DNA of 64,000 bases from a virus: the UHGV virus genome UHGV-0277313, one strand, 5' to 3'. Both the position numbers and the translations under genes were made by a program. Below the pieces are notes generated by a model, which was given only the letters and a program-made list of their open reading frames with translations, was not told the origin of the DNA and searched no databases. This document shows, piece after piece, positions 1 to 64,000 of this stretch (within the stretch, counting starts at the first letter, position 1; each line of letters begins with the position of its first letter).

Positions 1-259
1 GACTTCGCCTTTGAACGCAACCCAGAGTGGTGTTCTTTAATTTCTTTATCACTCATGTTTTTTAGTTCAGGAAAAATATTTCTGGCCGTATTACAATGCA
101 GATCAGCACCTGACAGTAGTACATCTCGAAGTGTTGGATCACAACTAATAGCTGAAAAAATTCGAATTTCCAAAGTACTGTAGTCGTACGAAACTATTAT
201 ACCACCACCGTTGTGTCTTGTCAAGCTTTTTATTTTCTTTTTTGCAAAATTTTTATTTT

Positions 260-1387
260 TTATTTCCATTTTTCTAGCCAATCAGTAAAATCTTTCATGT
301 TAAAGAATTCGAGATATTTTAAGTTGTTTTGTTTAGCTACTTCTCGTTTTTTGACATCCAAAACAGTCCAATTATGAATTGCTAAATTATAAAAATTTTT
401 ACTTCTGCCTTTGAAATTGTTTTCATCAGCTGAAGCCTTCCATTTATTAACGAGTTTAATGTCTTCAATATTGTTTTTATCAAAAGGATGAGGTCCATGC
501 GTCCACATTCCTTGATATTCAATAAATAAATCCAAAGAAGGAATATAAAAGTCACATTTATACGGATATCTGTCTTCCATATATTGATCTTTAACCTCGT
601 TACCAAATTTTTCTTGTAATAGTTTTAATATTTCAACTTCTTCACTTGAGTAGTTAAAAGAGTTGTTTAACTTTTTAGTTGCATACTCTTTTTCACGAAT
701 TTTTTTATTAAACTCGTCACCGCCGCCATTAGAAGGCCACAGTTGTTTAAACTGATCTGATTGTGAAAAGTATTCGACACCGTAACGTTCCTTCATGGTT
801 TCTTTACGTTTGTTAATATCGCCGAATTTGTTGCCATATTTTTCGAGACGAGTTTCCTGACTTTTTTCTTGAAATTCTTTTACTTGCATAGCATTTTCGA
901 CACCATAACGTTCTTTAATGGTTTCTTTAGCTTTTTTCTGATTTTCAGCATTAGAAAAAGGTGATTTTCCGTCCCATTTTTCAAGTGTCTTTTTATGAGT
1001 ATCTTTATTTTGAAGATTATATGCAACACCGTATTTTTTAATTGTAGATTGAACGCTACGTTTCAAGCGAAAATCTTTAGCGTGTTCAGCGCAGCAAGCA
1101 CTGTAAGTGACTTTAGCTTTATTAAACATGCCAATTTTACCGCAAGTACATGTTGCAGTTTCTACGATTTCTTCGACATTACCAATACTTTTCCACAAAA
1201 ACAATTCAAGATTGTTTGGAATATATTTAGTATGCAAGTTATCAAGAATTTGCTTGCATGCAGCTTTGTTTATAGAATTACCACGTTGTAATTCATCATG
1301 AAGTGTATGAAGATTAGGAAGGCATGTTTCCACACATTCTTTAAATTCTTCAACAGTCACATCTTGTCGTTTATTATAGTCAACCAT
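260..1387 (-). CDS. homing-endonuclease-like protein (N-terminal Cys/His cluster, tandem K-rich ERYGV repeats, C-terminal Vsr/PD-(D/E)XK-like nuclease motif)
   Basis: 375-aa ORF; repeats KKAKETIKERYGVEN / QETRLEKYGNKFGD / RKETMKERYGVEY; C-terminal YPYKCDFYIPSLDLFIEYQGMWTH resembles Vsr/DUF559-type endonuclease core. Confidence 0.55.
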   Translation of the reverse strand: MVDYNKRQDVTVEEFKECVETCLPNLHTLHDELQRGNSINKAACKQILDNLHTKYIPNNLELFLWKSIGNVEEIVETATCTCGKIGMFNKAKVTYSACCAEHAKDFRLKRSVQSTIKKYGVAYNLQNKDTHKKTLEKWDGKSPFSNAENQKKAKETIKERYGVENAMQVKEFQEKSQETRLEKYGNKFGDINKRKETMKERYGVEYFSQSDQFKQLWPSNGGGDEFNKKIREKEYATKKLNNSFNYSSEEVEILKLLQEKFGNEVKDQYMEDRYPYKCDFYIPSLDLFIEYQGMWTHGPHPFDKNNIEDIKLVNKWKASADENNFKGRSKNFYNLAIHNWTVLDVKKREVAKQNNLKYLEFFNMKDFTDWLEKWK

Positions 1388-1466
1388 TTCGCGAATAGCC
1401 TTTATCTGTTTCAGTACATGTATTTATACTATATTTCAAAACAAATGTCAACAGTTTATATAATGG

Positions 1467-2408
1467 TTATTTCTTTTTCCAAATCAAAAGGACTTCACCA
1501 TTTCTTGAAACATTACCTTTACGTTGAAAATGATTATTATTTGTATGGGAACCTATTTCTTGTTCTTTAATGAAATCGAAAACAGTATCATCCACCACGC
1601 TCATCATTTTTTCTTTAAATTTATTACTGATGATGAATGCGAAGATTTTGCAAGAATCTTTAGAAGTAGCTGTTTTTACAACATTACTCCACCAAATCAG
1701 AAAGTCTTTTTTGGAAAGGTGTTCAGCGCCTTTATCTGAATAGATTTCTTGATTAAAGTAAGGGGGACAAGTGAATACAGCTTCATAAGCTTGATCGGGA
1801 ATAAAATCTTCTGCATCATTGTTATTGAAGAAAACGCTATCAGAAATGTTATTATCAAGTGTTTTCATATCTTTATACATTTCTTTAACATTATTATATG
1901 TAGCTGTATTAATGTCATTGTATATGTATGTAATATCTGGAATTGAGATAGCTCCTAAACAACGGTGTCCCCACCCACCACAAGGGTCATATATAGATTT
2001 AACATTAAAATCTTTAATGAATTGTTTAATATAAAATGGTGAATGATAACTTTTGCCACGGTAGATTCCGGCTTTGCGAAACCCTTGAATAACTTCACCT
2101 TTAGTTAATTCACCAAAACCTTTATTGATATATTGTTTGCGATTTTGATATAGCCAATCACGCAAAGGCATTCCGTGATAGTTTTCATTTTTATTCCACA
2201 TATCAATTTCATGTTTAAACATTTCTTTTGATTGATATTTATTGACGATTTTATTTGTATTGTATAATGCAGAATATCCACGATCTTCTTTTTTAATATG
2301 TTTCCATTCTTGTAGAATTGATTTGTCAGAAACTTCGATATAAAGATCATCATAATAAGAAGCGGGGTAATTAGGTTGTGTTTTAGTTATCATTTTAGTT
2401 ATTTCCAC
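1467..2408 (-). CDS. DNA methyltransferase (amino-MTase: motif I DPCGGWG, motif IV TCPPY)
   Basis: 313-aa ORF with FxGxG-like DPCGGWGHR followed by FTCPPYF (DPPY-type catalytic motif of N6A/N4C MTases). Confidence 0.7.
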   Translation of the reverse strand: MEITKMITKTQPNYPASYYDDLYIEVSDKSILQEWKHIKKEDRGYSALYNTNKIVNKYQSKEMFKHEIDMWNKNENYHGMPLRDWLYQNRKQYINKGFGELTKGEVIQGFRKAGIYRGKSYHSPFYIKQFIKDFNVKSIYDPCGGWGHRCLGAISIPDITYIYNDINTATYNNVKEMYKDMKTLDNNISDSVFFNNNDAEDFIPDQAYEAVFTCPPYFNQEIYSDKGAEHLSKKDFLIWWSNVVKTATSKDSCKIFAFIISNKFKEKMMSVVDDTVFDFIKEQEIGSHTNNNHFQRKGNVSRNGEVLLIWKKK

Positions 2409-2553
2409 AAATTAGTGAATCTTTAAAGATATGAATAAATTATCAGAAACTTTATTAGCTGTCAATTTAAAAATTAATTAAATTGCGAATTTGTTTAGAA
2501 CAAATAACTAAAGTTCTAAATTTATAATTTAACACAACATATGGTGTATTAAA

Positions 2554-2838
2554 ATGTCTGATGAAACTTTAAATTTTGACAATCTTCCAGATATGGAAAA
2601 CTTAATGCAAGAAGATGATGCCGATTCAAATGTTGCTGAAATTGAAAACAACGATTCAGCAAACAATGAAAATGAAGCAGATGACATTGAAAATGAAATG
2701 GAAGCTTCCGAAGATAATGATGAAGATTTTGAAGAATCCGTGATTACATTATTCAATAAAAGTCTTGCTGAAATGGTTGAAAAAGAAACTTTCGATAATA
2801 AAGCGTTGCATGAAGCTTTTGTAAAAGCTTTAGGTTAA
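2554..2838 (+). CDS. highly acidic small protein (about 35 percent D/E), possible DNA mimic
   Basis: 94-aa ORF, SD upstream, runs of D/E/N (EDDADSNVAEIENNDSANNENEADDIENEMEASEDNDEDFEE). Confidence 0.55.
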   Translation: MSDETLNFDNLPDMENLMQEDDADSNVAEIENNDSANNENEADDIENEMEASEDNDEDFEESVITLFNKSLAEMVEKETFDNKALHEAFVKALG

Positions 2839-2858
2839 TTCTATAATAGGTAAGAACA

Positions 2859-3311
2859 ATGGCGGATAATAAACCAGTTGCATATCGTTATGATGATAAA
2901 GGGTATTATATTGGTGAGATTACTTGTCAATTAGATCCTCTAGAATCAAAACTAGCAGGAAAGTCTATATATTTAGTTCCAGGTGAATCAACTTTAGTAA
3001 AACCTTTAAAAGGAAAAGAAGGTTTTAAAGTTAAATGGGACAGTGATTCGTATAAATGGTTTTACGAAGAAGTAATAGTAGAAAAGCCTGAAGAATATGT
3101 TCCGACTGAAGCTGAAAAACTTCAAATGGAAATTTCACAGAAGAAAGGTGAATTGTATAAATCCGATTATAAAGCAATTAAATACGCCGAAGGCTGGATT
3201 TCAGAAGAAGAGTACGCACCTGTAAAAGCTGAAAGACAAGCGATTAGAGACGAAATAAACGCTCTAGAAGCAAAGTTAGCTGAAATCAACGGGAATACAG
3301 CTCAATCTTAA
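2859..3311 (+). CDS. hypothetical protein (weak resemblance to tail-fibre assembly/chaperone C-termini)
   Basis: 150-aa ORF with SD (taggtaagaacaATG); convergent with tail-fibre gene; followed by bidirectional terminator. Confidence 0.5.
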   Translation: MADNKPVAYRYDDKGYYIGEITCQLDPLESKLAGKSIYLVPGESTLVKPLKGKEGFKVKWDSDSYKWFYEEVIVEKPEEYVPTEAEKLQMEISQKKGELYKSDYKAIKYAEGWISEEEYAPVKAERQAIRDEINALEAKLAEINGNTAQS

Positions 3312-3331
3312 TTAAATTGTTGTGTTAATTA

Positions 3332-3358
3332 GAAAGGCCGCTTTAAGCGGCCTTTCTT
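3332..3358. terminator. bidirectional intrinsic terminator between convergent genes
   Basis: perfect hairpin gaaaggccgc-ttta-gcggcctttc flanked by A-run upstream and T-run downstream. Confidence 0.8.
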
Positions 3359-3365
3359 TTTATGT

Positions 3366-6005
3366 TTATGCAATGTTGAATGTTGGATAACGTGATTTGA
3401 CATAAGGATGAATTTTGTCATCTTTATCTGTATACACGTAGAACAACTGTTTATCAGCGATTTGCGAACCACAAACCAAAGGCATATCTTCTTCAGCAAT
3501 AGGTTGCATCATTTCACCATTTGGCATTCTGAAATTGTAAATATTGATTACAATTTTTTCAGGAGCGAACAGATTGTTTTCTTCAATTTTATCAAGTGGT
3601 GAAGTATAGTCTTGACAAATGATCATGCCAGCCCATTGTGGTGTTGTATCCCAATGGTCGCATGAACAATTTGTAAAGTTCACTGTCATTGAAGTGTTTG
3701 TTCTGTTTGACAAGCGCAATACGTTTGATACATGTTCAAAGTAGCAATTATTAAAGTTAACAATTGCACCAGCTTGAGTACCAAAAATTGAAACAGCATT
3801 GTTTGTAAAGTTACCACGGAAGTTGCAATTTTCAAACAAGATGTTTTTAGCTAATTTATCACCAGCCAAACCAATTTCAATACAGTTATATAAGGTTGCA
3901 TCAATATTCATATTTCTGAAAGTAATTGTTTCAGAATCGCTGACAGCAACAACTGTATTTCCGCTAGATTTCTTGAATTCACCAGTGATTGTTGTATCAA
4001 TCATACGAGTTTCTTCAGCAGCAGAAACTTTTACACGGGCGTCGTTTGTGACTGTAGCGCCTTTTAGATCAACTGATTTACCTGTTGCACTCAATGTTGC
4101 AGCAACGTTACCTGAAATAACATAGTCTTTTGTTGTATCAGACAATGTTGTAGGTTCAGTTGTTTCAATTGTAACAGGTTCAATTGATGTTTTCGACAAT
4201 TGAGAAACACGTTCTTCAAGAGCAGTTAAGCGTGTCAAAGCGGATTCAGCTGAACCAGACGCTGATACAGCAGTTTGTTTAACTGAATTCAATTCTGATT
4301 TATCAGCTTTCAGATTGATAGAACCGTTCAAACCTTCAACTTCTGTCGTTAATTCAGCTTTATCAGCTTTTGTATTAACGGTTTCAGTTAAGGCTTCAAC
4401 ATCAGCTTTAGCAGCTTTTGTTTCTAATGTTGAATTGATACCTGAAACAGAGGATGTCAATTCATCTTTATCAGCCTTCAGAGCCAAACCAGAAGTTAAT
4501 TCTTCTTTAGAAGCGAGGCCTGAAAGATCAATACTCGCAACTTTTTCATCAACTTCAGATTTTGAATAAACTTCAGATTTTGCAGCTTTCAGTTCGACTT
4601 TTCCTGACAGTGCTTCGACTTCGGTTTTATCGGCTTTTAAAGCTAAATCTTTATCTGTTGCAATAACGTCATTGTCATTGATGGTAGCCGCGTCTTTTGA
4701 ATTCAGGTTCAAGTGAACTTTAACTGAACCAAAATCAGCAACGTCCCATTTTGACAACATAGCTAGATTTGCACCGTCACCATTTGTCATGACACCAGAA
4801 AGAGCACCATGATTTTCCATCTGAATAAATTTGCGACCTTCATAATCACTGAAAGTAACAACTTTATCTTTATTGACATCAAGCTGATTCTCGTTGAGGG
4901 TTAAGTTTTCAGACGCTGCTAATTTGTCTTGCTTTTTAGCAACTTCATCCATCGCGGCTTTTTCAGCAGCTTTAGCACGTTCAGCTTCTAGTTGTAGATC
5001 TGAAGCAACAGCGCCAACTTTTTCATTGACTTCTGTCTTTTCAGCAAATGTTGACAGATCAATTGTTTCAGAAAGTTTATCCCATTCTGAACCATCCCAT
5101 GCATAATTGGCACCAGTTGATTTAACATTGTAAACATCGCCAATTTCAGCATCAGAAGGTAAGTCATTTGTTGTTTCCACTTGACCTTTATATTTCATAA
5201 AGGAACTTGTTTTAGCATCAATTTCCGCTTTTGTGTAAGCATCGGTGATACCATAACCTTCAAGTGTTGTTGCTTTATCAGCTTTTTTGTTTAGTGTTAC
5301 TGACAGTTCAGCTTTCACAGTTTCAGCAGATGATTCAATTTGAGAAGTTGTTGTATCTGAATTCCAATAATTATCAGCAAGATTCTTTTTATCAGCATTC
5401 AAATCAGATTCGATTTTAGATAAATTTGAACCTAAAGTGTTAACTGTTGTTTGGTCAGCCTTTAGATCTAATTTTTCAGAAATAGTTGTCATTTCTGATT
5501 TGTCAGCTTTTTCAGCTAAAGAAGAATCAAGCTTGCCATCTAAATCTGAAACTGAAAGTTTAACTTCAGCAATAGCAGAAGTATTTTCAGCAACTTTCCG
5601 TTCCAATTCAGCTGTTGAACCACCACTTCCAGATTGTTCAACCCAATTAACAAACCCACCTTCAACAACAGAAAGGACTTTCCCTTCCATTCCTTCAGAA
5701 GAAGGTAAGCATTTTCCGGTTGTTGTTAAATCAGTATTTTCAGCAACATACCGACCGTCTTCTTTATACAGTTTTGTGTATGTGTTTTTGACACGAGCAC
5801 CATTACGAGCTAAATGAACTGTAATAGCAACACTGCTATCAAGTTTAATTTCACCCATATCAGATTGATAGCCTTCACGCGAAACGATCCATTTAACAAT
5901 CGTTCCTTCAGGGACTTCAATTTGATTGCGAGCAACTTCATTTAACTTAACGCTTGCGTCAGAAACGTTATCCACGAATAATTTAAACTTGCAAGTTGTA
6001 GCCAT
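3366..6005 (-). CDS. tail fibre / tailspike protein (long coiled-coil with LKADK repeats, C-terminal right-handed beta-helix-like domain)
   Basis: 879-aa ORF; repeated LKADK/ LAEKADK heptad-like segments; C-terminal NCNFRGNFTNNAVSIFG...NCYFEHV...NFTNCSCDHW typical of pectate-lyase-like beta-helix. Confidence 0.7.
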   Translation of the reverse strand: MATTCKFKLFVDNVSDASVKLNEVARNQIEVPEGTIVKWIVSREGYQSDMGEIKLDSSVAITVHLARNGARVKNTYTKLYKEDGRYVAENTDLTTTGKCLPSSEGMEGKVLSVVEGGFVNWVEQSGSGGSTAELERKVAENTSAIAEVKLSVSDLDGKLDSSLAEKADKSEMTTISEKLDLKADQTTVNTLGSNLSKIESDLNADKKNLADNYWNSDTTTSQIESSAETVKAELSVTLNKKADKATTLEGYGITDAYTKAEIDAKTSSFMKYKGQVETTNDLPSDAEIGDVYNVKSTGANYAWDGSEWDKLSETIDLSTFAEKTEVNEKVGAVASDLQLEAERAKAAEKAAMDEVAKKQDKLAASENLTLNENQLDVNKDKVVTFSDYEGRKFIQMENHGALSGVMTNGDGANLAMLSKWDVADFGSVKVHLNLNSKDAATINDNDVIATDKDLALKADKTEVEALSGKVELKAAKSEVYSKSEVDEKVASIDLSGLASKEELTSGLALKADKDELTSSVSGINSTLETKAAKADVEALTETVNTKADKAELTTEVEGLNGSINLKADKSELNSVKQTAVSASGSAESALTRLTALEERVSQLSKTSIEPVTIETTEPTTLSDTTKDYVISGNVAATLSATGKSVDLKGATVTNDARVKVSAAEETRMIDTTITGEFKKSSGNTVVAVSDSETITFRNMNIDATLYNCIEIGLAGDKLAKNILFENCNFRGNFTNNAVSIFGTQAGAIVNFNNCYFEHVSNVLRLSNRTNTSMTVNFTNCSCDHWDTTPQWAGMIICQDYTSPLDKIEENNLFAPEKIVINIYNFRMPNGEMMQPIAEEDMPLVCGSQIADKQLFYVYTDKDDKIHPYVKSRYPTFNIA

Positions 6006-6062
6006 AGGCTTTCTCCGTTAAGAATTTAGTTTCTTCAAATTCAAGAACGGTTTTTTAATTGT

Positions 6063-6467
6063 TCAATCTTGCTTTAGCTTCGTTTCGTCAACTGCACCAA
6101 ATTGAATATGAGTTATTGTACCGTCATCATCAGAATAATAAACGTTTTTAATTCCAACATGCCTAATGATTTTTTCACACATAGGGCAAGGTTTTGCACA
6201 ACCAACAACTTTATCTTTAGAGTAACGATACACTAGAATTGAACAACCTTTTAGTTTATTCCAATCAACTTTTAACAGGGCAGATTGTTCAGCATGCAAA
6301 GATTCAGGCCAATGACGATGTTTCATAGGAATGCTAGAGCTACGAATGTCATTATAACCACGAGAAAAAATTCGTTTTCCTTTAAAAATAATAGCTCCAA
6401 TACGAGGGTAGCAAGTAGATTTTTTAGCTTCTTCAATAGCTGCATTAACAATAGATTGATAGATCAT
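6063..6467 (-). CDS. dCMP (cytidine/deoxycytidylate) deaminase
   Basis: 134-aa ORF with zinc-binding HAEQSAL and PCPMCEK (H[AC]E ... PCxxC) motifs of the CDA/dCMP deaminase family. Confidence 0.8.
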   Translation of the reverse strand: MIYQSIVNAAIEEAKKSTCYPRIGAIIFKGKRIFSRGYNDIRSSSIPMKHRHWPESLHAEQSALLKVDWNKLKGCSILVYRYSKDKVVGCAKPCPMCEKIIRHVGIKNVYYSDDDGTITHIQFGAVDETKLKQD

Positions 6468-6539
6468 TTAGTTCGTCTTTGTTCCTGTTAAACAATAAAT
6501 AATTTATATCACACACATAGGATATTGTCAACAGTAATT

Positions 6540-7040
6540 TTAAATTTTATCTAAAACGTCTTCATAGCTTTTAAAAACAATATCGCTTAGTGCATCTTTT
6601 GCGTTGTAGTATGTTTTGCAATAGTCATGCTCAAAGTCAATTGGTTCATTTATTTGATGTTTGCAAAAATCTTTTGTTTTGGGTTCGTATAGAAGAAAAG
6701 TTGTAGGAAGTCTAACAACTAACATTGGAGGATTTTGTTCAGTTGCACTTTTCCATGCAAAGAATTGTACTATAAATCCTTTGTATTGTTGTTTGATAAA
6801 AGAAGACATTTCATTAAATAAATCATAGTCTGTATCAAAATAAATTGTTGTACTATCAGTGTCTTCAGTAAAGCTTTTGATTGTTTCAAAATTAGCGAAA
6901 TTGTCTTCAAAATTTAGTTCGTTAGTTAAATTGTCTTTAGAAATAGTTAGACAGATAGCTTTACCGTTAATCGCATAGTAGCTAAACAGATAATAGACGT
7001 CATCAAATTTTGATTCATTGCAAACTTTAAAATATTCCAT
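6540..7040 (-). CDS. paralog-array protein 1 (C-terminus ...FKSYEDVLDKI)
   Basis: 166-aa ORF, member of 7-gene tandem family sharing the C-terminal block AF.DPIF.NYIDVLNEI. Confidence 0.6.
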   Translation of the reverse strand: MEYFKVCNESKFDDVYYLFSYYAINGKAICLTISKDNLTNELNFEDNFANFETIKSFTEDTDSTTIYFDTDYDLFNEMSSFIKQQYKGFIVQFFAWKSATEQNPPMLVVRLPTTFLLYEPKTKDFCKHQINEPIDFEHDYCKTYYNAKDALSDIVFKSYEDVLDKI

Positions 7041-7049
7041 AAAAATCCT

Positions 7050-7529
7050 TTAAATTTCATTAAGAACATCTTGATAGCTGAACATTTCAGGTGATTTCAA
7101 TGCATCAGAAACAGTATCATAGTATTCAATGATTTTAAAATTTTCTGTATTCTTTCCAGACCATAGCGGTTTGGCATCAAAATCATTTGCTAATCTATAT
7201 ACTTGAACAGCATCAATGTCAATTATAATTATTGAAGTATGCAACAAACCAATCACAGTGTGTCCGGTATTTTTATCAAGTAATGTGCAAATTACAGGTT
7301 CAATATTATTTTCCTCTAAAGTATCGTCTAAATGTGACAGCATTTCTTTCAAGGAATTGTTGTGAATAATTTTATATTCTTTATTTGGAATTTTAGAAGG
7401 AAATATATATAGACGATTGTCGTCTATATAAAGTGCTTGAACTGTTGTTGTATCTTCTGTTTTATTAAACACTTCTAAAACATAAATAATATTTTTTGAG
7501 AAGATAATATCAAATTGTTTTATTTGCAT
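7050..7529 (-). CDS. paralog-array protein 2 (C-terminus ...FSYQDVLNEI)
   Basis: 159-aa ORF, tandem family member. Confidence 0.6.
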   Translation of the reverse strand: MQIKQFDIIFSKNIIYVLEVFNKTEDTTTVQALYIDDNRLYIFPSKIPNKEYKIIHNNSLKEMLSHLDDTLEENNIEPVICTLLDKNTGHTVIGLLHTSIIIIDIDAVQVYRLANDFDAKPLWSGKNTENFKIIEYYDTVSDALKSPEMFSYQDVLNEI

Positions 7530-7541
7530 GTCCTGTTCCTT

Positions 7542-8054
7542 TTAGATTTCGTTTAAAATGTCAATATAATTTTTAAAGATAGGATCTTGAAAGGCGTCTT
7601 CTATGTTTGTATAAAGTTTAACATAATTATTTTCATCTTGTAATTTAGATTCAGCGCTTGTTGAACTTAAGACTTCGAACTTTTTACTGTTTGGTGAATA
7701 AATTAAATATTGGTCATCAATGTTAATTAACAATTTTGGTTTACTGTATGCACTATCACAAAATACAAATACGTCAGAAGTATTAAGCTTGAATATTCTT
7801 TTATACGATTGTTGTATGTCATTCAACATTTCAACATCTGTATCAAAATCTGTTTTGACATAATCGTCCAAATGTTCGTCAGTAAAGTTTTTAATAATCC
7901 AGATGTTAGCATGGTGATAATCACGATTATTTGTTGTAAGAGAGAAGTTTAATGTGTTGTTAACTTCAACACCTTCAATAACATAAAATGTAATGAATGT
8001 GTCAAGTACATCAATAGTTTGTCTTGTTTTTGAATACTTACAATATTTTGTCAT
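7542..8054 (-). CDS. paralog-array protein 3 (N-terminus MTKYCKYSKTRQT, C-terminus NYIDILNEI)
   Basis: 170-aa ORF; first 13 codons plus upstream region identical at DNA level to gene at 9101..9604. Confidence 0.65.
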   Translation of the reverse strand: MTKYCKYSKTRQTIDVLDTFITFYVIEGVEVNNTLNFSLTTNNRDYHHANIWIIKNFTDEHLDDYVKTDFDTDVEMLNDIQQSYKRIFKLNTSDVFVFCDSAYSKPKLLINIDDQYLIYSPNSKKFEVLSSTSAESKLQDENNYVKLYTNIEDAFQDPIFKNYIDILNEI

Positions 8055-8080
8055 TGTTATATTCCTATTTAAATTTCGTT
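8017..8080. repeat. 64-bp exact direct repeat, copy A (spans a gene start, RBS and the preceding gene's end)
   Basis: tttgtcttgtttttgaatacttacaatattttgtcattgttatattcctatttaaatttcgtt identical to 9567..9630. Confidence 0.85.
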
Positions 8081-8584
8081 AAGTACATCAACATAGTTTT
8101 TAAAAATAGGATCGTTGAAAGCTTGCAGAATATCACTGTATTCTCGTATGTAATAATCTTCATTTTGAAGTTTCATGTTTAAAAGATATCGTGACGTAAA
8201 AAAGATTGTTTGTTTTTTAGGTGTATAAACTAAAGAATTGTTTTTATAATTTATAGCAATATTTGGTATACTTTTAAGTGATTCAGCATATACCATAATG
8301 TTGTTTGTATCAATATTATTTGCTTTCTTTATGGAATTTTCAAGATCTTCGAACATTTTGATGTCATTGTCAAAATCAACCTTCTGTAAATTTTCATTTG
8401 GAGTTTTAGGGTCGAAATTAAAACTTTGCGAAATGAGTAAATCATAGTAGTTATCTTTTTTATAATAAGTCAATAAAGTTTGAATTACACTACATTCGTT
8501 GTTCGTTGAAATACAATAATAGCTTTCATACATATCAACAAATTGTAAATGCTCTTCTCGATAATATTTATAAAAATTGCTCAT
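8069..8584 (-). CDS. paralog-array protein 4 (C-terminus NYVDVLNEI)
   Basis: 171-aa ORF, tandem family member. Confidence 0.6.
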   Translation of the reverse strand: MSNFYKYYREEHLQFVDMYESYYCISTNNECSVIQTLLTYYKKDNYYDLLISQSFNFDPKTPNENLQKVDFDNDIKMFEDLENSIKKANNIDTNNIMVYAESLKSIPNIAINYKNNSLVYTPKKQTIFFTSRYLLNMKLQNEDYYIREYSDILQAFNDPIFKNYVDVLNEI

Positions 8585-8593
8585 GTCAAACCT

Positions 8594-9100
8594 TTAAATT
8601 TCATCTAAAACATTTATATAACTTAAAAAGATTGGATCTTTAAAAGCATCTGAAATATCACTATATGTCTTAAAATAATCATATTGTTTATTGATTTCTT
8701 CTCGAATGTTGGCAACAAAATCCAAAATGATATTTTTATAAATTGGGGAGTATATCAAAATATCATTTTCAATAGGTATAATGATTTTAGGAGTTTCTTT
8801 CAGATCTGCCATTTGCCAGACATATACTTCATAATTCTTTATTTTATACATATCTGTATATAAACGTTGTATATCTTCAAATAATTCGACATCACTTGAA
8901 AAGTTGATTCTTTTATAATCATTATCTAAACTATTAAGAATTTGTATGTTGCTGCTAGTGTTGACAACATACCCATTAGAACCGTCAACGTATTGTGAAC
9001 ATACAAAAGCAAAACATTGTTTATCAATCACATAAAAATTTCTTACGTGATGTCCGCTTTTATTTGTATTCTCAAAAACATATTTACAAAATTTTGTCAT
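8594..9100 (-). CDS. paralog-array protein 5 (N-terminus MTKFCKY, C-terminus SYINVLDEI)
   Basis: 168-aa ORF, tandem family member. Confidence 0.6.
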   Translation of the reverse strand: MTKFCKYVFENTNKSGHHVRNFYVIDKQCFAFVCSQYVDGSNGYVVNTSSNIQILNSLDNDYKRINFSSDVELFEDIQRLYTDMYKIKNYEVYVWQMADLKETPKIIIPIENDILIYSPIYKNIILDFVANIREEINKQYDYFKTYSDISDAFKDPIFLSYINVLDEI

Positions 9101-9604
9101 TTAAATCTCGTTTAATACGTCAATGTAATTTGTGAATATTAAATCTTTTAAAGCAGTTTCAACAAAGTTGTATTTTTGATGATAGGCAATCTCATTTTCA
9201 TCAAACCATTGATCAACGACATATCCACTGACAGCATTAACATCGTCTGTTGCAGGTGTATATATAATAGCGTCACTTTGAATGAACATTATAAGTTTAG
9301 GTTTAGAATAGATATCATTGAATTGAATTACTAAATTCTCAACTGTCTTCTTTTCATAAAAGCTTTTATATTGATTTTGTAAATCAGAAAACAACTCTAT
9401 TGCATTATTAAAATCTGTTTTGTTTTTTTCATCTAAAGAGACAATAATTTCATCCGCATTTCCTGAAGTAATATTATATGTAGGAAAGACACGCTCAACA
9501 GAAAATTGTACTAAAATATATTTTTTATTAATAATATAATAGGCTGTATAATGTTTTCCTGTATTTGTTTGTCTTGTTTTTGAATACTTACAATATTTTG
9601 TCAT
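9101..9604 (-). CDS. paralog-array protein 6 (N-terminus MTKYCKYSKTRQT, C-terminus NYIDVLNEI)
   Basis: 167-aa ORF; zero-nt spacing to next paralog; shares the 64-bp repeat. Confidence 0.65.
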   Translation of the reverse strand: MTKYCKYSKTRQTNTGKHYTAYYIINKKYILVQFSVERVFPTYNITSGNADEIIVSLDEKNKTDFNNAIELFSDLQNQYKSFYEKKTVENLVIQFNDIYSKPKLIMFIQSDAIIYTPATDDVNAVSGYVVDQWFDENEIAYHQKYNFVETALKDLIFTNYIDVLNEI

Positions 9605-9630
9605 TGTTATATTCCTATTTAAATTTCGTT
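9567..9630. repeat. 64-bp exact direct repeat, copy B
   Basis: identical to 8017..8080; copies are 1550 bp (three gene units) apart. Confidence 0.85.
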
Positions 9631-10137
9631 TAAAACATCAATGTAATTTATAATAGAAGGGTCTTTGAAAGCTTCAGCAACTGTTTCATAACGTTTCAAA
9701 TATACAGCATCTTCTGTCATAAATTTAGGTATTTTGGTTGCTTTTATACTATTAACAGAATCATTCTCAAATGAATAGTAAAAACTATAATCAGTATCAT
9801 TTATTGCAAATAATATGGCAGGACGCTTGTTAATATCGGTTAAAATAACAAAAATTTGTAAAGGTAAATTTTCGAAATGTTTTTTAAACCCATTGACAAA
9901 GTCTTTAAACAATTCCTCAACATTATCAAACATGATGGTTTTATAATCTAAAAATGAAAGAGGTACATCTAGTGTAGGTGATGTATGTACGTCATATTTT
10001 AAATAATCATCTTTTAAATACTTTGTAAAAACAGATATAAATGCCGTTTTGTTAACTATGTATTTATTATATTCAGATTCTTCTTTAAATCGTGACGAAG
10101 TTGCTTCTTCATAATATTTAAAATATAGATTATTCAT
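9619..10137 (-). CDS. paralog-array protein 7 (C-terminus INYIDVLNEI)
   Basis: 172-aa ORF, tandem family member. Confidence 0.6.
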   Translation of the reverse strand: MNNLYFKYYEEATSSRFKEESEYNKYIVNKTAFISVFTKYLKDDYLKYDVHTSPTLDVPLSFLDYKTIMFDNVEELFKDFVNGFKKHFENLPLQIFVILTDINKRPAILFAINDTDYSFYYSFENDSVNSIKATKIPKFMTEDAVYLKRYETVAEAFKDPSIINYIDVLNEI

Positions 10138-10279
10138 TTTGATTCCAGTTATGAATTTACCTTTATGTTTGAAGAACCTTTTTTCTTGTTTTTTAGCTTA
10201 AAGTAAAACTAAAGGCGAGTCAATTAAAATTGGCTCGCCTTGATACTCATAAAAACACATTTCTTTAAAAAGAATAAAT

Positions 10280-11887
10280 TTAGACATTATTTTCAGCAAG
10301 TGAAACTTTTGTATAAGAATTGATAACATCAGTAGTATTACCAACACCTAAGTTACCAAGTTTGTTATAACCAACTAAATAAGCATCACCTTTTGTTGTT
10401 ACATACCCAGAGTTGTACATTGTCATTCCGTGTACATAATTTAGCGTGAAATCTGCAACATTACTGTTAATAAGTACAAGACCTGTTTCAGCAGAATTTC
10501 CAACGACATTGTTTGATGTATTATTAGAATATTTATATAATTCACCGTTTTCAGTTAAAGCTAACAGTGCATATTTATTATTTTGCCCACCAGATGAAAC
10601 ATCAAAAATGTGTTGCAATTTTTTCACTTTTGCTATTAAAACATTTGACGGATAGTAACTATATGTATTGATATAGGAAAGGTGACATAAAGAACCATCA
10701 TCTAATAAAACCAAACCACCAGAATATAGTGAATCTGTTAAGCTAAGTATATTTTTAATATTTTTAGCAATTTCTTTTTTGGAAGAATCTGTATAAATAG
10801 AATAACTATGGCTTCCAGGGCTATTTGAAGAGTAGTAATATTCTTTTATATTTATTTTATTGTTAGCTTCATAAAGGACATCCAAATGATAAACTGTCGA
10901 ACTATAATGTTTATATACAATTGATAGTATCTTCATACTTCCTGACATTAATTTGAAAGAGTATGATTTAGGTGAATATTTTGCCGAAAAATCAGAATAA
11001 GGGCCAGTACAGTATAATTTATGATCATTAGTAATGTAATAAGTCGCCCAATCAGCAAATTGGTATATGTCTTTTACGTTTGTCGCTAGTTCAATAAATG
11101 TTGTTGCTTCTTGTCCATTATTGCTTAACAGACGATCAGAGTCACTTCCGATACCAAAAAGTGTATCATCATTTGTTATATAGAAAGCATTCACGTAACC
11201 TTCATATATTGTTTTTACATAATCAGCAATTTTTTCAAAATCCCCAGTTTTTGAATAATATTGCTTTGAAGATATAAATAATTCATCGTTTTCTGTTACA
11301 TACATTGGCATTAAATATGTCCCAGAGTATGACATTCCCAAACAAGCATCGCGAACATTTTCAGCCACTTTTGTAAATTCAGTAACTGCATTTGTTGATG
11401 AAGGATTACCTAAAAGACGTGAATGACCAGCGGCATATAAATCACCATTATCCATAATCAAATAAGTGCCATATTGGCCACATAATTTAATTTTCTTAAC
11501 GCCTTGACCTAAACGTTGCAACAGAATTTGAATCTCTTTATTTGTATCAGCAATTGTTGAGCCTGATAAGTCTTGCATGCCGACATGTTTTGCAGTATAG
11601 TTAATTTGTTCGTTTTGGTTCGTAATAACCATATTACCGAAATTCAATAACTCATTACCGTCATTATCTGTAAATGTCATTTCAGAATCATTTGGTTTAG
11701 GAGAGAATTTAGTAATCTTTAAATCACCTAAATCAACTTTTCCTGATGTTGTTTTAATTTCAGAAATCTTTTGTGCATAGTTTTCAAAAGGTGCAGTTTT
11801 ATTAATATCTGAACCTTTTTTCACAATAGACTGATATATGTCTTTTTTAATTTTAAGAATTTCTTTAATCTGCTCAATATTTGACAT
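10280..11887 (-). CDS. RCC1-like beta-propeller repeat protein (possible structural/receptor-binding protein)
   Basis: 535-aa ORF with repeated G.N..G.LG-like units (LYAAGHSRLLGN, LFGIGSDSDRLLSNNG, LVGYNKLGNLGVGNT) characteristic of RCC1 blades. Confidence 0.55.
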   Translation of the reverse strand: MSNIEQIKEILKIKKDIYQSIVKKGSDINKTAPFENYAQKISEIKTTSGKVDLGDLKITKFSPKPNDSEMTFTDNDGNELLNFGNMVITNQNEQINYTAKHVGMQDLSGSTIADTNKEIQILLQRLGQGVKKIKLCGQYGTYLIMDNGDLYAAGHSRLLGNPSSTNAVTEFTKVAENVRDACLGMSYSGTYLMPMYVTENDELFISSKQYYSKTGDFEKIADYVKTIYEGYVNAFYITNDDTLFGIGSDSDRLLSNNGQEATTFIELATNVKDIYQFADWATYYITNDHKLYCTGPYSDFSAKYSPKSYSFKLMSGSMKILSIVYKHYSSTVYHLDVLYEANNKINIKEYYYSSNSPGSHSYSIYTDSSKKEIAKNIKNILSLTDSLYSGGLVLLDDGSLCHLSYINTYSYYPSNVLIAKVKKLQHIFDVSSGGQNNKYALLALTENGELYKYSNNTSNNVVGNSAETGLVLINSNVADFTLNYVHGMTMYNSGYVTTKGDAYLVGYNKLGNLGVGNTTDVINSYTKVSLAENNV

Positions 11888-12318
11888 ATCTTTTATATTA
11901 AATCTTTTTAAATTAGTGTGTTCAATACATAGAACAATAATTTAAACAATTCTAAACTATTCGTCATTATGTCAGTTGATTTTTAACAGACCATACATTG
12001 GCATTACGTTTAAATGTACCCTCATCACATATTTTATTTAGACCGTTTTAGGAGGTCTTTAAAATGCCAGCAACAGCTATTTTAAAACACTTCATAATCT
12101 TTAATGAAGTTTGAATGTAAAATCTAGATTTTGAATCTATTGCAGTACAATATAATGCATTTGCACTATGTCAACATATGTGTTAATATATAATAGATAT
12201 TGCTGTTTTCGTCTAATTTGTCTACAATATAAAATACAAACATTTGTCAAGAAGTGTATATAATAAAATAAATTCTTTTTTGTTGACATAGTCTGACATT
12301 GGTATAGTTTTAATTTTC

Positions 12319-12347
12319 TTGACAATTTTTTGTAAGTTTGTTATTGT
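12319..12347 (+). promoter_or_regulatory. sigma70-like promoter (TTGACA-N17-TATTGT) in divergent AT-rich control region
   Basis: ttgacaattttttgtaagtttgttattgt about 40 nt upstream of the 12387 start; region 11888..12386 separates divergent gene blocks. Confidence 0.5.
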
Positions 12348-12386
12348 TTAAAAAATCTAAAATTTTAACTATTCACGGATTTTAAA

Positions 12387-13442
12387 ATGACTTATTTGAC
12401 TGAAGAAGAAAGAGCTGCTAGAAAACAGTTGGCCCAACAAAAATACAAAAACAAAGAAGAAGTAAAAATAAGAAAAAGATTCAATGATTGCAACAGTCGA
12501 AGAAGACGGTTGGGTCTTTCTGTTTTCACATTTAATGAATGGCAGGAGTGGTATAAAAACAAGCATGCGCCAAAAGGATCATTGCTTCATAAATATAAAC
12601 AGTTTATTCAAGGTAGAAAAAAGAGAAAGTTGGAAATAATTTCGTTTGAAAAATATTGCGAATTGATTGCTGAACGTAATAGAAACAAATCAGCTAATGC
12701 TGAAGAGAGACGTTTACGCGCAAATCAAAAGGCAAAAGAAAGATATCATTCCAACGAAGAAGTGCGAAAAAGAAAAATGGAATATAGTAAGAAATACAGA
12801 AAAGAACATCCAGAAGTTCGAAGTAAATGTTATTATAAAAAGGCATACGAAAAGTATAAAGAAAAAGTTGCAAACATGTCTGAAGCAGAACGTGAGCTGT
12901 TGAAAAGAAAAATTTATGAAAATAAACAGAGATTTTTAAAAAATATGTCCGAAGAAAAACGTTTGGAATATAAAAAGAAACATGCTGCTCGTTCAAGAGA
13001 CTATTGGCGTAATTTGTCACCTGAAAAACGTCTGGAACTTAAAGAGAGAAAAGCTGAATACTATAAAAATCGTTGCAAAAATAATTTGGAAAAAGTATAT
13101 GAACATTTGGTAAAACAACGTGAAAGAACAGGTATAAAGAAAAAGGATAGTTTTGAAGATTACTTGAAAAAGAAACGTGATATGGATAATAAAACAAATC
13201 ACTATAATGAAGACTTAAGTTTTCTTAATGAAAAATTCCCGTTAAGTCAAAAATTATTGTCTATTGAAGAATACAATAGAAGAACATTTATAATGCAAAA
13301 ATTACAACGTGTCCTTAAACATTTAGGTTTATCAACTAAAATTTTGATGAATTATAAAAGAGGTCACTATACAATGCAACAACTAAAGACTTTTTTAGAA
13401 ATGTACCAAAATAAAGAATGGAAAAATAATGAACGAAAATGA
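12387..13442 (+). CDS. highly basic K/R/E-rich repeat protein (possible nucleic-acid-binding)
   Basis: 351-aa ORF; about 45 percent K/R/E; recurring units such as AKERYHSNEEVRKRKMEYSKKYRKEHPE and KRLEYKKKHAARSRDYWRNLSPEKRLELKERKAEYYKNR. Confidence 0.6.
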   Translation: MTYLTEEERAARKQLAQQKYKNKEEVKIRKRFNDCNSRRRRLGLSVFTFNEWQEWYKNKHAPKGSLLHKYKQFIQGRKKRKLEIISFEKYCELIAERNRNKSANAEERRLRANQKAKERYHSNEEVRKRKMEYSKKYRKEHPEVRSKCYYKKAYEKYKEKVANMSEAERELLKRKIYENKQRFLKNMSEEKRLEYKKKHAARSRDYWRNLSPEKRLELKERKAEYYKNRCKNNLEKVYEHLVKQRERTGIKKKDSFEDYLKKKRDMDNKTNHYNEDLSFLNEKFPLSQKLLSIEEYNRRTFIMQKLQRVLKHLGLSTKILMNYKRGHYTMQQLKTFLEMYQNKEWKNNERK

Positions 13443-13749
13443 GATCAGAGCTTTTCTAAAAGAAAACATTTATAACATTAAAAAGTTTGCAAACGGAAGT
13501 CCATATGATGGTGAAACAGTTTCCTATAATTTGGGAAACACTTTTGTTGTAACTTGTGAAGAATATTTTGATAAAGCATCATATCAATTAAGGTTTAATA
13601 ATAAAATTTCAGAAGATATATTGGCAAAAATTATCTTTGAGTATGTTGATAAACTTTATAAAGAGGTTGTTGAAAAGCCTGATAAAGATTCAGATTGGAA
13701 TTGGCGTTTGTCGCAAGCAACAAATACAACCTTAAGAAATCAGTGGTAG
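13429..13749 (+). CDS. hypothetical protein
   Basis: 106-aa ORF, ATGA start/stop overlap with upstream gene. Confidence 0.5.
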   Translation: MNENEIRAFLKENIYNIKKFANGSPYDGETVSYNLGNTFVVTCEEYFDKASYQLRFNNKISEDILAKIIFEYVDKLYKEVVEKPDKDSDWNWRLSQATNTTLRNQW

Positions 13750-13751
13750 AT

Positions 13752-14261
13752 ATGCAATATAGATGTGTTGGTTTCGAAAGACTTGCCTTTAGCGGCTTTG
13801 ATCTTTTTATAAACGATTATCGTGATCACGATAATTTATTCGCATCAGGTTGTATTATCTTTTACAAAAAAGATAATTTGTTTCATTTTGTGCTATTAGG
13901 TCGATTAGGAATTTATGTATTAGCACCAGTTGTACAGTATATTTTAAAAGATATTGTAGAGGGCAGCATTTTAGATGCCGATAATTTCTATGCTTATGGT
14001 TTTAATAGTAAAGAAGAGGATCGATATATCACAAATAATTTTGTAAAAGTTAAACCTTTTTATGTGCTTTACGAAAAATTATCAGACGGAAACAACTTAT
14101 ATTGCGATTGTGAAAAGTTTTGTATAGGTTTAGAAAGAAATCAGTCTTTGATATTTAATAGTAAAAAAGATGCTCAAACGTTTATCAAAGATAATCAATT
14201 AAAGAATAACATTATTAAAGTTGATAGGTTGTTTCAAATGAAATTTGGGGATGCTATATGA
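13752..14261 (+). CDS. hypothetical protein
   Basis: ORF trimmed to internal ATG (MQYRCVG...) directly after the upstream stop. Confidence 0.5.
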   Translation: MQYRCVGFERLAFSGFDLFINDYRDHDNLFASGCIIFYKKDNLFHFVLLGRLGIYVLAPVVQYILKDIVEGSILDADNFYAYGFNSKEEDRYITNNFVKVKPFYVLYEKLSDGNNLYCDCEKFCIGLERNQSLIFNSKKDAQTFIKDNQLKNNIIKVDRLFQMKFGDAI

Positions 14262-14812
14262 GGTTTGCTAATTTAAATTATTTGGGTGCGACATATCTAA
14301 CAGAAAATGAAATACAGAGAGTGTTTTTCTATAAGATAGATAACACCTTAATTCCTATATCCCTAAACTTTATTGATTTTATGAAGATTTTTTATATCGA
14401 TGCGAAGTGCGATCTGAATAGTTGCCTGACTAATATTTATTGCTATGATCTAAATGATGTAGACGACAATGATGTTTCTGTAGATAACAAAATATATATG
14501 ACGAAATCTTTTACAAACTATTCAAGACCTGTAGAAAATGTCTGTTTCTTCTATTATAAAAAGAAACGGTATTTGCAAATGCAAAAGATTTTATCATGGC
14601 AACAATCAGATGATTTTAACATTACAATATCTTCTGTAAAAAAAGTGCACCATTTCGAGAATGTTCAATTGATTGTTGTAGAAAATCAGTTTCAACATTA
14701 TGTTAGTGTGAATTCAATTGAGTACAATAAAAATGTTTACGGGTTACCTAGATATGAGACTGTGAAACTTTTAAAATACAATTCAAGTTTAAAGCAATAT
14801 GTTGAAGCTTGA
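14258..14812 (+). CDS. hypothetical protein
   Basis: 184-aa ORF with ATGA overlap to upstream gene. Confidence 0.5.
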   Translation: MRFANLNYLGATYLTENEIQRVFFYKIDNTLIPISLNFIDFMKIFYIDAKCDLNSCLTNIYCYDLNDVDDNDVSVDNKIYMTKSFTNYSRPVENVCFFYYKKKRYLQMQKILSWQQSDDFNITISSVKKVHHFENVQLIVVENQFQHYVSVNSIEYNKNVYGLPRYETVKLLKYNSSLKQYVEA

Positions 14813-14865
14813 CAATGTTTGTTTTATGTGATAGATTGAACTATCAAATTATGAAAGGAACCTAA

Positions 14866-15213
14866 ATGCTGCATTTGTTTGGAAAACTGTTTTCGAATAA
14901 ACCTATTTATATTAAAAAGAAAAAGGATACAATTTTTTATTCAGTTAACTTTCCATTTGTAACAAGTGATTGGTTAACTTTTCACATTTTAGGTTTGAAG
15001 AAAATAAACGATCGTAGGGTTGTAGCAGTTATCAGAAACATTTTAACATGTGATATTTATGAGGTTGATATCGACGAGTTGAACCACTTTTATAAAAAGT
15101 TTGATAAATATAATTTGTTGTTTAAAAGTCAATTAAGTATTTATAATAAAAAGATTCACGATGGAACAATTCCTGTGATAGAATATAAAAAGTTTGAAAC
15201 TCTGTTTGTTTAA
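14866..15213 (+). CDS. hypothetical protein
   Basis: 115-aa ORF, SD gaaaggaacctaaATG. Confidence 0.5.
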   Translation: MLHLFGKLFSNKPIYIKKKKDTIFYSVNFPFVTSDWLTFHILGLKKINDRRVVAVIRNILTCDIYEVDIDELNHFYKKFDKYNLLFKSQLSIYNKKIHDGTIPVIEYKKFETLFV

Positions 15214-15224
15214 AGGATTAAAAA

Positions 15225-15446
15225 ATGTCTGAAGATGATATCAATAATTTTTTTGTAAATTATATTAATGAAAATGGATCAAATGAAACAACAAGTTACC
15301 CTAAAAGTGTTTGTGGTAATATTATTTGTCCTAAATGTCATCATGATACAGGTTATCCGATGGTAACATGTGAAGTTGTTTATGCAGATAAACATTGTCC
15401 ATTTTGTGGAAATGTCGTTGTACATGCTATGAATATCATGTGTTGA
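15225..15446 (+). CDS. small zinc-ribbon protein
   Basis: 73-aa ORF with two CxxC pairs (CPKCHHD ... CPFCG). Confidence 0.55.
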   Translation: MSEDDINNFFVNYINENGSNETTSYPKSVCGNIICPKCHHDTGYPMVTCEVVYADKHCPFCGNVVVHAMNIMC

Positions 15447-15453
15447 GGATTTA

Positions 15454-15834
15454 ATGGAATATAGTTATTTGCTTTGTGAAGTAGGTACTCAAGATAGAGT
15501 TATATTTTTTAAGACTTCAAGAAAGTTCAGAAAAACAAATGTCGTAACTACAGTAAACGAGTTTATGGATTTATGTGAATTGGAATTACAACAAAATAAT
15601 GTAATAAAAGTTCATGGGTACTATACAAAAAGAACACATGTTATTCATTATTATATAGACAACACAACTGTTTATACTGAAAGATCTTTGACTGTTACAG
15701 TTGGCTGGAAAACTTTACGTGATAAGTTTAAAAGAAGATTTGGATGTGATGTAGAGATACTTCATAAAAAATATTGTTCGTACATAATTGTCCAAAATGC
15801 TAGTATTGGAAGTAATCTATTGAAAGATATTTAA
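15454..15834 (+). CDS. hypothetical protein, tandem duplicate A (C-terminus IGSNLLKDI)
   Basis: 126-aa ORF, about 60 percent identical to the adjacent 15852..16235 product. Confidence 0.6.
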   Translation: MEYSYLLCEVGTQDRVIFFKTSRKFRKTNVVTTVNEFMDLCELELQQNNVIKVHGYYTKRTHVIHYYIDNTTVYTERSLTVTVGWKTLRDKFKRRFGCDVEILHKKYCSYIIVQNASIGSNLLKDI

Positions 15835-15851
15835 ATAGTGTTGAGGTTTTA

Positions 15852-16235
15852 ATGGAATATTGTTTTTTGTTTGGTGAAGTAAGAGGAACTCAAGATAAAT
15901 TTATGTTTTTTAAATCTTCATGTAAGTTTAAAGAAACAAATATTGCCAACACAGTAAACGAGTTTATGAATTTATGTGAACTGGCATTGCAACAGAATAA
16001 TGTAATAAAAATTTATGGACATTATACAAAAAAGTCACATGTTACTCATTTTTATGCAGAAAGCACAACTATTTATACAGAAAAACCTCAACATGTCTAT
16101 GTTGGTTGGAAAGTTTTACGGGATAAGTTTAAAAGAAGGTTCGGGAGAGATGTAGAAATACTTCATGAAAAATATTATGGATCAATCATTGTTAAAAATA
16201 CTAATATTGGAAGTAATTTATTAAAAGATATTTAA
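15852..16235 (+). CDS. hypothetical protein, tandem duplicate B (C-terminus IGSNLLKDI)
   Basis: 127-aa ORF, paralog of 15454..15834. Confidence 0.6.
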   Translation: MEYCFLFGEVRGTQDKFMFFKSSCKFKETNIANTVNEFMNLCELALQQNNVIKIYGHYTKKSHVTHFYAESTTIYTEKPQHVYVGWKVLRDKFKRRFGRDVEILHEKYYGSIIVKNTNIGSNLLKDI

Positions 16236-16252
16236 ATAGCGTGGAGACTTTA

Positions 16253-16459
16253 ATGAACGATTATGATGTTAAAGAGAAGTTGTTGTTGATATTGATTCTA
16301 ATTATTATCATCGCATTGCCTGCCTCGTGCAGTTATGATATAGGTAAAATTGAAGGTAAAGCTGAAACGGTCCAAGAACTGTGTTCAAAAACTGAATACG
16401 ATTTCTGTGTAAAAGTACAACAGAAACCTATATATACTCTTAAAAATGATATTGACTAA
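16253..16459 (+). CDS. small predicted lipoprotein / signal-peptide protein
   Basis: hydrophobic LLLILILIIIIALPASC segment followed by Cys; 68 aa. Confidence 0.45.
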   Translation: MNDYDVKEKLLLILILIIIIALPASCSYDIGKIEGKAETVQELCSKTEYDFCVKVQQKPIYTLKNDID

Positions 16460-16851
16460 ATGAAAGAAACAATATGTTCCAAAACCGAGAAGAATTAAAA
16501 GAAGACTTCGATGAAGTTCCTGTGAACGAAAATCAAATTTGTTACCCTGATGAAGATTGTTTGGAAATCTTAAAGGAAAATGAAGATTGAATAGACATAG
16601 CTTTTTTAAATTATTTCCAATTCTATACGACGTAAAATGATTTGTAAAATGGTGGAAAAAAGCATTTAGTTGAAAAGTGTTATATCAGATTTGGAAGAAT
16701 TCCTAAAAATGAAAAAAGTGGAATTCATTTAGGTAAAGATATACGTTTTGAAAATGGGGTTTCTGTTTGGGATGCTGTAAAATTAAAGGACGGTTATCAT
16801 CTTGTTGCTCCTCTTCAAGGAAATACTTGCACTTATACCGATTTTATAAAA

Positions 16852-17046
16852 ATGGCGTTTCCTCAAGAGTGGTATGGAGATTTCGTTTCACATGAACCAA
16901 TTTATGTCGTTTCTGGTGATGAAGTCGGTCGTGGAAGTGATAATGAACCTTTACTGAAAAATATAAAAATAATTGAAGAATTACCTTTTGATTATTTTAA
17001 CTATGGCCCCACATATGAAAAGTATATGCCAAAGGAAAAAGAATGA
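16852..17046 (+). CDS. hypothetical protein; frame is open from 16648 without an ATG, upstream ATG at 16649 is in the +1 frame across an A6 run (possible frameshift or pseudogene)
   Basis: frame-1 ORF ...KHLVEKCYIRFGRIPKNEKSGIHLGKD...YVVSGDEVGRGSDNEPLL continues to 17046; MVEK start at 16649 joins it with a -1 shift at ggaaaaaag. Confidence 0.4.
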   Translation: MAFPQEWYGDFVSHEPIYVVSGDEVGRGSDNEPLLKNIKIIEELPFDYFNYGPTYEKYMPKEKE

Positions 17047-17099
17047 ATGATTGTTGGTAAAGGAAAATTTTAAAGTCCATGAAATGTTTATAAAAAAAT

Positions 17100-17520
17100 T
17101 CGTGAAGTTGAAAAATTGTGTGCACTTTAATAATAGGTAATGATAAGTGGTGCTTTGCGATAAAAGAAATGCTTTATGATAAAAAATAAAGAAAGATTAT
17201 AATAAAAGATAACTATAATAATGGTAAAAGAAAAAGAGAGTATTATAATGGGATGAATGAAAGTTAATGTTGTGTGAGTGATGATTAGGATGGGGTGATT
17301 TTGGTATGCAGGGAAAATGATGTATGAAGTAGTGAAGATGAAGACAGTAAGAGATGAAAGATATTAGTCTGAAGAAAGGGTAAGATGATTGGGGAAATGA
17401 GTGTGGGGGTTATGTGGTGGCAAAAGGTGAAGAAGATGAAGAATATGAATAACGGCGATGTTTATGGTGTTGCATGAAAATTGGATGAATCGAAGAGTAT
17501 TGTGTATTCTATCTCGTGCC
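17100..17520 (+). other. C-depleted purine-rich tract (G/A/T-rich, ORF-free on both strands)
   Basis: about 400 nt with very few C on the plus strand; reiterated gatgaag / gtgaagatgaag / gatgatt-gggg units; G-runs. Confidence 0.6.
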
Positions 17521-17713
17521 TGTTTTTCGGTATAACTATATTATCGAAAGGGAATAGAGCAGATAGGAAAACGGCAAGCGGGGCGCAAGCCCCTATACCG
17601 AAAGCCTTATTGACTATATAGGGATATATAGTAGAGTTAGGTATAAGGAAATCAGTATAACAGGCTTGATAGGTAGTTAATACCGAAAAACCCGCTTGCC
17701 GTTAAAATTCCTG

Positions 17714-17742
17714 TTGACAAGTTTCTGATTTTTTGATAGTAT
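17714..17742 (+). promoter_or_regulatory. sigma70-like promoter (TTGACA-N17-TAGTAT) inside ORF-free region
   Basis: ttgacaagtttctgattttttgatagtat; no ORF downstream for about 800 nt. Confidence 0.6.
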
Positions 17743-17748
17743 ATAACT

Positions 17749-18300
17749 ATCGAAAGGGAATAGAGGATAAACAGGGATTTAAGGTATCAGAGGAAACTGG
17801 TATCATAGGTAAAGCTTTTATTAAGCATTGTTTGACATATAAGACAGTGTTTAATAAAAGCTTTATTTGTTAATGGTACGGTATCCGATACCTGATAAAC
17901 AGTTAAGCTGTTGTATCACTTGTTAATAAAGAGTGGTATAGCGGGTTAACGACCTTTAATCAGTCATTATAAAGTGGTAAAGCAAAGTAATGACGAAATG
18001 ATTAAAGGAATTATCAGGTTCACGTGTGAAAAAGAAAGCACGGCGGAACTATATACAGAATAAATAAAGTGAATGAAATGTCGTTTCAATTTTGTTGAGT
18101 TTAGAAACGACTGAAAACTTTAATCTTAAAATCAATTAAGGTTAAAGTGAAACAATCTATATTATTTAATATAGATTTAAACAGTTAAGGCAAGACTGAA
18201 AAGAAATGCCTTGATAGGTAATAACTCAACGGGATCAAATTCCCTTAATGAAAATAGATGAATTAAAAATAGTTTGTTTATTTTTCGTTAAGGGTGAAAA
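17749..18300 (+). ncRNA. candidate large structured ncRNA (boundaries uncertain; structured sequence also upstream 17531..17710)
   Basis: nested helices: cggcaagcggg(17572)/cccgcttgccg(17693); ggggc-GCAA-gcccc GNRA hairpin; aaagcttttatt(17808)/aataaaagcttt(17853) 12-bp closing helix; ggtatc-c-gatacc; aacag-ttaag-ctgtt; direct repeat ataactat(att)atcgaaagggaatagag at 17531 and 17740. Confidence 0.35.
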
Positions 18301-18549
18301 TACGGTGGTGAGCCAATCGACAAAAAGTTTCACGACCGTAAAACAAACCGTCTGAAATGGTTTGGATTTGTCTAGGTCAGTTTACTGATTTGAACTCACT
18401 CCTGCTTTAAGTGTATGTGAGAAGTAGGCTGTGGAACAAATCTGTATTGAAATAGATTACTCTAAGTCATTTCAGATATTTTAAGAACAGATTGGAATAA
18501 ACTAAAATAGAATGAAATGGTTTATTCCGAAACAAGAAAGGAAAAGAAA

Positions 18550-18963
18550 ATGATTAGAAACTTCACGCCGCATAAAATCAATCTGTTCGCCGAAGACGGC
18601 AGAATATTGAAAGTATTCGAGCCGGAAGGGCTTGCAAGGGCGGAACAAAAGGCCATCATCGTTGACGAAATTCAATTCGGGAACGACATTGTTCCCGTCA
18701 AAAAGATGATTTTCGGGAGCGTCGAAGGACTTCCCGAAACGGCGGGAGAATACGATAAATTTATCGTGTCGTCCATCGCCGCACAGGCGGCGATGGAGAC
18801 GAACCATCCGTTGAAAAATCAGCTCTTGGTCGTTGCAGACCCTGTTCGCAACGAAGACGGACAAATTATAGGCTGTAAAGCCTTTTCGACTTTCCGAGAT
18901 GAGAATGATCTCGGCGAGATTATGAGCTTGGCTAACAAGCTCAACGACAAATACGCTCGGTAA
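18550..18963 (+). CDS. hypothetical protein
   Basis: ORF with SD aaggaaaagaaaATG; first gene of the GC-richer plus-strand block. Confidence 0.55.
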   Translation: MIRNFTPHKINLFAEDGRILKVFEPEGLARAEQKAIIVDEIQFGNDIVPVKKMIFGSVEGLPETAGEYDKFIVSSIAAQAAMETNHPLKNQLLVVADPVRNEDGQIIGCKAFSTFRDENDLGEIMSLANKLNDKYAR

Positions 18964-18971
18964 TATTAGAT

Positions 18972-19010
18972 TTAACAAGGTGGGAGTTGTCCAGATTCCC
19001 ACCCTTTAAA
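18972..19010 (+). terminator. conserved intergenic hairpin element 1 (TTTAACAAG-stem-loop-stem-CTTTAAA)
   Basis: ggtggga...tcccacc stem between ttaacaag and ctttaaa. Confidence 0.55.
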
Positions 19011-19054
19011 TCTATTCCACAGTGGGGTGGATCCAACCAGAAAGGGAAAATAAT

Positions 19055-19348
19055 ATGACAATCAAAAAAGAAAAAAATTTCACCGTCACCGTAACTTACT
19101 TCAATGATTATAAAGGGGAATGGGTGACTGTTCCCCTGTCCGAAGCCCCGGACGAGTTGATAAACCCGTCTGCAACCGTGGCAGATATTGCCAATATGCA
19201 CGCTGAAATGCGTGCAAGTTTAAAGGCGTTGTACGACGCCTACGATGAAATGGAGCAAATAGAGTATCAGGAATGGTACTCTGAACAACAGGCGGCGGCG
19301 CAGAAAGCCGCCGAAATAGAAATGGCGTACAAACAAAGGTACGCCTAA
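19055..19348 (+). CDS. hypothetical protein
   Basis: ORF from internal ATG with SD agggaaaataatATG. Confidence 0.5.
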   Translation: MTIKKEKNFTVTVTYFNDYKGEWVTVPLSEAPDELINPSATVADIANMHAEMRASLKALYDAYDEMEQIEYQEWYSEQQAAAQKAAEIEMAYKQRYA

Positions 19349-19367
19349 ATGTTAATGATAGGACAAG

Positions 19368-19464
19368 ATTGGACAGAAATTGTTTAGTCTTGCCCTATCT
19401 AGTTTCATTTAGTGTAACTAGTTTTTATAATTGCACTAAATGAAACTAGATCAGAGTGATCTAG
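19368..19464 (+). promoter_or_regulatory. three consecutive hairpins/palindromes in the leader of the 19485 gene
   Basis: gataggacaaga...tcttgccctatc; 12-bp stem tttcatttagtg/cactaaatgaaa with loop containing tataat; perfect palindrome ctagatca-gag-tgatctag. Confidence 0.45.
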
Positions 19465-19484
19465 TACAGCAAGGAGTTGCAAAA

Positions 19485-19832
19485 ATGAAAGCACAAAATT
19501 ACACATATAGAACGCCGTTCGGAGACGAACTGGCGATCATAACAGGAAAATCAGCAGCACGGGGACGTGATAACCTTCGCAACACCCGCAAAGCCCTAGC
19601 AGCTGCAAACGATATCATATCCACTTTACAAGCGGATGTTAAAGAAAGGCACGCTTGTACAGTTCGTTTGCGTCTTCGCAAGAACAAAGAAATTGCCAGT
19701 TTGTTGGCAGAGGTTGCCAGTTTGAAAGCTGAAAATGAAGCTTTGAAAGATGCGGCGGAGATGTGGCAAACTATTGCCAAATCGAGTGTGACGGCATCTG
19801 GAGAGCTGTTGGATGCTCTCGAAAATGACTAG
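19485..19832 (+). CDS. hypothetical coiled-coil protein
   Basis: ORF from ATG after aaggagttgcaaaa; ASLLAEVASLKAENEALKDAAEM segment. Confidence 0.5.
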   Translation: MKAQNYTYRTPFGDELAIITGKSAARGRDNLRNTRKALAAANDIISTLQADVKERHACTVRLRLRKNKEIASLLAEVASLKAENEALKDAAEMWQTIAKSSVTASGELLDALEND

Positions 19833-19838
19833 ATTGAA

Positions 19839-19880
19839 TTTAACAAGATGGGGATTTGAATAAGATCCCCATCCTTTAAG
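19839..19880 (+). terminator. conserved intergenic hairpin element 2
   Basis: tttaacaag-gatggggat-ttgaataa-atccccatc-ctttaag. Confidence 0.55.
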
Positions 19881-19904
19881 TTCAACTAATGAAAGGAAAC
19901 AGAA

Positions 19905-20198
19905 ATGAATATGGAAAAATACAACTATCGTTTCGGGGCAACAATGACCGAGATTATCAAAAATCTCGGTGTTGAAACGGCATTGCCAAACCCTGATTTG
20001 TCTCTGACGAACTTGACACGTGCTGTCAAGACGCACGTGCTTCAAACGCTTGAAAAAGACGGAAAGCAATACGTTATCGTCTCTGATTGCGGCGAGTATG
20101 CTATCGCCGAAATTAAGGCGATTGGTTCTGCGGAAGATGTTGCCAAATTCGTCAAAGAAAATGACTTGGGAGAGGAGTTGATCTCCGAAGTCATTTAA
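19905..20198 (+). CDS. hypothetical protein
   Basis: 97-aa ORF, SD aaggaaacagaaATG. Confidence 0.55.
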   Translation: MNMEKYNYRFGATMTEIIKNLGVETALPNPDLSLTNLTRAVKTHVLQTLEKDGKQYVIVSDCGEYAIAEIKAIGSAEDVAKFVKENDLGEELISEVI

Positions 20199-20203
20199 TC
20201 AGC

Positions 20204-20246
20204 TTAACAAGGTGGAATTGAATTTGATTTAGTTCCACTCTTTAAA
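20204..20246 (+). terminator. conserved intergenic hairpin element 3
   Basis: ttaacaag-gtggaa...ttccac-tctttaaa. Confidence 0.5.
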
Positions 20247-20272
20247 CTGATTTTTAATTAGGGGGTGCGCAA

Positions 20273-20476
20273 ATGATAAAAAAGATCTTGAAGTTTATGA
20301 ATGATGAAATGATGATCCGTTATGACATAATGTATCCCATAGAATATGGGTACATTGAGAACGGTAAAGTGATATGTTCGAAATGGCGTGCACGGCGTCG
20401 TTTGGTCATTGATTGGTTTTTCGACGTGTGGATGAAAGGCCTTTCTGCTTACTCTTTGAAGAAAGTTGAGGAGTGA
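20273..20476 (+). CDS. hypothetical protein
   Basis: 67-aa ORF with SD gggggtgcgcaaATG. Confidence 0.5.
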   Translation: MIKKILKFMNDEMMIRYDIMYPIEYGYIENGKVICSKWRARRRLVIDWFFDVWMKGLSAYSLKKVEE

Positions 20477-20751
20477 TTAAAATGAAGCAATTCGAAATAA
20501 AGATTGTCAATGAACTTTGTGGTGTGCCAGACGAGATGTCGCCTGATACATCACTGACAGCATCACTAAAAGTTGCTATTAACTTTTACGAATGCATTGT
20601 GGAATATCTGTATTTTTCCTATATGCGATTGGAGAATTCGAATTTTCTGAAACGTCCGTGGTGGATGTTTTGGAAAAGTAAAGAAGAATACTTTCGGGAA
20701 CAATACATTCTCGATCGTAAAAGAAGAGGATTAGATCGAAATGCTTTATAG
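20473..20751 (+). CDS. hypothetical protein
   Basis: 92-aa ORF, overlapping start/stop with neighbours. Confidence 0.5.
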   Translation: MIKMKQFEIKIVNELCGVPDEMSPDTSLTASLKVAINFYECIVEYLYFSYMRLENSNFLKRPWWMFWKSKEEYFREQYILDRKRRGLDRNAL

Positions 20752-20968
20752 TCTTCTTTTAATTGCGGTTGTTTTGTCAACGACTGCCTTTGTGTGTTAC
20801 AGTATGATTTCTGATTTTATTCAGAAACCGTACAGAAAAGAAAATTCGGGGAAAGTTTTGGTTGACAGAAGTTATTTCCCCGAAAAACGAACCGTTCGTC
20901 CTGAATTGGTCGCCTTGGCAAAAAGGTTGTCGATTGAGGATGAACTTGATTACAGAAGATGGAAATGA
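20741..20968 (+). CDS. small membrane protein
   Basis: 75-aa ORF with N-terminal TM segment LLLIAVVLSTTAFVCYSMI. Confidence 0.5.
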   Translation: MLYSLLLIAVVLSTTAFVCYSMISDFIQKPYRKENSGKVLVDRSYFPEKRTVRPELVALAKRLSIEDELDYRRWK

Positions 20969-21057
20969 ATGCTTCTGTAATAGTTGTCACTGAATTTGGT
21001 GTGCTAAATAGTAAGTGAGGAAAATTCTTCCTTACTTTACTTTTAAGGAGAAAGAAA

Positions 21058-21249
21058 ATGGTGAAATTCAAGAATACAAAATTTGTTAATTGGTGTTATT
21101 ATCACTGGAAACAGTTGAGGGGCACATTAACAAAGACAGACATCGCTGTTCATTGTGCTATTTTCAATAACCAAAAAGTTGTTGAATTGCACGCGGCTCA
21201 ATTGAAACCGTCTGATTATACAGGCGTTGTGAAAAGAGGTGTAAGATGA
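21058..21249 (+). CDS. hypothetical protein
   Basis: 63-aa ORF, SD aaggagaaagaaaATG. Confidence 0.5.
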   Translation: MVKFKNTKFVNWCYYHWKQLRGTLTKTDIAVHCAIFNNQKVVELHAAQLKPSDYTGVVKRGVR

Positions 21250-21464
21250 GTAGTTTTATCAAAATCGACTATGGTATCGTGAGAAAAGAATCGATTTCTG
21301 GTTTAACAAGGGCAAAGGGACAATACCCTTGGAACGGGAAGACGCACTGGGACATCGAAGTGCATCTTCAAGGCACAAAAGTGTGTTTGGAATTTGATTC
21401 GGAATTTGAACGAAACACGGAGTTCAGCCGAATTGCAAACGAACTCAAAAAAGAGGGTGATTAA
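21246..21464 (+). CDS. hypothetical protein
   Basis: 72-aa ORF, ATGA overlap. Confidence 0.5.
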   Translation: MSSFIKIDYGIVRKESISGLTRAKGQYPWNGKTHWDIEVHLQGTKVCLEFDSEFERNTEFSRIANELKKEGD

Positions 21465-21465
21465 A

Positions 21466-21978
21466 ATGGCCAAACAAATTGAAGATTACACAGCGGATGA
21501 ACTGTCCGCGAAGATTAAGGCGATTAAGGCGGAACGCGAACGCACGGCAAATGCACTCAAGCGATATGAGGAAGAACTGGAACGGAGGAAAAACAAAAAC
21601 TGGCTTCCGTTGAAAGAAGAAGTTAACTTTACCATAAATAAGCTAACCCTTAGTACAGCTTGTATCGAAATAAAAGTTCGAGAAGGATTTTATGATGAAG
21701 ATTCGTTTCATAAATATCTTTCCGCCTTAAAATCCATTAGAAAGGCGTGGTTTGCTAATTCTAAAGGCGAACCGATTGATATTGAAGTTTTGAAGCCGTT
21801 ATTGCGGAAAGGCTGGGTTGCAATGGATAAAGACGGGGGTTGGTATTGGTATGAAAAAAAGCCGCGTAGATCGTATGCCAATTGGGGGACTGGGATTTGC
21901 CTTTCTAGAACTCTGGAAGGTTTCAATATCAAACCCGTAGAAAATTGGGAAAACAGTTTGCAGGAGTGTGGGTCATGA
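21466..21978 (+). CDS. hypothetical protein
   Basis: ORF trimmed to ATG after gggtgattaaaATG. Confidence 0.5.
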   Translation: MAKQIEDYTADELSAKIKAIKAERERTANALKRYEEELERRKNKNWLPLKEEVNFTINKLTLSTACIEIKVREGFYDEDSFHKYLSALKSIRKAWFANSKGEPIDIEVLKPLLRKGWVAMDKDGGWYWYEKKPRRSYANWGTGICLSRTLEGFNIKPVENWENSLQECGS

Positions 21979-22220
21979 AAAAAGATGAAAAGATATTCCT
22001 GCAAGCACGAAACCAAAAGAAGATGAAGCTTAACAAATGGTGGAAAAAGCTTCTGGAAAAATACCCTTTTATGGGATATGAACATGGAAGCATGAAATAT
22101 CTTTCTATAATGGGAAAAGATACAGGGCTTAAAATAAATTCACCAAGGTTGATTAAAAAGAACATCCTGAAACGGTCAAACGACCAAACCAAGTGGATTG
22201 TAGGAGGTGGGAATGAATAA
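21975..22220 (+). CDS. hypothetical basic protein
   Basis: ORF trimmed to ATG overlapping upstream stop. Confidence 0.45.
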   Translation: MKKDEKIFLQARNQKKMKLNKWWKKLLEKYPFMGYEHGSMKYLSIMGKDTGLKINSPRLIKKNILKRSNDQTKWIVGGGNE

Positions 22221-22461
22221 TCCTATAATCATTGACGTTGAATGGAGAGAAGTTTCCTGTTCAACGGAAGCGGTTATTGAACCGAAAGTAATGGTTCAGA
22301 AACAAAAGTGGAACAAGGTGGATAAAGTGATATTCACCTTGTTTTATTCAGAAATCGCCTTTATTGTTCTGCGGTTCATGTATGAGTGTTATACAAATTA
22401 CATGTTCTGGTCTGAACATGGTGGTGTAACTTTACATAAGGTGTTCTTTGGAATGCCTTAA
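22213..22461 (+). CDS. hypothetical protein
   Basis: SD taggaggtgggaATG. Confidence 0.5.
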   Translation: MNNPIIIDVEWREVSCSTEAVIEPKVMVQKQKWNKVDKVIFTLFYSEIAFIVLRFMYECYTNYMFWSEHGGVTLHKVFFGMP

Positions 22462-22471
22462 GGAGAAAACA

Positions 22472-23275
22472 ATGTTAACTATTGAAAAATTGAAAAAAAT
22501 CGCATCCACATGTCCTTATGGTGGTTGGTTGGCAGTAACCGAAGGTACTGGTGAACTTGTGTGGTCATGGTTTAAAAGAAAACCGTATTTTAACGGTGAT
22601 GCTTGGGTGCGAGACGAAGATGAAGACGTAGAATGCTGTGAAGTATTTGATTGGCTCAACGAGCAGGGTGTAAAGTGGCATCAACTTGATGACTTGCTCG
22701 ACTTGATTGATACATCACCGGAAAGCGTTTGCATCAAGTGTGGAACTGCTAAAAAACAAAAACCTTTTAAACCGATTATAGACAAATTGAAACCGGAGAT
22801 AAAAGATGGCTTTCTGTGTGATGACGGTAAGAACATTTATTGGTCACCGGGTAATTTTGGTTTCGAAATCGCAGACCAAAATTTGGCATTCCCTGAAAAT
22901 GAATTCGTTTTCAAATTGGTGAAAAAACCTAAGGGGACGAAATATTGTCATACAAAAGAAAAGACGGTGATGATGTGCAGGGGCAATGGTTACCGTACTG
23001 TATATTTGTTCTCAACATTTAAAATGTTTGAGACAAATCTTTGCGAACAAAAGGTGTCGTTTGACGATTTGAATAAAGACTTCGCAAAAATTGAAAAAGG
23101 CACGGTAAGTTTTGCAAAGGTGTACCGTGATTACGGAACGTGGGGGTCTCCGAAATGGGTCGAGTGTAATAAAGAAGATTACATTCGCATTGTTAAAGAT
23201 TTTGACGAGTACAGCAAAACTTGGAAAGCAAAATACGACGAAGACCAAAAACAGTTAAAACTGGTTCACTTGTAA
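22472..23275 (+). CDS. hypothetical protein
   Basis: ORF from ATG after aaggagaaaacaATG. Confidence 0.55.
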   Translation: MLTIEKLKKIASTCPYGGWLAVTEGTGELVWSWFKRKPYFNGDAWVRDEDEDVECCEVFDWLNEQGVKWHQLDDLLDLIDTSPESVCIKCGTAKKQKPFKPIIDKLKPEIKDGFLCDDGKNIYWSPGNFGFEIADQNLAFPENEFVFKLVKKPKGTKYCHTKEKTVMMCRGNGYRTVYLFSTFKMFETNLCEQKVSFDDLNKDFAKIEKGTVSFAKVYRDYGTWGSPKWVECNKEDYIRIVKDFDEYSKTWKAKYDEDQKQLKLVHL

Positions 23276-23297
23276 CAACAAAGGAGAAAAACGAGAG

Positions 23298-23678
23298 ATG
23301 TTAGAAAAAATCAAAAAAGAGATGGGTTTCGAATTCATGGATTTGGAACCCTTGTTCTACGAGGCTGTCTTAAGCCTTGAATTCGTACCGAACCCGTATG
23401 GCATTGTACGGGTGTTAAGTGCGCTCGACATGAAAAACATCTGCACGTGGGCGGACAGATGGATTGAGGGCATCGAGGAATTCAATCAATACCGCGAAAA
23501 AAAGTACGCGGCAAACACCTTGGAAAAGTTCAAGACGTTTGCCGAAATGTTGTATTCGGAACTGGAGAGCGACAGTGAAAAGAAGACGTATTTTATTTAT
23601 ACGCCTTCTGAAGAAGCAATCAATGCGTTCAAAAAAGAAAACGGGATTGCCGAAGACGACGACGGACTTCAGTGGTAA
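23298..23678 (+). CDS. hypothetical protein
   Basis: 126-aa ORF, SD aaaggagaaaaacgagagATG. Confidence 0.55.
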   Translation: MLEKIKKEMGFEFMDLEPLFYEAVLSLEFVPNPYGIVRVLSALDMKNICTWADRWIEGIEEFNQYREKKYAANTLEKFKTFAEMLYSELESDSEKKTYFIYTPSEEAINAFKKENGIAEDDDGLQW

Positions 23679-23679
23679 A

Positions 23680-23723
23680 TTTAACAAGAAGTGCATTGGG
23701 GTTACTGATGCACTTCCTTTAAG
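23680..23723 (+). terminator. conserved intergenic hairpin element 4
   Basis: tttaacaag-aagtgcat-tggggttactg-atgcactt-cctttaag. Confidence 0.55.
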
Positions 23724-23751
23724 TTTACAACATCAACAAAGGAGAAAGATC

Positions 23752-23973
23752 ATGAAACGTATGGGTCGTGAATTTTACAGAACGGGAAAAATCGAAGCAC
23801 AGAATGATGTGCTGAAAGGACGGTATGCGATTTATAAAACCCGTCAAGGGTTGGAAATCGTTTTTCATGAGTCGTATCGTGCGGACATTATGTCTGACAT
23901 TGAACGACAGATTGAAAAGAACCCGCGCGGAACGTGGTATTGTGAAAAGAAATATCACGTACTCAAGAAGTGA
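23752..23973 (+). CDS. hypothetical protein
   Basis: ORF trimmed to internal ATG (MKRMGREF...) with SD aaaggagaaagatcATG; upstream part of listed ORF overlaps previous gene. Confidence 0.5.
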   Translation: MKRMGREFYRTGKIEAQNDVLKGRYAIYKTRQGLEIVFHESYRADIMSDIERQIEKNPRGTWYCEKKYHVLKK

Positions 23974-24043
23974 AATTATAAAGAAGACATCTGAAATATG
24001 GTGTCTTCCTATAATTTCACTTGACAAGGAAAGGAGTAAGACG

Positions 24044-24214
24044 ATGAAAAAACAATTTCACAGATTACTTCTGACAAAGAGTCAGATGGAAAAACAAGCT
24101 AGACTGTATGCTGAACAGTTTGGCGATGATTATGATGAAGCTTTTGACGAGATGATAAAGTCTTGCCAAAAGTATAACAAATTTATTCTAGAAGGGAGTA
24201 AATGTGATGAATGA
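24044..24214 (+). CDS. small hypothetical protein
   Basis: 56-aa ORF with SD aaaggagtaagacgATG. Confidence 0.45.
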   Translation: MKKQFHRLLLTKSQMEKQARLYAEQFGDDYDEAFDEMIKSCQKYNKFILEGSKCDE

Positions 24215-24380
24215 GAAGGAAAGAATTTTCAGTCGTCTTAAACCGATTTCCTGCGTTGTCATGCTGATAGGTTTTATTCCTGCAATGATAACAGCTTTTG
24301 GCGACACGTATCTGACTTTTGTTGATTACGTGTCAGCGTTCGGTGGGTTCTTCGGAGCCTGTCTTATTAATGAAATTTAG
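24207..24380 (+). CDS. small membrane protein ending ...CLINEI
   Basis: 57-aa ORF below the track cutoff; TM segment SCVVMLIGFIPAMITAF; C-terminal LINEI. Confidence 0.4.
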   Translation: MNEKERIFSRLKPISCVVMLIGFIPAMITAFGDTYLTFVDYVSAFGGFFGACLINEI

Positions 24381-24389
24381 GAGGAAGAA

Positions 24390-25049
24390 ATGAGTGTTAG
24401 CTTCGGGACAAAGTACGAACGCGAATTTACGGAACTGCAAATGGACGAAACCGGAGGGTTGCCCAAAGAAAAGTTCGAAAAGTTGTATAAAAACAATAAA
24501 CCGTCTGTACGGTATTTTTTATATCGTGCATACGGTTTGATGAAGAAAGCAAACGAAGCCTTTGCTGTTTCGTCGTGTGTGTCGAAAGCGACGAAAGACA
24601 AATCCAAAAAAATATGTTCGGAAGTCAGAGAATGTCTGATAAATATGTTGGTAGAGTGTGACGAAATGGAAAGATTTTTCGACACTGTAAAAACATATGG
24701 CGACATGCTGAAGAGCAATGCCGGATTTGTTAAAATCAGGACAGAGAATGATTTACGTTCAGTTTGTAATGATCATTCTGTGTTTTTTACAACGGACATG
24801 GAAAAGGCATGGTCTTTCTGGGAAAGAAAACAAAGTCTTGAACATTTTAAAGACACTTGTTACAACTCAAAAGAAATGCTCAATTTCTTTAAAGAGTTGG
24901 AACAGTCTTCGAGTGATACAGAGGTTAAGAAACATGCGAAACGTCTGTATGAAACAATCGAAGAACAGTTGAGGTTTTTCAAGGTATGTTATGGTGAGAC
25001 GTACCTTGATAACGCAAAAACTTTTGTCATATTTAACAAAGGAGAATGA
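24390..25049 (+). CDS. hypothetical protein
   Basis: 219-aa ORF, SD ggaggaagaaATG. Confidence 0.55.
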   Translation: MSVSFGTKYEREFTELQMDETGGLPKEKFEKLYKNNKPSVRYFLYRAYGLMKKANEAFAVSSCVSKATKDKSKKICSEVRECLINMLVECDEMERFFDTVKTYGDMLKSNAGFVKIRTENDLRSVCNDHSVFFTTDMEKAWSFWERKQSLEHFKDTCYNSKEMLNFFKELEQSSSDTEVKKHAKRLYETIEEQLRFFKVCYGETYLDNAKTFVIFNKGE

Positions 25050-25051
25050 CA

Positions 25052-25201
25052 ATGGAACCGAAACATGTTTCTAAAGGCATGAATGCCTATTTGGCCGAAA
25101 TGTTCAATAAGTGGGAAAGTGAAAACACACCCGCTTGGCAAAACAAAGAAATCCGCAAAAGCATTCTGGAATGGCGTGAAAAACATCCGGAATTGAAGTG
25201 A
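25052..25201 (+). CDS. small hypothetical protein
   Basis: 49-aa ORF with SD aaaggagaatgacaATG. Confidence 0.35.
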   Translation: MEPKHVSKGMNAYLAEMFNKWESENTPAWQNKEIRKSILEWREKHPELK

Positions 25202-25208
25202 GGGTAAA

Positions 25209-25919
25209 ATGGGAGAAACAGAAACAAAAACAAACACAAGATATAATCGTTCGGGTATTGAAACATATCTGAAACGAAATAAAGTGTTGCCGACAAAAAT
25301 CGGTTTTAAGGATTGTACCTTGACCGATGAAGACGTGGAACTTGTGAAAGGTCATAAGTTCGAGTCTGTCACTTTAAAAGATTGTCATATTCCAAGATTA
25401 TCAATGTTACCGAGATCTGAACAATACGTATTCAAGTATTCGGTTATTGATGAATACGACAGTCTTGCATTGACAAGTGAAAAACGAAGATTGGTTAAGT
25501 TTGACACTTGTCCGACAGTTATTCCGCATCTGAAGTGGTTGAAAGATTGGTTTCATATGTTGTTAATTATTGAAACACCGATCTTGACCGCAGATGGTTT
25601 GGAAAACATAACGTTGAAGTACAACAACGAAATTGCACTGATGGAATATACCTATTGGGACGCTTTTTATGTTTCAACATGTACGAAAGGTTTCGTACAG
25701 TCTGTGTTGGATCATTTACCCAAAGGTATTGTTCCTGATTACGACAACATGTACTTGCCCGTGACAAAGAAGACTTACTTGTATGATGGTGACGGTGTCT
25801 TTGCAACACACGTTCACATCGGCGCAAAAGATTGTGTGAAGTTACGGAACAAGTTGCAAAAAGCCTTGTCGAACATTGCAAACGGAAGATTAGGAGAGAA
25901 CAGTCTAGAAAGGATCTGA
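25209..25919 (+). CDS. hypothetical protein
   Basis: 236-aa ORF. Confidence 0.55.
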   Translation: MGETETKTNTRYNRSGIETYLKRNKVLPTKIGFKDCTLTDEDVELVKGHKFESVTLKDCHIPRLSMLPRSEQYVFKYSVIDEYDSLALTSEKRRLVKFDTCPTVIPHLKWLKDWFHMLLIIETPILTADGLENITLKYNNEIALMEYTYWDAFYVSTCTKGFVQSVLDHLPKGIVPDYDNMYLPVTKKTYLYDGDGVFATHVHIGAKDCVKLRNKLQKALSNIANGRLGENSLERI

Positions 25920-26086
25920 AAAATGATAACACTGATGATTGTGTTGTTATACCGTTACACAACTATGTCAGGATTTATGGCAACCGTCTTAACGGTATGT
26001 TTGTGTTCATATCCGTCGTCTTTGGTGACTTTAGCTATTTTGACAATAGTTCCCAAAGACGACTTTTTTAATGAAGGAGAAAGAAA

Positions 26087-26458
26087 ATGAGTAAAGTTGA
26101 AACGATCTTCGAAGTGATGACGAGCAAAACGACAGGCGAAGAAAGCACGGTTCCGACGTTCGTTCGTAATTTCAAGTGTGGCTTTAAGGTCACAACGACG
26201 TATTACGAAAAATGGAAAGAAGCGATGACTGTCGTCTATTACAAAGACGTTCGTGTCAGCCGTCTTCACATTATGAAAGACATCGACGAAAAACAGGCGA
26301 AGAGTTTCCTGGAACATTTGCAGGATATGGACATCGCTGTTATTTTGGCGACAGGAAACGTCAAGCGGAAAAAAGAGGGTATTCGTACCGGAAACAAGAA
26401 ACGTTCGGTCAATGCCTATCTTGATAACACAATCGGACATAAAGCGTTCGGTAAATAA
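26087..26458 (+). CDS. hypothetical protein
   Basis: 123-aa ORF, SD aaggagaaagaaaATG. Confidence 0.55.
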   Translation: MSKVETIFEVMTSKTTGEESTVPTFVRNFKCGFKVTTTYYEKWKEAMTVVYYKDVRVSRLHIMKDIDEKQAKSFLEHLQDMDIAVILATGNVKRKKEGIRTGNKKRSVNAYLDNTIGHKAFGK

Positions 26459-26461
26459 TTG

Positions 26462-26490
26462 TTGACAAACATCAGGTGATTGTATATAAA
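26462..26490 (+). promoter_or_regulatory. sigma70 consensus promoter (TTGACA-N17-TATAAA) embedded in a 15-bp-arm hairpin
   Basis: ttgacaaacatcaggtgattgtatataaa; inverted repeat tcaggtgattgtata / tatacagtcacctga straddles the -10. Confidence 0.6.
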
Positions 26491-26520
26491 TTATACAGTC
26501 ACCTGATATGGAGGTTAAAA

Positions 26521-27792
26521 ATGGAAAAAGAAAAGAAACTGACTGTCGAGAGCGTTCATGAAGAAGAAAAGGTCATGGACGAATTTGACATGACGGAGAT
26601 AGCCAAGAACATTGGTTGTTTTACCCCCGCCCCCAAACAACAGAAACAGCAATTGAATGCACAAGACGTACAGGTGATTGCTGATAAAGTTCTGACTGAA
26701 ATGGACAATGAAGATTTGTCTGATTTGTCTGATGATGAAGTCAAGAAAGAATTTGAAGAACGTCTAGCCAAAGAACGTCAAGAAAAACAAAAGGAGCTTG
26801 ACAAACAAAATGGCAAGACGGCTGTCAAAGTGAAGAAGAAATTAACCAAAGATGAAGACAAGTTTATTGCAAGCAATGATGCGGAAGTTGAAGATTTCCG
26901 TGTCAGAAAGTTGCAAGGCAAGGATCTTCATCATTTGAAGATTGAACGCAATTGTCCGAGAAATACTGTTCTGGATATTTTGCGGACGATGTGTTTGGAG
27001 GTGGAAGCTTTTACGAAAGGGAAGCAGCCTTCAGACTTCAGTGAAACGCCGTGTTTCCTGTCAGTCAAAGATTGGAACAACGACATTCAAGAACTTGCCG
27101 ATGACGAATATTGGGAAGTTGACTTGAAAGAACCGTATGATCTGACAGACGAAACAAAAGGAAAGATTGACGATGATTTGTATCCGTTAATCAATCTTGC
27201 CGTACATTGTTTTTCCTTTTATCGTAAAAAGTCGAATTTCACCGAAGAAGATGGGATTTGGCTTGAAAAGGGTGAAGACGGTGAATGGCAACCGATGTTG
27301 ACGTTTGCAATGAACGTTAACAAACAAATTCGTTCGGTCATGCCGGAGAATGTTGACAAACTGTTTGGCTTTAATTTGATGGACATGTTTTCGAAGAAGT
27401 CTATGGAAGCAATGGCCAAACGTGAAGCGATGTTCAATGACGAAGAGCGTCGTACAGTGGACAGGTTGTTCAAGTACTTTGATCATCTGTTGTTTGATGT
27501 CACGAAAGAAGATTTGATAAAAGAAGTTAAGAACAAATTGCTTGATGTTCCGAAAGCTTTGTACACAACTGTTCAAATCGACATCGACGAAACGGAAGTT
27601 CACTTGATGATGTTCATTGCGATGATGTTGAATAAACTGTCAACAGTCTATACCGGAATGGACATCAAAACATTGGCGAAAACAAAAAGTGGTAACGAGA
27701 AGGTTGATGACAGGTTCAAGACATTTTTCGAAGCCTTTAACGTTGGCAAACAATTGAAAAAGGCGATGAAAGATGGTAAGAATAAAGTTTAA
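26521..27792 (+). CDS. hypothetical protein
   Basis: ORF trimmed to ATG after tggaggttaaaaATG; acidic N-terminal region. Confidence 0.55.
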   Translation: MEKEKKLTVESVHEEEKVMDEFDMTEIAKNIGCFTPAPKQQKQQLNAQDVQVIADKVLTEMDNEDLSDLSDDEVKKEFEERLAKERQEKQKELDKQNGKTAVKVKKKLTKDEDKFIASNDAEVEDFRVRKLQGKDLHHLKIERNCPRNTVLDILRTMCLEVEAFTKGKQPSDFSETPCFLSVKDWNNDIQELADDEYWEVDLKEPYDLTDETKGKIDDDLYPLINLAVHCFSFYRKKSNFTEEDGIWLEKGEDGEWQPMLTFAMNVNKQIRSVMPENVDKLFGFNLMDMFSKKSMEAMAKREAMFNDEERRTVDRLFKYFDHLLFDVTKEDLIKEVKNKLLDVPKALYTTVQIDIDETEVHLMMFIAMMLNKLSTVYTGMDIKTLAKTKSGNEKVDDRFKTFFEAFNVGKQLKKAMKDGKNKV

Positions 27793-27920
27793 ACCGAACA
27801 ACACCACATACAAAGTAATGGTAGACGACCTTGATATGGCAATCAAGGTCGCCTATACAGTTTTGGAATGTCGAAAGGAAGACATTCTTGTCATATCATA
27901 CAATAAGAAAGGAAACAAAA

Positions 27921-28253
27921 ATGACGAAAGCTTTGAATGAAACGAACACGAAACTGTTCTTTATCGACCACATCGAACCTGATTTCAAACTGAACGACGG
28001 AACGATGATTGTGTTCTGTCTTCCGCAGGAAAGTGGTCGTTCGGAAAAATTTGTGAAATTCAAAGTCAGTCCCGATCAGGTTCACGAAGATATTGTAGAT
28101 GGTATCGCGTGTGAAATGGGTTGGGAAGATGTTCACGGCAGTCCCGATGGTTTGTATGACGGATTGTTCATTCGTGTCAGTGATGATGTCATTGGCACAA
28201 AATCCAAAACCCCTGTGGATTTGGATGAAACAAAATTCCAAGTTGAAGAATAA
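27921..28253 (+). CDS. hypothetical protein
   Basis: ORF trimmed to ATG after aaagaaaggaaacaaaaATG. Confidence 0.5.
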   Translation: MTKALNETNTKLFFIDHIEPDFKLNDGTMIVFCLPQESGRSEKFVKFKVSPDQVHEDIVDGIACEMGWEDVHGSPDGLYDGLFIRVSDDVIGTKSKTPVDLDETKFQVEE

Positions 28254-28265
28254 GGGAGGTTAAAC

Positions 28266-28631
28266 ATGAAGCCTGAAACGAAACTGTTTAAACTGATCGA
28301 CGAAATCTTGACAGCCAAAAAGGCGAAGAAAGAGTTGGACAGTAAGATTGAAAAAGCCGAAGAGACGATTGTCAAACTTGTCGGCGATGTTCAGAAAACA
28401 TCTGTTGAACGTGACGGGGTGGTTTATTCCGTCACGATTGGTGAAAACGTCCGATACGCTTTGGTTGAAGAGGGCAAACGGAAAATGTTGAATGACGTTC
28501 CGTTTGAGTCAGCCTTGTGGAAGAAGACGCCTGACATTGGTGAATGTCTTGAGGATGATGTGATGAAAGAATATGTCATTCGAAAGGACTTTACACCGAA
28601 AGTCATCATCAAAACGGATAAAATCAAATAG
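28266..28631 (+). CDS. hypothetical protein
   Basis: 121-aa ORF, SD gggaggttaaacATG. Confidence 0.55.
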   Translation: MKPETKLFKLIDEILTAKKAKKELDSKIEKAEETIVKLVGDVQKTSVERDGVVYSVTIGENVRYALVEEGKRKMLNDVPFESALWKKTPDIGECLEDDVMKEYVIRKDFTPKVIIKTDKIK

Positions 28632-28646
28632 GAAAATAATTTCCTA

Positions 28647-28675
28647 TTGACAAACAACGAGTAACCGTATAGATA
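28647..28675 (+). promoter_or_regulatory. sigma70-like promoter (TTCCTATTGACAAA box, -10 TAGATA) overlapping a terminator hairpin
   Basis: ttgacaaacaacgagtaaccgtatagata; hairpin aaccgtataga...tctatacggtt followed by tttt. Confidence 0.5.
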
Positions 28676-28726
28676 TAGTGTCTATACGGTTTTGTTATAC
28701 AACCCAAACTTAAAGGAGTAATTATC

Positions 28727-30025
28727 ATGGGTATGTCTTTTAACGAATCGATCAAAGCCATTGACACCATTCGTGCTTGCACGATCAACAACGGAGCGTC
28801 GATTGTTCCGTTGCTGTTGGGTGAAACAGGTATTGGTAAAACCGAACTGGTTCGTGAATATTGTCAAGAGAACAACTTGACGTTGATTACAATTCACGTT
28901 TCGCAGATTGAACCGTCTGACTTGACTGGCTTGTTCAAAATCAACAAGTACGGTAAGACGGATAACTGTTCACCGTCTTGGTTGCCGTGGCTGTCTGAAG
29001 CCGAGTTTGCGAAAATTCAAGAAAGCGGTGCCGTCGAGGTGGAAGTGTTGAATACCTTGAAAGAAGGTGTCATTAACCCGAACGGTGGTATCGTCTTTTT
29101 GGATGAAGTCAACCGTGGTCATGAAGACATCAGACAGTCTTTGTATCAGCTGATTAACGAACGTCGTATGCATACGTTCACCTTGCCGAACAATTACACG
29201 ATTGTGGCAGCGGCGAACCCGTCAAACGGTTATGAAACGTATGACTTCGATAGAGCGTTGGTCAACCGTTTCGCATGGATTGATTTTCAACCGAAAGCGA
29301 AAGAAACTGTTGATTACTTGACGGGTAAGTATTCGACTTCGCCTGTGGTTCAATGGTTGAAGAACAACGAAGAAATGATTGAACTGTGTGCTGTTGACAA
29401 GAATGGTGCGCCGATTTCGAATGACATGGACGATCAGAAAACTATGTCACCCCGTATTTTGGAACAGGGTATCATCTTGTTGGAAGAAATGCACCGTCGT
29501 CATTATCCGCAGAAGTTGAAAAATCAGATTTTGCGGTCAATCTGGAAGAAGAGCGATGTGGAAAGCTACTTGTCTTTCGATGAAGAAGCTGAAAACGCTA
29601 TTGAACTGGAAGACATCTTTACCGGAAAATGGAAGGAACCTGTCAAGAAGTATGTTGAACAACAGAAACTTGATTTGTTGTCGGTCATTGTTTCCCGTAT
29701 GGCGCGGTTCTTTGTTGATTATGAATTCAGCAAGCCGCGTACTGACAAGGAAAGCAAAATGGTCGAGAACGTGGTCGCTTTCTATCACGCCGTTCCTGAA
29801 GAATTGTGTGTAACGTTCTTGAGTGCTTGCACGAATAAATACTTTGAGACGAAAGATGGTCGGAAGTATTTCGGCAAGAATTGCAAGGACGGCAAGTTGA
29901 TTGTCAATGAACATCACTTGTGCATGCAGCCGGAATTTTCTGGTGGCAAAACACAGTATTCCGACAAGGAAATCGGTTCGGTTTTGAAAGGTTCGAAGAA
30001 CATCGGAGCCGCAACGAATAAGTAA
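28727..30025 (+). CDS. MoxR-family AAA+ ATPase
   Basis: Walker A GETGIGKT, Walker B IVFLDEVNR, sensor VAAANP and ALVNRF motifs. Confidence 0.75.
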   Translation: MGMSFNESIKAIDTIRACTINNGASIVPLLLGETGIGKTELVREYCQENNLTLITIHVSQIEPSDLTGLFKINKYGKTDNCSPSWLPWLSEAEFAKIQESGAVEVEVLNTLKEGVINPNGGIVFLDEVNRGHEDIRQSLYQLINERRMHTFTLPNNYTIVAAANPSNGYETYDFDRALVNRFAWIDFQPKAKETVDYLTGKYSTSPVVQWLKNNEEMIELCAVDKNGAPISNDMDDQKTMSPRILEQGIILLEEMHRRHYPQKLKNQILRSIWKKSDVESYLSFDEEAENAIELEDIFTGKWKEPVKKYVEQQKLDLLSVIVSRMARFFVDYEFSKPRTDKESKMVENVVAFYHAVPEELCVTFLSACTNKYFETKDGRKYFGKNCKDGKLIVNEHHLCMQPEFSGGKTQYSDKEIGSVLKGSKNIGAATNK

Positions 30026-30035
30026 AACAAATAAA

Positions 30036-30068
30036 GGGAAGGAGTTGAAACATATTCCTTCCCTTTTC
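30036..30068 (+). terminator. intrinsic terminator
   Basis: gggaagga-gttgaaacatat-tccttccc followed by tttt. Confidence 0.7.
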
Positions 30069-30088
30069 ACAACATTAAGGAGAACACA

Positions 30089-31363
30089 ATGACGACACAT
30101 ACCCTTGATGAACTGATTACCGCGACATTTGTTGCAACAGATGCAGACGGTAAAACGAATTCATACTATGCATTGGTCTTGAGTAAATGCAAGAAATATG
30201 CAAGTAAAGAAGTTCCGACGATGGGCGTTTGTTTCGACCAACGTGGAAAATTGGTTCTGTTGTGGAACCCTGACTTTCTTCGAAAGTTAACAGATGGTGA
30301 AGCGATTGCAGTGCTGAAACATGAAGCGATGCATATCTTCTTTAAACATCTGGCAAGGTTTCAGACAAAGAAAAATCACGAACGTGTGAACATCGCAACT
30401 GATATGGCAATCAATCAGTATTTGAGAGGATTGCCCGCAGGTTGTCAATTGCCTGAAACATACAATCTTCCGAGAGGTTTGTCAGCTGATGCATACTTGA
30501 AAGCATTGGAAGAACAAAACATCGCCGATCAGAAAAAGATGAAAGCATCAGGTGGTCAGGCAGGACAATCTGGTAAAGGTGGTAAAGGCGATAAAGACGA
30601 TGAAGGTGACGGTGATGGAAGCAGCGCCGGAACTGACAATCACGATACGTGGGATAAAGTCGTTGATGAAAATGGTAAAATCATCGGCGATACTGAAAGT
30701 GAAGGAGTTGATACACAATCGACACTGGATCGTATTTCACGAGCTGTTGCACAACGAATGAAAGAGAAAGGTGATACACCTGCATGGGCAACAGCAGTGG
30801 TTGACAATATGGATAAGAAATCAAAACACAATTGGAAAAACGAATTGCGGGTTTTGGTTAATTCCGTCTTGTCAACTGATAAACGTCGTTCGCAGAAACA
30901 TGTGGACAGAAGAATGATTTGTATCACAGATGACTTCTTGTTTCCTGGTAAAAAGAAAGACAGAAAGCCGTCAGTGTTATTGGTCAGAGATACTTCTGGT
31001 TCAATGTTTAATCCTGAAACACAAGCAGCGGTTTTGACTGAAATGGTGGCAATCAGTCGCAGGGCAGAGGTTCTGGTTTGCGATTGTGATGTGACCGTTC
31101 ATCAAGTCTATAAAGTCAGAAAACAATCTGATTTTAAAGAATATAAAGGTGGCGGTGGAACATCGTTCGTGCAACCTTTTGAGGAAGCCAAGAAACGAAA
31201 CGTTGATGCGGTCATTTATTTGACAGACTTGTATGGTGAATTTCCTGATCCGAGAAACATCGGGAAGTATGCAAGAAACACCGTATGGGTGACTGTTGAA
31301 AAAGATGCTGATACAAGAGACCCGCCGTTTGGTAAGGTTGTTCGTATTCAGGACGAGTTGTAA
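30089..31363 (+). CDS. VWA-domain protein with N-terminal HExxH metallopeptidase-like region (partner of MoxR ATPase)
   Basis: VLKHEAMHIFFKH (HExxH) near N-terminus; MIDAS motif LLVRDTSGSM in C-terminal half; Gly/Asp-rich linker. Confidence 0.65.
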   Translation: MTTHTLDELITATFVATDADGKTNSYYALVLSKCKKYASKEVPTMGVCFDQRGKLVLLWNPDFLRKLTDGEAIAVLKHEAMHIFFKHLARFQTKKNHERVNIATDMAINQYLRGLPAGCQLPETYNLPRGLSADAYLKALEEQNIADQKKMKASGGQAGQSGKGGKGDKDDEGDGDGSSAGTDNHDTWDKVVDENGKIIGDTESEGVDTQSTLDRISRAVAQRMKEKGDTPAWATAVVDNMDKKSKHNWKNELRVLVNSVLSTDKRRSQKHVDRRMICITDDFLFPGKKKDRKPSVLLVRDTSGSMFNPETQAAVLTEMVAISRRAEVLVCDCDVTVHQVYKVRKQSDFKEYKGGGGTSFVQPFEEAKKRNVDAVIYLTDLYGEFPDPRNIGKYARNTVWVTVEKDADTRDPPFGKVVRIQDEL

Positions 31364-31371
31364 ACATAATT

Positions 31372-31402
31372 GGGGGAGGAGTGAAAATTCCTTCCCTTTT
31401 TC
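31372..31402 (+). terminator. intrinsic terminator (imperfect hairpin + T-run)
   Basis: ggggaggagtgaaaattccttccc then tttttcttt. Confidence 0.5.
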
Positions 31403-31421
31403 TTTATATGGGAGAAAAACA

Positions 31422-31946
31422 ATGGAAGAAAATGCAAATGAGATTAAACCTGTTGTTGGTCATTGTTTGGTCAATGGTGCAAGTTATTCTTTACCGATTA
31501 ACGGAAATACGATTATCGAACGTTGTGCTTCAGATAAAAAGTATATCAACCAAAGAAGTGTCATCTGTGAAAAGGAAGACAATGCCGCTAAAATTGTTGT
31601 CGGGTTGAGTGCTTTCTTCAATACTGATGAACGAACACAATTGTTCAGTATCACTGACCCGAAAGACAAACAAAAGAAAATCTTAATCATTCGAGTCAAT
31701 GGAGATTTCGCCGTTGTGTTATTTCATGACTTCGAATGTGTTGTAGCAACAAACGCTTCCAAAACAAAATACAATTCATTTGTATTCAACGATAAATTGA
31801 AATACGAAACTTTCCGTCACGGTGATCATTGCACAATCACCTTAACGAAATCCAAACGTTTCTATGGGACAATCAAAGAATACTTCGAACAGAATGGTTG
31901 TCACTTCGATATCGTTTTGGGTGAATTGATGATGGAGATGTTATAA
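31422..31946 (+). CDS. hypothetical protein
   Basis: ORF trimmed to ATG after gggagaaaaacaATG. Confidence 0.5.
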   Translation: MEENANEIKPVVGHCLVNGASYSLPINGNTIIERCASDKKYINQRSVICEKEDNAAKIVVGLSAFFNTDERTQLFSITDPKDKQKKILIIRVNGDFAVVLFHDFECVVATNASKTKYNSFVFNDKLKYETFRHGDHCTITLTKSKRFYGTIKEYFEQNGCHFDIVLGELMMEML

Positions 31947-31957
31947 GGGAGGTTAAA

Positions 31958-32662
31958 ATGTTAACCAAAGAACAACGTGAACATTTCGACAGCTTGAATG
32001 CAAGAGTTCAGTTAGAATATGACTATGAACAAGCAGGGTTCGATTTTGCGGACATATTTAAAAAAGTCAGAGAGACCGGAGAGAATGGCAATATTTATAT
32101 GTTGGCATTTGACAATCCGTTTGGTGACAGTGATGATCCTGATTTACAAGACATCGTCGATGCAAAGAAGCTTGCTTGTGAGTCATTCAATACGTTGCGT
32201 GAAGTGGCAAGCGATGCGGCTGATTTTTCCTTTGACAAACAGGAATATGATGATGATTTCTGTCACAACATGAGCGACATCTTAAGCAGTCTTCAATGGA
32301 CTGAAAAGGCAATCGAAGCCTTGCAACCGTATTTCGTAATACCCGTGGAAATATATGAAACATGTGGGTATAGTCAAGGTGATTATGCATACGTTGTTTT
32401 ATTTGATAAAGACGTTACAGATAAAAAGCGTAACGAAGAAGTAAAACAATCTATCGATCACGCTTTTTGGGACGCGCCTATCTATTGTCGATTGGCCTTT
32501 GGTGACGGTTCTGACTTTCTTGCTGATAGCGTTGACCGTTATGAGTACGATAAAGAAGAATACGCACATGATTTGGCAGAACAAGTAAAGAGTGAAATTC
32601 CTGACATTGAAGCATTCGAGGAATATCTTCTTGAAATAATGCCCGATGAACCAACAAGTTAA
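31958..32662 (+). CDS. acidic hypothetical protein
   Basis: 234-aa ORF, SD aagggaggttaaaATG. Confidence 0.55.
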   Translation: MLTKEQREHFDSLNARVQLEYDYEQAGFDFADIFKKVRETGENGNIYMLAFDNPFGDSDDPDLQDIVDAKKLACESFNTLREVASDAADFSFDKQEYDDDFCHNMSDILSSLQWTEKAIEALQPYFVIPVEIYETCGYSQGDYAYVVLFDKDVTDKKRNEEVKQSIDHAFWDAPIYCRLAFGDGSDFLADSVDRYEYDKEEYAHDLAEQVKSEIPDIEAFEEYLLEIMPDEPTS

Positions 32663-32673
32663 TGGAGGTTAAA

Positions 32674-33270
32674 ATGAAAACAATAACAGTGAAAACATTG
32701 CAAGGTTTAAAAGAAGCTTTGCAAAGTGAAGAAAAGAACTTGCAGATTTCATTCATCAACAAAAAGATACAATCTTTTCCGAAGATGAATATCGAACGTA
32801 AGGCAGGTGTGATTATCTTGAAGTTATACACACCTAAACTGAAAACCTTGAAGAATGTTCCGGTTGTGTCACCGACTATAAATTGGCTCGATGTTGAGGA
32901 AGCCAACTTGACGAAAATCGAAACAGCGGCTGAATGTAACATCACAAATCCTTGTGTGTGCTATTTGTCTTGTCTGAAAGATGACGATGTGGAAGTCACA
33001 AAAGAATCGGTTTTAAATTCAGGATTTCTCAGGATTGTGTTTGCATGGCAACAATTCACAAAAGGTTATATGCATGCAATCTTTGAAAAGGAATTGACGC
33101 CAAGAGCTTGTATCCCTGAAATGATATGTTCGGATTACAGTAACCTTAAAATCATCGATGCCTTCAAGGATATTGTTAAACAGGAAAACATGTTGACAAC
33201 AATAGAAATATTGATGGCACGCAGGGTTTTGGAAACGGACATTGGAGAGTTAACCTTTTCAACAATATGA
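32674..33270 (+). CDS. hypothetical protein
   Basis: ORF from second ATG after atggaggttaaaATG. Confidence 0.5.
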   Translation: MKTITVKTLQGLKEALQSEEKNLQISFINKKIQSFPKMNIERKAGVIILKLYTPKLKTLKNVPVVSPTINWLDVEEANLTKIETAAECNITNPCVCYLSCLKDDDVEVTKESVLNSGFLRIVFAWQQFTKGYMHAIFEKELTPRACIPEMICSDYSNLKIIDAFKDIVKQENMLTTIEILMARRVLETDIGELTFSTI

Positions 33271-33280
33271 GAGGTGTGAT

Positions 33281-33877
33281 ATGTCAAAATATAAAAGTCG
33301 ATTATTGCAATCGGTTGAAGGAAAAGAAAGGATCGCTTTTTTAGATGTTTTCGATCCTCTCGTGAGGGAAGCAGTTGACTTTAATGACTTTCCTAAAGCA
33401 ATGACACGTATCACAGCGTTGTGTGACAGTTGTGATGGTATCAAGTATGATGAAAATATCGAAGCAATCGATTTGGCATCAGATAGTCACACAATCAAAC
33501 ATTTGGAACTGTTAGATAAAGCACCCGATATGAGTTTATATCTGACAGTTAAATTGACTGGCAAACCTGAAGACAATGATGAATTGTTGGAAGATTTGAA
33601 ACAGTTGAAAAAGGTTCAGGTACGACAGTTTATTCTTATTCTTACTGCTGGTGAAGATATGACTTGGCAACAAGAAAAAGAAGCTTTGTTGTATATCCTT
33701 CCTAAAATAACTTTGCCGCACATTCAAGAATTGTGTAGTATTAATATCGGGTCAGATAGAGCACTATTCTTTATGCCAAGAGAAAAGGATGAAACGGATT
33801 TATTACTGGAAGGGGCAATTAAACAAGCGGAAGATTTTCGTCGAACAGTTGGAGAAGATTGTTTGATAACGCTTTGA
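33281..33877 (+). CDS. hypothetical protein
   Basis: 198-aa ORF, SD gagaggtgtgatATG. Confidence 0.55.
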   Translation: MSKYKSRLLQSVEGKERIAFLDVFDPLVREAVDFNDFPKAMTRITALCDSCDGIKYDENIEAIDLASDSHTIKHLELLDKAPDMSLYLTVKLTGKPEDNDELLEDLKQLKKVQVRQFILILTAGEDMTWQQEKEALLYILPKITLPHIQELCSINIGSDRALFFMPREKDETDLLLEGAIKQAEDFRRTVGEDCLITL

Positions 33878-33891
33878 AAGGTAGGTGTATT

Positions 33892-34335
33892 ATGTTACCT
33901 TTATACGGTTACGCCTGTGAAGTCGATAAGACGTATAAACAATCTTGGTTGAGTATGTATCAAGATAAAAAATATAATATCGTTTTATCGAAGACTGTGA
34001 TGATGGGTGGACATCGCAGATTTCAAGTGATACAGCACCCAAGATGTGAATTAGAATGTCTGAAACAATTCAAAACTTGTGAAGAGGGAATAGATTTCAT
34101 CTGTGAACTAAACCCGTATTCCGAAGATGTTTGGGTTGTAAAAAAGGACGAACGATTTGGGTTATACATCAGAAGTGTTGGAATTGTCAACATGTATAAC
34201 ACACCGTCTTGGCAGCCCGTTTTCAGTGAAAGTTTTTTTGAACTGATTGAACAGTGGCGTGGGACATTATCATCGGCAACAGAACACTATAAACATATAA
34301 ATGATGATGGTGTTGGTTGCCTTTATACAATATGA
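33892..34335 (+). CDS. hypothetical protein
   Basis: ORF trimmed to ATG after aaggtaggtgtattATG. Confidence 0.5.
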   Translation: MLPLYGYACEVDKTYKQSWLSMYQDKKYNIVLSKTVMMGGHRRFQVIQHPRCELECLKQFKTCEEGIDFICELNPYSEDVWVVKKDERFGLYIRSVGIVNMYNTPSWQPVFSESFFELIEQWRGTLSSATEHYKHINDDGVGCLYTI

Positions 34336-34347
34336 AAGGGAAAAGCA

Positions 34348-34608
34348 ATGAAACAGTTTTATCAGCGTTGGGCAATGGATTGCACAGTGGAAAAAGGAAC
34401 AGGACAATGGTGGGTGTTAACGGACCCCGAAGGAACTAAAACTTTGGTATCGTATGATACACCCGTCGTGCGTCAGTATAAAGACGGAACGATGGTTCGA
34501 TTTGTTGAGAATTGTTCAATGACAACATTTCAACACATCAGAAAGTGGTCAGGTTTAAGAGCAGACGAATTCCGCGAATTGCCGATTGTCCCTATTGAAA
34601 GAGGTTAA
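34348..34608 (+). CDS. hypothetical protein
   Basis: 86-aa ORF, SD gaaagggaaaagcaATG. Confidence 0.5.
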   Translation: MKQFYQRWAMDCTVEKGTGQWWVLTDPEGTKTLVSYDTPVVRQYKDGTMVRFVENCSMTTFQHIRKWSGLRADEFRELPIVPIERG

Positions 34609-34611
34609 ACA

Positions 34612-34800
34612 ATGCCGAATGTAAGTAAGGTAAGACAACTTGCACGACAAACACTGGAAATGATGCAAACTGATTTGACTGATGAAGAAAAAGAGGATTG
34701 CATTGATTACGCATGGACATTGAACGATTTGGGAATGTCTGAACGTGAAGCAGTGATTGCCGCGTGTAAAGAATTTGTTTTGAAAGAAAGGAGTTTCTGA
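34612..34800 (+). CDS. hypothetical protein
   Basis: 62-aa ORF, SD agaggttaaacaATG. Confidence 0.45.
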   Translation: MPNVSKVRQLARQTLEMMQTDLTDEEKEDCIDYAWTLNDLGMSEREAVIAACKEFVLKERSF

Positions 34801-34801
34801 A

Positions 34802-35290
34802 ATGTCATACACGCCTTTATCAGAAAAATCAAGAAAGAACATAGCGAAGGAAATCGAGTCAGTGCAACATCTTATCACACTGATTCCGCAGGTTCAAGAA
34901 GTCATTAAGAAGTATGACGGAGCGGAACCGACGACACGAACGATTAACAAAATCAGAAAGGAATTAAGCAAGATCGACAAATACCTTGACTATAGCTATG
35001 CATACAGTCACATCAAGGTTGATCACAACGATTATCAAAATGAAATTGAGACTTATCATTGCCTGTATTCCGTATATGATGTGACTGATAAGCTGATATA
35101 CAAGGAAGAATCCTTTGAAGAACATAAGGAATACTTTCAAAAGTATATTAAAAAGTTTCAGAACTTCCTTGTGAGGGAAAAGTTGTTGTTGGAAAGCTTG
35201 CAACAGATTACGGAAACATACAATGCAGTGGTTGAGGAAATCCCGACAGTTTGTCAAAGACTGATTGGTGTAAGGGTTTCACGCTTTTAA
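34802..35290 (+). CDS. hypothetical protein
   Basis: 162-aa ORF, SD aaggagtttctgaaATG. Confidence 0.55.
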   Translation: MSYTPLSEKSRKNIAKEIESVQHLITLIPQVQEVIKKYDGAEPTTRTINKIRKELSKIDKYLDYSYAYSHIKVDHNDYQNEIETYHCLYSVYDVTDKLIYKEESFEEHKEYFQKYIKKFQNFLVREKLLLESLQQITETYNAVVEEIPTVCQRLIGVRVSRF

Positions 35291-35303
35291 AAGGAGTTTG
35301 ACA

Positions 35304-35753
35304 ATGATTAAAGAGTGTGATAAGAAAGATGCAACGTTAGCTTTTATCATTCAGTCATTGGCTGAAGAAGGCGGTGTACAGTTGCACGGAAAACAAACAG
35401 ATGTGAACCGTATCAAAGGGAATATTGGTTCACAATTAACAATCAAGACTAAAGTTCCTATTACTAAAAGTCTGATTGATGCACTGAACGAAATGGAAGA
35501 TACAGCAACAATAAGCTTGACTTCTTTATCAGAAACGGTCAATATGTTTAAACAAAAACAAGAAGCTATGGAAAACAGTATGAAAAAACTGTTGGACATT
35601 GTTACACGATTGACAAATGCTGTTGATAACTTCGCAGCAGAGAATTGTGAAAGCCTTGACGATGTGAAAGAGTTTGAAGAAACATACAACGTAAAGGTCA
35701 GTAACACACTGAAAGAGGAATTCAAAGCGATTGAAGAAATACGCGAGAGGTGA
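35304..35753 (+). CDS. hypothetical protein
   Basis: ORF from ATG after aaaaggagtttgacaATG. Confidence 0.55.
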   Translation: MIKECDKKDATLAFIIQSLAEEGGVQLHGKQTDVNRIKGNIGSQLTIKTKVPITKSLIDALNEMEDTATISLTSLSETVNMFKQKQEAMENSMKKLLDIVTRLTNAVDNFAAENCESLDDVKEFEETYNVKVSNTLKEEFKAIEEIRER

Positions 35754-35755
35754 AT

Positions 35756-35947
35756 ATGAAATCTAAAGAAAAGAGTAATGAAACATTGACAATGGCAAGG
35801 TTGGAAGGAACGAGTATAGCTTTACATCGTTTCAGTATAGTCCTTGCCGTTGTCGTGTTTTTTGGGGCAATGACTTTACAAGGAACATATGATCCTGTCA
35901 GTAAAGCAATTCAACAGATACGGTTGCAAGAAATACGGGGAGAATAA
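35756..35947 (+). CDS. small membrane protein
   Basis: TM segment FSIVLAVVVFFGAMTL. Confidence 0.45.
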   Translation: MKSKEKSNETLTMARLEGTSIALHRFSIVLAVVVFFGAMTLQGTYDPVSKAIQQIRLQEIRGE

Positions 35948-35950
35948 ACA

Positions 35951-37279
35951 ATGTCAAACAACCAAAACATGCACAAGGCAAAAACGGAAAAGAATGACGA
36001 GTTTTACACAAGAAGGGAGGATATCGAAAAGGAACTTAAAAATTACAAAGATTACTTTAAAGGCAAAAGAGTGCTGTGTAATTGTGATGACCCGTTTGAA
36101 AGTTACTTCTTTAAATTCTTTGCTTCGCAATTCAAAGAGTTGAAATTAAAAAAGTTAATCACAACAAGCTATTATGACAGCGCTATCAAAAAGCAGAATA
36201 TCAATATGTTTGATGTTGGCGCTTACGCTGTTGTTATGGACAAAAAGGCAGGTTTTTTTAAACAACGAACATATGATTTGCAAGATGTTGAATGCTGGTT
36301 GGAAGAACAAAAGAACCTTTCGATACAAGGATCAGATTCTGCTTTAAAGTCGTTGACGACAGGGGACTTTGCAAGTAAAGAATGTGTGAAGTTCCTTGAT
36401 GAAGCTGATATTGTTGTGACAAATCCGCCGTTTTCAAAATTCCGTGAGTTTGTTGCCTTGCTGATGGAACATAAAAAACAGTTCCTAATTATCGGGAATA
36501 TGAATGCAATCACATATAAAGAAATTTTCCCGTTGATTAAGGAAAACAAATTGTGGTTGGGATATGAATCACCGAAAGAGTTTGTACAACCTGATGGAAC
36601 AACTAAAAAGTTTGGTAACATTTGTTGGTTCACAAACTTGCCGACCGAGAAACGTGAAGAGTATTTGGATTTGTTCGAAAATTACAGTCCTGACAAATAC
36701 CCGATGTACGACAACTATCTTGCAATCAATGTTGACCGTGTGTCTGACATTCCGTGCAATGAATGGTTTATCATGACGGTTGGTGAAGACCGTTATAACA
36801 AACTGAAAGCGACGTATGGTGACGATTGCGTGCTGATTGATGGTGATGATGTTAATAAACAGTATCGCATCAAGGTTCGTAACATTGTCATGGGTGTTCC
36901 TATTACGTTCCTTGACAAGTATTGCCCAGAACAGTTTGAGATTGTATCATTCCGTAAAGGCGATAACGGTGAAGACTTAATCTTTACGAGAGAGAGAGAG
37001 AAAGAGTTCAATCGTACTTTCGAGTCCTTATACGACATCGATAGCAGGAGTGATCAAGAACAAAGAAGGATTGATAAATGGGAAGCCTACATACGCGAGA
37101 ATAACAATAAGAAAGGTGGTTTAACAAGAGAACCTATTGATTGTTTTCATGTGTTGTTAACAAATGGAAATTGTGCTTCACATGGTAAAGAAGTAAGGAG
37201 GATTGAGAATGAAAGCCCTTGTATTAATGGAAAGTGGCTTTATACCAGAATAACAATTCGTAAGAAACCTAAACAATAA
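35951..37279 (+). CDS. N6-adenine DNA methyltransferase (EcoRI-methylase-like; NDEFYT and TNPPF motifs)
   Basis: N-terminal KNDEFYTRREDIE and catalytic VVTNPPFS (NPPF/Y motif IV). Confidence 0.65.
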   Translation: MSNNQNMHKAKTEKNDEFYTRREDIEKELKNYKDYFKGKRVLCNCDDPFESYFFKFFASQFKELKLKKLITTSYYDSAIKKQNINMFDVGAYAVVMDKKAGFFKQRTYDLQDVECWLEEQKNLSIQGSDSALKSLTTGDFASKECVKFLDEADIVVTNPPFSKFREFVALLMEHKKQFLIIGNMNAITYKEIFPLIKENKLWLGYESPKEFVQPDGTTKKFGNICWFTNLPTEKREEYLDLFENYSPDKYPMYDNYLAINVDRVSDIPCNEWFIMTVGEDRYNKLKATYGDDCVLIDGDDVNKQYRIKVRNIVMGVPITFLDKYCPEQFEIVSFRKGDNGEDLIFTREREKEFNRTFESLYDIDSRSDQEQRRIDKWEAYIRENNNKKGGLTREPIDCFHVLLTNGNCASHGKEVRRIENESPCINGKWLYTRITIRKKPKQ

Positions 37280-37291
37280 ACCTTAACAAAT

Positions 37292-37328
37292 AAAAGCGGT
37301 ATCATTCATTGGTATCGCTTTTATTTTA
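37292..37328 (+). terminator. intrinsic terminator
   Basis: aaaagcg...cgctttt stem followed by attttat. Confidence 0.5.
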
Positions 37329-37374
37329 TCAAACATTCAACAAATTGTCAACATCTAAATGAAAGGAAAAAGAG

Positions 37375-38550
37375 ATGACGATGAAAATTACGAAAACCGA
37401 AATTGCAGTTCGCGATTTGGTGAAGAATTACAAGGAGGATAAGAAGACGCATGAAGTCGTTGGTTACGGCAAGAAGCTGAACATTCGTCCGAAGTATCAG
37501 AGGGAATTTGTTTATGAAGGCAAAAAGGAAAAACAGAAGTTCGCTGTTATTGAAACAGTGATGAAAGGTTTCCCGCTGAATACCGTTTATTGGGCAAAGT
37601 CTGATGAGGATGGATTCGATTGGGAAGTTCTTGATGGGCAGCAGCGTACAATTTCGCTTTGTCGTTTCTGTACAAATCAGTTTTCGATTGAGTTGGAAAA
37701 AGGTTTCCCGATGACTTTTGCGAACCTTTCAGAAGAAGACCAGAACAAGATTTTGGATTACAAGCTTGACGTGTATCAGTGCGAAGGAACTGATGCAGAA
37801 AAGCTTGAATGGTTTAAAGTCATTAACATTGCAGGTGAAAAACTGTTTCCGCAGGAATTGAGAAATGCGGTTTATGCAGGTGAATGGTTGACCCGTGCAA
37901 AAGAATTGTTTTCCAAACGGACAGGTTGGGTGTATCGCAAATACAAAGACCTTTTGTCTGGAGAAGTCATTCGACAGGATTACCTTGAAACGGCATTGAG
38001 TTGGATTGGTGCGAAGGAAGGCAAGAGTATTGAGGAATACATGGCAGCGCACCAGTTTGACGAAGTGAACAAAGAAGGAACACCTGAAGGATTCCCGTTG
38101 TTCAAATATGTGAAAGATGTGTTTGATTGGGTTGACAAGACATTCCCGACAGCGCGGTCATATTTGAAAGAAGCGAAGAAAGTGGAATGGGGTTTGTTGT
38201 ACAATCGGTTTGGTACAGAGTCGCCTGACATTGAAGAAATCAATGATGAGGTCAACCGCCTGATGATGGACAGTGATGTTCAGAAAAAATCAGGGATTTG
38301 GGAATATGTGTTATCGAATGATGAGAGTGCATTGAACATTCGCACGTTTGATGACAATACCAAACGGGAAGTATATGAACGCCAAAATCACAAATGTCCG
38401 TATTGTGTACGGGAAGGAAATGACAAGGAGTACAACATCGAAGATATGGAAGCTGATCATATAACGCCGTGGTCACAGGGCGGGAAGACGACAGCTAATA
38501 ACTGTCAGATGTTGTGTAAGAAACACAATCGAAAGAAGAGTGACAAGTAA
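37375..38550 (+). CDS. DUF262 (ParB-like NTPase/nuclease, DGQQR motif) + C-terminal HNH nuclease; GmrSD-like type IV restriction-type enzyme
   Basis: KYQREFVYE ... VLDGQQRTISLCRF N-domain; C-terminal CPYCV...ADHITPWSQGG...NCQMLCKKHNRKK HNH. Confidence 0.7.
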   Translation: MTMKITKTEIAVRDLVKNYKEDKKTHEVVGYGKKLNIRPKYQREFVYEGKKEKQKFAVIETVMKGFPLNTVYWAKSDEDGFDWEVLDGQQRTISLCRFCTNQFSIELEKGFPMTFANLSEEDQNKILDYKLDVYQCEGTDAEKLEWFKVINIAGEKLFPQELRNAVYAGEWLTRAKELFSKRTGWVYRKYKDLLSGEVIRQDYLETALSWIGAKEGKSIEEYMAAHQFDEVNKEGTPEGFPLFKYVKDVFDWVDKTFPTARSYLKEAKKVEWGLLYNRFGTESPDIEEINDEVNRLMMDSDVQKKSGIWEYVLSNDESALNIRTFDDNTKREVYERQNHKCPYCVREGNDKEYNIEDMEADHITPWSQGGKTTANNCQMLCKKHNRKKSDK

Positions 38551-38557
38551 GAACATG

Positions 38558-38586
38558 TTGACAAATGGAACGGGTGGTAGTAATAT
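38558..38586 (+). promoter_or_regulatory. sigma70 consensus promoter (TTGACA-N17-TAATAT) overlapping hairpin aacgggtg...cacccgtt
   Basis: ttgacaaatggaacgggtggtagtaatat; hairpin followed by tttt. Confidence 0.6.
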
Positions 38587-38624
38587 CACCCGTTTTCAAT
38601 AAAAATGGTGGAAGGAGTAAAGAG

Positions 38625-38894
38625 ATGATTAAGGTTGGCGATATTTGCAAAGAGACAGTAAGTGATGATAAGGAAGTTATGTATGTCATCACGAAGATAG
38701 CGTCATCGGAAGTGACAGATGTTCACATGATAACATCGGACGGAGAGACGCAGTGTTTGTCGTTTGTTGATGAAGAAACGATGAATGACACGTTAGAAGC
38801 GAATCGAATCATCAGTAATGATGAAGACAAGGATTGGTTGACAATGGCGAGTGTAGTCTTTACTGACGGGTTAAGAACGATACATTCGATATAA
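38625..38894 (+). CDS. hypothetical protein (C-terminus ...DGLRTIHSI)
   Basis: ORF trimmed to ATG after ggaaggagtaaagagATG. Confidence 0.5.
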   Translation: MIKVGDICKETVSDDKEVMYVITKIASSEVTDVHMITSDGETQCLSFVDEETMNDTLEANRIISNDEDKDWLTMASVVFTDGLRTIHSI

Positions 38895-38909
38895 TAAGGA
38901 GTGAAGACG

Positions 38910-39584
38910 ATGGGACAGCGTTTAATTGTGGAATTTAAGTATCAAGATAAAACAATTGCAGGATTGTATCAACATTGGTCAGCCTATACATTGGACGCTT
39001 TCAATACATTGGAATGTCTGATGGGTATAGGATATCGTGAAAAGCCCCAGAATGAGAAACAGGCTTTATTGCAAGCTTTGGAGATGATTAGCAACATTGA
39101 AGGTGTTGCGTGGGACAGTTATGACCCGACAGAGAAAAACAGTGATGACGAGGATAACGGTTGGGTATATATCCGAAAGAACTTTACAGGGAACGATGAC
39201 GAATCGAACGATATTCGTGAGATATCAAAATCGTTTTGTTTTGTGGGAGACCGTTCAACAGGGTTAGCAATCGTAGGCAAGCCAGCTGAAGATTGTTTGG
39301 GTTTAGGTGAGTATAGTATAGCGATTAGACTTGATGAACATGTAATCGAGTTTGACGTATATAACAGATACGACAACATGGTTGAGTATGTGGATTGTTG
39401 TGGCAATCCTTCAAAAAGACCGTCGCGAGTAATCTTGCCTAAAGGTGTGTACGTTGACTATTTCAAATTTGATGATATGCATTATATATCATCGTTTTTG
39501 GAAAAGTTGGGTGATGGAACAGCCTATTTTGCACCAAGTGTTGGCTATTGTGATGACGACACGATTTTTAGTGCAATAGGATAA
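38910..39584 (+). CDS. hypothetical protein
   Basis: ORF from ATG after aaggagtgaagacgATG. Confidence 0.55.
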   Translation: MGQRLIVEFKYQDKTIAGLYQHWSAYTLDAFNTLECLMGIGYREKPQNEKQALLQALEMISNIEGVAWDSYDPTEKNSDDEDNGWVYIRKNFTGNDDESNDIREISKSFCFVGDRSTGLAIVGKPAEDCLGLGEYSIAIRLDEHVIEFDVYNRYDNMVEYVDCCGNPSKRPSRVILPKGVYVDYFKFDDMHYISSFLEKLGDGTAYFAPSVGYCDDDTIFSAIG

Positions 39585-39606
39585 CTTTAACAAAGGAGTA
39601 AAAGAT

Positions 39607-41916
39607 ATGGAAGTTAAAACGTCGAATGTGGTTATGGAAAGCAGTGAACAGTTGCAAGAAAAACAATTTACGATTGCAACGAATGCGAAAGCGTTTGAAA
39701 TCCTGACGAGTACATTGTATAAGAATGTTCCGTCGTCAATCGTTCGGGAATTGATTTCGAATGGTTATGATGGACATGTTCGTGCGGGGAATGTCGATAA
39801 AGAAATTGAGGTACATGCCCCGTTTGTTTTTGAACCGACTTTTGAAGTTCGTGATTTTGGTTGTTCGATGGACGAAGAAACGATGATGAATGTATATACG
39901 ACATTCTTTTCATCGACCAAAAACGCGGATAACAATGAAGTCGGCGGTTTCGGGTTGGGTTGTAAATTGCCGTTTGCATATACGGATATGTTCACTATTA
40001 CAACGTATCTGAATGGCAAACAGCAAGATTATATCGCCAGCAAGAACAATGGTGTTCCGACATTGAGCAAGTTGGGAGATGCAACTGATACGTCTGAACC
40101 GAATGGCGTTAAGGTGTGTGTTCCTGTTCAAGAAGACGACATTGATGCCTTCTGTGGGGCTGTCAAGTATATGGTGAGATATTCCAAGTTTAAAATCAAA
40201 TCAAATTTGGAATGTGAAGCTGTGAAAGAATATGACAACTTCGGGTTGACAAACTTTCACAATTATGGTCAAATCACTGAAGAAGATAGATGTTTCAAAT
40301 GGAAACAGATTATCAGAGTTGGTGGTGTGCCGTATGCCTTTGACAAAAGCACGATGGAGCAAGACTTCATTGGTTGGCAAGATGTCAAGTACTTCAAGCT
40401 TGAAAAAACCTATGAGGGAAACAACGCATTGTTGCATGAAGCTTTGGCTGAATGTAATGATACGGAATTTCTTGAATGTAACATGTCGCAGCTGTTTAAC
40501 TTCAATGGCTGTTTGGATTTTGAAGTGGGTGAATTGGATATTACGGCATCGAGAGAATCCTTGCAGTATTCAAAGAAAACCCGTAAAGCGTTATTCAAAC
40601 GATTGGTTGAAGTGCAAACTGCTTTGTCGAAACGTCTGACAAAGATGTTAGATAAGTGGAACAATAACGTTGGAACGTTTCAGGAAGCGTTGGAGAAGTT
40701 AAAATACTTCAAACAAATTCAATGGGGAGCGTTTTCGTATGTTGTCAGAAACCGCCCGTTCAAATACAGATGCGGTCGTCATGAAAACAAAGTTAATTTG
40801 GATTCGTGTGACGTGTCGCTGGTTTGTTATGGGGATCAGGTGTTGAAAGAAAACGATTTGTTGAAAGGTTTGATTACGCCTAAACTTCATACGTTAAATG
40901 GAGATACAAAACGTATTCAACATTCAGCAAGATTGACGACGTTTAATCCTTGTAAGGGTTTGAAACAGATTGAGGTTTATTTGACAAATGCCCCTTTGAA
41001 ACATTCGGGCATTTCAATAAGCCAAGAAGAGATTAACTTGTTAGGTCGGTATTCGGCGTGCAAGGCAATCATTTCTGTTTCGAGTCGTTCAAACGTTAAA
41101 GAGCAAGGAGAGTGGCTGCAAAAACAGTTTGATGAAATTTGTCCAGACCTGTATAAAGTAATCACGGTTGACAAGAAAGATTGTTTCATTCCGAAAGTTG
41201 AAAAGGAAAGAAACGGTAAGACTGTCACAGTGGTTGCTGAAGACGAACGCCCGATGACGATTGCCGCCAAAGAGTTGATTGAACAGATGAAACCGATCAG
41301 CGATTGTTTTGGTCAAATCTATCTGTTCAAATCAAACAGTATTCAATATCAAGTACAACGGGTATTGGAGAGTTTGGTGATGGCAAAAGACTTAACGGGT
41401 ATTCCTGACTTAACCCCGATTCTTGAATGTGTCAAGATTCATGGAACGGCAAGAAAGATGGTTGAGAAATACACTGATATTCCTGTTGTCTTCTTTGAAG
41501 ATGAAATGGAAAACGACAGAAACGGTGATGTTATCTTCCGTCATGAATTGTTCCGTAAATTGAAACATGTCTTGCAAAGAATATGTTTCTTTATAAACAT
41601 GGATTCTGATACTGCAAAACTTGGAAGGGCTATCGTTAAATATGGCAAAGACCTTAATGTGAACATGGATACATTGAAGGTGATGGCACAATATAAGGAG
41701 ATGGCTTTCCCGAATTTGTATCTGTCGGAAGTCAATATGGATTCTGATCATGTTCAAGAGGTTTGGGTGAATGTCTGTCGGAATTGTCTTAACCGTTTGG
41801 ATAATGAACAAAGGTTCAAACTGTTGGCACAAATCTTCTTGAACTGTAGCTTCTATTTGCCGAATAAGCCGTTCAGGAAACTGATTGCAAGTTTCGGCTT
41901 GACAACGGACAGGTAA
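39607..41916 (+). CDS. GHKL-superfamily (Hsp90/MutL/histidine-kinase-like) ATPase domain protein, 769 aa
   Basis: N-box RELISNGYDG and G-box GGFGLGCK in N-terminal 160 aa; long uncharacterised C-terminal region. Confidence 0.65.
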   Translation: MEVKTSNVVMESSEQLQEKQFTIATNAKAFEILTSTLYKNVPSSIVRELISNGYDGHVRAGNVDKEIEVHAPFVFEPTFEVRDFGCSMDEETMMNVYTTFFSSTKNADNNEVGGFGLGCKLPFAYTDMFTITTYLNGKQQDYIASKNNGVPTLSKLGDATDTSEPNGVKVCVPVQEDDIDAFCGAVKYMVRYSKFKIKSNLECEAVKEYDNFGLTNFHNYGQITEEDRCFKWKQIIRVGGVPYAFDKSTMEQDFIGWQDVKYFKLEKTYEGNNALLHEALAECNDTEFLECNMSQLFNFNGCLDFEVGELDITASRESLQYSKKTRKALFKRLVEVQTALSKRLTKMLDKWNNNVGTFQEALEKLKYFKQIQWGAFSYVVRNRPFKYRCGRHENKVNLDSCDVSLVCYGDQVLKENDLLKGLITPKLHTLNGDTKRIQHSARLTTFNPCKGLKQIEVYLTNAPLKHSGISISQEEINLLGRYSACKAIISVSSRSNVKEQGEWLQKQFDEICPDLYKVITVDKKDCFIPKVEKERNGKTVTVVAEDERPMTIAAKELIEQMKPISDCFGQIYLFKSNSIQYQVQRVLESLVMAKDLTGIPDLTPILECVKIHGTARKMVEKYTDIPVVFFEDEMENDRNGDVIFRHELFRKLKHVLQRICFFINMDSDTAKLGRAIVKYGKDLNVNMDTLKVMAQYKEMAFPNLYLSEVNMDSDHVQEVWVNVCRNCLNRLDNEQRFKLLAQIFLNCSFYLPNKPFRKLIASFGLTTDR

Positions 41917-41925
41917 CATGATAAA

Positions 41926-41960
41926 GAAAAGGGGTAATGAAAATTATCCCTTTTCTTTTT
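41926..41960 (+). terminator. intrinsic terminator
   Basis: gaaaaggg-gtaatgaaaattat-cccttttc + ttttt. Confidence 0.65.
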
Positions 41961-41991
41961 AACTGATGAATTTTAATGAAAGGGCAAGACA

Positions 41992-42651
41992 ATGATTAAA
42001 TACTTTATTACTCCGAAAGTCTTGACTATGATTATTAACGGTAAGCAGATGTTCGTTCCGCAAAGTCATCTGAATTACGATACAATGTGCAATGCATTAC
42101 GTCAAGGTTGTAAAGATGAAAAGGTCATTATGGAATTGTTTGACCTTAAGAAATGTATGCTGGTGGAATTTCCGAACTATGTGGAAATTGATGAAAACGG
42201 TATGCTGGTATTGAAATACTGTCATGAAATCAACATGGAGAAATTCACAAAAGAAACGTTGTTGCAAAAACGCGATGGGGCTTGTGTTGAAAGTTTCTTC
42301 ATATTGCTGGCAAACATGAGCCAAAACAAAAGTGTGGATACATATCAGTTTTTACAATGGCTGAAAAAGAAGGGATATACCTATTCACACATGGGTACGA
42401 TTCTGTGTTATGCAAGAGTCTTTGATAACATGGGTGACGTTTTGCTTACTGACAAGAGAGATGCAAATGCAATTATCAGTATTCACCCGAAATACATTGA
42501 ATTCGTGACAGTGGACGGGGCGTTGAGAGAGAAAACGTTAGTCCAAAGCGAAGCAAGTTTAGAAATTGAATGGCACGGTAACAATGAGCCTGTTCCTTCG
42601 TTGGAAAACTTCAATGTCTTCAATGGGAACGATATGTTGGGTTGCATCTAA
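41992..42651 (+). CDS. hypothetical protein (C-terminus ...NGNDMLGCI)
   Basis: 219-aa ORF, SD gaaagggcaagacaATG. Confidence 0.55.
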   Translation: MIKYFITPKVLTMIINGKQMFVPQSHLNYDTMCNALRQGCKDEKVIMELFDLKKCMLVEFPNYVEIDENGMLVLKYCHEINMEKFTKETLLQKRDGACVESFFILLANMSQNKSVDTYQFLQWLKKKGYTYSHMGTILCYARVFDNMGDVLLTDKRDANAIISIHPKYIEFVTVDGALREKTLVQSEASLEIEWHGNNEPVPSLENFNVFNGNDMLGCI

Positions 42652-42665
42652 AGGGAGTAAAGACA

Positions 42666-43058
42666 ATGGATCAAGATACAATAAAAGAGCTGAACGAATT
42701 GATGAAACAAGGTTTGTATGATGACATTGAAGAAATAATGAACGAACAGTTCCCGTTGTATTCTATTGCCTATTTCAGACCGTTTCAGAAATTTGTAATC
42801 ATTGTTCCTGGTGAATGTGATGGCGTGTCATACGACGACGATGGTACGGCAGTGTTTCGTATGACGTATCAAGAGAAGGGCGGGTTTGTCGAATCAATCT
42901 ATTGGTATCTTAGTTATGAGATAAAAACTTCGCCGCTGGTTACGCCCAAAGGTAAGGCAAACTTGTTAGTTGTCAAACAGTGCAAAAATTTTATAGAGGC
43001 TGTACAATGTATTCAAAACATTGACATTGATGGTGAGAAAGCTTTGAAGGAGATTTGA
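42666..43058 (+). CDS. hypothetical protein (C-terminus DGEKALKEI)
   Basis: ORF from ATG after aaagggagtaaagacaATG. Confidence 0.55.
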   Translation: MDQDTIKELNELMKQGLYDDIEEIMNEQFPLYSIAYFRPFQKFVIIVPGECDGVSYDDDGTAVFRMTYQEKGGFVESIYWYLSYEIKTSPLVTPKGKANLLVVKQCKNFIEAVQCIQNIDIDGEKALKEI

Positions 43059-43060
43059 CA

Positions 43061-43372
43061 ATGACTTTTGAAGAAGCTATCGAAGGATTACCTATCATTA
43101 TCATGGGAAGCTGTTGCACGATTGGAGAGGTGATAGCAAAAGAAGAAAGAGGAGATGTCGTTTGCTTTTTGGCAGAAGCCAAATATCATGGAACATTAAG
43201 TTTAACAGGTGAGCTTAATGTCAGCAAGAAACTTTATGACGAGAACAAAACTGATTATGAAAAAACAGATTTCAAGATAATCAGAAAATCCGTCATAACG
43301 GAGGGGAACAATTTCCCTGAATATTATGTTGTTTTGAATGACATTGGCGAACGAACAATAGGGAGGATCTGA
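43061..43372 (+). CDS. hypothetical protein (C-terminus IGERTIGRI)
   Basis: SD aaggagatttgacaATG lies within previous gene's last codons. Confidence 0.55.
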   Translation: MTFEEAIEGLPIIIMGSCCTIGEVIAKEERGDVVCFLAEAKYHGTLSLTGELNVSKKLYDENKTDYEKTDFKIIRKSVITEGNNFPEYYVVLNDIGERTIGRI

Positions 43373-43375
43373 AAT

Positions 43376-43729
43376 ATGAAATTTTCCGAATTATTGAAAC
43401 ACATAAAACGCTTGGCGTTAAAACAAAGCTGTGATGTATGGAAAAATTACACATGGCATTGTGATAAAATCATATCTAACACCGACGAACTTAAGGTTAT
43501 GTTGGCTGATGGAGTTCAATACTTCACAGCTGTTGGTCGGGCTATTAATAATAACAACCGTAATGACTTCCTAAAACAACAGGCAATAGTGCGTATCAGT
43601 CGCGATGTCTTTGAATATATTGACAAATTGACTGAAAATGATGTAAAGCTTGTATGGGTTTCATCGAGCAAACTTTATTTGAGTCTGGAGATGGCACATT
43701 GTGGTGAGGTCATTTTAGAAAGAATCTAA
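43376..43729 (+). CDS. hypothetical protein (C-terminus CGEVILERI)
   Basis: 117-aa ORF, SD gggaggatctgaaatATG. Confidence 0.55.
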   Translation: MKFSELLKHIKRLALKQSCDVWKNYTWHCDKIISNTDELKVMLADGVQYFTAVGRAINNNNRNDFLKQQAIVRISRDVFEYIDKLTENDVKLVWVSSSKLYLSLEMAHCGEVILERI

Positions 43730-43742
43730 AAGGAGTGAAACA

Positions 43743-44120
43743 ATGGCATGGAGTAGAAGACAAATCTGTCAAGAATTGAAAAGAATTTTCAACGGGCAGT
43801 TTTTAGATATCATTGGTTCAGACAAACCTTTAAACATACACGTTTTAAAAGTTCAAGAAAACTTTCATGAGTATGATCTGAAAAGTATTTGGGGAAAGGA
43901 AGGGAAAGATTATAAACTGTGGTTTTATGGGAAGAATCTTGCCGGAGGGTCGTCGATTACAGTCTGTATGGTGTTGACAAAAAAGTTAGCAAGAGAATTA
44001 CAAAATTATTGTATAGGTGATTTTGTTTTAACTTTTATGAAAAAAGAAAGCACTGAAAAATATCCTTTTGTCAGGTTGGAACTTTTGTCAACAGGAAAAC
44101 AAACATTACAGGAGATTTAA
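43743..44120 (+). CDS. hypothetical protein (C-terminus TGKQTLQEI)
   Basis: 125-aa ORF, SD aaaggagtgaaacaATG. Confidence 0.55.
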   Translation: MAWSRRQICQELKRIFNGQFLDIIGSDKPLNIHVLKVQENFHEYDLKSIWGKEGKDYKLWFYGKNLAGGSSITVCMVLTKKLARELQNYCIGDFVLTFMKKESTEKYPFVRLELLSTGKQTLQEI

Positions 44121-44122
44121 GA

Positions 44123-44332
44123 ATGAAGAATGAAATCACGTTAAAAATGTGGACGCTTATGTTAGGTCTTACAGTGTCATTCGTTTTAGGAATAGTCAGT
44201 CAAGGACATAATAAATTACGTTATGTCAAATTGATTGACGAACAGTTTGAGGTGATGGGAAAGATGCAAGCCGTGAACAATCGGTGTATCAATCAGGTTA
44301 TCGCGTTAATGGAGGAGAAGAATGTCAGATAA
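44123..44332 (+). CDS. small membrane protein
   Basis: TM segment WTLMLGLTVSFVLGIV; SD caggagatttaagaATG. Confidence 0.5.
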   Translation: MKNEITLKMWTLMLGLTVSFVLGIVSQGHNKLRYVKLIDEQFEVMGKMQAVNNRCINQVIALMEEKNVR

Positions 44333-44627
44333 AATGATCAATTTGTTTCTTGCCGTTATCACGACATTGTTTTTGAAATGGTGTTGGGAGAAGATTCAAG
44401 GAGTGGTTATCAATTCAGATCAAGAAGTGTTGTTTCCTAAAGTGAAAATCAAATTGGTTAAACGACGCTTCGAGAGCAGAGATGATTTGATATCCTATTG
44501 CGGCGCTATGATGATTAAGGCAGGATATGGAAAAGAAGACGTGACAAAGTTTTTAGTTGAAGCAAAGAAGGCTAAAGACATTCCTGAATTGTTGAGCTAT
44601 TGCTATCAGTGTTTTTACATTTACTAA
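44322..44627 (+). CDS. small membrane protein
   Basis: N-terminal TM segment LFLAVITTLFL. Confidence 0.5.
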   Translation: MSDKMINLFLAVITTLFLKWCWEKIQGVVINSDQEVLFPKVKIKLVKRRFESRDDLISYCGAMMIKAGYGKEDVTKFLVEAKKAKDIPELLSYCYQCFYIY

Positions 44628-44639
44628 AGGAGAGTACAA

Positions 44640-45191
44640 ATGAGAAACGTAGAATTGTTGAGCAAGAACAAAGATATGACAAAACAAATCGAAGCTGTCA
44701 ATAAGGCTATCGAAAAGTTTGGTCATAAAGACAATGAAACCGTGCAGATAGATTCTGTTGACAACGTAGCCAAAGATGATGTAGTCTTTATCTATGATTA
44801 CAGTTGTTTAGGAAAGAGCTTTCACGCTTTTATCGAAGCCTTCAAAGTTTTGGTATGGAAGAAAGCAGAGGTTCATTTTGTTGTTGAGAACTTGAATTAT
44901 TGGAACGATGTGCAATTGCAAGGATCCTTGACAGCATTGACATTTGCAGAAGAGTGTGAAAGAAGACTTCGCAGCGCGGTGTCAAAAGAGAACCTTGCAG
45001 AAGCAGCAACAAGAGGAAAGTTTGCAGGCCGTCCTAAAGGTTCAAAGAACAAAGAAAGTCTGATTATCACGAAAGCCGCTGAAATTGAATTTTGGTTGCA
45101 GCAAGGAGAAACCAAAAAATGGATTGCTAAACAGTTGGGTATTTCGGTGGGTACGATATATAACTATATCAAATCCAAAACAGAAGCTTAA
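44640..45191 (+). CDS. serine-recombinase (resolvase/invertase)-like protein with C-terminal HTH; N-terminal catalytic Ser motif apparently absent
   Basis: internal DYSCLGKS...ALTFAEECERRLRS resembles resolvase DRLGRS/E-helix region; GRPKGSKNKES then HTH KKWIAKQLGISVGTIYNYI. Confidence 0.5.
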   Translation: MRNVELLSKNKDMTKQIEAVNKAIEKFGHKDNETVQIDSVDNVAKDDVVFIYDYSCLGKSFHAFIEAFKVLVWKKAEVHFVVENLNYWNDVQLQGSLTALTFAEECERRLRSAVSKENLAEAATRGKFAGRPKGSKNKESLIITKAAEIEFWLQQGETKKWIAKQLGISVGTIYNYIKSKTEA

Positions 45192-45216
45192 CACTATCAA
45201 ACAAAGGAGAAAAGGG

Positions 45217-46245
45217 ATGTACTATGATGGTAAATTAAAAGAGTTGGAACAGAAAATCGAAACTCTGGAAGATAAAGTTTTTGGTATGAATCGCAGCACG
45301 GAGAAGAATGAACAATCCTTTGCTGATCAAATTAAAACACTCAGACAAAAAACACAAAGCTGTTACAGACAGTTTGATGCCGCTCAAAGTGATGCCGAAA
45401 TGGACAAAAGTAAACAAGTTTGGCAATCCGAGATATCTGAATTAGAGACACTGCTTATTAAGGAATATGAGCGTATTAAAGAAGCAGTGAAAAATATTCC
45501 TTTTGGTTACATTGCTGAAAGTGTTGGTATTGATCCTGTGACAGGATATTGCAAGTGTATTTGGAAATGGTCAGCGACTGAACCGACCAAAGATACTGAA
45601 GGTGCTGGCTATGTAGATTTCAATACTAAAGATGTCAGTCGCGATGAATTCAAAAAGATTCGAGGCTTGATGAAAAAATATGGTCTCGATAAATTCTGTC
45701 TTTATGAAATCTCTGGTAAAAAGGAATATCCCTTGTGCTTCAAATGTGGTAAAGATGATTTGGTGACTAAAGAATCTGAAGAATCTAAATCATTAAATGA
45801 AGTTGCAAAGATGTTCAAACACGGTTGGTTGTGTCAAGATGAAGAACGAATCATGTGGGTTCCTAAACGTCCTAAAGGTTTGTCTTTGTGGAATAAACAG
45901 AAAGGCGGTGTGGAATTAAATGTTGAAATTGAGAAAACCAAAAACCCGTGTTACGTCGATTGCAAAACAGGAAAAAAGTTTTCCAGAATTTGGTTGAAAG
46001 ATGTGGAATTCCAAGAGTACGATGATTATCGATGCAGAACATTCACTCTTGACGAACTGGAAGAACATTTTATATGCGCCGGTAATAGCTTTACAGTGAA
46101 AGTAATGAAAGGTAATGAGGTCTTGCGCGATGATGAAACATTGGAACATTTAATCGACGAAATCAATTCCACGTATGAAGACTGGAATGCTATAAAAGGA
46201 AGATTTCCTGAAACGATTTGCTTAATCAAAATGTGGGGAGGCTGA
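45217..46245 (+). CDS. hypothetical protein
   Basis: ORF trimmed to ATG after aaaggagaaaagggATG; listed N-terminal extension overlaps previous gene. Confidence 0.55.
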   Translation: MYYDGKLKELEQKIETLEDKVFGMNRSTEKNEQSFADQIKTLRQKTQSCYRQFDAAQSDAEMDKSKQVWQSEISELETLLIKEYERIKEAVKNIPFGYIAESVGIDPVTGYCKCIWKWSATEPTKDTEGAGYVDFNTKDVSRDEFKKIRGLMKKYGLDKFCLYEISGKKEYPLCFKCGKDDLVTKESEESKSLNEVAKMFKHGWLCQDEERIMWVPKRPKGLSLWNKQKGGVELNVEIEKTKNPCYVDCKTGKKFSRIWLKDVEFQEYDDYRCRTFTLDELEEHFICAGNSFTVKVMKGNEVLRDDETLEHLIDEINSTYEDWNAIKGRFPETICLIKMWGG

Positions 46246-46247
46246 AG

Positions 46248-47108
46248 ATGATTGAATTCAACGGAACGGTGAAAGAGTTTTTGAAGAATTACCCGAAAGA
46301 AGAAAGAAAGGTCGGGGAAACGTATCGTATCATTACAACTAAAGGAAGTAATGATTATCAGTTTGTTGGCAGCGTGTCTGAAAAGAATTTCAAGAGGATT
46401 GAAAATAACAGCACTGTTGACAATGAAATTGATGGTGCAGAATTGGAACGTCAAGAAGATGAAAGACAGTTGTCTGAATTGAAACGGTTGGCTAAAAAGA
46501 TTTTAGAGGCTGAACCGACGTATGAAAGAGATTTGGGATCAATGTGTGAAAAAGTCTTGGCTTGTATCAATGCTGAAGATTTGGCATGTATCGCAAATGT
46601 TGCAGCAGTCAATCGTTTGATGGGACGTGTCGTATATATCCAAAATGATGAGGCATGTTGGGAAGTTAAGAAGAATGTTGATTGTGATATCTATGACTTC
46701 ATTGATAAGTTGGCAGAGACTATCAGATTGCAAAGTATCGGCGATAAAGAATTCACATTGCTTAACAAACTGTTGTATCAAGAAGATGCCGATAACTTTG
46801 CACGATTCTGTGATGAATGGAGAGACAAATGTTGTGATATCATGGAGTGTTGCAAACAGTTTTGCGGGTTTGACTTGAAAAAAGTTATTCGTCTGAATAA
46901 TTTGATACATCATTTATCAAACATTGAGGACGGGTATCTGGAATATTTGAACGAAATTGTCGATGATTATGCATGGTTTGGGGAAACGTTTAAGACCTAT
47001 TCCAAAAATACGGACGATTTCATTGTTCATAATATCGCAGAAGAGTTCAAAGACTTAAACCGGTATCTGATTAAACTGTTTGTAAATTACGGGGAGTTGG
47101 ACAAATGA
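46248..47108 (+). CDS. MIEF-family paralog 1 (conserved N-domain MIEFNGTVKEFLKNYPKEERK...EKNFKR)
   Basis: ORF from ATG after gggaggctgaagATG; N-terminal 60 aa shared with 52961 and 54993 genes. Confidence 0.6.
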   Translation: MIEFNGTVKEFLKNYPKEERKVGETYRIITTKGSNDYQFVGSVSEKNFKRIENNSTVDNEIDGAELERQEDERQLSELKRLAKKILEAEPTYERDLGSMCEKVLACINAEDLACIANVAAVNRLMGRVVYIQNDEACWEVKKNVDCDIYDFIDKLAETIRLQSIGDKEFTLLNKLLYQEDADNFARFCDEWRDKCCDIMECCKQFCGFDLKKVIRLNNLIHHLSNIEDGYLEYLNEIVDDYAWFGETFKTYSKNTDDFIVHNIAEEFKDLNRYLIKLFVNYGELDK

Positions 47109-47455
47109 CAAAGAAAGGTATCTTCAAAGAAATAGGTATTTCACCGTATATGGTGTTTCGCCTTAAAGATGAATATGACGAAGGATACTATTACAATGGA
47201 TTTGGTTGTCCGTATCAGAAAGGACATATCTATTGGGCAGTATCGAATGTTGTTCAAGAGAAGACAAGAGAGATTGCATCTTTTGTCAGCAAGTATCGCG
47301 GTGTGATGCAAGCACCTTCAACCGAATGCAAACAGCGTAAATGGATTGAAGAAGTGTTGCTGAAAGAATATGATATGGTATATCAAGGCAGATCGTTGGC
47401 AGATGCGATCGACTTCATGGAAAGACAAACGGATCAAGAAAGGATCGGAGAATGA
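47105..47455 (+). CDS. hypothetical protein
   Basis: 116-aa ORF, ATGA overlap. Confidence 0.5.
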   Translation: MTKKGIFKEIGISPYMVFRLKDEYDEGYYYNGFGCPYQKGHIYWAVSNVVQEKTREIASFVSKYRGVMQAPSTECKQRKWIEEVLLKEYDMVYQGRSLADAIDFMERQTDQERIGE

Positions 47456-47631
47456 AGACATTTCATATCAATATCAAACAGACAGTCAAGGGTTATTACA
47501 TTATCCGGGCTGATTCTGAAGAAGATGCACTTGATTTGGCACAAGGTTATCTTGAATTAGGTGAACATCTTGATAAAGAAACAGTTGTTGATGGGGAGGT
47601 TGTTGATGTCGAAGAGGTTGGAAAGTCTTGA
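47452..47631 (+). CDS. small hypothetical protein (59 aa)
   Basis: ATGA overlap with previous stop; below track cutoff. Confidence 0.35.
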   Translation: MKTFHINIKQTVKGYYIIRADSEEDALDLAQGYLELGEHLDKETVVDGEVVDVEEVGKS

Positions 47632-47920
47632 AGAGCTTGTAGATTTTCTGATGTCATCAACAATATCGGAAATAGATGAGGTCGGCTTTGATCCTGGTTT
47701 CAAAGACGGCCTCTTCTGTATATCCTATAAAGACATATCAGTTGCGTTTGACTTGAATGATAAATACATAGAACATCTGTATGTGTCTTTACAAGGAAAT
47801 CCAAAAGTGCAAAAAATCGACATTAATGATGATGTCGATGATGATGTCAGTCAGATAATCATAGACAAGTTCAACAAAATAATTGTTCCGATAGGTGAAC
47901 AATGTTTAGAAGGAGTTTAA
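47606..47920 (+). CDS. hypothetical protein (C-terminus IGEQCLEGV)
   Basis: ORF trimmed to ATG with SD ggggaggttgttgATG. Confidence 0.5.
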   Translation: MSKRLESLEELVDFLMSSTISEIDEVGFDPGFKDGLFCISYKDISVAFDLNDKYIEHLYVSLQGNPKVQKIDINDDVDDDVSQIIIDKFNKIIVPIGEQCLEGV

Positions 47921-47924
47921 AACA

Positions 47925-48503
47925 ATGGGACAGTATTTTTTGGCATACGTTCGCAAAAAGAACGCTAAAAGAGGAAAAGCTTTTAAAAGCCTTTGTGGTT
48001 TGAAATTGATGGAACATTCCTATATTGGGAATAAGTTAATGCAAGGGGTATGTAAATTGATTTATAAAACCCCTTCATATGTTGTGTGGAGTGGTGATTA
48101 CTTTGACTGTACAGAGGATCAAGAAAAGGCTGAGATGTCTTCGAATGATGTCTTTGTGGACTTCGCAAGATTGTGGAATAAGAGTGTCAAAGGGTTGTCA
48201 GAAGAGTTTGATATCACAAACAAGTTTCTTGTCAATCATGATATGAAGGTATATATCAATATGAGAGATTATATCGACATGTTAAAATGTGGCAAGATGA
48301 TTGATGAGGGTTGGGTTATTCACCCGTTATCATTGTTGACTGCAAATAGCAATGGTAAAGGCGGTGGCGACTATTGGGACAATTGTTTGAATTACGATCA
48401 GGTTGGGTCTTGGAATAATTGTTTGTTGGAGGTTACGGACGATATTCCTAAAGGCTATACAGACGTAACAGACGATGTGTTGTTCGACGATGGCGAAGAG
48501 TAA
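47925..48503 (+). CDS. hypothetical protein
   Basis: 192-aa ORF, SD gaaggagtttaaaacaATG. Confidence 0.55.
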   Translation: MGQYFLAYVRKKNAKRGKAFKSLCGLKLMEHSYIGNKLMQGVCKLIYKTPSYVVWSGDYFDCTEDQEKAEMSSNDVFVDFARLWNKSVKGLSEEFDITNKFLVNHDMKVYINMRDYIDMLKCGKMIDEGWVIHPLSLLTANSNGKGGGDYWDNCLNYDQVGSWNNCLLEVTDDIPKGYTDVTDDVLFDDGEE

Positions 48504-48695
48504 AACAAACTTTTATACAATTTGTGTGAATGATGTTGAAACGTTTTGTGATAATGGTATGATATTAGGTGTCTATGATTATCGAACAAGACGTTTCACA
48601 CAAATTGTCTGCCGTTTAAAAGAGGCACAAAAGGTTCCTTTTCAAGAATGGCGTTCTTCAAAAGAAGACCTTTTAATATAAAGGAGATGAAGACA

Positions 48696-49037
48696 ATGGA
48701 AAAAGAATTAATTGTTTGCGATAACTTTGGTAAACAGGTGCAGATAGGGGATATCATTGTCTTCGTTGAAACCTTCAAATATCGCGGTATAGAAAAATAT
48801 GGTTCAGCCTTGACGGTGGCAACAGTTATGGAAATAACAAACCGTAGGTTTAAATTGGCCCCTGTATACTTTTCTAAAGACGAGTATGAAGCATTAAAGA
48901 AACGCGGTGGTTACGCCGTATACAGTCCTTCCAAAAAACAATACATATCAACAGAAAAGAAATTCCTTGAACATCAATACAATGCTTTCTATATTGTTGG
49001 TCATGGTGATGGAAGTGTTGTACTAAACATTATATAA
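48696..49037 (+). CDS. hypothetical protein (C-terminus GDGSVVLNII)
   Basis: ORF trimmed to ATG after aaaggagatgaagacaATG. Confidence 0.55.
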   Translation: MEKELIVCDNFGKQVQIGDIIVFVETFKYRGIEKYGSALTVATVMEITNRRFKLAPVYFSKDEYEALKKRGGYAVYSPSKKQYISTEKKFLEHQYNAFYIVGHGDGSVVLNII

Positions 49038-49049
49038 AGGAGGGTCATT

Positions 49050-49382
49050 ATGTCAATGTACTATATCGATGACTTTGATGAAGAACGTTTTAAACAAATG
49101 AAGGAATGGTTAAAAGGTCGAGAACTTCCTGATGGTGAAGGACTTTTTATGTCTGTATTAGATAATGCCCCTATGTATACAGATCAAAACCCTGATGACT
49201 ATTTCAATATTGTTCATGCCCAAACAAAAGACCCTGATGATATCGGATTAAAAATTGTTCGTATCAATCAGAATCTGTTTAAATCCGATTATAGTTTCGA
49301 TAAATGTGAGCTGGTCCCTCAAGGCGAGGTATTATATATCGAACCTATCAATGCGGGTAAAAATACCCTGAACACAATCTGA
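49050..49382 (+). CDS. hypothetical protein (C-terminus AGKNTLNTI)
   Basis: 110-aa ORF, SD aaaggagggtcattATG. Confidence 0.55.
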   Translation: MSMYYIDDFDEERFKQMKEWLKGRELPDGEGLFMSVLDNAPMYTDQNPDDYFNIVHAQTKDPDDIGLKIVRINQNLFKSDYSFDKCELVPQGEVLYIEPINAGKNTLNTI

Positions 49383-49394
49383 ACCTCTTTCCTA

Positions 49395-49423
49395 TTGACA
49401 AATCGTTTAAATTAATATAACAA
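49395..49423 (+). promoter_or_regulatory. possible promoter sharing the TTCCTATTGACAAA box
   Basis: tttcctattgacaaatcg identical over 14 nt to 28641..28654; -10 weak (tataac/taacaa). Confidence 0.35.
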
Positions 49424-49460
49424 TTATCTTGAATGATGGTTGTTGTATAGGAGGTGTTGC

Positions 49461-49796
49461 ATGACGAAAGATATCAATGAGCTTTTAAGGTGGAAGTCGT
49501 TAATCAACATGTTGAAGGATAAGTGTCCTTTAACAACCAGTAACGGTTATGACGTATATGACATTGGCCTTGATGATATCGGCTATTGTTATGATGATAG
49601 AATTGTCCGCGTCAATTGTACTTTAAAGAGCAGGACGTTTTGTGAGCCGTTTATCGTGCAGCTTTACATCAATTTGGAATTGTTGACGAGATTGAGTCGT
49701 GTACCAGGTGAGCTTTTGGAATTTCATCACATATACAGAACAACATACAAATTGATGGAGAAACATATTGGCACACACACCTTAAACAATCTGTGA
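49461..49796 (+). CDS. hypothetical protein (C-terminus IGTHTLNNL)
   Basis: ORF from ATG after ataggaggtgttgcATG. Confidence 0.55.
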   Translation: MTKDINELLRWKSLINMLKDKCPLTTSNGYDVYDIGLDDIGYCYDDRIVRVNCTLKSRTFCEPFIVQLYINLELLTRLSRVPGELLEFHHIYRTTYKLMEKHIGTHTLNNL

Positions 49797-49810
49797 AAGA
49801 GTGGTGAACA

Positions 49811-50176
49811 ATGAAAAAGGAATTGGTGGAATTATGGGAGAAACGAAGAGAGAACATTAACAAAACTTTAAGAGATGTTCAGTTTTCTATTGTCGAGAAA
49901 AATGTTCTTTATCGATTTTCTTTTGGTCGCGTAATGGAATCAGCAGAAAAAGCCTTGAAGGGCAATGATGACCCTAAAAATTTGGTGCTGGATTGTTTGT
50001 GTATTTGGTATAGAAAAGACAGTGTAGCAACAATCACATTTGCTATTAGCTTTAAATCAGATTTTGTGGATCGTATATCAACAGTCCCTAGAGAGAATAT
50101 CGAAATTGTTGATTCAGACGACGGTATTGTCTGTCAAGAAAAAGAAATTGGAACAGTCGTGATGGAGATGGTATGA
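49811..50176 (+). CDS. hypothetical protein (C-terminus IGTVVMEMV)
   Basis: 121-aa ORF, SD agagtggtgaacaATG. Confidence 0.55.
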   Translation: MKKELVELWEKRRENINKTLRDVQFSIVEKNVLYRFSFGRVMESAEKALKGNDDPKNLVLDCLCIWYRKDSVATITFAISFKSDFVDRISTVPRENIEIVDSDDGIVCQEKEIGTVVMEMV

Positions 50177-50541
50177 TGAAGGATAAGAAATTGGAAAGAG
50201 AAACTAAACAGTTCGCAAGGTATATACGTAACCTGGAAAAAGTGTTGGCTGATAAGCAAGTATTCGTTGAGGACGAACGATATAAATTTCTGTTTGTTTT
50301 GCTTAATGAAACCGAAGCGTATAAACGGAATGCACTTTATCATAATCCTTCACATTACGAATTCAAGAGTTGTTTTCTAAGATACACTGGAGAGTGTGAA
50401 TATTTCAATGTGTATGTGGAGATTGAACTTTTGACACGTATCAGAAAATGTAAGAAGAAATCTTTACAATTACATGCGAAGGATAAAGATGTTATATTAG
50501 AGGAAATTCCTTGCGGGGAAGTGGTGTTGGGAGGGATATGA
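50173..50541 (+). CDS. hypothetical protein (C-terminus CGEVVLGGI)
   Basis: 122-aa ORF, ATGA overlap. Confidence 0.55.
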   Translation: MMKDKKLERETKQFARYIRNLEKVLADKQVFVEDERYKFLFVLLNETEAYKRNALYHNPSHYEFKSCFLRYTGECEYFNVYVEIELLTRIRKCKKKSLQLHAKDKDVILEEIPCGEVVLGGI

Positions 50542-50879
50542 TGAAAATAAGTACAGATACAGAGAAGTTCCGAAGGTTGCAAAATGTTTTAGTAGGTAAA
50601 CCTATTCTTGATACAGTCGTTTCACATGTTTCGAAGTCGGCAGATGTTTTAGCTGACTTTAATGACAATGCACAATATATCGTATTGAACATAGTACCTA
50701 AAACACGCAATTCATGGGAACTGATGAGTTGGACTGTGTATATGAAGGTAGAACTTTATAAACGCCCTAAACTTTTTCCGCTTTTGGAATTAGCTATACG
50801 TGATGATATGTTTCATTCCGGAAAGTGGATAGAGGTTGTCTTGCCAAGCATCGGGGAAACAACCTTAAACAAAATATAG
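50538..50879 (+). CDS. hypothetical protein (C-terminus IGETTLNKI)
   Basis: ATG overlapping previous stop; SD gggaggg. Confidence 0.55.
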   Translation: MMKISTDTEKFRRLQNVLVGKPILDTVVSHVSKSADVLADFNDNAQYIVLNIVPKTRNSWELMSWTVYMKVELYKRPKLFPLLELAIRDDMFHSGKWIEVVLPSIGETTLNKI

Positions 50880-50881
50880 TG

Positions 50882-50910
50882 TTGACAATTGTCTGACACT
50901 TTTATACAAT
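50882..50910 (+). promoter_or_regulatory. sigma70 consensus promoter (TTGACA-N17-TACAAT)
   Basis: ttgacaattgtctgacacttttatacaat, 30 nt upstream of 50942 start. Confidence 0.65.
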
Positions 50911-50941
50911 CAACCTTAACAAACCTTAAAGGAGAATAGCT

Positions 50942-51277
50942 ATGAGCAACAAACAGACCTATACGACATCTGAACTGATGTTTTCGATTGTTGAGAATTT
51001 GGAGAGACAGATTGTCAACATCAACGCGGTTATTGGTGTATTGAAAGAAACCGCTGAGGAAATGAAAGCACGTGAAGAAGACAATGTGTATGGTATTAAA
51101 CGTGAACAGTTTGAAGAAATTGCTAAACTGATTCATATGAAAAACAAGATGCAGAATGCCTTGAACAACATTGCACATGGTGAAATGACAGTTAAACCGT
51201 ATGGTACAGTGTTCATGGGTCGCGAAGAAGAAATCACTTTGCAACAATACGCAGAGGAAGCTTTAAAGGAGGATTGA
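50942..51277 (+). CDS. hypothetical protein
   Basis: 111-aa ORF, SD aaaggagaatagctATG. Confidence 0.55.
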   Translation: MSNKQTYTTSELMFSIVENLERQIVNINAVIGVLKETAEEMKAREEDNVYGIKREQFEEIAKLIHMKNKMQNALNNIAHGEMTVKPYGTVFMGREEEITLQQYAEEALKED

Positions 51278-51624
51278 ATATGAAGAATTGGGTAGGATAC
51301 AAAGGTCGATTGAAAAGCCTTTTATTGGCCGTTGATGAAATCTTGTATGCACAATATCAGGTACACGTCAGAGATTTCGACAAAGTTATCCGGTCCAATA
51401 TTCATTTCACCGATCAGTTGAAAAATAAAGAAGACACCGTGATGGTTTTAATCGACTTTAAATCCGAGACAGATGAAAGTTTGTTGTTGTCACAATGGTT
51501 TTACATTGATAAATCATTATTAAGACGATATAAAACCTTCACGGCCAGTATGATTGATTATTCAGATGATGAAAGTACAATCAAGGAAAAAGATATAGGG
51601 TGCCAAACCCTTTTCTCTGTATGA
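51274..51624 (+). CDS. hypothetical protein
   Basis: 116-aa ORF, ATGA overlap. Confidence 0.5.
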   Translation: MNMKNWVGYKGRLKSLLLAVDEILYAQYQVHVRDFDKVIRSNIHFTDQLKNKEDTVMVLIDFKSETDESLLLSQWFYIDKSLLRRYKTFTASMIDYSDDESTIKEKDIGCQTLFSV

Positions 51625-51649
51625 TTCTATCTGTATGAAAGGAAAAACA

Positions 51650-52168
51650 ATGACAAAGTTTTGTAAGTGCAACTTTAAGAAACCGTTAACAGAACAAACG
51701 TTAGATGGTGATTGGGTTGTTTCTTGTCATAATTGTGGTAAGGAAGTATCAGCTGAAACGAAGTTTGATGCGATTGCCAAATGGGATAAACAATACGGTA
51801 CGAATGTTTGTTTCTGTTGTGAATCAAGCAAGGTATTACCGAAGAATATCAACGCTGCTGAAAGTAATCTGTCTGTAAGTGAAATTGAAAAACGAGCTAA
51901 AAAAGATGCAACTGAAGGGGTTTGTATCTATACATTAAGCCCGTTATATTTACGGACATTAATTTCAAATATTAAGTGTTATGATGTATCGAATGATTGG
52001 TCTTTTGTCATTCTGAAAAACAATGGCGAAAAAATTAATGTTGATACATTCACGTTGTGTAAAGCAGTCGAGGACGATTACGGATATATGTTGTCTATTC
52101 CTATTGATGTGTTTATGCAACATGTTTTAGATGACAACAAAGCTGAAGACAAAGAAGAAGAGGAGTAA
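51650..52168 (+). CDS. Cys-rich hypothetical protein, paralog of 60415..60744 product
   Basis: MTKFCKCNF...CHNCGK...CFCCESSKVLPK...; shares CxxCESS-LPK...YT(L/M)SP(L/F)(Y/F)L block with 60415 gene. Confidence 0.55.
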   Translation: MTKFCKCNFKKPLTEQTLDGDWVVSCHNCGKEVSAETKFDAIAKWDKQYGTNVCFCCESSKVLPKNINAAESNLSVSEIEKRAKKDATEGVCIYTLSPLYLRTLISNIKCYDVSNDWSFVILKNNGEKINVDTFTLCKAVEDDYGYMLSIPIDVFMQHVLDDNKAEDKEEEE

Positions 52169-52174
52169 AGAATC

Positions 52175-52462
52175 ATGTCAAGAATTGAACGGTTGCGTGA
52201 AGACTATTTTAAAGCTGTTGAAGAAGACAATCAAGAACAGATGAATGAATTGTCTGATAAGATTTCTGAGATTCAACGTAGGCGCGTCTATCAAGCTTGT
52301 GTCGGATGTTTACGTATGTCTGATAATTTCAGTAACTATATGTCATATGTCAAACATTTCACTGAAGAAGCAATGAAGGAGATTTCACCGGCTGATGAAT
52401 CATATGAAATCGGAAGTTATTATACCAAAAACAAACGTCCGTGTGTAGTTGATTTTGATTAG
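52175..52462 (+). CDS. hypothetical protein
   Basis: 95-aa ORF, SD ggagtaaagaatcATG. Confidence 0.5.
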   Translation: MSRIERLREDYFKAVEEDNQEQMNELSDKISEIQRRRVYQACVGCLRMSDNFSNYMSYVKHFTEEAMKEISPADESYEIGSYYTKNKRPCVVDFD

Positions 52463-52472
52463 GTAGGTAAAC

Positions 52473-52784
52473 ATGACATTCCTAGAGATGATTCAAAATA
52501 TACATAACAATCTTAAATCAGGTCAATCAGCTGGTACATATATCCGCGATGAACAGGGTGAAAAACGTATCTTAGGTGAAGACTTGTGTTACATGGATAA
52601 ACCGTTGATTTATGAGATTGATGTGGAACACGTATATCCTGACGATGAAGTCAATAATGGTGATGTGGAAATGATTCGTCATAAAACATGTGCCCCTATT
52701 ACTTCAAATGACTTGATTGCGAATGATTGGCGTCAGTTGACTGATAAAGAAATTGAGGAGTATCAGGGACGCTTTCCAGGTTAA
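52473..52784 (+). CDS. hypothetical protein
   Basis: 103-aa ORF, SD ttaggtaggtaaacATG. Confidence 0.5.
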   Translation: MTFLEMIQNIHNNLKSGQSAGTYIRDEQGEKRILGEDLCYMDKPLIYEIDVEHVYPDDEVNNGDVEMIRHKTCAPITSNDLIANDWRQLTDKEIEEYQGRFPG

Positions 52785-52817
52785 GTTAACAATATCATAA
52801 GGAAACCAAAAAGAGGA

Positions 52818-52845
52818 ATTTTGCAAGTTGACAATTTTCCTCTTT
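52818..52845 (+). promoter_or_regulatory. sigma70 consensus promoter (TTGACA-N16-TATAAT) flanked by inverted repeat
   Basis: ttgacaattttcctctttttgttataat; aaagaggaatt / aattttcctcttt inverted repeat spans the -35. Confidence 0.65.
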
Positions 52846-52960
52846 TTGTTATAATAAACATGTAACATTAAGGAGATTGGTCATGAGAATGAAAATCAAG
52901 TTGAAAAAAGTCAGGATTCGTTAATCATCAAATCGCGACAACCTTAAGGAGATTAAAACA

Positions 52961-53740
52961 ATGATTGAATTTAAAGGTTCACAAAAGGCATTCTTCAAGG
53001 CATATCCGAAGGATAAAAGAAGTCTGAATGAAGTGTATCGTCTGATTTCCTATAACATCATTACTAAACAGGAAACCAAAACATGCTATCAGTTCATTGG
53101 TTCGTTGGGTGAAAAGAACTTTAAGAAAGTTGAAACACCTGAAGATGTTACAGTAACTGAAACTGTTACCGTTAATACAAAAGATACAAATGATACGAAC
53201 GTATCTGATGTACAAAAGGTAGATGATTTAGAATTTGCTAATCCTGATGATGACGTTAAAGAGAAGACTGAAGAAGTAACAGAAGTCAGTGAAGCAAAGG
53301 TGGAAGAAAAGACTGAAGCTGTTAAAGAAGAAAAGCCGAAAAAGAAAACAATCACCGCCAAAAGAAAAGAATTGTTGGACGCTTTTGATGTGTTGAGTGG
53401 AGTTATCGGCATTGAAATTGACGCCGATTGCCCTGTGGATTTCTTTGCATTGATGAATGTTATATCTGAATTCGAACGTGGTGACTTTAGTACTGAACCT
53501 TCGACATATGTTGATATGTTCAAGTATTTCCTGAACAAGTATCCTAAACACGCTAAAGAAATTCAGGTATGCATTGATTATCTGGAAGAAGTTTATAACG
53601 ACATTAGACAAAAGAAAAGCAGCTATGATAAACATGTTTATAACTTCTATAGTCATTGCGGTTTAGGTGCCGAAAAGGAGAAGAAGGAACAACGAAAAAG
53701 TAAAAGTCAAAGCAAGAGTCAGAGGGTACGTAAACGATGA
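52961..53740 (+). CDS. MIEF-family paralog 2 (acidic/Lys-rich middle, basic C-terminal tail)
   Basis: MIEFKGSQKAFFKAYPKDKRSLNEVYRLI...GEKNFKK N-domain. Confidence 0.6.
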   Translation: MIEFKGSQKAFFKAYPKDKRSLNEVYRLISYNIITKQETKTCYQFIGSLGEKNFKKVETPEDVTVTETVTVNTKDTNDTNVSDVQKVDDLEFANPDDDVKEKTEEVTEVSEAKVEEKTEAVKEEKPKKKTITAKRKELLDAFDVLSGVIGIEIDADCPVDFFALMNVISEFERGDFSTEPSTYVDMFKYFLNKYPKHAKEIQVCIDYLEEVYNDIRQKKSSYDKHVYNFYSHCGLGAEKEKKEQRKSKSQSKSQRVRKR

Positions 53741-53808
53741 TAATTGAAAATGCTTATGTACGGTTTTGAGATTGTTGGCAACATTCACAAAAACAATGGT
53801 GTTGAGAA

Positions 53809-54063
53809 ATGAAGATACAAGATATTTTAAATCAATCCAAGCCGTGTTGGAAATACGCGGCAATGGACCAAAATAAAAGGTGGCGTTGTTATACGGACAA
53901 ACCAAAATTATTATGGAGTTCTTTGGCAGAACAGCAAGGCTTCGACCCTTTTGAATGGGTTATGGTTGACGGCTATAAAATGCCTTGTCTTTCTGATTTC
54001 TTTGACATTGAACCGTTTGACGGTGATTGGAAAGACAGTCTGATTTGTAGAGAGGAGTGCTGA
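53809..54063 (+). CDS. hypothetical protein
   Basis: 84-aa ORF. Confidence 0.45.
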   Translation: MKIQDILNQSKPCWKYAAMDQNKRWRCYTDKPKLLWSSLAEQQGFDPFEWVMVDGYKMPCLSDFFDIEPFDGDWKDSLICREEC

Positions 54064-54224
54064 CTATGATTTGGTGTTTTGTAGTTAGAGTTGTATTTAA
54101 AGACGGAAGAATCGAGGAACAGAGCTTTGCCAGAGAAAGAGACGCATGTGTGTTTTTCGGCGAACTAAAAAATAGAGAAGATGTCAGTAGTGTTAGCTTT
54201 TATATCAAATAAGGATTGCGGATT

Positions 54225-54455
54225 ATGGCAACGTTTGAAGAAATGACCGATGAAGAACGCAAAGCCGTTTATGATGAAACATACAAAGACATAGATGGTT
54301 GTTGCTATCCCTGGGAAGAACCTTTTGAAGCTATGAATGGGGTTTGTCCTGATTGCGGGAGGGCCACAACAAATGGCAAATGTGTTTGTGGCTGTTGCTA
54401 TTCTGGGTGTGTTTGTGATACTTGCGGGGCGTGTCCGTGTGATATGTCTTGTTGA
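54225..54455 (+). CDS. Cys-rich small protein (metal-binding-like)
   Basis: C-terminal 50 aa contain 15 Cys (CCYPWEE...CPDCGRATTNGKCVCGCCYSGCVCDTCGACPCDMSC). Confidence 0.5.
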   Translation: MATFEEMTDEERKAVYDETYKDIDGCCYPWEEPFEAMNGVCPDCGRATTNGKCVCGCCYSGCVCDTCGACPCDMSC

Positions 54456-54469
54456 ATGGAGTGCGAATT

Positions 54470-54691
54470 ATGACAACGTGGTTAGTAGCATTTAAAGAGA
54501 GAACCTTTCTTACAATGGTTGAAGGTGGTTGCATAAAAACTTCTTTGATCAGTGAAACAATAAAAACAGAAATAAATAATTGTTTTGAACCAACAGAAGA
54601 GGGAATTAAAATTTTCAAGAAGTTCCACGAAGGCGTAGATGGACATTATTCGATTGAAATAGAAGTTTTATCCTGGTCTGAAATAAAATAG
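54470..54691 (+). CDS. hypothetical protein
   Basis: ORF from ATG after ggagtgcgaattATG. Confidence 0.5.
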   Translation: MTTWLVAFKERTFLTMVEGGCIKTSLISETIKTEINNCFEPTEEGIKIFKKFHEGVDGHYSIEIEVLSWSEIK

Positions 54692-54702
54692 GAGTGCGGA
54701 CT

Positions 54703-54990
54703 ATGAACATAGAAAATGAATTAAAACACAAAGCTTGTAACATAGACTTATTCACAAAAAAGGCGGTTGAAGATGTTGCGGCTTTAGGGGAGTACACCGG
54801 TTTGTTGCTTGACCTGTCAAATCAAATTCAAATGGAAATGGAGATGTTGCGTGAGCAGAATAAAAAACTTAAAGAAACTCTGGAGTTCTATGCTTCCGGA
54901 CAGCACATCGACTCAATTTCAACCGGAAGTTCATATTCAATTAGAATTGAAGACGGAACGAAAGCTAAAGATTGCTTAAAGGAGATATGA
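54703..54990 (+). CDS. hypothetical coiled-coil protein (C-terminus KAKDCLKEI)
   Basis: ORF from ATG after ggagtgcggactATG. Confidence 0.5.
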   Translation: MNIENELKHKACNIDLFTKKAVEDVAALGEYTGLLLDLSNQIQMEMEMLREQNKKLKETLEFYASGQHIDSISTGSSYSIRIEDGTKAKDCLKEI

Positions 54991-54992
54991 AC

Positions 54993-55577
54993 ATGATTAC
55001 ATTTAACGGATCTCAAAAACAATTTTTTAAGGCTTATCCAAAAGAAAAGAGAAGCTTGAAAGAAACATATAAGCTTATCAATTCTGCTGGTGAAATTGAA
55101 TACAAATTTATCGGTGGTCTTGGTGAGAAATGTTTCAAGAAGTTCGTAAAGAATGATACTGAGTTGAAAGAAATAGAAAACATTAAAAAGAAAGAAACCA
55201 AACCAAAAAGAAAAATACTACTAAAATGGGAAGAAAAATGGGAAGAAAAATATGGTAGAAGCTTTGATGAAATGTGGAGCGAAATGGTGTGGGAACATGG
55301 TTTCACTACATCGAATGAAGATGCGTATTCTTGTTTAAAAGATGCATATGATAATATACAGGATATCCTGACAGATGAAGAAAAAGTATGTTGTGAACAT
55401 ATTCTTGAAATATTCAAAGTTTTTGGGAAACTTCCAACAGAAGATTACTATGACTTTTTTGTAAAGGTATCAAAAAGAATAAAAAAATCTAAGATAAAGG
55501 AAAAATGGGATAAAGCTTGTGTAAGTTATGTTTACTATTATTGGGATTATCAAAACTATCTTGAAAGTAGTTATTAA
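54993..55577 (+). CDS. MIEF-family paralog 3
   Basis: MITFNGSQKQFFKAYPKEKRSLKETYKLI...GEKCFKK N-domain. Confidence 0.6.
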   Translation: MITFNGSQKQFFKAYPKEKRSLKETYKLINSAGEIEYKFIGGLGEKCFKKFVKNDTELKEIENIKKKETKPKRKILLKWEEKWEEKYGRSFDEMWSEMVWEHGFTTSNEDAYSCLKDAYDNIQDILTDEEKVCCEHILEIFKVFGKLPTEDYYDFFVKVSKRIKKSKIKEKWDKACVSYVYYYWDYQNYLESSY

Positions 55578-55598
55578 TAAAAGAAAAGGAGGCTGAAT

Positions 55599-55799
55599 AT
55601 GAAGAAATGTAAAAATTGTTGCGGAAACGTCATTGATATTGTGGAAAAGGTGCGAACTATCATAACGCCTGTTGGACACAATGAACGGCCTTTTGGTAGT
55701 GTATTTGTAGCAAGATGTCCAAATTGTCGTTCGGAATCTTCACGCTATTTGACGGAAGAAGAAGCTGAAACAAAAGGCGTTGCCGAGGTGTTTGAATAG
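55599..55799 (+). CDS. small zinc-ribbon protein
   Basis: CKNCCGN ... CPNCRSE. Confidence 0.5.
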   Translation: MKKCKNCCGNVIDIVEKVRTIITPVGHNERPFGSVFVARCPNCRSESSRYLTEEEAETKGVAEVFE

Positions 55800-55810
55800 G
55801 TAGGTAAATC

Positions 55811-55993
55811 ATGAGTAATCAACGAGATATAATTATATGGAAGCTCGACAAAGACCTTGCTAAAGCTCGCTTAGCTTTGGCTAAGATACATGTGATAATA
55901 GACAAGATTCCCTTTTGGAATGCAGATATAGCAGAAATTGAAAAAGTTCTGCAGGAGTTTTTTGAAGATGATGAAAAGGCTGAAAGGAAATGA
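55811..55993 (+). CDS. hypothetical protein
   Basis: 60-aa ORF, SD ataggtaggtaaatcATG. Confidence 0.45.
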   Translation: MSNQRDIIIWKLDKDLAKARLALAKIHVIIDKIPFWNADIAEIEKVLQEFFEDDEKAERK

Positions 55994-56307
55994 ATATGAA
56001 TTTTAACATTGGTAAACCTTTAGATGAAGTGTTAAAAGACATCGCGAACATTGCTAGAAGTTATGACGATGATAAAAAGAAGCTTCCGTTGAATAATAAG
56101 TTTCTTCAAAAGGTAACAGAATACATTGCTAATTTCACAAAAGATGAACAGTGGACTGATGCCAAAAGAGACTTGTTGTTCGATTGTTTGATTTCGCAAG
56201 CTGCATGTGAACGTCATTTTTATGATTTGATTAATGAACCGGATCTAGCAATCTTTTATTATCATATTCAATGTTCTTTATCAACTGTGAAATGTAATAT
56301 GGTATGA
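55990..56307 (+). CDS. hypothetical protein
   Basis: 105-aa ORF, ATGA overlap. Confidence 0.5.
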   Translation: MNMNFNIGKPLDEVLKDIANIARSYDDDKKKLPLNNKFLQKVTEYIANFTKDEQWTDAKRDLLFDCLISQAACERHFYDLINEPDLAIFYYHIQCSLSTVKCNMV

Positions 56308-56630
56308 AGAAACTATTGACATTGGTCTTTTTTGTTGGTATACTATGTGTATCAAATAAAGCAAGGGGTGGATGGACATCTATTCAATCTGAAATGTTTT
56401 TTGCAGGGTGTAGTGATGAATGTATCAGTGCAAGTGAGACAGTATCGGATTTAGTGAATGTACATTCATATTGTGAATGTTTCTGTCATGAGATACTTCA
56501 TAATTCTAAATCATTTTATCAAGCGAATCAATTCGTTCAGAATGCTTTAGATGGTGTTGAGAAGGAAAGAAAGCGATTCGATGAAATGATGTATCAATGT
56601 TTTGTCATTAATCAAAAAGGAGAGTTTTAA
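56304..56630 (+). CDS. secreted/lipoprotein-like Cys-containing protein
   Basis: signal-peptide-like MKKLLTLVFFVGILCVS then 8 Cys in mature part. Confidence 0.5.
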   Translation: MKKLLTLVFFVGILCVSNKARGGWTSIQSEMFFAGCSDECISASETVSDLVNVHSYCECFCHEILHNSKSFYQANQFVQNALDGVEKERKRFDEMMYQCFVINQKGEF

Positions 56631-56732
56631 ATGACAACAGAGTTTAAAGAAATGCTGATGTTTATCGGCAAGTTCAGTCTTGCATCAATTGCAGGTGGTG
56701 TTCTTGTTTCGGCAATCATTTGGTATTTGTAA
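56631..56732 (+). CDS. 33-aa hydrophobic single-TM peptide
   Basis: MTTEFKEMLMFIGKFSLASIAGGVLVSAIIWYL, SD aaaaggagagttttaaATG; below track cutoff. Confidence 0.35.
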   Translation: MTTEFKEMLMFIGKFSLASIAGGVLVSAIIWYL

Positions 56733-56758
56733 GAATAATGTGAAAGGAAGAAAAAGAG

Positions 56759-57304
56759 ATGTTTAAGATTTGGAAATTAAAACAGGAAAAACGGGAAAGA
56801 AAAATGGTACTGGAACATCGCGAAAAGATGCATAATGATTTCGTGAAGAATGAATATCAGTGTTTCGAGATGGTTCGTAATCGTGGTAAACAGTTCAGTA
56901 AAGCTATTGATGCTTTGAATATATGTTTCGTAGAAATGTGTTGGGCAGTTTATCAAAAGAACGAAAGTTTTAATGACATTTATGCATTCATCAAAGCTTT
57001 ATATAATTATACACACACATCCGATCTTGTCAAAGATATTGTCGAGCTGAATGACAAATTGTTTAAAGTTGAAAGTTTGATGGAGAAACATCTTCGTGAA
57101 ACTTCTGAACTGAAAACGAAAAAGTTGAAAGCTATTGATATTTCTGAACCGGCTGAATTGGCTGAATTGCAAGAATGGGAAAATAAACGGGAAGAAGAAT
57201 ATAATGACCTGGCAACATTGTTTCATGAAATCGATTCTTCTGTAACAGCTAAACGTTCAGCTTGTGTTGACGAAATCTTTCGTATCTTTACCCGCATGAA
57301 ATGA
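56759..57304 (+). CDS. hypothetical protein
   Basis: 181-aa ORF, SD ggaagaaaaagagATG. Confidence 0.55.
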   Translation: MFKIWKLKQEKRERKMVLEHREKMHNDFVKNEYQCFEMVRNRGKQFSKAIDALNICFVEMCWAVYQKNESFNDIYAFIKALYNYTHTSDLVKDIVELNDKLFKVESLMEKHLRETSELKTKKLKAIDISEPAELAELQEWENKREEEYNDLATLFHEIDSSVTAKRSACVDEIFRIFTRMK

Positions 57305-57311
57305 CTTTAAG

Positions 57312-57385
57312 ACTCTAGGATAGCTTCTGGGATGATTTAGGTCTAGTTATACCTGAAACATTGTCCGGCTATTCTAGAGCCTTTA
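57312..57385 (+). terminator. terminator-like structure (long-range 12-bp pairing then T-run)
   Basis: ctctaggatagc ... gctattctagag followed by cctttattttgtcttt. Confidence 0.45.
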
Positions 57386-57412
57386 TTTTGTCTTTATGAA
57401 AGGATTAGACAA

Positions 57413-57583
57413 ATGAAGAAGAAGTTGTTGTTGAGTGTAATGATTGTTATGACATGTTTTGTCACTGATGCCTATGCACAACGCGGGTGTTGCAGTTGGC
57501 ATGGTGGTGTAAGTGGTTGTACTATCAGTGGCCGTGTCATATGCAATGATGGTACGCTGTCACCGAGTTGTACGTGCAGATAG
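57413..57583 (+). CDS. secreted Cys-rich peptide precursor (signal peptide + 34-aa, 6-Cys mature peptide)
   Basis: MKKKLLLSVMIVMTCFVTDAYA | QRGCCSWHGGVSGCTISGRVICNDGTLSPSCTCR; SD aaaggattagacaaATG; below track cutoff. Confidence 0.5.
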   Translation: MKKKLLLSVMIVMTCFVTDAYAQRGCCSWHGGVSGCTISGRVICNDGTLSPSCTCR

Positions 57584-57598
57584 TGAAAGATTAATTCT

Positions 57599-57922
57599 AT
57601 GTACCTGATTAACTTCTGGACACATATGTTTGACTTCAAAGGCAATATTGGGGTTTTTGAATTCTGGATTCCTATTGTCTTTTATCACTTTGCTTTTTAT
57701 GTAACAGGATTTTTACCTGAAAATTTGTTTGAAGTCGTCGTGTCTTTTTACATCATTGGATATCTGATTGCTTCTATTTCTTCCGGTGTTCGTAGATTGC
57801 ACGATATTGACTTTTCAGGGTTCTGGATCTTTTTAGGTTTTCTTCCTGTATTTAATGTGGCTTTGACTATGATGTGGCTTTTGCCGTCTAGTGTAGTAAA
57901 AGAAAATTGTTGCATAGAATAA
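57599..57922 (+). CDS. DUF805-family inner-membrane protein
   Basis: TM helices plus signature SGVRRLHDIDFSGFW (RRLHD..SGW motif). Confidence 0.6.
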   Translation: MYLINFWTHMFDFKGNIGVFEFWIPIVFYHFAFYVTGFLPENLFEVVVSFYIIGYLIASISSGVRRLHDIDFSGFWIFLGFLPVFNVALTMMWLLPSSVVKENCCIE

Positions 57923-57960
57923 TGACTGAAGAAAAAGGGTTGTTGAAGGAGATTCGAAAT

Positions 57961-58155
57961 ATGTCTGATTATGGTGCTAAACTTCCAATTATTATTCACA
58001 TCGGACAACAGTTTAAAAAGAATGGTATTGTCTATGAAGTGAAAGCTCAAACAACATCAAGCGTGTTAATAAAAAATACGACTACAGGAAAACAGGAATG
58101 GAAACCGATTGAATCTTTGGGAGGAAATGCAGGTGGCTGTGAAATTGTTGGCTGA
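57961..58155 (+). CDS. hypothetical protein (alternative start 57922)
   Basis: SD aaggagattcgaaatATG at 57961; listed ORF extends upstream overlapping previous gene. Confidence 0.45.
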   Translation: MSDYGAKLPIIIHIGQQFKKNGIVYEVKAQTTSSVLIKNTTTGKQEWKPIESLGGNAGGCEIVG

Positions 58156-58271
58156 ATGTAAATAAAATAATAGTGAAGAAAAACTGTTGACAAAGAATAG
58201 TAATTTGTGTTTTATTATTTTTTAGGGGTTAATCGTTAACTAAATTAAATTGCTATTAGGAGGAGAATTAC

Positions 58272-58637
58272 ATGGCACATTTAAGTTTTTGTTCTAATCT
58301 GTTCATCTATTTTGTGATCGGATTTTCAACATACAAATTAGGGGTTGAAACAACTTGGTCTATTGGTTTGTTTTATCTGTCTTCAGTGTTGTTGATTATC
58401 ATGTGTGTTGAACGTGAATTGGGTGCTAAAAGGGAAGATGAATTAGAAAGGTTGTTGAAAAAGAACAACATCGACTTTTATGATGAAGACGAAGAAAACA
58501 TTAATGCACTTGAAGAAGCTGTTACTCAATTGAAAAATTTGAGAAAAACATTTAAGAAGAATAAAGAAGCAGATAAAGTTAAAGATGATAAAGATGAAGT
58601 AACGTCTGTATCTGAAGAAACTAAACAGTCAGAATAA
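58272..58637 (+). CDS. membrane protein with acidic/basic C-terminal tail
   Basis: two N-terminal TM segments; SD ttaggaggagaattacATG. Confidence 0.55.
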   Translation: MAHLSFCSNLFIYFVIGFSTYKLGVETTWSIGLFYLSSVLLIIMCVERELGAKREDELERLLKKNNIDFYDEDEENINALEEAVTQLKNLRKTFKKNKEADKVKDDKDEVTSVSEETKQSE

Positions 58638-58667
58638 CTATCTTCTGTAATCATCTATCTAAACAAC

Positions 58668-58705
58668 AAAAAGCAAGAGTGTGAAATATAACCCTTGCTT
58701 TTATT
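58668..58705 (+). terminator. intrinsic terminator
   Basis: aagcaag-agtgtgaaatataaccc-ttgctt + ttattt. Confidence 0.55.
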
Positions 58706-58721
58706 TATGGGATGAAAGGTA

Positions 58722-59012
58722 ATGTTTGACATGTCTATTTACTCTTGGTTAAAAGCTATGACATTAAAAGCAGGTCATTTGCTTAATAAAGATAATGTTC
58801 GTTTTACTGGATGGACAACTGCAAGCTCGACTTTATATTTTCGTTTGTATTATCAATACGGGAATTTTCTCAGTTATGATTATATTCTTGCTGATCCTTT
58901 GATACAACAGCTGTCTATCGAACAAATATTGAGTGATGGGATTGTTTTTAAATACGAAGATAATTTCTTAACGATAGAAGAAATAGGAAACGAAGCGTTC
59001 AATAAAATTTAG
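58722..59012 (+). CDS. hypothetical protein (C-terminus IGNEAFNKI)
   Basis: 96-aa ORF, SD gaaaggtaATG. Confidence 0.55.
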   Translation: MFDMSIYSWLKAMTLKAGHLLNKDNVRFTGWTTASSTLYFRLYYQYGNFLSYDYILADPLIQQLSIEQILSDGIVFKYEDNFLTIEEIGNEAFNKI

Positions 59013-59029
59013 ATAGAAAGGAAATAGCA

Positions 59030-59329
59030 ATGCGAATAGGCGATGATAAAATTCTTGATATCTTAAATGAAAAAGCAGCAGATATCATCATTGAAGGGTG
59101 TAAGGTTCATTTCACTAAACTGATTCAATTTAATCTTAATCAATGGTACACTGTCTTTAATTACAAAAGAGGAAAAGGCTGCTGTGAAGAGTCAGATATT
59201 ATCTATATCGATCATGCGATTATGGATACTGATGTTGATGTTTTAGAAAGAGGTGCGACTACATTTAAATTTAAAAATAATTATTTAACAATAAGTAATA
59301 TAGGAAAAGAAACCCTTAACAACATTTAA
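59030..59329 (+). CDS. hypothetical protein (C-terminus IGKETLNNI)
   Basis: 99-aa ORF, SD gaaaggaaatagcaATG. Confidence 0.55.
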   Translation: MRIGDDKILDILNEKAADIIIEGCKVHFTKLIQFNLNQWYTVFNYKRGKGCCEESDIIYIDHAIMDTDVDVLERGATTFKFKNNYLTISNIGKETLNNI

Positions 59330-59493
59330 CATATATTTTACAGACACTCAACTTTAAGTTGCTGTTCTATAGTATATGCATTTTCGCCATTTTGGCTTTT
59401 TTGATTTCCACAAATGGTTGTATAAATATATGATGAATAATACGGTATTTATGTTTAAGTACCAATTATTCAGTTTTGGAATAGTTGATTGCT

Positions 59494-60144
59494 TCAGCTA
59501 TCAATCTTTCTGACAGGAACATTGATTCCTTCCTGTAACGAAGCAAGCAGGTACATCAGATTACCTTTAGTAAGATTAACGTCAGGCCAAATACCGTATT
59601 CAATCAACGGATAAGCTTTATGTAGTTCAGACCATCTGTCAATCTTCTTGATGAATGTTTCAATCTGAAGGATGTCACGGCTTTCTTCAAGTAAACGATC
59701 ACCTGCGTATTCAATTTTATTCCATTCATCAATAACCTGTTCTTTTGTCTTTGTCAGAACAGGTTTAGGAATCGTTACAATAACTTCATCATCACCGTCA
59801 GGTATGTGCGCAGGTTCTTCTTTAATCGTTGCTGTAGCGTCTTTATTTTCAATTGTAGACGGTGTTTCTGTTACTTCTGTGACTGTTGTAGCTTTACCTA
59901 ATTTTAAAGCTTTATAGTCAGCCCATCTTTTTGTTACAGCGGCACGTGCTTTATCACTTCTATCTTTATATTTTTTATTCTGTTTATCTAGCATGTATTT
60001 GATAATTGTCCATGCTTTGCAATCTTCAACAACATAATCAGGGTAATAAATAATTCCTTTCATTATTTCCATCTGTTTGTCTGTCGGCAATGTGGAAATG
60101 ATGTCTTTGAATTCCGGTTCAATCGAAACTTTATAGCTTCCCAT
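59494..60144 (-). CDS. hypothetical protein (isolated minus-strand gene)
   Basis: 216-aa ORF; own promoter at 60190..60218 on minus strand. Confidence 0.55.
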   Translation of the reverse strand: MGSYKVSIEPEFKDIISTLPTDKQMEIMKGIIYYPDYVVEDCKAWTIIKYMLDKQNKKYKDRSDKARAAVTKRWADYKALKLGKATTVTEVTETPSTIENKDATATIKEEPAHIPDGDDEVIVTIPKPVLTKTKEQVIDEWNKIEYAGDRLLEESRDILQIETFIKKIDRWSELHKAYPLIEYGIWPDVNLTKGNLMYLLASLQEGINVPVRKIDS

Positions 60145-60189
60145 TTTTTAAAATAGCCTTTATACAATTGTGAATAAAAATATAGGTAA

Positions 60190-60218
60190 ACTATATGAAA
60201 TAGAATCACTGTTGTCAA
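60190..60218 (-). promoter_or_regulatory. sigma70 consensus promoter on minus strand (TTGACA-N17-TATAGT)
   Basis: reverse complement reads ttgacaacagtgattctatttcatatagt, about 45 nt upstream of the 60144 start. Confidence 0.6.
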
Positions 60219-60354
60219 TATCTTTTTTTGTTCACTGTATCTTTTTACAATTATATGATAAGTGTACATTGTTTACATTTCATACGTTCGTATAATTCGT
60301 ATGGTATCTATAGGTGTGTAAAAATGTTTAATCATCATATTTAACAATAAAGAC

Positions 60355-60383
60355 TTGACAAATATGTGGCTATATGATAAGTT
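60355..60383 (+). promoter_or_regulatory. sigma70-like promoter (TTGACA-N17-TAAGTT)
   Basis: ttgacaaatatgtggctatatgataagtt upstream of 60415 gene; divergent from the minus promoter. Confidence 0.5.
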
Positions 60384-60414
60384 GATGTTTGTAAATTAAT
60401 AGAAAGGAAGACTA

Positions 60415-60744
60415 ATGCCTATTTGTTATGTGTGTGAATCAAGTTTAGCATTGCCTAAAGGAGTATCGACTGAAGAATGTAATTTGTCGATAGATGAAAC
60501 AATACAGAAAGCTGAAGAAGTTGCAATGACAGGAGAGTATGTTTATACTATGTCACCTTTCTTTCTTCAGTCGTTGGTTTTGTTTGCTGATCAAAAAGGT
60601 GTCTTGAATCGTTGGTATTTTATATTATTGCATGACAACGGTTCAAAAGAAGACAAGACAGATAAACGTGAAGATTTGTTTGCAATGATGACATCCCCGT
60701 TGGATCGTTTATTCATGGTCCCTTTTAATGAGGATAATGAATGA
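60415..60744 (+). CDS. hypothetical protein, paralog of 51650..52168 product
   Basis: MPICYVCESSLALPK...NLSIDE...YTMSPFFLQSL shared block. Confidence 0.55.
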   Translation: MPICYVCESSLALPKGVSTEECNLSIDETIQKAEEVAMTGEYVYTMSPFFLQSLVLFADQKGVLNRWYFILLHDNGSKEDKTDKREDLFAMMTSPLDRLFMVPFNEDNE

Positions 60745-60958
60745 GTATTGATTTATTTGGTTATTAATTACCTGTAGAATGTCGTACTATTTTAGCAAGA
60801 CTATTAAATGATATTCATTGTAAATCAGATTTGCTAGATCGTTTGATGAAAGAAGATATTTGTGTCACTGTTGAAGACTTTAAAGTTGTGGAAAGTACAA
60901 TCGGAAACAAGTGTTTAGATAGAGTGTAAACTATCATGACAACTTTGGAAGATGATAA

Positions 60959-61330
60959 ATGATTGAGAAAATTGATAAAGATGATTTGATAAAGCTCAAG
61001 AAGATTATACATAAACTTAAGGGTGTATCATTCAGCAGAAATATCCAATTGGATGATGGTCGTACTGTATTGTGTAAAGCTATCATGACGGGTAAGTTGA
61101 TGAAGCTAAAGGGTTTAGAAACAATATACACACAAAACAATATACTATTCATTGCCAATTGTGATGTCATTGTTAATGATGTAACTAAACATAGGAATCA
61201 AGGGTTTGAGATGTTTATCCAAAGAGATTTATTCAACTTAAAGGATGTAGATAAGGCTGACTTTAAACTGAATGATAAATTTAGAGTAATTCTAAAGGAT
61301 TTATCTGAAGAGACTTTAGACAATATTTGA
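60959..61330 (+). CDS. hypothetical protein (C-terminus LSEETLDNI)
   Basis: 123-aa ORF. Confidence 0.5.
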   Translation: MIEKIDKDDLIKLKKIIHKLKGVSFSRNIQLDDGRTVLCKAIMTGKLMKLKGLETIYTQNNILFIANCDVIVNDVTKHRNQGFEMFIQRDLFNLKDVDKADFKLNDKFRVILKDLSEETLDNI

Positions 61331-61340
61331 GGTGTCTTAA

Positions 61341-61799
61341 ATGATTGATAGAAATGATGGGTTATACATACAACAAACAAAGAAGTTGTGCAATGTCAAA
61401 AGCACAAAGAGTAGAGTTGTTGGTTGTAAAGGGTTTATTCTAAATAGATTTGATAGACGCCGTTTGAATAAGCTGATTGCTATTTTCGGTAATCGGTTCT
61501 TTTGTTTAAAGGTAAATTATTTAAGTAGGTCTTACACTTTTGAGTTTAATCTTCAGAGATGTGAACGTGTATCATATTTTGAACATGGCTCAGGATATTT
61601 TGAAAATGACTCAGAATATGAAGTGGTGTTTAGTTGTACAGATAGGAGAAATAGGTCATTCATTGTTCATGAATCTTTATGGAATGATTTGTTAAAATTT
61701 AGGAATGACTGTATAGAATTTACTTTAGAAGAATATTGTGATGATTTGCTATATGTGAAAACTTTAGATTTAGGTTCCTGTACATTAAACGAGATTTAG
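61341..61799 (+). CDS. hypothetical protein (C-terminus LGSCTLNEI)
   Basis: 152-aa ORF, SD gaggtgtcttaaATG. Confidence 0.55.
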   Translation: MIDRNDGLYIQQTKKLCNVKSTKSRVVGCKGFILNRFDRRRLNKLIAIFGNRFFCLKVNYLSRSYTFEFNLQRCERVSYFEHGSGYFENDSEYEVVFSCTDRRNRSFIVHESLWNDLLKFRNDCIEFTLEEYCDDLLYVKTLDLGSCTLNEI

Positions 61800-61807
61800 G
61801 TAGTTAC

Positions 61808-62152
61808 ATGTGTGACAAGAAGCTATTAATAGACAACATCGCTATTCTATCAGATTGGTTAAAAGGAAGGAAGGTTCCGGTTCTTGGTGGCAGTTTTACA
61901 ACATTACAAGAAACGGATCTTGATTTAGACCTTGAAACACATGATGGTTTGATCCTATTGGATTATGGCTTCACATTCTTGCAACAGGAATATGGCTGTT
62001 GTTCAGTGGCTATATCTAAAAAAGTACTTGAATCATTAAACAAAGTTGACAAAAGTCTGTTTAGGTTATATGTTAATGAAGATGATATCAGGAGATATTT
62101 CTTAAGGTTTGACATTGCGAATGTTAACGAAGAGTATTTAGAAGGATTGTGA
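61808..62152 (+). CDS. hypothetical protein (C-terminus EEYLEGL)
   Basis: 114-aa ORF. Confidence 0.5.
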   Translation: MCDKKLLIDNIAILSDWLKGRKVPVLGGSFTTLQETDLDLDLETHDGLILLDYGFTFLQQEYGCCSVAISKKVLESLNKVDKSLFRLYVNEDDIRRYFLRFDIANVNEEYLEGL

Positions 62153-62153
62153 C

Positions 62154-62501
62154 ATGATTGAAGATGTGACTGATGTAAAGTGTTTACAAAAGCTGACTGC
62201 TATTGTAGAAATTTTAAAAGACACTGTTGTTTTAAATACTTTGCGAGGTGTTACAATGTGTCCGAATAAATATGTTATTCTTGATCAAGCCGGTAGTGCG
62301 ACATATTGGACGAATATTTATTTCTATGAGATCCCCGTTTATGTAAAAATGACTGATGATGATAAAGAAGTTATTAGGGTTTCTTCTTTTTACATGAAGA
62401 AAGACGACGTAGATAATTATCGTATAGGTGATCCTTTATATGTGGATGACTATATTATTTACTTGAAGGATTTGGGCATTGCAGTTTTAGACGAGTTGTG
62501 A
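62154..62501 (+). CDS. hypothetical protein (C-terminus LGIAVLDEL)
   Basis: 115-aa ORF; SD gaaggattgtgacATG embedded in previous gene's last codons. Confidence 0.55.
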   Translation: MIEDVTDVKCLQKLTAIVEILKDTVVLNTLRGVTMCPNKYVILDQAGSATYWTNIYFYEIPVYVKMTDDDKEVIRVSSFYMKKDDVDNYRIGDPLYVDDYIIYLKDLGIAVLDEL

Positions 62502-62502
62502 T

Positions 62503-62874
62503 CTAAATGTTTTCTAAACATAAATGACCCACTTCCTTTTCGACTATTTTAGTAACTTCATCCGGATCATCTGTAACTATAATTTCATTCGCTTTGATTG
62601 TATCAAGTCGTTGTACAATATGATCACTGATATAAATAATCAATGTTCTATATTGTAATTTTTCATTTTGACATGTGACTTGAACAGGTTGAAAGTTTGG
62701 TATTTTGTTTGATATATATTTATCATACTGTCGTAATATAGCTGATTCAATATAGAATTTATATGTTACATAAGAATTGAGTATATGAAAATAAAAGTGA
62801 AACGGTATGCCTTTTAAAAGGTCAGTCAATAAAATATCTGTTTGTGTAGGATGAAGCATTTTTATTTCTGTCAC
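62503..62874 (-). CDS. hypothetical protein on minus strand (C-terminus VGHLCLENI)
   Basis: 123-aa ORF convergent with 62154 gene; own promoter 62896..62925. Confidence 0.5.
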   Translation of the reverse strand: MTEIKMLHPTQTDILLTDLLKGIPFHFYFHILNSYVTYKFYIESAILRQYDKYISNKIPNFQPVQVTCQNEKLQYRTLIIYISDHIVQRLDTIKANEIIVTDDPDEVTKIVEKEVGHLCLENI

Positions 62875-62895
62875 ATGTTATTTCTATATGTTTAA

Positions 62896-62925
62896 ACTAT
62901 AGAACAATATATGATAGTTTGTCAA
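62896..62925 (-). promoter_or_regulatory. sigma70-like promoter on minus strand (TTGACA-N18-TATAGT)
   Basis: reverse complement reads ttgacaaactatcatatattgttctatagt just upstream of 62874 start. Confidence 0.55.
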
Positions 62926-62998
62926 TGCATTTTTACAGGTTGACAAATAATTGTTTCCTGTGATAGTTTAATATAGTGTTTTTAAATAGGAATGTTAA

Positions 62999-63388
62999 AT
63001 GGTGTCTGATGCATTAAGAATAAAACAAAATCTTTGTATATTGAAAGATTGGTTATATAGTCAATATGTCATCGTATGCAATCCTTTTACAAATCAACAG
63101 GATGATGTAAGACATATCAAATTGTCTGATGAGATTGATGATATCATTTTAATGTTTTTAGGCGATTCAAAAAGTTATGTTGAGTTGATGTGTACAGGAA
63201 TGGTAAATGTTTATACCGTTAATGAAGAAGTGTTTTTAAGGTTGTTCATACCCAAAACATTACTAGAAAAACTAAATGCATTTAGCACAGATTGTTTCAG
63301 AATTAAAAGCAATGAAAAAACGTTTTACAATCACATCATTTATTTTGATCTTAAAGAGTGCAATCTTGTATTATTAGATAGCATTTAG
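62999..63388 (+). CDS. hypothetical protein (C-terminus CNLVLLDSI)
   Basis: 129-aa ORF. Confidence 0.5.
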   Translation: MVSDALRIKQNLCILKDWLYSQYVIVCNPFTNQQDDVRHIKLSDEIDDIILMFLGDSKSYVELMCTGMVNVYTVNEEVFLRLFIPKTLLEKLNAFSTDCFRIKSNEKTFYNHIIYFDLKECNLVLLDSI

Positions 63389-63397
63389 GAGTCAATC

Positions 63398-63847
63398 ATG
63401 AAATCTAAAATTGGTGGCAAGTTTTTTAAAAAGTTGTCTGAACAGTCAACGGGAAAAGATAAGTGGTTAGATAAGTGGTTGAGTTCGACAATCTTTTTAG
63501 GTAACCGTTACGATAGAAGACGATTAAAATTTCTAATTTCTTTTTTGTTTGAGAATTCGACAAACAGACCTATCATTTATGATCCGGTAGATAAAGAAGA
63601 ATTGATCCCTGAACGTCTTTTAATCGTGTCTTTTGATGCATCTAGTGAAACATTTTATTTCAATATAAAATACAAAAATCACGACGCAAATGATAGGTGT
63701 TGCAACCTTGTCGTTTCAAAAGAATTGTGGGATGAATTGATTCATTTAGAAAATAAATTTTTTGATTTATGTTTTGATATTGATAAAAACTATATCGTTC
63801 ATGTCGTTAAACAACATGTAGGTCAAGCGTGTTTATCTAGTATATAA
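63398..63847 (+). CDS. hypothetical protein (C-terminus VGQACLSSI)
   Basis: 149-aa ORF, SD ttaggagtcaatcATG. Confidence 0.55.
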   Translation: MKSKIGGKFFKKLSEQSTGKDKWLDKWLSSTIFLGNRYDRRRLKFLISFLFENSTNRPIIYDPVDKEELIPERLLIVSFDASSETFYFNIKYKNHDANDRCCNLVVSKELWDELIHLENKFFDLCFDIDKNYIVHVVKQHVGQACLSSI

Positions 63848-63852
63848 AATAG

Positions 63853-63881
63853 TTGACATTCACCGATTGTTGTTATAGTAT
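63853..63881 (+). promoter_or_regulatory. sigma70 consensus promoter (TTGACA-N17-TAGTAT)
   Basis: ttgacattcaccgattgttgttatagtat; same -10 hexamer as promoter at 17737. Confidence 0.6.
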
Positions 63882-63914
63882 ACTTAATATGATCAATGAG
63901 CGAAGGTGATTGGA

Positions 63915-64000
63915 ATGAAGTTAACGAACAAACAATTGAAAGTTTTTGCTGATAAGTTGTCTAAACATTTATCCGAATGCAAAGAGAAGTGGATATCTGA
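63915..64000 (+). CDS. hypothetical protein, 5' fragment (continues beyond window)
   Basis: ATG after gattggaATG; open to window end. Confidence 0.4.
   Translation, partial: MKLTNKQLKVFADKLSKHLSECKEKWIS

Follow-up and report, generated by a model that had tools for sequence, protein, structure and literature searches.

To our knowledge, only a handful of bacterial and phage RNA classes exceed 500 nt, and most of them have no known function. GOLLD and ROOL, two such classes, resemble the locus described here, a non-coding region of the gut phage genome UHGV-0277313 that we analyzed within a stretch of 64,000 nt (hereafter, the window). The likeness lies in the size class (0.6-1 kb), the many covarying helices, the GNRA and A-rich loops, the carriage by phages, the lack of a known protein partner and a function that cannot be inferred from sequence. 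However, our element matches neither model, even at E-values up to 10, and whereas tRNA genes often lie near GOLLD and ROOL in phage genomes, ARAGORN detected no tRNA or tmRNA in the 64-kb window. The element also differs in having an internal promoter, in lacking a 3' terminator and in occurring in two phage lineages only.

Other phage systems share parts of its layout. The left end of T7 is a 0.9-kb non-coding region with tandem host-type promoters (A1-A3) and an RNase III site before gene 0.3 (anti-restriction). Our locus similarly places about 1 kb of non-coding sequence at the head of a putative early operon, with a consensus host promoter preceded by a duplicated promoter-like unit, with long hairpins that RNase III could cut and with variable first genes, and its predicted initial transcribed sequence (ATCGAAAGGGAATAG) recalls that of T7 A1 (ATCGAGAGGGA...GAATAG). 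In contrast to T7, the conserved structure far exceeds the needs of a processing site, conservation begins upstream of the strong promoter, and the locus lies within the scaffold and not at a recognized end of the genome. The c4 RNAs of phages P1 and P7 and the CI RNA of P4, about 70-80 nt long, are cut from the 5' part of the operon transcript that they precede and act by antisense pairing to repeated downstream target sites. A functional RNA cut from a leader is also what we propose here, although no such target repeats were seen at this locus. In gut phages of Bacillota and Bacteroidota, UG27 arrays form long, structured stretches between genes, with units of about 135-167 nt (hairpins of about 150 nt) that have only short motifs in common (bioRxiv 10.64898/2026.09.22.753630). 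The present element is likewise a long structured intergenic region in gut phages with unit-like hairpin domains; unlike those arrays, it has no nearby reverse transcriptase or accessory genes, its domains are not repeats of one unit, and its composition is fixed between lineages.

The region from 17047 to 18549 lacks coding potential, and no other ORF-free gap of the window comes close to it in size. The region comprises three main parts:

17047-17461, plus strand: variable C-poor spacer outside the conserved core, recognized by its composition and a tandem repeat
17462-18529, plus strand: conserved structured RNA core of about 1.07 kb, delimited by inter-lineage identity and consensus pairs
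18537-18552, plus strand: ribosome-binding site AAAGGA and ATG of the first downstream gene, outside the conserved element

As the first-pass annotation of this DNA had claimed, both strands lack an ORF of at least 60 aa, in our hands between 17047 and 18501 (1,455 nt, against 392 and 294 nt for the next largest gaps); the longest ORF is 46 aa. All three stop codons recur often in all six frames, with 6-30 stops of each kind per plus-strand frame, and recoding of stop codons, which would thus rescue no ORF, was rejected. No small ORF of at least 25 aa is intact across all relatives, and indels between relatives within the core have lengths that are not multiples of three. The 46-aa ORF (17481-17621) is open in the window and in relative L015, with its middle part in different frames, and is broken in L005 and L009. 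Separate complete genes flank the gap, the first downstream gene encoding 137 aa (18550-18963). The neighboring gene at 16660-17046 carries a frameshift in this phage. The spacer has a C content of 1-6% per 100 nt over 17050-17450 and an extreme GC skew, and contains three TATAAT boxes and a 9-nt repeat (AAGATGAAG, 2.9 copies, 17424-17449). It can be aligned inside the window clade, with 8-9-nt indels in L005, and not to the L059 clade, which has a different upstream spacer of 1.4 kb, likewise with C-poor stretches.

The conserved unit is slightly longer than the 17520-18500 initially proposed for a large non-coding RNA. Identity between the two lineages is 80.4%, exactly over 17462-18528, whereas the 4-fold degenerate sites of neighboring genes, our neutral baseline, are 31-39% identical in the same lineages. 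Codon positions 1, 2 and 3 of these genes are 78, 89 and 59% identical, so that the core is conserved about as well as non-synonymous positions. Paired columns of the core are 88% identical versus 70% for unpaired ones, and in L012, a member of the window clade, the core is 94.9% identical versus 79% for the downstream genes. Sequence similarity among relatives stops a few bases past the hairpin at 18493-18529.

In the collections searched, the element was found in only two phage lineages, gut phages of about 280-315 kb, and both keep all domains in the same order and spacing. It is single-copy, as neither blastn nor nhmmer found a paralog elsewhere in the window. Neither the INPHARED public phage genomes (blastn) nor the PLSDB plasmids gave a match. 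In IMG/VR, a protein-based search and a 24-mer found nothing, and three further patterns found one contig, the rest being chance matches; the JGI metagenomes yielded solely that same phage, and the GTDB genomes two contigs of it, binned into MAGs. A search for a third lineage through the upstream 184-aa protein returned only two protein clusters among 5.8 billion proteins and one IMG/VR locus. Further copies from the L059 clade are 99.6-100% identical to each other and thus add almost no diversity. General literature searches found no description of this RNA, and accession LR756497 is not cited in the papers covered. Many assemblies break in the region of the element.

The first-pass annotation had suggested testing for covariation in related phages, and compensatory pairs indeed exceed controls; the pairing is also strand-specific. 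A consensus fold of 266 pairs holds in 14 sequences, with 99.2% of cells paired. Across the whole core, 18 pairs changed on both sides and still pair (0-4 in slid controls); since the collections searched contain only two deep lineages, most of these changes derive from one split and few of the events can be counted as independent. Taken by itself, the 3' part shows compensation at 17 of its 213 pairs, compared with 0-3 in slid controls and 3.9 ± 1.5 in 500 shuffles, none of which reached 17. When the window was compared with L015 (alignment A5), none of 287 consensus pairs was lost in L015, 48 had changed and all of these still paired, and two more pair in L015 only, a count made partly circular by the fitting of the structure to that alignment. 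The non-circular version used the minimum free energy fold of the window alone, in which 22 doubly changed pairs are still paired in L015 (null mean 5.4, maximum 14, 2,000 trials). Compensatory changes are distributed across at least 10 helices, and U-A, U-G and C-G intermediates inside the window clade mark independent events. G-U cells number 519 and A-C cells 9, as expected of an RNA read from the plus strand. For 17880-18548, the folding energy is -205 kcal/mol on the plus strand (z = -12.5 versus dinucleotide shuffles) and -137 kcal/mol on the minus strand (z = -7.5). Two candidate long-range pairings of the consensus, 17503-05/18487-89 and 17710-17/18226-33, are invariant. The fold itself is under purifying selection, and neither a peptide nor a DNA site explains the pattern.

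Rfam models gave no match at gathering thresholds anywhere in the window, and permissive scans (16900-18650 at E up to 10; the L015 homolog at E up to 1) did not recover GOLLD, ROOL, HEARO, OLE or raiA, yielding only chance microRNA and sRNA matches to the long hairpin. A self-splicing group I or II intron was rejected, as no model matched beyond a 12.8-bit chance match to GIR1 and the genes on either side are separate and complete. We also rejected a type III toxin-antitoxin locus with a ToxI-like RNA: the only tandem repeat (9 nt, 2.9 copies) lies outside the core, and an 18-mer within it occurs merely twice, 206 nt apart. Judged by these comparisons, an unclassified multi-domain structured RNA with about 30 helices, several GNRA-type or A-rich loops and long irregular hairpins is a credible description. 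The earlier proposal of a large non-coding RNA of no known class thus holds in that the element is large, structured, conserved, compensated, strand-specific and unmatched in Rfam; the part that falls away is a single promoter feeding all helices, as the 5' half makes clear:

17474-17503, plus strand: candidate weak promoter P0, ATGAAA-N18-TATTGT, a weak match at the 5' edge of conservation
17521-17552, plus strand: hairpin Hb', 10 bp, upstream copy of a repeat unit, its 3' arm being the start of the 18-mer repeat
17542-17559, plus strand: first copy of the exactly repeated 18-mer TATCGAAAGGGAATAGAG
17571-17702, plus strand: domain D1, a 130-nt rod of stacked helices with a perfect closing stem of 12-13 bp
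17614-17631, plus strand: tip hairpin CUAUAUA-GGGA-UAUAUAG, with compensatory pairs
17714-17742, plus strand: promoter P1, TTGACA-N17-TAGTAT with a TG extended -10, inside the conserved element
17729-17757, plus strand: hairpin Hb, 12 bp, overlapping the -10 box and the likely start site
17748-17765, plus strand: second copy of the 18-mer, the probable initial transcribed sequence of P1
17783-17804, plus strand: hairpin Hc, with pair changes
17805-17875, plus strand: nearly perfect 29-bp A/U-rich hairpin followed by UUUAUUUGUU, terminator-like in the scan

At the 5' edge, no promoter passes the consensus scan. Both blocks of the putative P0 are conserved in alignment A5; the second reads TATAGT in the other lineage, where the scan of L065 picks up ATGAAA-N18-TATAGT at the corresponding position. 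Hairpin Hb' shows two one-sided C-to-U changes kept as G-U and zero broken pairs. The direct repeat noted earlier is an exact 18-mer at 17542 and 17748, with no third copy at up to three mismatches and a chance expectation of 0.01, and the sequence preceding its first copy, TTCTAT-N18-TATAAC-TATATT, looks like a degenerate promoter copy. The closing stem of D1, first described as an 11-bp long-range pair, is in fact a perfect 13-bp stem (17570-17582 with 17691-17703). Evidence from relatives is mixed: one change gives a G-U pair, and two different pairs are each mismatched in one lineage. Above it are stacked 17586-91/17663-68, 17594-601/17652-59 and 17605-08/17645-48. The pairing of a proposed ggggc-GCAA-gcccc hairpin (17580-17593) survives changes in relatives, but the hairpin shares three G with the 13-bp stem and is replaced in the consensus by CAAGCC/GGCTTG (17586-91 with 17663-68), which survives those changes as well. 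A 12-bp complement at 17522-33/17680-91 was rejected, as the second lineage does not keep it. The tip hairpin is present where it had been proposed (17614-17631), and in the other lineage it becomes UCAUAUA-GCAA-UAUAUGA through two compensatory pairs, its loop remaining of GNRA type.

Promoter P1 lies where it had been reported, and all relatives keep both hexamers (TAATAT in the L059 clade) and the TG, while its spacer diverges. The best helices listed in the first-pass annotation, namely the 13-bp stem and the two GNRA-type hairpins (17570-17703), were pictured there as transcribed from P1 but lie upstream of it, and the promoter is thus internal to the conserved element. Transcription from P1 probably starts near A17749, within the second 18-mer copy, if T7 A1 is a fair analogy: the spacing TAGTAT-ATAACT-ATCGAAAGGGAATAGAG resembles GATACT-TACAGCC-ATCGAGAGGGACACGGCGAATAGCC of T7 A1, where that A is the annotated start. 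Hairpin Hb, with one compensatory pair (G-C to A-U) and two wobble changes, can be formed only in transcripts begun upstream.

The two hairpins that follow P1 differ from their first description. A ggtatc-c-gatacc hairpin would have an impossible 1-nt loop, and relatives form a hairpin there in a different register (Hc), whose pair 17784/17803 is G-C, G-U or A-U depending on the sequence, which counts as an independent event within the window clade; the L059 clade has its 3' arm rebuilt as GGUAUC/GAUACC. The proposed 12-bp helix aaagcttttatt/aataaaagcttt is real and belongs to a hairpin of 22-29 bp (17805-17870), in which five one-sided changes preserve pairing and an 8-nt deletion (L009 and L081-83) falls in the loop. 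This long hairpin begins about 60 nt downstream of the likely start site and has a U-rich tail. Its stem contains 4 G-C among 20 scan-counted pairs, and the U-tract is itself partly paired with upstream bases, with changes that preserve this pairing. The structure at 17805-17875 could be either a leaky intrinsic terminator or an RNase III-type processing site, or both; leakiness or processing is suggested by the strongly conserved 650 nt beyond it, which have no promoter of their own. It could also be an efficient terminator, in which case the 3' 650 nt would depend on an unseen promoter. The case that the first-pass annotation had named against a large RNA, a short transcript ending just after the promoter, has a layout that this hairpin fits.

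Downstream of this hairpin, the core continues as a series of locally closed structures:

17876-18054, plus strand: multi-branch domain D2, with compensatory pairs
18017-18053, plus strand: 37-nt block GGTTCACGTGTGAAAAAGAAAGCACGGCGGAACTATA, identical in every sequence
18079-18215, plus strand: domain D3, four hairpins in a row (18079-92/18097-112, 18118-29/18136-47, 18155-18177 and 18184-91/18208-15)
18242-18294, plus strand: hairpin CCCUUAAUGA.../...UCGUUAAGGG and an inner helix, with compensated pairs
18302-18339, plus strand: hairpin ACGGU.../...ACCGU, with two compensatory pairs (GCAGU/ACUGC in the L059 clade)
18350-18477, plus strand: irregular long hairpin of 128 nt, base helix of 17 bp (18350-66/18461-77)
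18493-18529, plus strand: terminal 12-bp hairpin at the 3' edge of conservation, with no U-tract after it

In D2, hairpins form at 17902-21/17931-50 (19 bp), 17963-70/17987-94 and 18023-27/18038-42, with compensatory pairs at 17902/17950 (A-U, G-C, G-U) and 17968/17989 (C-G, U-A, U-G) and seven wobble-type changes in the 19-bp hairpin. The latter takes the place of a proposed aacag-ttaag-ctgtt hairpin, which is not conserved (AGCTA in the other lineage). The 37-nt block folds into a 5-bp hairpin whose A-rich loop is 10 nt long, and it includes the palindrome CACGTG; its invariance suggests a specific contact. In D3, the hairpin at 18118-47 has one compensatory pair, that at 18155-77 (AAUCUAUAU/AUAUAGAUU) is rebuilt as CAUACUGUA/UACAGUAUG in the L059 clade, and the stem at 18184-215 is retained despite a 6-nt insertion in its loop. 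Within 18242-18294, the pair 18244/18292 changes from C-G to U-A and two inner pairs are compensated; a local hairpin that could form instead, at 18232-18246, shows covariation with the same column, and this three-way covarying column could represent a switch. The 128-nt hairpin has five compensatory pairs in its base helix and two higher up. A terminator-like alternative at 18344-18364 is not conserved (it fails in L015), and it competes with this helix and its five compensations. No terminator was found between the 3' end of the element and the next gene.

The explanation we prefer, with slightly better than even confidence, is a new multi-domain RNA that heads a rightward early operon and may be cut out at its long hairpins. 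Early transcription would be carried out by host RNA polymerase, with one transcript arising from P1 (17714-17742), probably at A17749, and another by read-through or from a weak upstream promoter, as needed for the conserved 17462-17713. The hairpin at 17805-17870 and its U-rich tail would be leaky or processed, and since the terminal hairpin (18493-18529) lacks a U-tract, transcription would continue into the following gene cassette. Most likely, the primary early transcript would be cut at long double-stranded hairpins, freeing one or more stable, highly folded RNAs whose three-dimensional fold would be the functional product, possibly as a scaffold, decoy or protein-binding RNA, and leaving the downstream mRNA with a hairpin-protected end. 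We suggest more tentatively, as a possible though clearly less secure extension, that this is a new class of very large (0.65-1.07 kb) ornate jumbo-phage RNA, freed from the early transcript and acting in trans through its fold rather than simply as a leader, for example as a ROOL- or GOLLD-like self-assembling scaffold, a decoy for a host defense or RNA-binding protein, or a ribozyme. A new large RNA with about 30 comparatively supported helices, a defined promoter and a phage context would give the question of what such RNAs do a tractable case, and it would mean that huge gut phages spend about 1 kb of tightly constrained sequence on RNA at the head of an early operon.

The layout of the locus, with no promoter at the 5' edge, no 3' terminator and the next ribosome-binding site about 20 nt on, would be the same in a purely cis-acting giant 5' leader, that is, a promoter cluster and structured UTR of the rightward early operon, with roles in processing, nuclease protection or terminator read-through or as a generic expression platform for swappable first genes. 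We consider this rather unlikely, if still a serious contender. No conserved promoter lies closer than P1 upstream of the genes that begin at 18550, its initial transcribed sequence resembles that of T7 A1, and the upstream unit repeats the P1 region in degenerate form, like tandem early promoters. Moreover, every lineage has about 20 nt between the end of the last hairpin and the ribosome-binding site, and gene cassettes are exchanged exactly at the 3' boundary. However, about 1 kb with about 30 conserved helices and an invariant 37-nt block, despite saturated synonymous sites, goes far beyond the needs of known leaders, conservation reaches 250 nt upstream of P1, and alternative terminator/antiterminator pairings are not conserved, the candidate at 18344-64 failing in L015. 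If the element is only a leader, its size and conservation would still be unusual among the 5' leaders of bacteria and phages.

Several small RNAs encoded independently in a cluster would instead comprise a unit of about 125 nt running from P1 to the hairpin and U-tract (17749-17875), its upstream paralog (17543-17705) and more downstream. Such a unit is bracketed by a promoter, an 18-mer shared at the 5' end and a hairpin resembling a terminator, each domain closes locally within about 130-185 nt, and none of the helices supported by covariation connects domains that lie far apart. Yet the downstream domains have no bracketing conserved promoter or terminator, the U-tract of the hairpin is itself paired with changes that keep pairing, and domain order and spacing are the same in both lineages, making a cluster improbable.

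Both repeat units carry a palindrome of the form TTTTYGRTA-N9-TATCGAAAGG that overlaps the -10 box and start site, and the extreme GC skew just upstream recalls R-loop origins; together with the frequent assembly breaks, this would suit an element acting as DNA, such as a replication origin, a packaging site or operator palindromes for a phage regulator, in which inverted repeats at the -10 regions and the C-poor, G-rich flank would be the functional parts. We regard this as very improbable: the excess of G-U over A-C cells (519 vs. 9) indicates that pairing is selected on one strand, long-range compensated helices and conserved GNRA-type loops suit RNA, the C-poor flank is not conserved in sequence, and near 11-12 kb, away from this region, lie both the minimum of the cumulative GC skew and the point at which gene orientation switches.

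Hardly credible is a template array for a reverse transcriptase (a UG27-type array or a retron- or DRT-like RNA), for although the domains are unit-like (about 130-185 nt) and a motif is repeated, this motif is common to the first two units only, array composition is fixed between lineages, and PF00078 was found neither when 20 large ORFs of the window were scanned with Pfam nor among the precomputed Pfam marks of relatives, which cover about 20 kb around the element. Coding sequence that has decayed or is unusual (a pseudogene, recoded genes or small proteins), to which the frameshifted neighbor and the 46-aa ORF open in the window and L015 might speak, is just as implausible given the stop density of every plus-strand frame and the mid-way frame change and breaks of that ORF, and would be unable to yield 80% conservation with compensatory pairs.

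Behind the core, relatives carry as first gene a member of the 137-149-aa family or a 120-aa, 157-aa, 61-aa or 96-aa gene, and with five different first genes the element is not bound to any one of them. It marks a boundary that stays fixed while strains exchange the first genes behind it and thus offers a handle for early, possibly anti-defense, cassettes in uncultured phages. Elsewhere in the window, promoters of the P1 type also occur at the intergenic positions 12319-12347, 14809-14837 and 224-196.

The largest ORF-free stretch of the 64 kb is a 1455-nt gap bounded by a stop codon at 17046 and a start codon at 18550 (the runners-up measure 392 and 294 nt). No ORF of ≥60 aa occurs there on either strand, which bears out the first-pass annotation of an ORF-free region, and since stop codons are frequent in every frame (6-30 copies of each per + strand frame, 2-16 in the - strand frames), no alternative genetic code opens a gene. 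The window sits within a ~277-kb phage scaffold (ENA ERZ28615576, scaffold_19), and other assemblies hold identical copies. The region had no matches in deposited phage genomes or plasmids, nor did a search of IMG/VR via the neighboring protein return any. Contigs of the same clade (L004, L005, L006, L009, L012, L007/8, L078-83), all of which keep the gap, were reached through homologues of the downstream 137-aa protein, and the repeated 18-mer described below led to a second lineage, a ~313-kb phage (L015 = L059 = L065, plus L064-L075); no third lineage was found in the collections searched.

Similarity between the two lineages starts and stops sharply at 17462 and 18528, with 80.4% identity between these positions. 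Left of this segment, positions 17047-17461 (415 nt, only 1-6% C) cannot be aligned between lineages; the second lineage carries a different 1.4-kb non-coding stretch there, also with C-poor patches. The first gene to the right varies among relatives (a 137-149-aa family, or a 120-aa, 157-aa, 61-aa or 96-aa gene). Given these sharp edges and differing flanks, the conserved unit (the core) is a self-contained ~1.07-kb module and not the appendage of one gene. All flanking proteins lack annotation, and the neighbors thus give no functional clue. The features of the core are as follows.

17462-17520, + strand: conserved 5' segment with a weak promoter-like block pair
17521-17552, + strand: hairpin Hb'
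17571-17702, + strand: rod-like domain D1, with a 13-bp closing stem and a covarying GNRA hairpin at the tip
17714-17742, + strand: promoter P1
17729-17757, + strand: hairpin Hb, overlapping the P1 -10 box
17783-17804, + strand: hairpin Hc
17805-17870, + strand: 29-bp A/U-rich hairpin, then UUUAUUUGUU
17876-18054, + strand: multi-branch domain D2
18017-18053, + strand: 37-nt block within D2, invariant in all sequences
18079-18215, + strand: domain D3, four hairpins
18242-18294, + strand: hairpin
18302-18339, + strand: hairpin
18350-18477, + strand: irregular 128-nt hairpin
18493-18529, + strand: terminal hairpin
about 20 nt beyond the terminal hairpin, + strand: ribosome-binding site of the next gene

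The elements listed in the first-pass annotation are present. The TTGACA-N17-TAGTAT promoter lies at 17714-17742 and has an extended TG, GNRA-type hairpins occur in the window, the proposed 12-bp closing helix is part of the long hairpin 17805-17870, and the supposed 11-bp long-range pair is in fact a perfect 13-bp complement (17570-82 with 17691-703). The direct repeat is an exact 18-mer at 17542 and 17748, with no further copy in the window. Its units (17523-59 and 17729-65) are paralogous across roughly 50 nt, the promoter being degenerate in the upstream one (TTCTAT-N18-TATAAC).

For 17880-18548, the + strand is predicted to fold with an energy 12.5 SD lower than that of shuffled controls, and the - strand with one 7.5 SD lower. 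In the 3' two-thirds of the core (alignment A4), 17 of the 213 predicted pairs have changed on both sides yet remain paired, compared with 0-3 when partners are slid by 1-3 columns and 3.9 ± 1.5 in shuffles (0/500 reach 17). Across the whole core in 14 sequences (alignment A7), 266 pairs are 99.2% paired and 18 are compensated, against 0-4 in slid controls. Because both structures were fitted to the alignments, the window sequence was separately folded alone and checked in L015 of the second lineage: 22 doubly substituted pairs keep pairing, whereas placing the same substitutions randomly gave 5.4 on average and never more than 14 (2000 trials). The comparative data comprise only two deep lineages; three-state pairs within the window clade at several positions (e.g., U-A, U-G, C-G) reflect independent events besides the deep split. 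Compensatory changes include CUAUAUA-GGGA-UAUAUAG to UCAUAUA-GCAA-UAUAUGA, ACGGU/ACCGU to GCAGU/ACUGC, and five pairs at the base of the 128-nt hairpin (18350-66 with 18461-77). Hairpin 18155-77 is rebuilt in other sequence, and indels are tolerated in loops, such as an 8-nt deletion in that of the long hairpin. Pair cells comprise 519 G-U vs 9 A-C, and the same structure is 99% paired on the + strand and 86% on the -. This strand specificity points to a + strand RNA over a DNA site. GUUGAGUU (18097-18104, in the loop of the 18079-18112 hairpin) is perfectly complementary to downstream AACUCAAC (18224-18231) and could form a long-range pseudoknot; both are invariant in all sequences, which makes covariation uninformative here.

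In three neighboring genes, codon positions 1, 2, and 3 are 78%, 89%, and 59% identical between lineages, and four-fold degenerate sites just 31-39%, so neutral sites are saturated. Identity across the core as a whole is 80%, with 88% in paired and 70% in unpaired columns. The core contains no ORF of ≥25 aa intact across all relatives; the single ORF open in both lineages has its middle part in different frames and is disrupted in two window-clade relatives (L005 and L009). Judged from these comparisons, the core is not coding and its constraint equals that of amino-acid-changing positions; as the pair counts above show, this constraint acts on base pairing.

All relatives retain the P1 hexamers and TG, unchanged or improved (TAATAT), around a diverging 17-nt spacer, and the same promoter type precedes other rightward genes (12319 and 14809); this makes it very likely that P1 is a genuine promoter for the host polymerase. 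Downstream of its -10 box lies ATAACT-ATCGAAAGGGAATAGAG (17743-17765), closely similar to the T7 A1 transcript start, TACAGCC-ATCGAGAGGGACACGGCGAATAGCC, with +1 annotated at that A. The likeness of ATCGAAAGGGAATAGAG to the A1 initial transcribed sequence (NC_001604, 491-522; ATCGAGAGGGA[CACGGCG]AATAGCC) is striking and may be chance or convergence on a good promoter-escape sequence. By analogy, the likeness points to the repeated 18-mer being an initial transcribed sequence, with +1 near A17749. The conserved, covarying helices at 17521-17702, like the hairpin spanning the -10 box, could then form only in RNA started further upstream. Such RNA might be supplied by transcripts reading through from the 12319 or 14809 promoter (no terminators are predicted between these and the core in the window) or by a weak candidate promoter at the 5' edge of the core. 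The U-tailed hairpin 60-125 nt past the start might terminate a short RNA. Beyond it, however, 650 nt show strong constraint on the same strand and lack a conserved promoter, which means that hairpin 17805-17870 would have to be leaky or a processing site; long, near-perfect hairpins of this kind suit RNase III. No terminator-like structure closes the element at its 3' end, and we infer that the primary transcript runs on into the downstream genes.

It is highly probable that selection maintains an RNA structure in this region, and the element fits a new, large, multi-domain structured RNA. The proposed Rfam scan was run and found no family, consistent with the earlier view of a large ncRNA of unassigned class. 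Being outside every described family, the element is a new class among large structured phage RNAs; GOLLD and ROOL often have tRNA neighbors, whereas this element has none. A type III antitoxin-like RNA is disfavored by the lack of a tandem array of short repeats, and there is no intron signature. We lean modestly toward an RNA that would be transcribed early as the leading part of the rightward operon, be released via cleavage at its own long hairpins, and act through its fold. The main rival reading makes the element a giant leader acting purely in cis, comparable to the non-coding left end of T7. It is favored by the missing 3' terminator and the adjoining ribosome-binding site; against it weigh how much structure is under constraint, the 37-nt block that does not vary, and conservation also upstream of P1, and we consider it rather unlikely. 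That the locus is a cluster of separate small RNAs seems improbable to us, and a DNA element, at odds with the excess of G-U over A-C cells, very improbable. Least credible are a reverse transcriptase template, as in the recently described UG27 arrays of gut phages (no reverse transcriptase lies nearby), and coding remnants.

Several further observations concern the surroundings. G+C content steps up exactly at the gap (17000-18500), from 27-30% (about 7-17 kb) to 38-42% (from about 18 kb), and the element thus marks a boundary between two same-strand gene modules differing in composition. C makes up just 1-6% of the + strand at 17050-17450, and likewise in L065 (9200-9450 and 10350-10400). 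These C-poor stretches (GC skew up to about +0.8-0.9) lie directly upstream of the conserved RNA in both lineages and are unrelated in sequence; that of the window has three TATAAT boxes and a 9-nt repeat, with 8-9-nt indels among close relatives. They could be unstructured spacer, R-loop-prone DNA or a promoter region. Nine contig ends from independent assemblies fall inside the gap or core (17283-18379; L081, L082, L083, L012, L007/L008, L079, L002, L078), most simply caused by assembly-graph branching where co-occurring strains share the core and differ in flanking genes. At 16626-17046, the window lacks ~500 bp with a 183-aa gene present in L004 and L005, and a 128-aa gene intact in L004, L005, L006, and L009 is split into ORFs 16767-16895 and 16852-17046, which points to either a sequencing error or a frameshifted pseudogene. 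Two second-lineage contigs (CALAFU010000170.1 and CALBJM010000331.1, from GTDB MAGs) were placed by binning in different MAGs, one ‘Candidatus Melainabacteria’ and the other Erysipelotrichaceae; one or both placements must be artefacts, and neither is reliable host evidence.

An unrelated phage (L010/L011, 1860-4337) encodes a homologue of the 137-aa protein, with no adjoining non-coding gap, together with PurZ-like adenylosuccinate synthetase and dATP/dGTP pyrophosphohydrolase-type genes, the gene set of 2-aminoadenine (Z) genomes. Elsewhere in the window, eight tandem paralogous genes (~134-172 aa) lie head to tail on the - strand at 6063-10137, with a smaller set (169-173 aa) in the second lineage (L064, 1-1237), and 39607-41916 encodes a 769-aa rIIA-like protein whose N-terminal half is ~31% identical to rIIA of large enterobacterial phages.

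Follow-up and report, generated by a model that had tools for sequence, protein, structure and literature searches.

Examination of a 64,000-nucleotide stretch (the window) of the ~277-kb genome of a huge, uncultivated phage revealed a family of five hairpin-forming elements (H1 to H5) located between the cistrons of predicted early genes. All five lie on the + strand, inside a single 5-kb hypervariable early-gene stretch. Each is about 50 nt long and comprises 19-23 bp in total across two stems, as folded with RNAfold. A covariance model built from the element copies was used to search for further members; bit scores are given with the coordinates below.

H1, 18967..19014, + strand: lower stem 18967-18975/19006-19014; upper stem 18979-18988/18994-19003; internal loop CAA 18976-18978 / CU 19004-19005; between a 148-aa gene (stop codon 18961-18963) upstream and a 97-aa gene (ATG 19055) downstream; -23.0 kcal/mol, z -6.3; 68 bits.
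H2, 19834..19885, + strand: lower stem 19834-19843/19876-19885; upper stem 19847-19857/19863-19873; internal loop CAA 19844-19846 / CU 19874-19875; stop codon 19830-19832, next ATG 19905; -24.8 kcal/mol, z -7.0; 74 bits.
H3, 20198..20251, + strand: lower stem 20198-20207/20242-20251, with one C.A mismatch; upper stem 20211-20223/20227-20239; internal loop CAA 20208-20210 / CU 20240-20241; stop codon 20196-20198, overlapping the stem, next ATG 20273; -18.6 kcal/mol, z -5.0; 64 bits.
H4, 23675..23728, + strand: lower stem 23675-23684/23719-23728; upper stem 23688-23699/23705-23716; internal loop CAA 23685-23687 / CU 23717-23718; stop codon 23676-23678, within the lower stem, next ATG 23752; -25.0 kcal/mol, z -6.6; 68 bits.
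H5, 23968..24022, + strand: lower stem 23968-23980/24010-24022; upper stem 23983-23991/24000-24008; stop codon 23971-23973, within the lower stem, next ATG 24044; -26.5 kcal/mol, z -7.5; 38 bits, E = 2e-5.

Four of these elements had been described in a first-pass annotation, at 18972..19010, 19839..19880, 20204..20246 and 23680..23723. A search with the pattern TTAACAAG-N12-42-CTTTAA recovered all four, against 0.14 matches expected from shuffles, and the stem sequences quoted for them were correct. The stricter pattern TTTAACAAG...CTTTAAR gave three matches against 0.01 expected, since the copy at 20203 reads CTTAACAAG. The fifth and degenerate copy, H5, was absent from that annotation. The covariance-model search of the other ~79 kb examined of the ~277-kb genome found no additional member, and none of the curated models of Rfam 15, run against positions 16000-26000, matched the elements at E <= 1.

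The general structure consists of a lower stem of 9-13 bp, an internal loop, an upper stem of 9-13 bp and a variable apical loop. In H1 to H4, the lower stem has 9-10 bp, the upper stem 10-13 bp and the apical loop 3-6 nt, with free energies of -18.6 to -25 kcal/mol and z-scores of -5.0 to -7.0 (-5 to -7.5 across all five elements). The outer half of the lower stem is copy-specific yet complementary in these four copies, while its inner half reads UUUAA/UUAAR. The internal loop is asymmetric (3x2, 5'-CAA / CU-3'), closed by G-C and almost invariant. The fixed flanks noticed at first are thus indeed shared, but they are actually the inner half of the lower stem together with the internal loop, and the elements are larger than had been described. 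As had been proposed, every copy sits just after a stop codon, its 5' end being 0-4 nt from the stop or overlapping it; every 3' end lies 20-41 nt ahead of the next start codon. The shared flanks are not a mere reflection of ribosome-binding site composition, because the ribosome-binding sites are distinct from the elements and lie further downstream.

The transcriptional context of the cluster is outlined by three other features:

17714..17742, + strand: best sigma-70-like promoter match (TTGACA-17-TAGTAT with TG; a consensus match only).
19349..19484, + strand: terminator-like hairpin with, next to it on the downstream side, a 16-bp palindrome that surrounds a TATAAT-like hexamer; -51.5 kcal/mol, z -7.8.
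30033..30066, + strand: hairpin whose 11-bp perfect stem leads straight into a T-run (AAAGGGAAGGA...TCCTTCCCTTTT).

The promoter match precedes the early cluster on the + strand to which the elements belong. The 19349..19484 region, which is not a member of the family, parts the unit of H1 from that of H2 to H5 and is conserved in the related phage contigs L128, L131, L132 and L190 to L192. The hairpin at 30033..30066 stands at the likely end of this latter unit, and is an example of a more conventional terminator-like hairpin in this genome. Other hairpins running straight into T-runs are found at 41923-41958 and 58669-58702. No -35/-10 pair was detected in or beside H1, H2, H3 or H5, and a weak 9/12 match follows H4.

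Comparison of the copies revealed that compensatory change keeps both stems. Among the five paralogous copies, 97% of cells are paired and 12 of 20 pairs are altered on both sides, a level of covariation reached in none of 500 shuffles; slid registers gave at most 60% pairing. When the set was extended to 21 distinct copies, drawn from 12 contigs of related phages, pairing held in 94.5% of cells (92.9% in the lower stem) and 15 of 20 pairs were altered on both sides, seven of ten in the lower stem and eight of ten in the upper one, with a score of 0.656 versus 0.219 and at most 49% pairing in slid registers. The compensatory stem changes reported earlier are therefore borne out and extend to both stems. 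The CAA/CU loop is present in 19 of the 21 copies, and the invariant positions are grouped at the loop and the pairs that close it (U9, U10, A14 and G16 on one side; C36, U37, U39, A40 and A41 on the other), while the apical loops are not conserved among copies. In this set, G.U pairs occupy 39 cells and A.C combinations only 4, with 94.5% of cells paired on the + strand and 86.2% on the - strand. This excess of G.U over A.C identifies the gene-sense strand as the folding strand. The + strand fold is also more stable than that of the - strand by 1.4-7.8 kcal/mol, and the differences between orthologues are mostly wobble transitions, whose pairing is retained only in the sense RNA.

Among the related phages, an orthologue of H1 was found in L192 only; H1 is missing wherever either flanking gene is missing, and is found only where the two cistrons adjoin. 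In L190 and L191, which have no H1, the upstream gene runs directly into the terminator-like hairpin and palindrome region, and in L128, L131 and L132, also without H1, the downstream gene is the first of the unit. Between H2 and its orthologues in L190, L191 and L192, the sole differences are replacements of A-U or G-C by G.U. The C.A mismatch of H3 is replaced by U-A in variant L125, and its closing G.U by G-C in L191. H4 is a discrete 59-nt presence/absence difference without flanking duplication, the orthologous spacer of L134 reading TAA|AAAGGAG; in L191, CAA of H4 is changed to CAG, which reduces the loop to a single bulged C. All relatives whose sequence extends to the position of H5 have an orthologue of it, with a compensatory A-U to G-C pair in the upper stem. 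The internal loop of H5 is AA/C in the window and CAA/CU in all ten relatives in which an orthologue was found, and lower-stem pairs that are fixed elsewhere in the family are altered compensatorily. The first-pass annotation had suggested that the hairpins bound gene cassettes. They do lie at the 3' end of gene blocks found in some relatives and missing from others, but they do not bound both sides: the mapped indel junctions fall at ribosome-binding site microhomology (AAGGAGA) or at the stop/ribosome-binding site boundary, none is within an element, and no element is found at the opposite boundary.

We tentatively propose, with a probability of about 45%, that the elements are RNase III-type intercistronic processing and stabiliser sites in a polycistronic early phage transcript. 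RNase processing was among the options raised by the first-pass annotation, and it is the one that fits best. In all five elements, a local hairpin provides about two helical turns (~20 bp), and a conserved asymmetric internal loop parts the covarying upper and lower stems. All five are also on the sense strand, between a stop codon and the next ribosome-binding site. The pair about 10 bp above the loop is most commonly U.G or G.U (12 of 21 copies), and the distal box of RNase III substrates is enriched in U-G wobbles (PMC11780869). By analogy with T7 and SP82, a double-strand-specific endonuclease, either host RNase III or a phage enzyme, would recognise the helix and the conserved loop and make a single 3'-side cut, at the internal loop or close to it. 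The upstream message would then end in the stable upper hairpin, shielded from 3' exonucleases, and the downstream cistron would be set free with its own strong Shine-Dalgarno sequence. Since the lower stem begins at the stop codon of the upstream gene or includes it, a ribosome terminating there would probably melt the stem, so that processing would compete with translation of the upstream gene. Moving with accessory gene blocks, the elements may act as portable insulators between translationally uncoupled cistrons. Counting against this reading, a crude motif search of 84 kb of the genome (less than a third of it) detected no RNase III signature.

This reading ranks above leaky terminators, a phage RNA-binding protein and DNA recombination sites. 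It is possible, if rather doubtful, that the elements are leaky intrinsic terminators or attenuators, the upper hairpin and CUUUAAR halting some RNA polymerases and grading expression along the early operon, or else plain stabiliser hairpins working without RNase III, the upper hairpin blocking 3' exonucleases after cleavage elsewhere. The stable, GC-containing upper stem is indeed followed by CUUUAAR, with 3-4 U among the first 8 nt, a site directly after stop codons is typical of terminators, and modules made of a gene and a 3' hairpin resemble phage 'morons'. A permissive scan lists H2 and H4, and only these, as terminator-like, which counts against RNase III-type sites. However, the U-tract is short and interrupted, with at most three consecutive U after the upper stem versus the typical four or more, in agreement with the earlier remark that long U-tracts are lacking, whereas the three hairpins mentioned above (30033-30066, 41923-41958 and 58669-58702) enter T-runs directly. 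A terminator has no need of a lower stem pairing the sequence after the U-tract with that before the hairpin, yet seven of ten pairs covary there, and the invariant CAA/CU loop is left unexplained. Moreover, no convincing promoter follows any element, and efficient termination there would therefore silence the downstream genes. A target for antitermination, also put forward at first, is conceivable but without positive support, the apical loops being unconserved and the elements following individual genes, not promoters. Recognition by a dedicated phage-encoded RNA-binding protein or endoribonuclease that reads the internal loop together with the pairs closing it, such as a lineage-specific processing enzyme or an early-to-middle switch factor, appears unlikely. 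A fixed loop sequence is not known to be required by bacterial RNase III, so the conservation of CAA/CU could be a sign of a different protein; conservation focused on the loop and its neighbours, with stems and apical loop left to vary, is seen more typically with a sequence-specific protein than with RNase III. The family is restricted to a single phage lineage and a single 5-kb stretch, in keeping with such a factor, and the neighbouring proteins, almost all without known domains, leave room for a new one. No candidate protein was found, however, and the constraint on length (~20 bp) is better explained by a ruler enzyme acting on double-stranded RNA. The AA/C loop of H5 in the window and the CAG variant of H4 in L191 persist in natural genomes, which indicates that the internal loop is not absolutely required.

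Most improbable among the readings considered is a DNA-level element, whether an attC-like folded site, a mobile hairpin of REP or MITE type or a PeSL-like cassette hotspot. In its favour are the location at the 3' end of variable gene blocks, the clean 59-nt indel formed by H4 alone and the strand asymmetry, which could also reflect the folding of one DNA strand. The junctions at ribosome-binding sites, with no element at the other boundary, and the lack of target-site duplications speak against it, as do the co-orientation of all copies with transcription and their low number, five in 84 kb. A scan of ten neighbouring proteins and the precomputed Pfam calls for the region showed no recombinase or transposase domain. 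The outer lower stem is copy-specific and includes the local stop codon, and so evolved in place instead of being imported as a terminal repeat. Membership of the attC, PeSL and REP classes was considered and rejected, a defining test having failed in each case. Like attC sites, the elements are imperfect hairpins at the 3' end of a promoterless gene cassette; the outer box is paired and the central spacer is not, and the inner stem carries a variable loop. Folding is strand-specific in both. The attC inverse core RYYYAAC even fits ATTTAAC (H1, H2 and H4) and GCTTAAC (H3), but not ATTATAA or ATTATCA of H5. In contrast to attC, the elements are shorter, cassette boundaries do not coincide with them, the C of AAC is unpaired and the 3' core GTTRRRY is missing, the sequence there being YCUUUAAR; no integron integrase or attI was found near the elements in the 84 kb covered of ~277 kb. 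PeSLs are short conserved intergenic motifs of the hyperplastic early regions of T4-type phages, where small ORFans are gained and lost (PMC2839356), and our elements are likewise concentrated in a hyperplastic early region. However, PeSLs combine a strong sigma-70 promoter with a terminator stem-loop and recombine with each other, whereas the elements have two stems and a conserved loop, and indel junctions lie outside them; the absence of promoters at the elements shows that they are not PeSLs. REPs and BIMEs are also short imperfect palindromes just 3' of stop codons in operons, able to stabilise upstream mRNA, but REPs are high-copy, occur in both orientations, often as REPIN pairs, and are associated with RAYT transposases, in contrast to five co-oriented copies in 5 kb with no transposase.

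Among known systems, it is to the RNase III sites of T7 (R0.3 to R1.3) that the elements are analogous, not homologous. Our covariance model scored at most 11 bits against T7 400-8000, which is no detectable homology, and at most 13 bits, again no match, against SPO1 1-14000 (the host-takeover region); the resemblance to validated sites is therefore one of analogy only. Five intergenic spacers of T7 that we take to be R0.3, R0.5, R1, R1.1 and R1.3, sites unannotated in the record, each folded with an asymmetric internal loop set between a lower stem and an upper stem of ~10 bp, and with a conserved core (ACUCAAGG...CCUUUAUGAU) and variable stems. The two families differ in the loop, 4x5 in the T7 folds and a smaller 3x2 (CAA/CU) in the elements, and in register, the shared core letters being paired otherwise in T7, since covariation at columns 12/38 (alignment A5) fixes the inner lower stem of the elements. 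Both nevertheless are paralogous families within the early region of one phage, located in intercistronic spacers and sometimes overlapping the upstream stop codon, as the lower stem of the putative R0.5 does. Both span about two helical turns, combine a conserved loop core with variable complementary stems and carry CAAG...CCUUUA in their cores. In the Bacillus phages SP82 and SPO1, work by Bechhofer reportedly found that the downstream product of cleavage depends on a strong polypurine/SD sequence as a stabiliser. T7 substrates that carry an internal bubble receive a single cut on the downstream side, as do SP82 targets containing internal loops, and the Bs-RNase III sites of SP82/SPO1 are, like the elements described here, internal-loop hairpins in early phage transcripts (PMC1935012).

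Four elements of common build lie on the + strand of the window, at the places indicated by the first-pass annotation, and a fifth copy lies close to the last of them:

H1, 18971-19010, + strand, hairpin element
H2, 19839-19880, + strand, hairpin element
H3, 20203-20246, + strand, hairpin element
H4, 23680-23723, + strand, hairpin element
H5, 23968-24022, fifth copy of the family

The proposed pattern search, run as TTAACAAG-N12-42-CTTTAA, gave 4 matches in the window against 0.14 expected from dinucleotide shuffles. The nine-base flank alone, with 1 mismatch allowed, occurs at chance level (47 in the window vs 44 expected), and the signal therefore resides in the combination of flanks and hairpin. 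The annotation had described a hairpin bounded by fixed flanks; that hairpin is present, but folding with a few extra bases revealed it to be just the middle part of a larger structure. In H1-H4 the folding gives a lower stem of 9-10 bp, whose outer half is copy-specific yet complementary (UAGA/UCUA, UUGAA/UUCAA, AUCAG/CUGAU and GUAAA/UUUAC) and whose inner half is the supposed fixed flank, UUUAA/UUAAR. It is followed by an asymmetric internal loop (5'-CAA-3' facing 5'-CU-3'), a closing G-C pair, an upper stem of 10-13 bp and an apical loop of 3-6 nt, with free energies of -18.6 to -25 kcal/mol (z -5.0 to -7.0 vs shuffles). The predicted anatomy of the family is that of two helical turns separated by an asymmetric loop with a conserved core, the stems being variable and complementary.

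A covariance model (R1), built on H1-H4 and one further copy from the strain variant L125, was run unfiltered across the whole window. It recovered H1-H4 at 64-74 bits and detected H5 at 38 bits (E = 2e-5), the fold of which reaches -26.5 kcal/mol (z -7.5). Two of the seemingly fixed lower-stem pairs are altered on both sides in H5, from A-U to U-A and from U.G to A-U; even the conserved flank is therefore kept as a helix. The model found no further copy above noise in the rest of the 64-kb window, nor in 2 x 10 kb of the same genome beyond its ends. In the 84 kb scanned the family is restricted to 18.9-24.0 kb, where a long cluster of small + strand genes begins, immediately 3' of a promoter-rich non-coding stretch.

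Covariation was examined in two sets, of which the paralog comparison is the cleaner. Across the five paralogous copies 97% of cells are paired and 12 of the 20 pairs have changed in both partners; the observed covariation is not attained in any of 500 column shuffles, and sliding the 3' partner by 1-3 columns lowers pairing to 25-60%. The second set comprised 21 distinct copies, paralogs together with orthologs from relatives, which gave a gap-free alignment once the loops were removed. Here 94.5% of cells are paired, in cell counts that overstate the number of independent events because the copies are related, and both-side changes affect 15/20 pairs (7/10 in the lower stem, 8/10 in the upper stem). 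The covariation score of 0.656 compares with 0.219 for shuffles (0/500 reach 0.656), and slid registers do not exceed 49% pairing.

The same 21 copies contain 39 G.U cells vs 4 A.C cells, so that the helix is 94.5% paired on the + strand and 86.2% on the - strand. In each of the four copies tested, the + strand also gives the more stable fold. Where orthologs differ, the change is nearly always A-U to G.U, G-C to G.U or G.U to G-C; the exceptions are one C.A mismatch repaired to U-A and one full A-U to G-C swap. Together, the G.U excess, the stability of the + strand fold and the wobble-type changes thus indicate that the strand preserving the structure is the one with the same sense as the adjacent genes. 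The positions that never vary (U9, U10, A14, G16, C36, U37, U39, A40 and A41) are concentrated in and around the internal loop, and apical loops vary among copies. The elements are very probably RNA-level cis elements of some kind.

Their position relative to genes is regular. The lower stem begins 1-3 nt after the upstream stop codon in H1 and H2, shares one base with it in H3, and contains it in H4, H5 and the extra copy of L125. From the 3' end of each element it is 20-41 nt to the next start codon, and this codon is served by a Shine-Dalgarno sequence of its own, separate and further 3'; the concern that the flanks might reflect only the composition of ribosome-binding sites consequently does not hold. 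Strong AGGAG-type ribosome-binding sites are used in this genome. Genes without an element in this stretch are packed or overlap one another. A promoter scan found no promoter-like site after the elements, save a weak 9/12 match after H4. The boxes themselves resemble promoter hexamers (TTAACA as -35, TTTAAG/TATAAT as -10), an identity that was rejected on spacings of at least 27 nt and on the empty scan.

The window belongs to a 276,920-bp metagenomic phage scaffold (ENA ERZ28615576, POOL19-1_SAMEA4731444 scaffold_19); a megablast search with 8 kb revealed no close relative in 50,697 GenBank phage records. The parts of the genome that were read encode rIIA, a MoxR-type ATPase with its DUF2201 partner, HNH endonucleases, an intein-bearing family A DNA polymerase, NrdD with its activase, a T4-type spanin and an Rnl1-like ligase. 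Variant populations are numerous, with at least 17 contigs. Protein look-ups allowed us to gather related contigs, including:

L127, 314-kb IMG/VR contig (IMGVR_UViG_3300013426_000013), 75-80% nucleotide identity
L190, LR756497.1, 309 kb
L192, 297-kb ENA scaffold (ERZ28576413 scaffold_10)
L128-L134 and L191, Logan contigs
L182, 98% variant of this phage

The element region is hypervariable between these relatives. Two blocks of the window are lacking in L131 and L132, one made of a 148-aa gene and H1, the other of a 115-aa gene, H2, a 97-aa gene and H3; compared with L127 the window has 18528-20272 and 22474-23737 in addition, both ending just 3' of an element. L182 lacks only a 267-aa gene, and L192 carries an additional 168-aa gene after H4. 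H4 itself is a clean 59-nt presence/absence: TAA is directly followed by AAAGGAG in L134 and is separated from it by ATTTAAC...ATCAAC in the window. Mapped indel junctions fall at the ribosome-binding site (AAGGAGA microhomology) or at the boundary between stop codon and ribosome-binding site, and none inside elements. The idea that the elements flank cassettes gained and lost is thus borne out at one end, since variable blocks end just after an element, but no element stands at the far boundary.

H1 occurs only in the window and L192, the genomes in which its two flanking genes adjoin each other. It is absent from L190 and L191, where the 148-aa homolog runs directly into a region with a terminator-like hairpin and a palindrome, and from L128, L131 and L132, where the 97-aa gene is the first of its unit. 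An intercistronic function predicts this pattern. A link of the element with the 148-aa gene family was rejected, as a distant homolog in L126 is not followed by the hairpin. Only H5 has an ortholog in all relatives that extend to its position. In L125 (1-310, SRR29133681 strain variant, compared with window 19349-19617), a different gene end and an extra family member take the place of the palindrome/promoter block and of the first third of the 115-aa gene; in this extra copy the TAA stop codon falls within the conserved TTTAAC core. The extra hairpin with its spacer shares 84% identity with H2 and the spacer of H2, which suggests duplication or exchange between copies.

Several other features were observed in the window:

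260-1387, - strand, DUF7487 protein (10001-11128 of L188, a record of the same genome)
6540-10137, - strand, tandem array of seven consecutive genes of 159-172 aa, mutual paralogs (23-39% identity, E down to 5e-24)
17462-18528, stretch of about 1 kb with no credible ORFs, immediately 5' of the first early gene, with several hairpins and a 37-nt box present twice (at 17523 and 17729)
17714-17742, sigma-70-like promoter TTGACA-17-TAGTAT within that stretch
19349-19484, intergenic, strong terminator-like hairpin, then a 16-bp perfect palindrome CTAGTTTCATTTAGTG...CACTAAATGAAACTAG enclosing a TATAAT-like hexamer
20945-21060, sole remaining sizeable spacer within the element-bearing stretch, with two unrelated hairpins (20949-20981; 21013-21037, then UUUU)

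The stretch at 17462-18528 is about 80% conserved with L127, has no match in Rfam and could be a long structured leader or non-coding RNA(s). For the intergenic region at 19349-19484 the fold reaches -51.5 kcal/mol (z -7.8); conservation of this region extends to L128, L131, L132 and L190-L192, and it has the look of a terminator followed by an operator-controlled promoter. Nothing equivalent to the spacer at 20945-21060 or to the 63-aa gene after it appears in the L190 and L192 gene lists. GC content is 26-34% over 1-18 kb (mostly 26-32%, up to 38% at 4-5 kb) vs 36-44% from 18 to about 48 kb; the shift is abrupt at about 17000-18000, where gene orientation changes from - to + and the early cluster begins. 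Among GenBank phages, the DUF7487 protein comes closest to multi-copy genes of Prevotella Lak megaphages; at 34-35% identity, these are too remote for a host to be assigned. The window contains no tRNAs.

By analogy with T7, the best explanation is that the elements act as RNase III-type intercistronic processing and stabiliser signals, to which we give a probability of roughly 45%. A cut close to the CU side would give the upstream mRNA the upper hairpin as its 3' end and free the downstream cistron with its own strong Shine-Dalgarno sequence, and the lower stem would be melted transiently by a ribosome that terminates translation of the upstream gene. A leaky terminator or plain stabiliser hairpin, which we regard as rather unlikely, accords with the weakly U-rich CUUUAAR tail and with two copies passing a permissive scan, but leaves the covarying lower stem and the invariant loop unexplained; moreover, efficient termination would silence the promoterless downstream genes. 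Sequence conservation and narrow taxonomic range would fit a dedicated phage RNA-binding protein or nuclease reading the loop. Such a factor seems unlikely, however, as no candidate protein was found and the loop has natural variants (CAG in H4 of L191, AA/C in H5 of the window).

Quite unlikely, in our view, is a scheme of portable "cistron connectors", in which the CAA/CU loop would be read by a dedicated phage endoribonuclease or RNA-binding protein and the hairpin with its upstream gene would form a plug-in cassette. If true, a promoterless ORFan gene could move in or out of the early operon with its neighbours undisturbed, an RNA-level counterpart of integron cassettes. A DNA-level recombination or mobility element is very improbable: the 5' box does fit the attC inverse core RYYYAAC and the elements travel with variable gene blocks, but the attC 3' core GTTRRRY is missing, indel junctions lie outside the elements, all copies are co-oriented with transcription, no recombinase domain is found nearby, and the outer stem is copy-specific and takes in the local stop codon. 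Both attC and REP identities were rejected, each having failed a defining test. The family is likewise not a PeSL, a motif with a promoter and with junctions at the motif (PMC2839356), because it lacks a promoter and its junctions are elsewhere. K-turn, boxB/nut and coat-protein-type loops were dismissed by inspection, there being no tandem G.A pairs and no conserved apical loops.

Pattern searches of IMG/VR and metagenome contigs pointed to this phage lineage only. In IMG/VR, the loose core TTTAACAAG-N18-32-CCTTTAA gave more than 120 single matches, attributed to chance, and a stricter 20-base pattern a single, non-hairpin match; in metagenome contigs the stricter pattern gave 50 matches, of which only L182 scores with the model. 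Rfam yielded no match, blastn of H2 against GenBank phages chance fragments only, and model R1 no match in the early regions of T7 and SPO1. The family is therefore new in sequence and structure. It is a clean and well-supported RNA motif linked to gene-block turnover, not surprising in principle and of putative function, and current ideas are not overturned. Absent from Rfam, this compact motif offers a clear covariation signature and a testable recognition core, and could mark early regions in related metagenomic phage contigs. If the elements are processing sites, they provide a first handle on post-transcriptional early-gene organisation in an uncultivated clade of 277-314 kb gut/animal-associated phages, nearly all early genes of which are ORFans. 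Gene blocks with their own 3' hairpin suggest how, in huge phages, a hypervariable early operon stays expressible during gene swaps.

RNase III-type phage processing sites have been known since the work on T7 and SP82 in the 1980s, and the family would belong to this known kind, with a putative function, if the preferred reading holds. The likeness to the T7 signals extends to the two turns, the asymmetric loop, the conserved core and the variable complementary stems, as well as to the intercistronic, sense-strand location of several paralogous copies in one early region. The five intergenic T7 spacers that we take to hold these sites (at presumed positions after the published coordinates, the record being without such annotation) show on the same folding an upper stem of about 10 bp, a 4x5 internal loop and a lower stem, with a shared core ACUCAAGG...CCUUUAUGAU; the lower stem of R0.5, at its presumed position, overlaps the gene 0.4 stop codon. 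CAAG...CCUUUA around the internal loop is common to the five T7 hairpins (T7 400-8000) and the window elements, but its pairing register differs between them and the model gives no cross-match, so that the resemblance may be chance or convergent recognition. A T7-like register (AAG with CUU) was rejected for the window elements because in H5 orthologs pair 12/38 of the element alignment has changed from A-U to U-A, in support of the inner lower stem as predicted. The RNase III signature E[FYWLM][LIVM]GD had no credible match in six frames of 84 kb of the ~277-kb genome, which is weak evidence. About 10 bp above the loop, U.G or G.U is the commonest pair (12/21 copies); such a wobble fits the RNase III distal box, a point that is suggestive only. 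Preferences shared by the B. subtilis and E. coli enzymes include U-G wobbles in the distal box (PMC11780869), and T7 substrates with an internal bubble, like SP82 substrates with internal loops, receive a single cut on the downstream side (PMC1935012).

Follow-up and report, generated by a model that had tools for sequence, protein, structure and literature searches.

The region from position 35,951 to 41,916 of the window (the whole 64,000-nucleotide stretch of the virus genome UHGV-0277313 that was analysed) comprises two unrelated things that are neighbours solely in this phage lineage: a mobile two-gene restriction-modification (R-M) cassette and an rIIA gene. Quite probably, the cassette at 35951-38550 is a phage-borne Type II-like R-M system, separate from rIIA, which the phage uses offensively or in competition. 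The features considered are the following.

35951-37279, plus strand: EcoRI-family methylase (M), 442 aa
37292-37329, plus strand: hairpin AGCGGTATC / GGTATCGCT and a T-run after it, within the M-R spacer, read directly from the sequence
37375-38550, plus strand: DUF262+HNH nuclease (R), 391 aa
38570-38593, plus strand: hairpin ACGGGTG/CACCCGT just after the nuclease stop, seen in the sequence and in its alignment with L101 and L016
38625-38894, plus strand: small ORF, 89 aa from its likely start, phage-lineage specific, outside the R-M module
38901-39584, plus strand: ORF of 227 aa, phage-lineage specific, outside the R-M module
39607-41916, plus strand: rIIA orthologue, 769 aa
41992-42651, plus strand: ORF of 219 aa at the usual rIIB position, possibly rIIB-like
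1467-2408, minus strand: putative MTase
6063-6467, minus strand: dCMP deaminase

The three large ORFs lie at the positions and on the strand given by an earlier sequence-only reading, and its domain calls (EcoRI_methylase, DUF262, and HNH) are borne out by Pfam profile searches. The product of 35951-37279 is predicted to be an EcoRI-family SAM-dependent N6-adenine DNA methyltransferase, the M subunit of the cassette. It matches Pfam EcoRI_methylase at 3.1e-102 and PADLOC MTase_II at 9.4e-92 and bears the motifs NDEFYT and TNPPF; TNPPF and CNCDDP are invariant across the methylase alignments, and the motif IV and AdoMet region expected of a Type II methyltransferase are present. The protein aligns from end to end with the bacterial partners of the nuclease family, including a C-terminal Y-x-R-I motif. 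It contains a 39-aa insertion that a relative phage also has and a window-specific insertion of about 75 aa at 36900-37200; a frameshift in this long ORF was ruled out, as the conserved C-terminal motif stays in frame.

The nuclease combines an N-terminal ParB/Srx-like GmrSD_N/DUF262 domain (Pfam, 2.9e-17) with a C-terminal HNH domain (PF01844, 4.2e-11), where the Pfam matches are HNH, HNH_5, and HNH_4 and no DUF1524 match is found at E<=0.01. The DGQQR motif of the N-terminal domain is invariant in the family alignment. All catalytic residues are intact: the D-H...N...N signature and the Cys pairs are conserved, and every residue invariant in the alignment is present. The best PADLOC model is the Type II restriction endonuclease REase_II PDLC03418 (1.5e-111), which is matched over its full length (nuclease residues 3-391 against profile positions 1-372 of 372), and none of the 11 PADLOC matches is labelled type IV or GmrSD. 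The DUF262 domain suggests NTP binding, which would be unusual among Type II enzymes; any role of NTP in this nuclease is something we infer. There is no NCBIfam model for the nuclease, a PDB sequence search gave no match for any of the three proteins (nuclease, methylase, and rIIA), and Foldseek comparison of the nuclease model with the PDB produced domain-level matches only (E>0.01). Literature searches found neither the REBASE enzyme behind the PADLOC REase_II model nor a paper on this M-R pairing.

The nuclease family is huge: over 8,000 proteins match it at E<=1e-10, and a species-representative genome collection contains at least 594 confirmed stretches with a match. Its range covers Bacteroidota, Firmicutes, Proteobacteria, Cyanobacteria, CPR bacteria, and one archaeon. 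Pairwise identity of 47-99% across phyla makes it unusually conserved. Of 80 genome loci examined with the M-R pair, 74 had enough upstream DNA, and in all 74 of these bacterial and archaeal loci an EcoRI-family methylase gene lies just upstream of the nuclease gene on the same strand. The M-R distance in the genome loci has a median of 155 nt, with stop and start codons often overlapping, and is 95 nt in the window, where the nuclease is likewise downstream on the same strand. The same arrangement is found in Lachnospiraceae, Rodentibacter, and Erythrobacter contigs. The plasmid records among the matches listed, some as small as 7.5-8.6 kb, carry a nuclease homologue, most of them annotated with an adjacent EcoRI-family methyltransferase, and the few phages possessing the nuclease also have the methylase upstream. 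The more alike two methylases are, the more alike their nucleases tend to be (Pearson 0.43, Mantel p=0.001). The methylase and the nuclease are thus a tightly linked, horizontally mobile two-gene module. Within a collection of 50,697 phage records, 17 show any match to the nuclease, of which 4 are near full-length, and near-identical DNA to the region is absent; complete R-M pairs look rare in phages.

In a relative phage of 313 kb, the whole block at 28.7-49.4 kb is collinear. Both cassette genes of the window are intact. Between the two phages, identity reaches 80% for the methylase and 88% for the nuclease compared with 45-68% for most flanking genes, and conservation falls sharply at the cassette borders. 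Both genes are under purifying selection (dN/dS 0.13 for the methylase and 0.09 for the nuclease, the strongest in the block). The low dN/dS of the nuclease, together with the preservation of all its catalytic residues, shows that it is not a decaying passenger. Conservation of the cassette in a jumbo gut phage lineage suggests that it is really used, in taking over the host or in competing with other phages. Synonymous divergence (pS) is 0.48 in the nuclease gene and 0.64-0.85 in the flanks; that the cassette was recently replaced by horizontal transfer between the two phages was considered on this basis and set aside as only suggestive, with pS near saturation and two unrelated neighbour genes giving similar values.

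Two hairpins frame the nuclease gene. The first lies within the 95-nt M-R spacer; this spacer and that of the 313-kb relative are 92% identical, and a change in one hairpin arm turns a G.U pair into A-U. The hairpin may be terminator- or attenuator-like; it is not among the hits of the consensus terminator scan. A promoter-like match on the minus strand (37351-37323) overlaps this hairpin. The second hairpin, at 38570-38593, likely corresponds to the end of the cassette transcript. The consensus promoter previously proposed before the third gene (TTGACA-17-TAATAT at 38558-38586) finds no support: it overlaps the hairpin that comes right after the nuclease stop, the 313-kb relative lacks its -35 element, and the 14 promoter-like sites in the region are fewer than in shuffled sequences (20.7 +/- 4.5).

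The 769-aa ORF at 39607-41916 is rIIA, which large phages ordinarily carry as a counter-defence gene and which is independent of the cassette. It matches PHROG 612 "RIIA lysis inhibitor" at 6.1e-88 and six more rIIA PHROGs, and tblastn finds matches to it in 2,922 phage records. Like T4 rIIA, to which it is homologous at the family level (6e-88), it has an N-terminal GHKL ATPase domain followed by a long, poorly conserved C-terminus and sits, in a large phage, among small ORFs of early type. Such an organisation, an N-terminal GHKL domain plus a variable C-terminus, has been described for rIIA of jumbo phages (PMC7824862). Identity to annotated rIIA proteins is just about 31% over the N-terminal half (for Cronobacter phage S13, 31% over about 440 aa, E=6e-55). 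The Pfam HATPase_c profile remains below its cutoff (24.4 bits versus 26.4; 4.2e-5), so that the GHKL call of the sequence-only reading stands through the strong rIIA homology; the GHKL (Bergerat-fold) motifs ELISNGYDG, RDFGCSMD, and GGFGLGCK are in place. rIIA is essentially one of the core genes shared across the phage group.

The two small ORFs before rIIA are specific to the phage lineage. For the 89-aa ORF, a start at 38625 is more likely than one at 38565, as indicated by how the gene is called in a contig of 97% identity and by alignment to relatives. This ORF is 43-45% identical in the relative phage and the 227-aa ORF 54%; neither has a Pfam, PADLOC, or PHROG family match, and neither occurs in the 80 bacterial M-R loci. 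The 219-aa ORF, 52% identical in the relative phage, weakly matches phrog_609 "RIIB lysis inhibitor" (5.9e-7, profile positions 817-962 of 1055), and it shows no BLASTP similarity to rIIB of S13 and no tblastn match in the phage collection. It is possibly, at best, a remote relative of rIIB.

The cassette would operate as follows. The EcoRI-family methyltransferase would mark one particular site in the DNA of the phage itself, and the nuclease, with its ParB-like NTP-binding DUF262 domain fused to HNH, would cut DNA that bears no such mark. As an R-M module widespread in bacteria, archaea, and plasmids, it would have been captured by a large gut phage; packaged phage DNA would arrive pre-methylated, and the targets open to the nuclease would then be the host chromosome, which lacks the mark, along with co-infecting phages and plasmids, while the M-R hairpin probably holds nuclease expression below that of the methylase. 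That methylation would block cleavage is suggested by the gene linkage and by the label of the PADLOC model. The offensive role in the phage is purely what we infer. Jumbo phages have been reported to use R-M against rival elements (PMC7824862), and the earlier suggestion that the nuclease-methylase pair could be used against other DNA is a fair one.

The cassette resembles Type II systems built of an M.EcoRI-family methylase and an unrelated restriction endonuclease in having an adjacent, co-oriented pair with an EcoRI-family methylase and in its carriage on plasmids, mobile elements, and some phages, but its nuclease is a ParB/DUF262-HNH fusion rather than an EcoRI-like PD-(D/E)XK enzyme. 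Viral carriage of a methylase together with a nuclease is also known from chloroviruses and jumbo phages, where the enzyme family differs. Chlorovirus nucleases degrade host DNA. Many R-M methylases are carried by chloroviruses (PMC7248222). The SspABCD-SspE and DndBCDE-DndI systems likewise couple a modification module with a DUF262 nuclease, but there a multi-protein machine performs phosphorothioation, whereas here the modification would be adenine methylation by a single enzyme.

Characterised DUF262 proteins (GmrSD, BrxU, and SspE) sense modified DNA (PMC10952713), which leaves some room for a different logic. A bolder proposal, that the pair represents a widespread, biochemically undescribed class in which a GmrSD/SspE-like NTP-gated ParB-HNH engine works with inverted logic (adenine methylation blocks it) and has been co-opted by a jumbo gut phage to attack the DNA of hosts or rivals, is tentative, and we would sooner doubt it than adopt it as a whole. 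In the alignment of M-R loci, the C-terminal segment of the methylase is hypervariable, and one viral contig carries four methylase paralogues versus one nuclease. A hypervariable methylase tail beside a strongly conserved nuclease, and four methylases for one nuclease, are features that a simple Type II pair with a single site would not typically show. The variable tail and the multi-methylase arrays hint at a non-canonical matching of specificities. Palindrome statistics were tried as a guide to the recognition site: GATC and CATG come out depleted, in contrast to GAATTC and AATT. For the phage's own system this is uninformative, since a site that the phage itself methylates has no need to be rare.

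It is rather unlikely that the cassette is purely selfish, being maintained by addiction or mobility (post-segregational killing or the cutting of cassette-free genomes) with no benefit to the phage, or that the nuclease is silenced and the methylase alone serves in anti-restriction. The extreme mobility of the family, across phyla and onto plasmids of 7.5-8.6 kb, and the better conservation of the cassette, internal spacer included, than of its flanks would suit this view, as would the terminator-like hairpin between M and R and the description of phage-encoded methylases as mostly orphans (PMC10477858). Against this, the nuclease has a dN/dS of 0.09 and keeps every catalytic residue. An element can, moreover, be maintained selfishly and still be useful to the phage.

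Improbable, too, is the earlier view of the nuclease as a GmrSD-like, modification-dependent type IV enzyme aimed at modified phages, with the methylase an unrelated anti-restriction gene. An N-terminal DUF262 domain with DGQQR is common to GmrSD and the nuclease, but the latter is shorter than GmrSD/BrxU enzymes (391 versus about 580 aa) and, where those have DUF1524, matches a classic PF01844 HNH with CxxC pairs and gives no DUF1524 match. Nor does it stand alone, without a cognate methyltransferase, as an enzyme of the GmrSD family would. The full-length match to a Type II model speaks against this view, as does the linkage to an EcoRI-family methylase in 74 of 74 loci, often through overlapping stop and start codons: an m6A-dependent nuclease so linked would be self-destructive, and the constant pairing would imply block by modification rather than dependence on it. 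Since the nuclease fits the Type II R-M pattern and not that of GmrSD, the methylase is best read as its protective partner and not, as was thought, as an independent hint of modified DNA. Two other genes had been named in that connection. The dCMP deaminase is confirmed (Pfam, 4.4e-14); the second MTase has the DPCGGWG and TCPPYF motifs, but there is no Pfam match and its PHROG match is weak (2.8e-7).

Least probable is a single novel defence or exclusion system made up of the three large genes, perhaps joined by the two small ORFs, in which the GHKL ATPase would regulate or partner the nuclease. Contiguity on a single strand and synteny in two relatives speak for it, but shared ancestry explains a synteny that extends over the whole collinear block. 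At the 80 genome loci carrying M and R, neither rIIA nor either small ORF lies nearby, and the pair is missing from more remote viral contigs with rIIA. Matches to rIIA occur in 2,922 phage records versus 17 for the nuclease (4 near full-length), a hairpin comes after the nuclease stop, and conservation falls sharply at the cassette borders. The distribution of the genes largely refutes this reading. The trio of the sequence-only reading is therefore abandoned: its GHKL ATPase is rIIA, which is absent beside the M-R pair in the loci examined outside this phage lineage.

For the window, the result is mainly corrective: a standard defence-system annotator would give a Type II R-M system followed by rIIA, and no new trio. 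The residual interest lies in a very widespread DUF262-HNH nuclease family that has no solved structure and for which the searchable literature yielded no biochemical description. DUF262 is currently treated in the field as a sensor of modified DNA, and a DUF262 nuclease partnered by a methylase bears on whether such a domain can also read the absence of modification.

The sequence-only reading had placed three large genes of this region in one defence-like "trio", and all of the ORFs that it named are present on the plus strand, with domain calls backed by Pfam and PADLOC:

35951-37279, plus strand: EcoRI-family methylase, 442 aa (Pfam EcoRI_methylase 3.1e-102; PADLOC MTase_II 9.4e-92)
37375-38550, plus strand: DUF262-HNH nuclease, 391 aa (Pfam: N-terminal GmrSD_N/DUF262 2.9e-17, C-terminal HNH 4.2e-11)
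39607-41916, plus strand: GHKL protein identified as rIIA, 769 aa (Pfam HATPase_c 24.4 bits, below the cutoff of 26.4; GHKL motifs visible in the sequence)

The two small ORFs between the nuclease and ATPase genes have no family matches in Pfam, PADLOC and PHROG profile searches.

The methylase and nuclease genes constitute a conserved, linked and mobile two-gene module. More than 8,000 proteins match the nuclease family at E<=1e-10, and among the matches listed, those from outside the phage lineage come from unrelated phyla and share 51-62% identity with the query. In Lachnospiraceae, Rodentibacter and Erythrobacter contigs, an EcoRI_methylase gene lies directly upstream of the nuclease gene on the same strand, with the methylase stop and nuclease start codons overlapping in the latter two. 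Scanning one genome per species for the nuclease confirmed at least 594 stretches as matches, the best 80 of which were analysed; an EcoRI-family methylase is encoded upstream on the same strand at all 74 loci with enough upstream DNA, and the six loci where none was detected each have less than 400 bp of upstream sequence. The median spacing between the two genes in bacterial and archaeal loci is 155 nt. Since the pairwise identities of methylases and nucleases co-vary (Pearson 0.43, Mantel p=0.001), the two travel as a unit.

Plasmids have the nuclease as well: 50 plasmid records contain a homologue, some of them of only 7.5-8.6 kb, and an EcoRI-family methyltransferase is annotated next to it in most of the records listed. 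Within the phage collection, Flavobacterium phage laban6-1 and two unverified contigs of faecal phages are the only records with the pair; it is also present in three IMG/VR contigs. In the Lachnospiraceae element (L001), the module adjoins relaxase/MobC genes and a D5-type primase gene, and a 169-aa gene with a weak Pfam match to SieB (superinfection exclusion) is located between methylase and nuclease (4489-4998).

The nuclease had been read as a GmrSD-like, modification-dependent type IV enzyme on account of its DUF262 and HNH domains. However, GmrSD-type enzymes combine DUF262 with DUF1524 and are stand-alone enzymes directed at modified DNA (PMC4619093; PMC10952713), whereas the nuclease described here has a classic HNH domain, no DUF1524 match and an obligate methylase partner. 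Moreover, a nuclease requiring m6A would kill any host carrying the pair, and the type IV assignment is not supported. The PADLOC REase_II model PDLC03418 aligns with residues 3-391 over all 372 profile positions (1.5e-111), and other DUF262 models of PADLOC match much more weakly (NsnA of Menshen, 1.3e-27; PD-T4-2_A, 1.9e-11). The most parsimonious reading, based on gene linkage and the PADLOC model label, is that the pair would combine a methylation-blocked restriction enzyme with a protective methylase. A comparison with SspE and DndI is instructive, both being DUF262 nucleases teamed with a DNA-modification module. Literature searches found no paper on the biochemistry of the EcoRI-family methylase/DUF262-HNH pairing. 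A 24-sequence alignment yielded a confident AlphaFold2 model of the nuclease (mean pLDDT 85.7, pTM 0.72). Neither a PDB sequence search nor Foldseek with this model found a solved structure that matches the protein over its full length.

The grouping of methylase, nuclease and GHKL ATPase into one system is not supported, as none of the 80 genome loci carrying the pair has a homologue of rIIA or of the small ORFs, and the pair was not found in more distant rIIA-bearing viral contigs; rIIA is thus independent of it. The identity of the 769-aa protein as rIIA is drawn from its match to PHROG 612, "RIIA lysis inhibitor" (6.1e-88), and to six other rIIA PHROGs, and from an alignment of residues 1-408 to the protein annotated as rIIA in Cronobacter phage S13 (31% identity, E=6e-55). 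Its homologues occur in 2,922 of 50,697 phage records (tblastn), many with an rIIA annotation. The C-terminal region of some 600 aa, regarded earlier as uncharacterised, is the usual state in this family: a jumbo-phage comparison describes rIIA orthologues as an N-terminal GHKL domain followed by a variable C-terminus (PMC7824862). At the usual rIIB position, ORF 41992-42651 has a weak match to a PHROG labelled "RIIB lysis inhibitor" (5.9e-7) and no BLAST similarity to the rIIB of S13 or to the phage collection.

The window is collinear over about 28.7-49.4 kb with UViG_3300013426_000013, an IMG/VR contig of 313,762 bp, and therefore comes from a jumbo-phage lineage; a gut-metagenome contig has a 97%-identical nuclease and the same downstream genes. 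Both cassette genes are intact and under selection.

Conservation against the 313-kb relative (amino-acid identity; dN/dS)
Methylase: 80%; 0.13
Nuclease: 88%; 0.09
rIIA: 57%; 0.18
Most other flanking genes: 45-68%; 0.11-0.22 where measurable

The sliding identity profile rises inside the cassette and falls at its borders, and the cassette does not differ from its flanks in GC content. The nuclease gene shows less synonymous divergence (pS 0.48) than the flanks (0.64-0.85). The cassette might have been exchanged at a later time, though the values are near saturation and two other well-conserved genes give a similar picture. The best-conserved genes against this relative (84-89% amino-acid identity) are those at 28727-31363 (plus strand), which encode a MoxR-like AAA+ ATPase (AAA_5) and then a DUF2201 VWA/metallopeptidase protein. 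Immediately 5′ of the methylase, an ORF of 65 aa that includes a hydrophobic stretch (35750-35947, plus strand) lies in a segment that is absent or unalignable in the relative (21-29% nucleotide identity), making the left cassette border variable. A 183-aa small serine-recombinase-like protein with a Resolvase N-terminal domain and HTH_7 is encoded at 44640-45191 (plus strand), with 55% identity in the relative phage.

The nuclease is highly conserved across the family, in contrast to the C-terminal segment of the methylase, which is hypervariable in length and sequence from EQFEIVG to the terminal Y-x-R-I motif. Within this segment, the methylase of the window bears an insertion of about 75 aa (36900-37200) that is missing even in the 313-kb relative. 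The protein also has a 39-aa insertion before the VMGVPITF motif (36760-36880), which otherwise occurs only in that phage. In a 116-kb viral contig (L015, IMGVR_UViG_3300044973_000253), four tandem EcoRI-family methylase paralogues precede a single DUF262-HNH nuclease gene (554-7086); they diverge mainly in segments after the catalytic core, and the third has an in-frame stop. In a Helicobacter phage, the same EcoRI-family methylase is paired with an annotated EcoRI-type nuclease. None of this contradicts the restriction-modification reading, and it suggests that the matching of specificities in this family is still poorly understood.

The 95-nt spacer between the two genes is 92% identical in the 313-kb relative and holds a hairpin with a T-run, one arm of which differs by a change turning G.U into A-U. 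In the three bacterial loci whose gene boundaries were read (L006, L010 and L012), methylase and nuclease overlap by one to four bases, and the phage-specific hairpin may keep the nuclease less strongly expressed than the methylase. A second hairpin lies 3′ of the nuclease stop codon. The consensus promoter proposed upstream of the ATPase gene finds no support: it overlaps the hairpin right after this stop codon, its -35 hexamer is missing in the relative, and promoter-like matches in the region are rarer than in shuffled sequence. The best of these (TTGACA-17-TAAAAT, 11/12, with TG; 37323-37351, minus strand) is in the spacer, directed towards the methylase gene; it overlaps the hairpin T-run, is kept in the relative, and may be a coincidence or an antisense regulatory element.

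Elsewhere in the window, the dCMP deaminase remarked on earlier is borne out: a 134-aa protein of the dCMP/cytidine deaminase family (6063-6467, minus strand; Pfam 4.4e-14) with HAE and PCxxC motifs. For the proposed second methyltransferase (1467-2408, minus strand), the DPCGGWG and TCPPYF motifs are present, but there is no Pfam match and only a weak PHROG match (2.8e-7); a divergent methyltransferase is plausible, though unconfirmed. At 6540-10137 (minus strand), seven paralogous ORFs of 159-172 aa follow one another in tandem, with pairwise identities of 23-39%, in a block of low GC content (26-31% versus 36-44% in 18-57 kb); one copy was searched and has no Pfam match. GATC is scarce across the whole window (O/E 0.50, z -7.8), as is CATG (O/E 0.70, z -4.9); GGCC and CCGG are low as well, and GAATTC and AATT show no deficit. 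This depletion suggests pressure from host restriction-modification systems with GATC, CATG, GGCC or CCGG sites.

We infer that the methylase would mark adenines at a specific site on phage DNA and that the nuclease would cut DNA lacking the mark, with NTP binding by its ParB-like domain as a possible gate. Incoming virion DNA would be pre-methylated, allowing early production of a nuclease that would attack the chromosome of the host, other phages infecting the same cell, or plasmids. Jumbo phages have been reported to deploy their own restriction-modification systems against rival elements (PMC7824862). One paper describes most methylases of phages as orphans (PMC10477858), so that a phage with the full pair is less usual. 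The finding is real and largely ordinary: a system of a known kind, Type II-like restriction-modification, borne by a phage beside a classic phage gene. What remains of interest is the uncharacterised family of DUF262-HNH restriction enzymes and the use that a jumbo phage makes of it.
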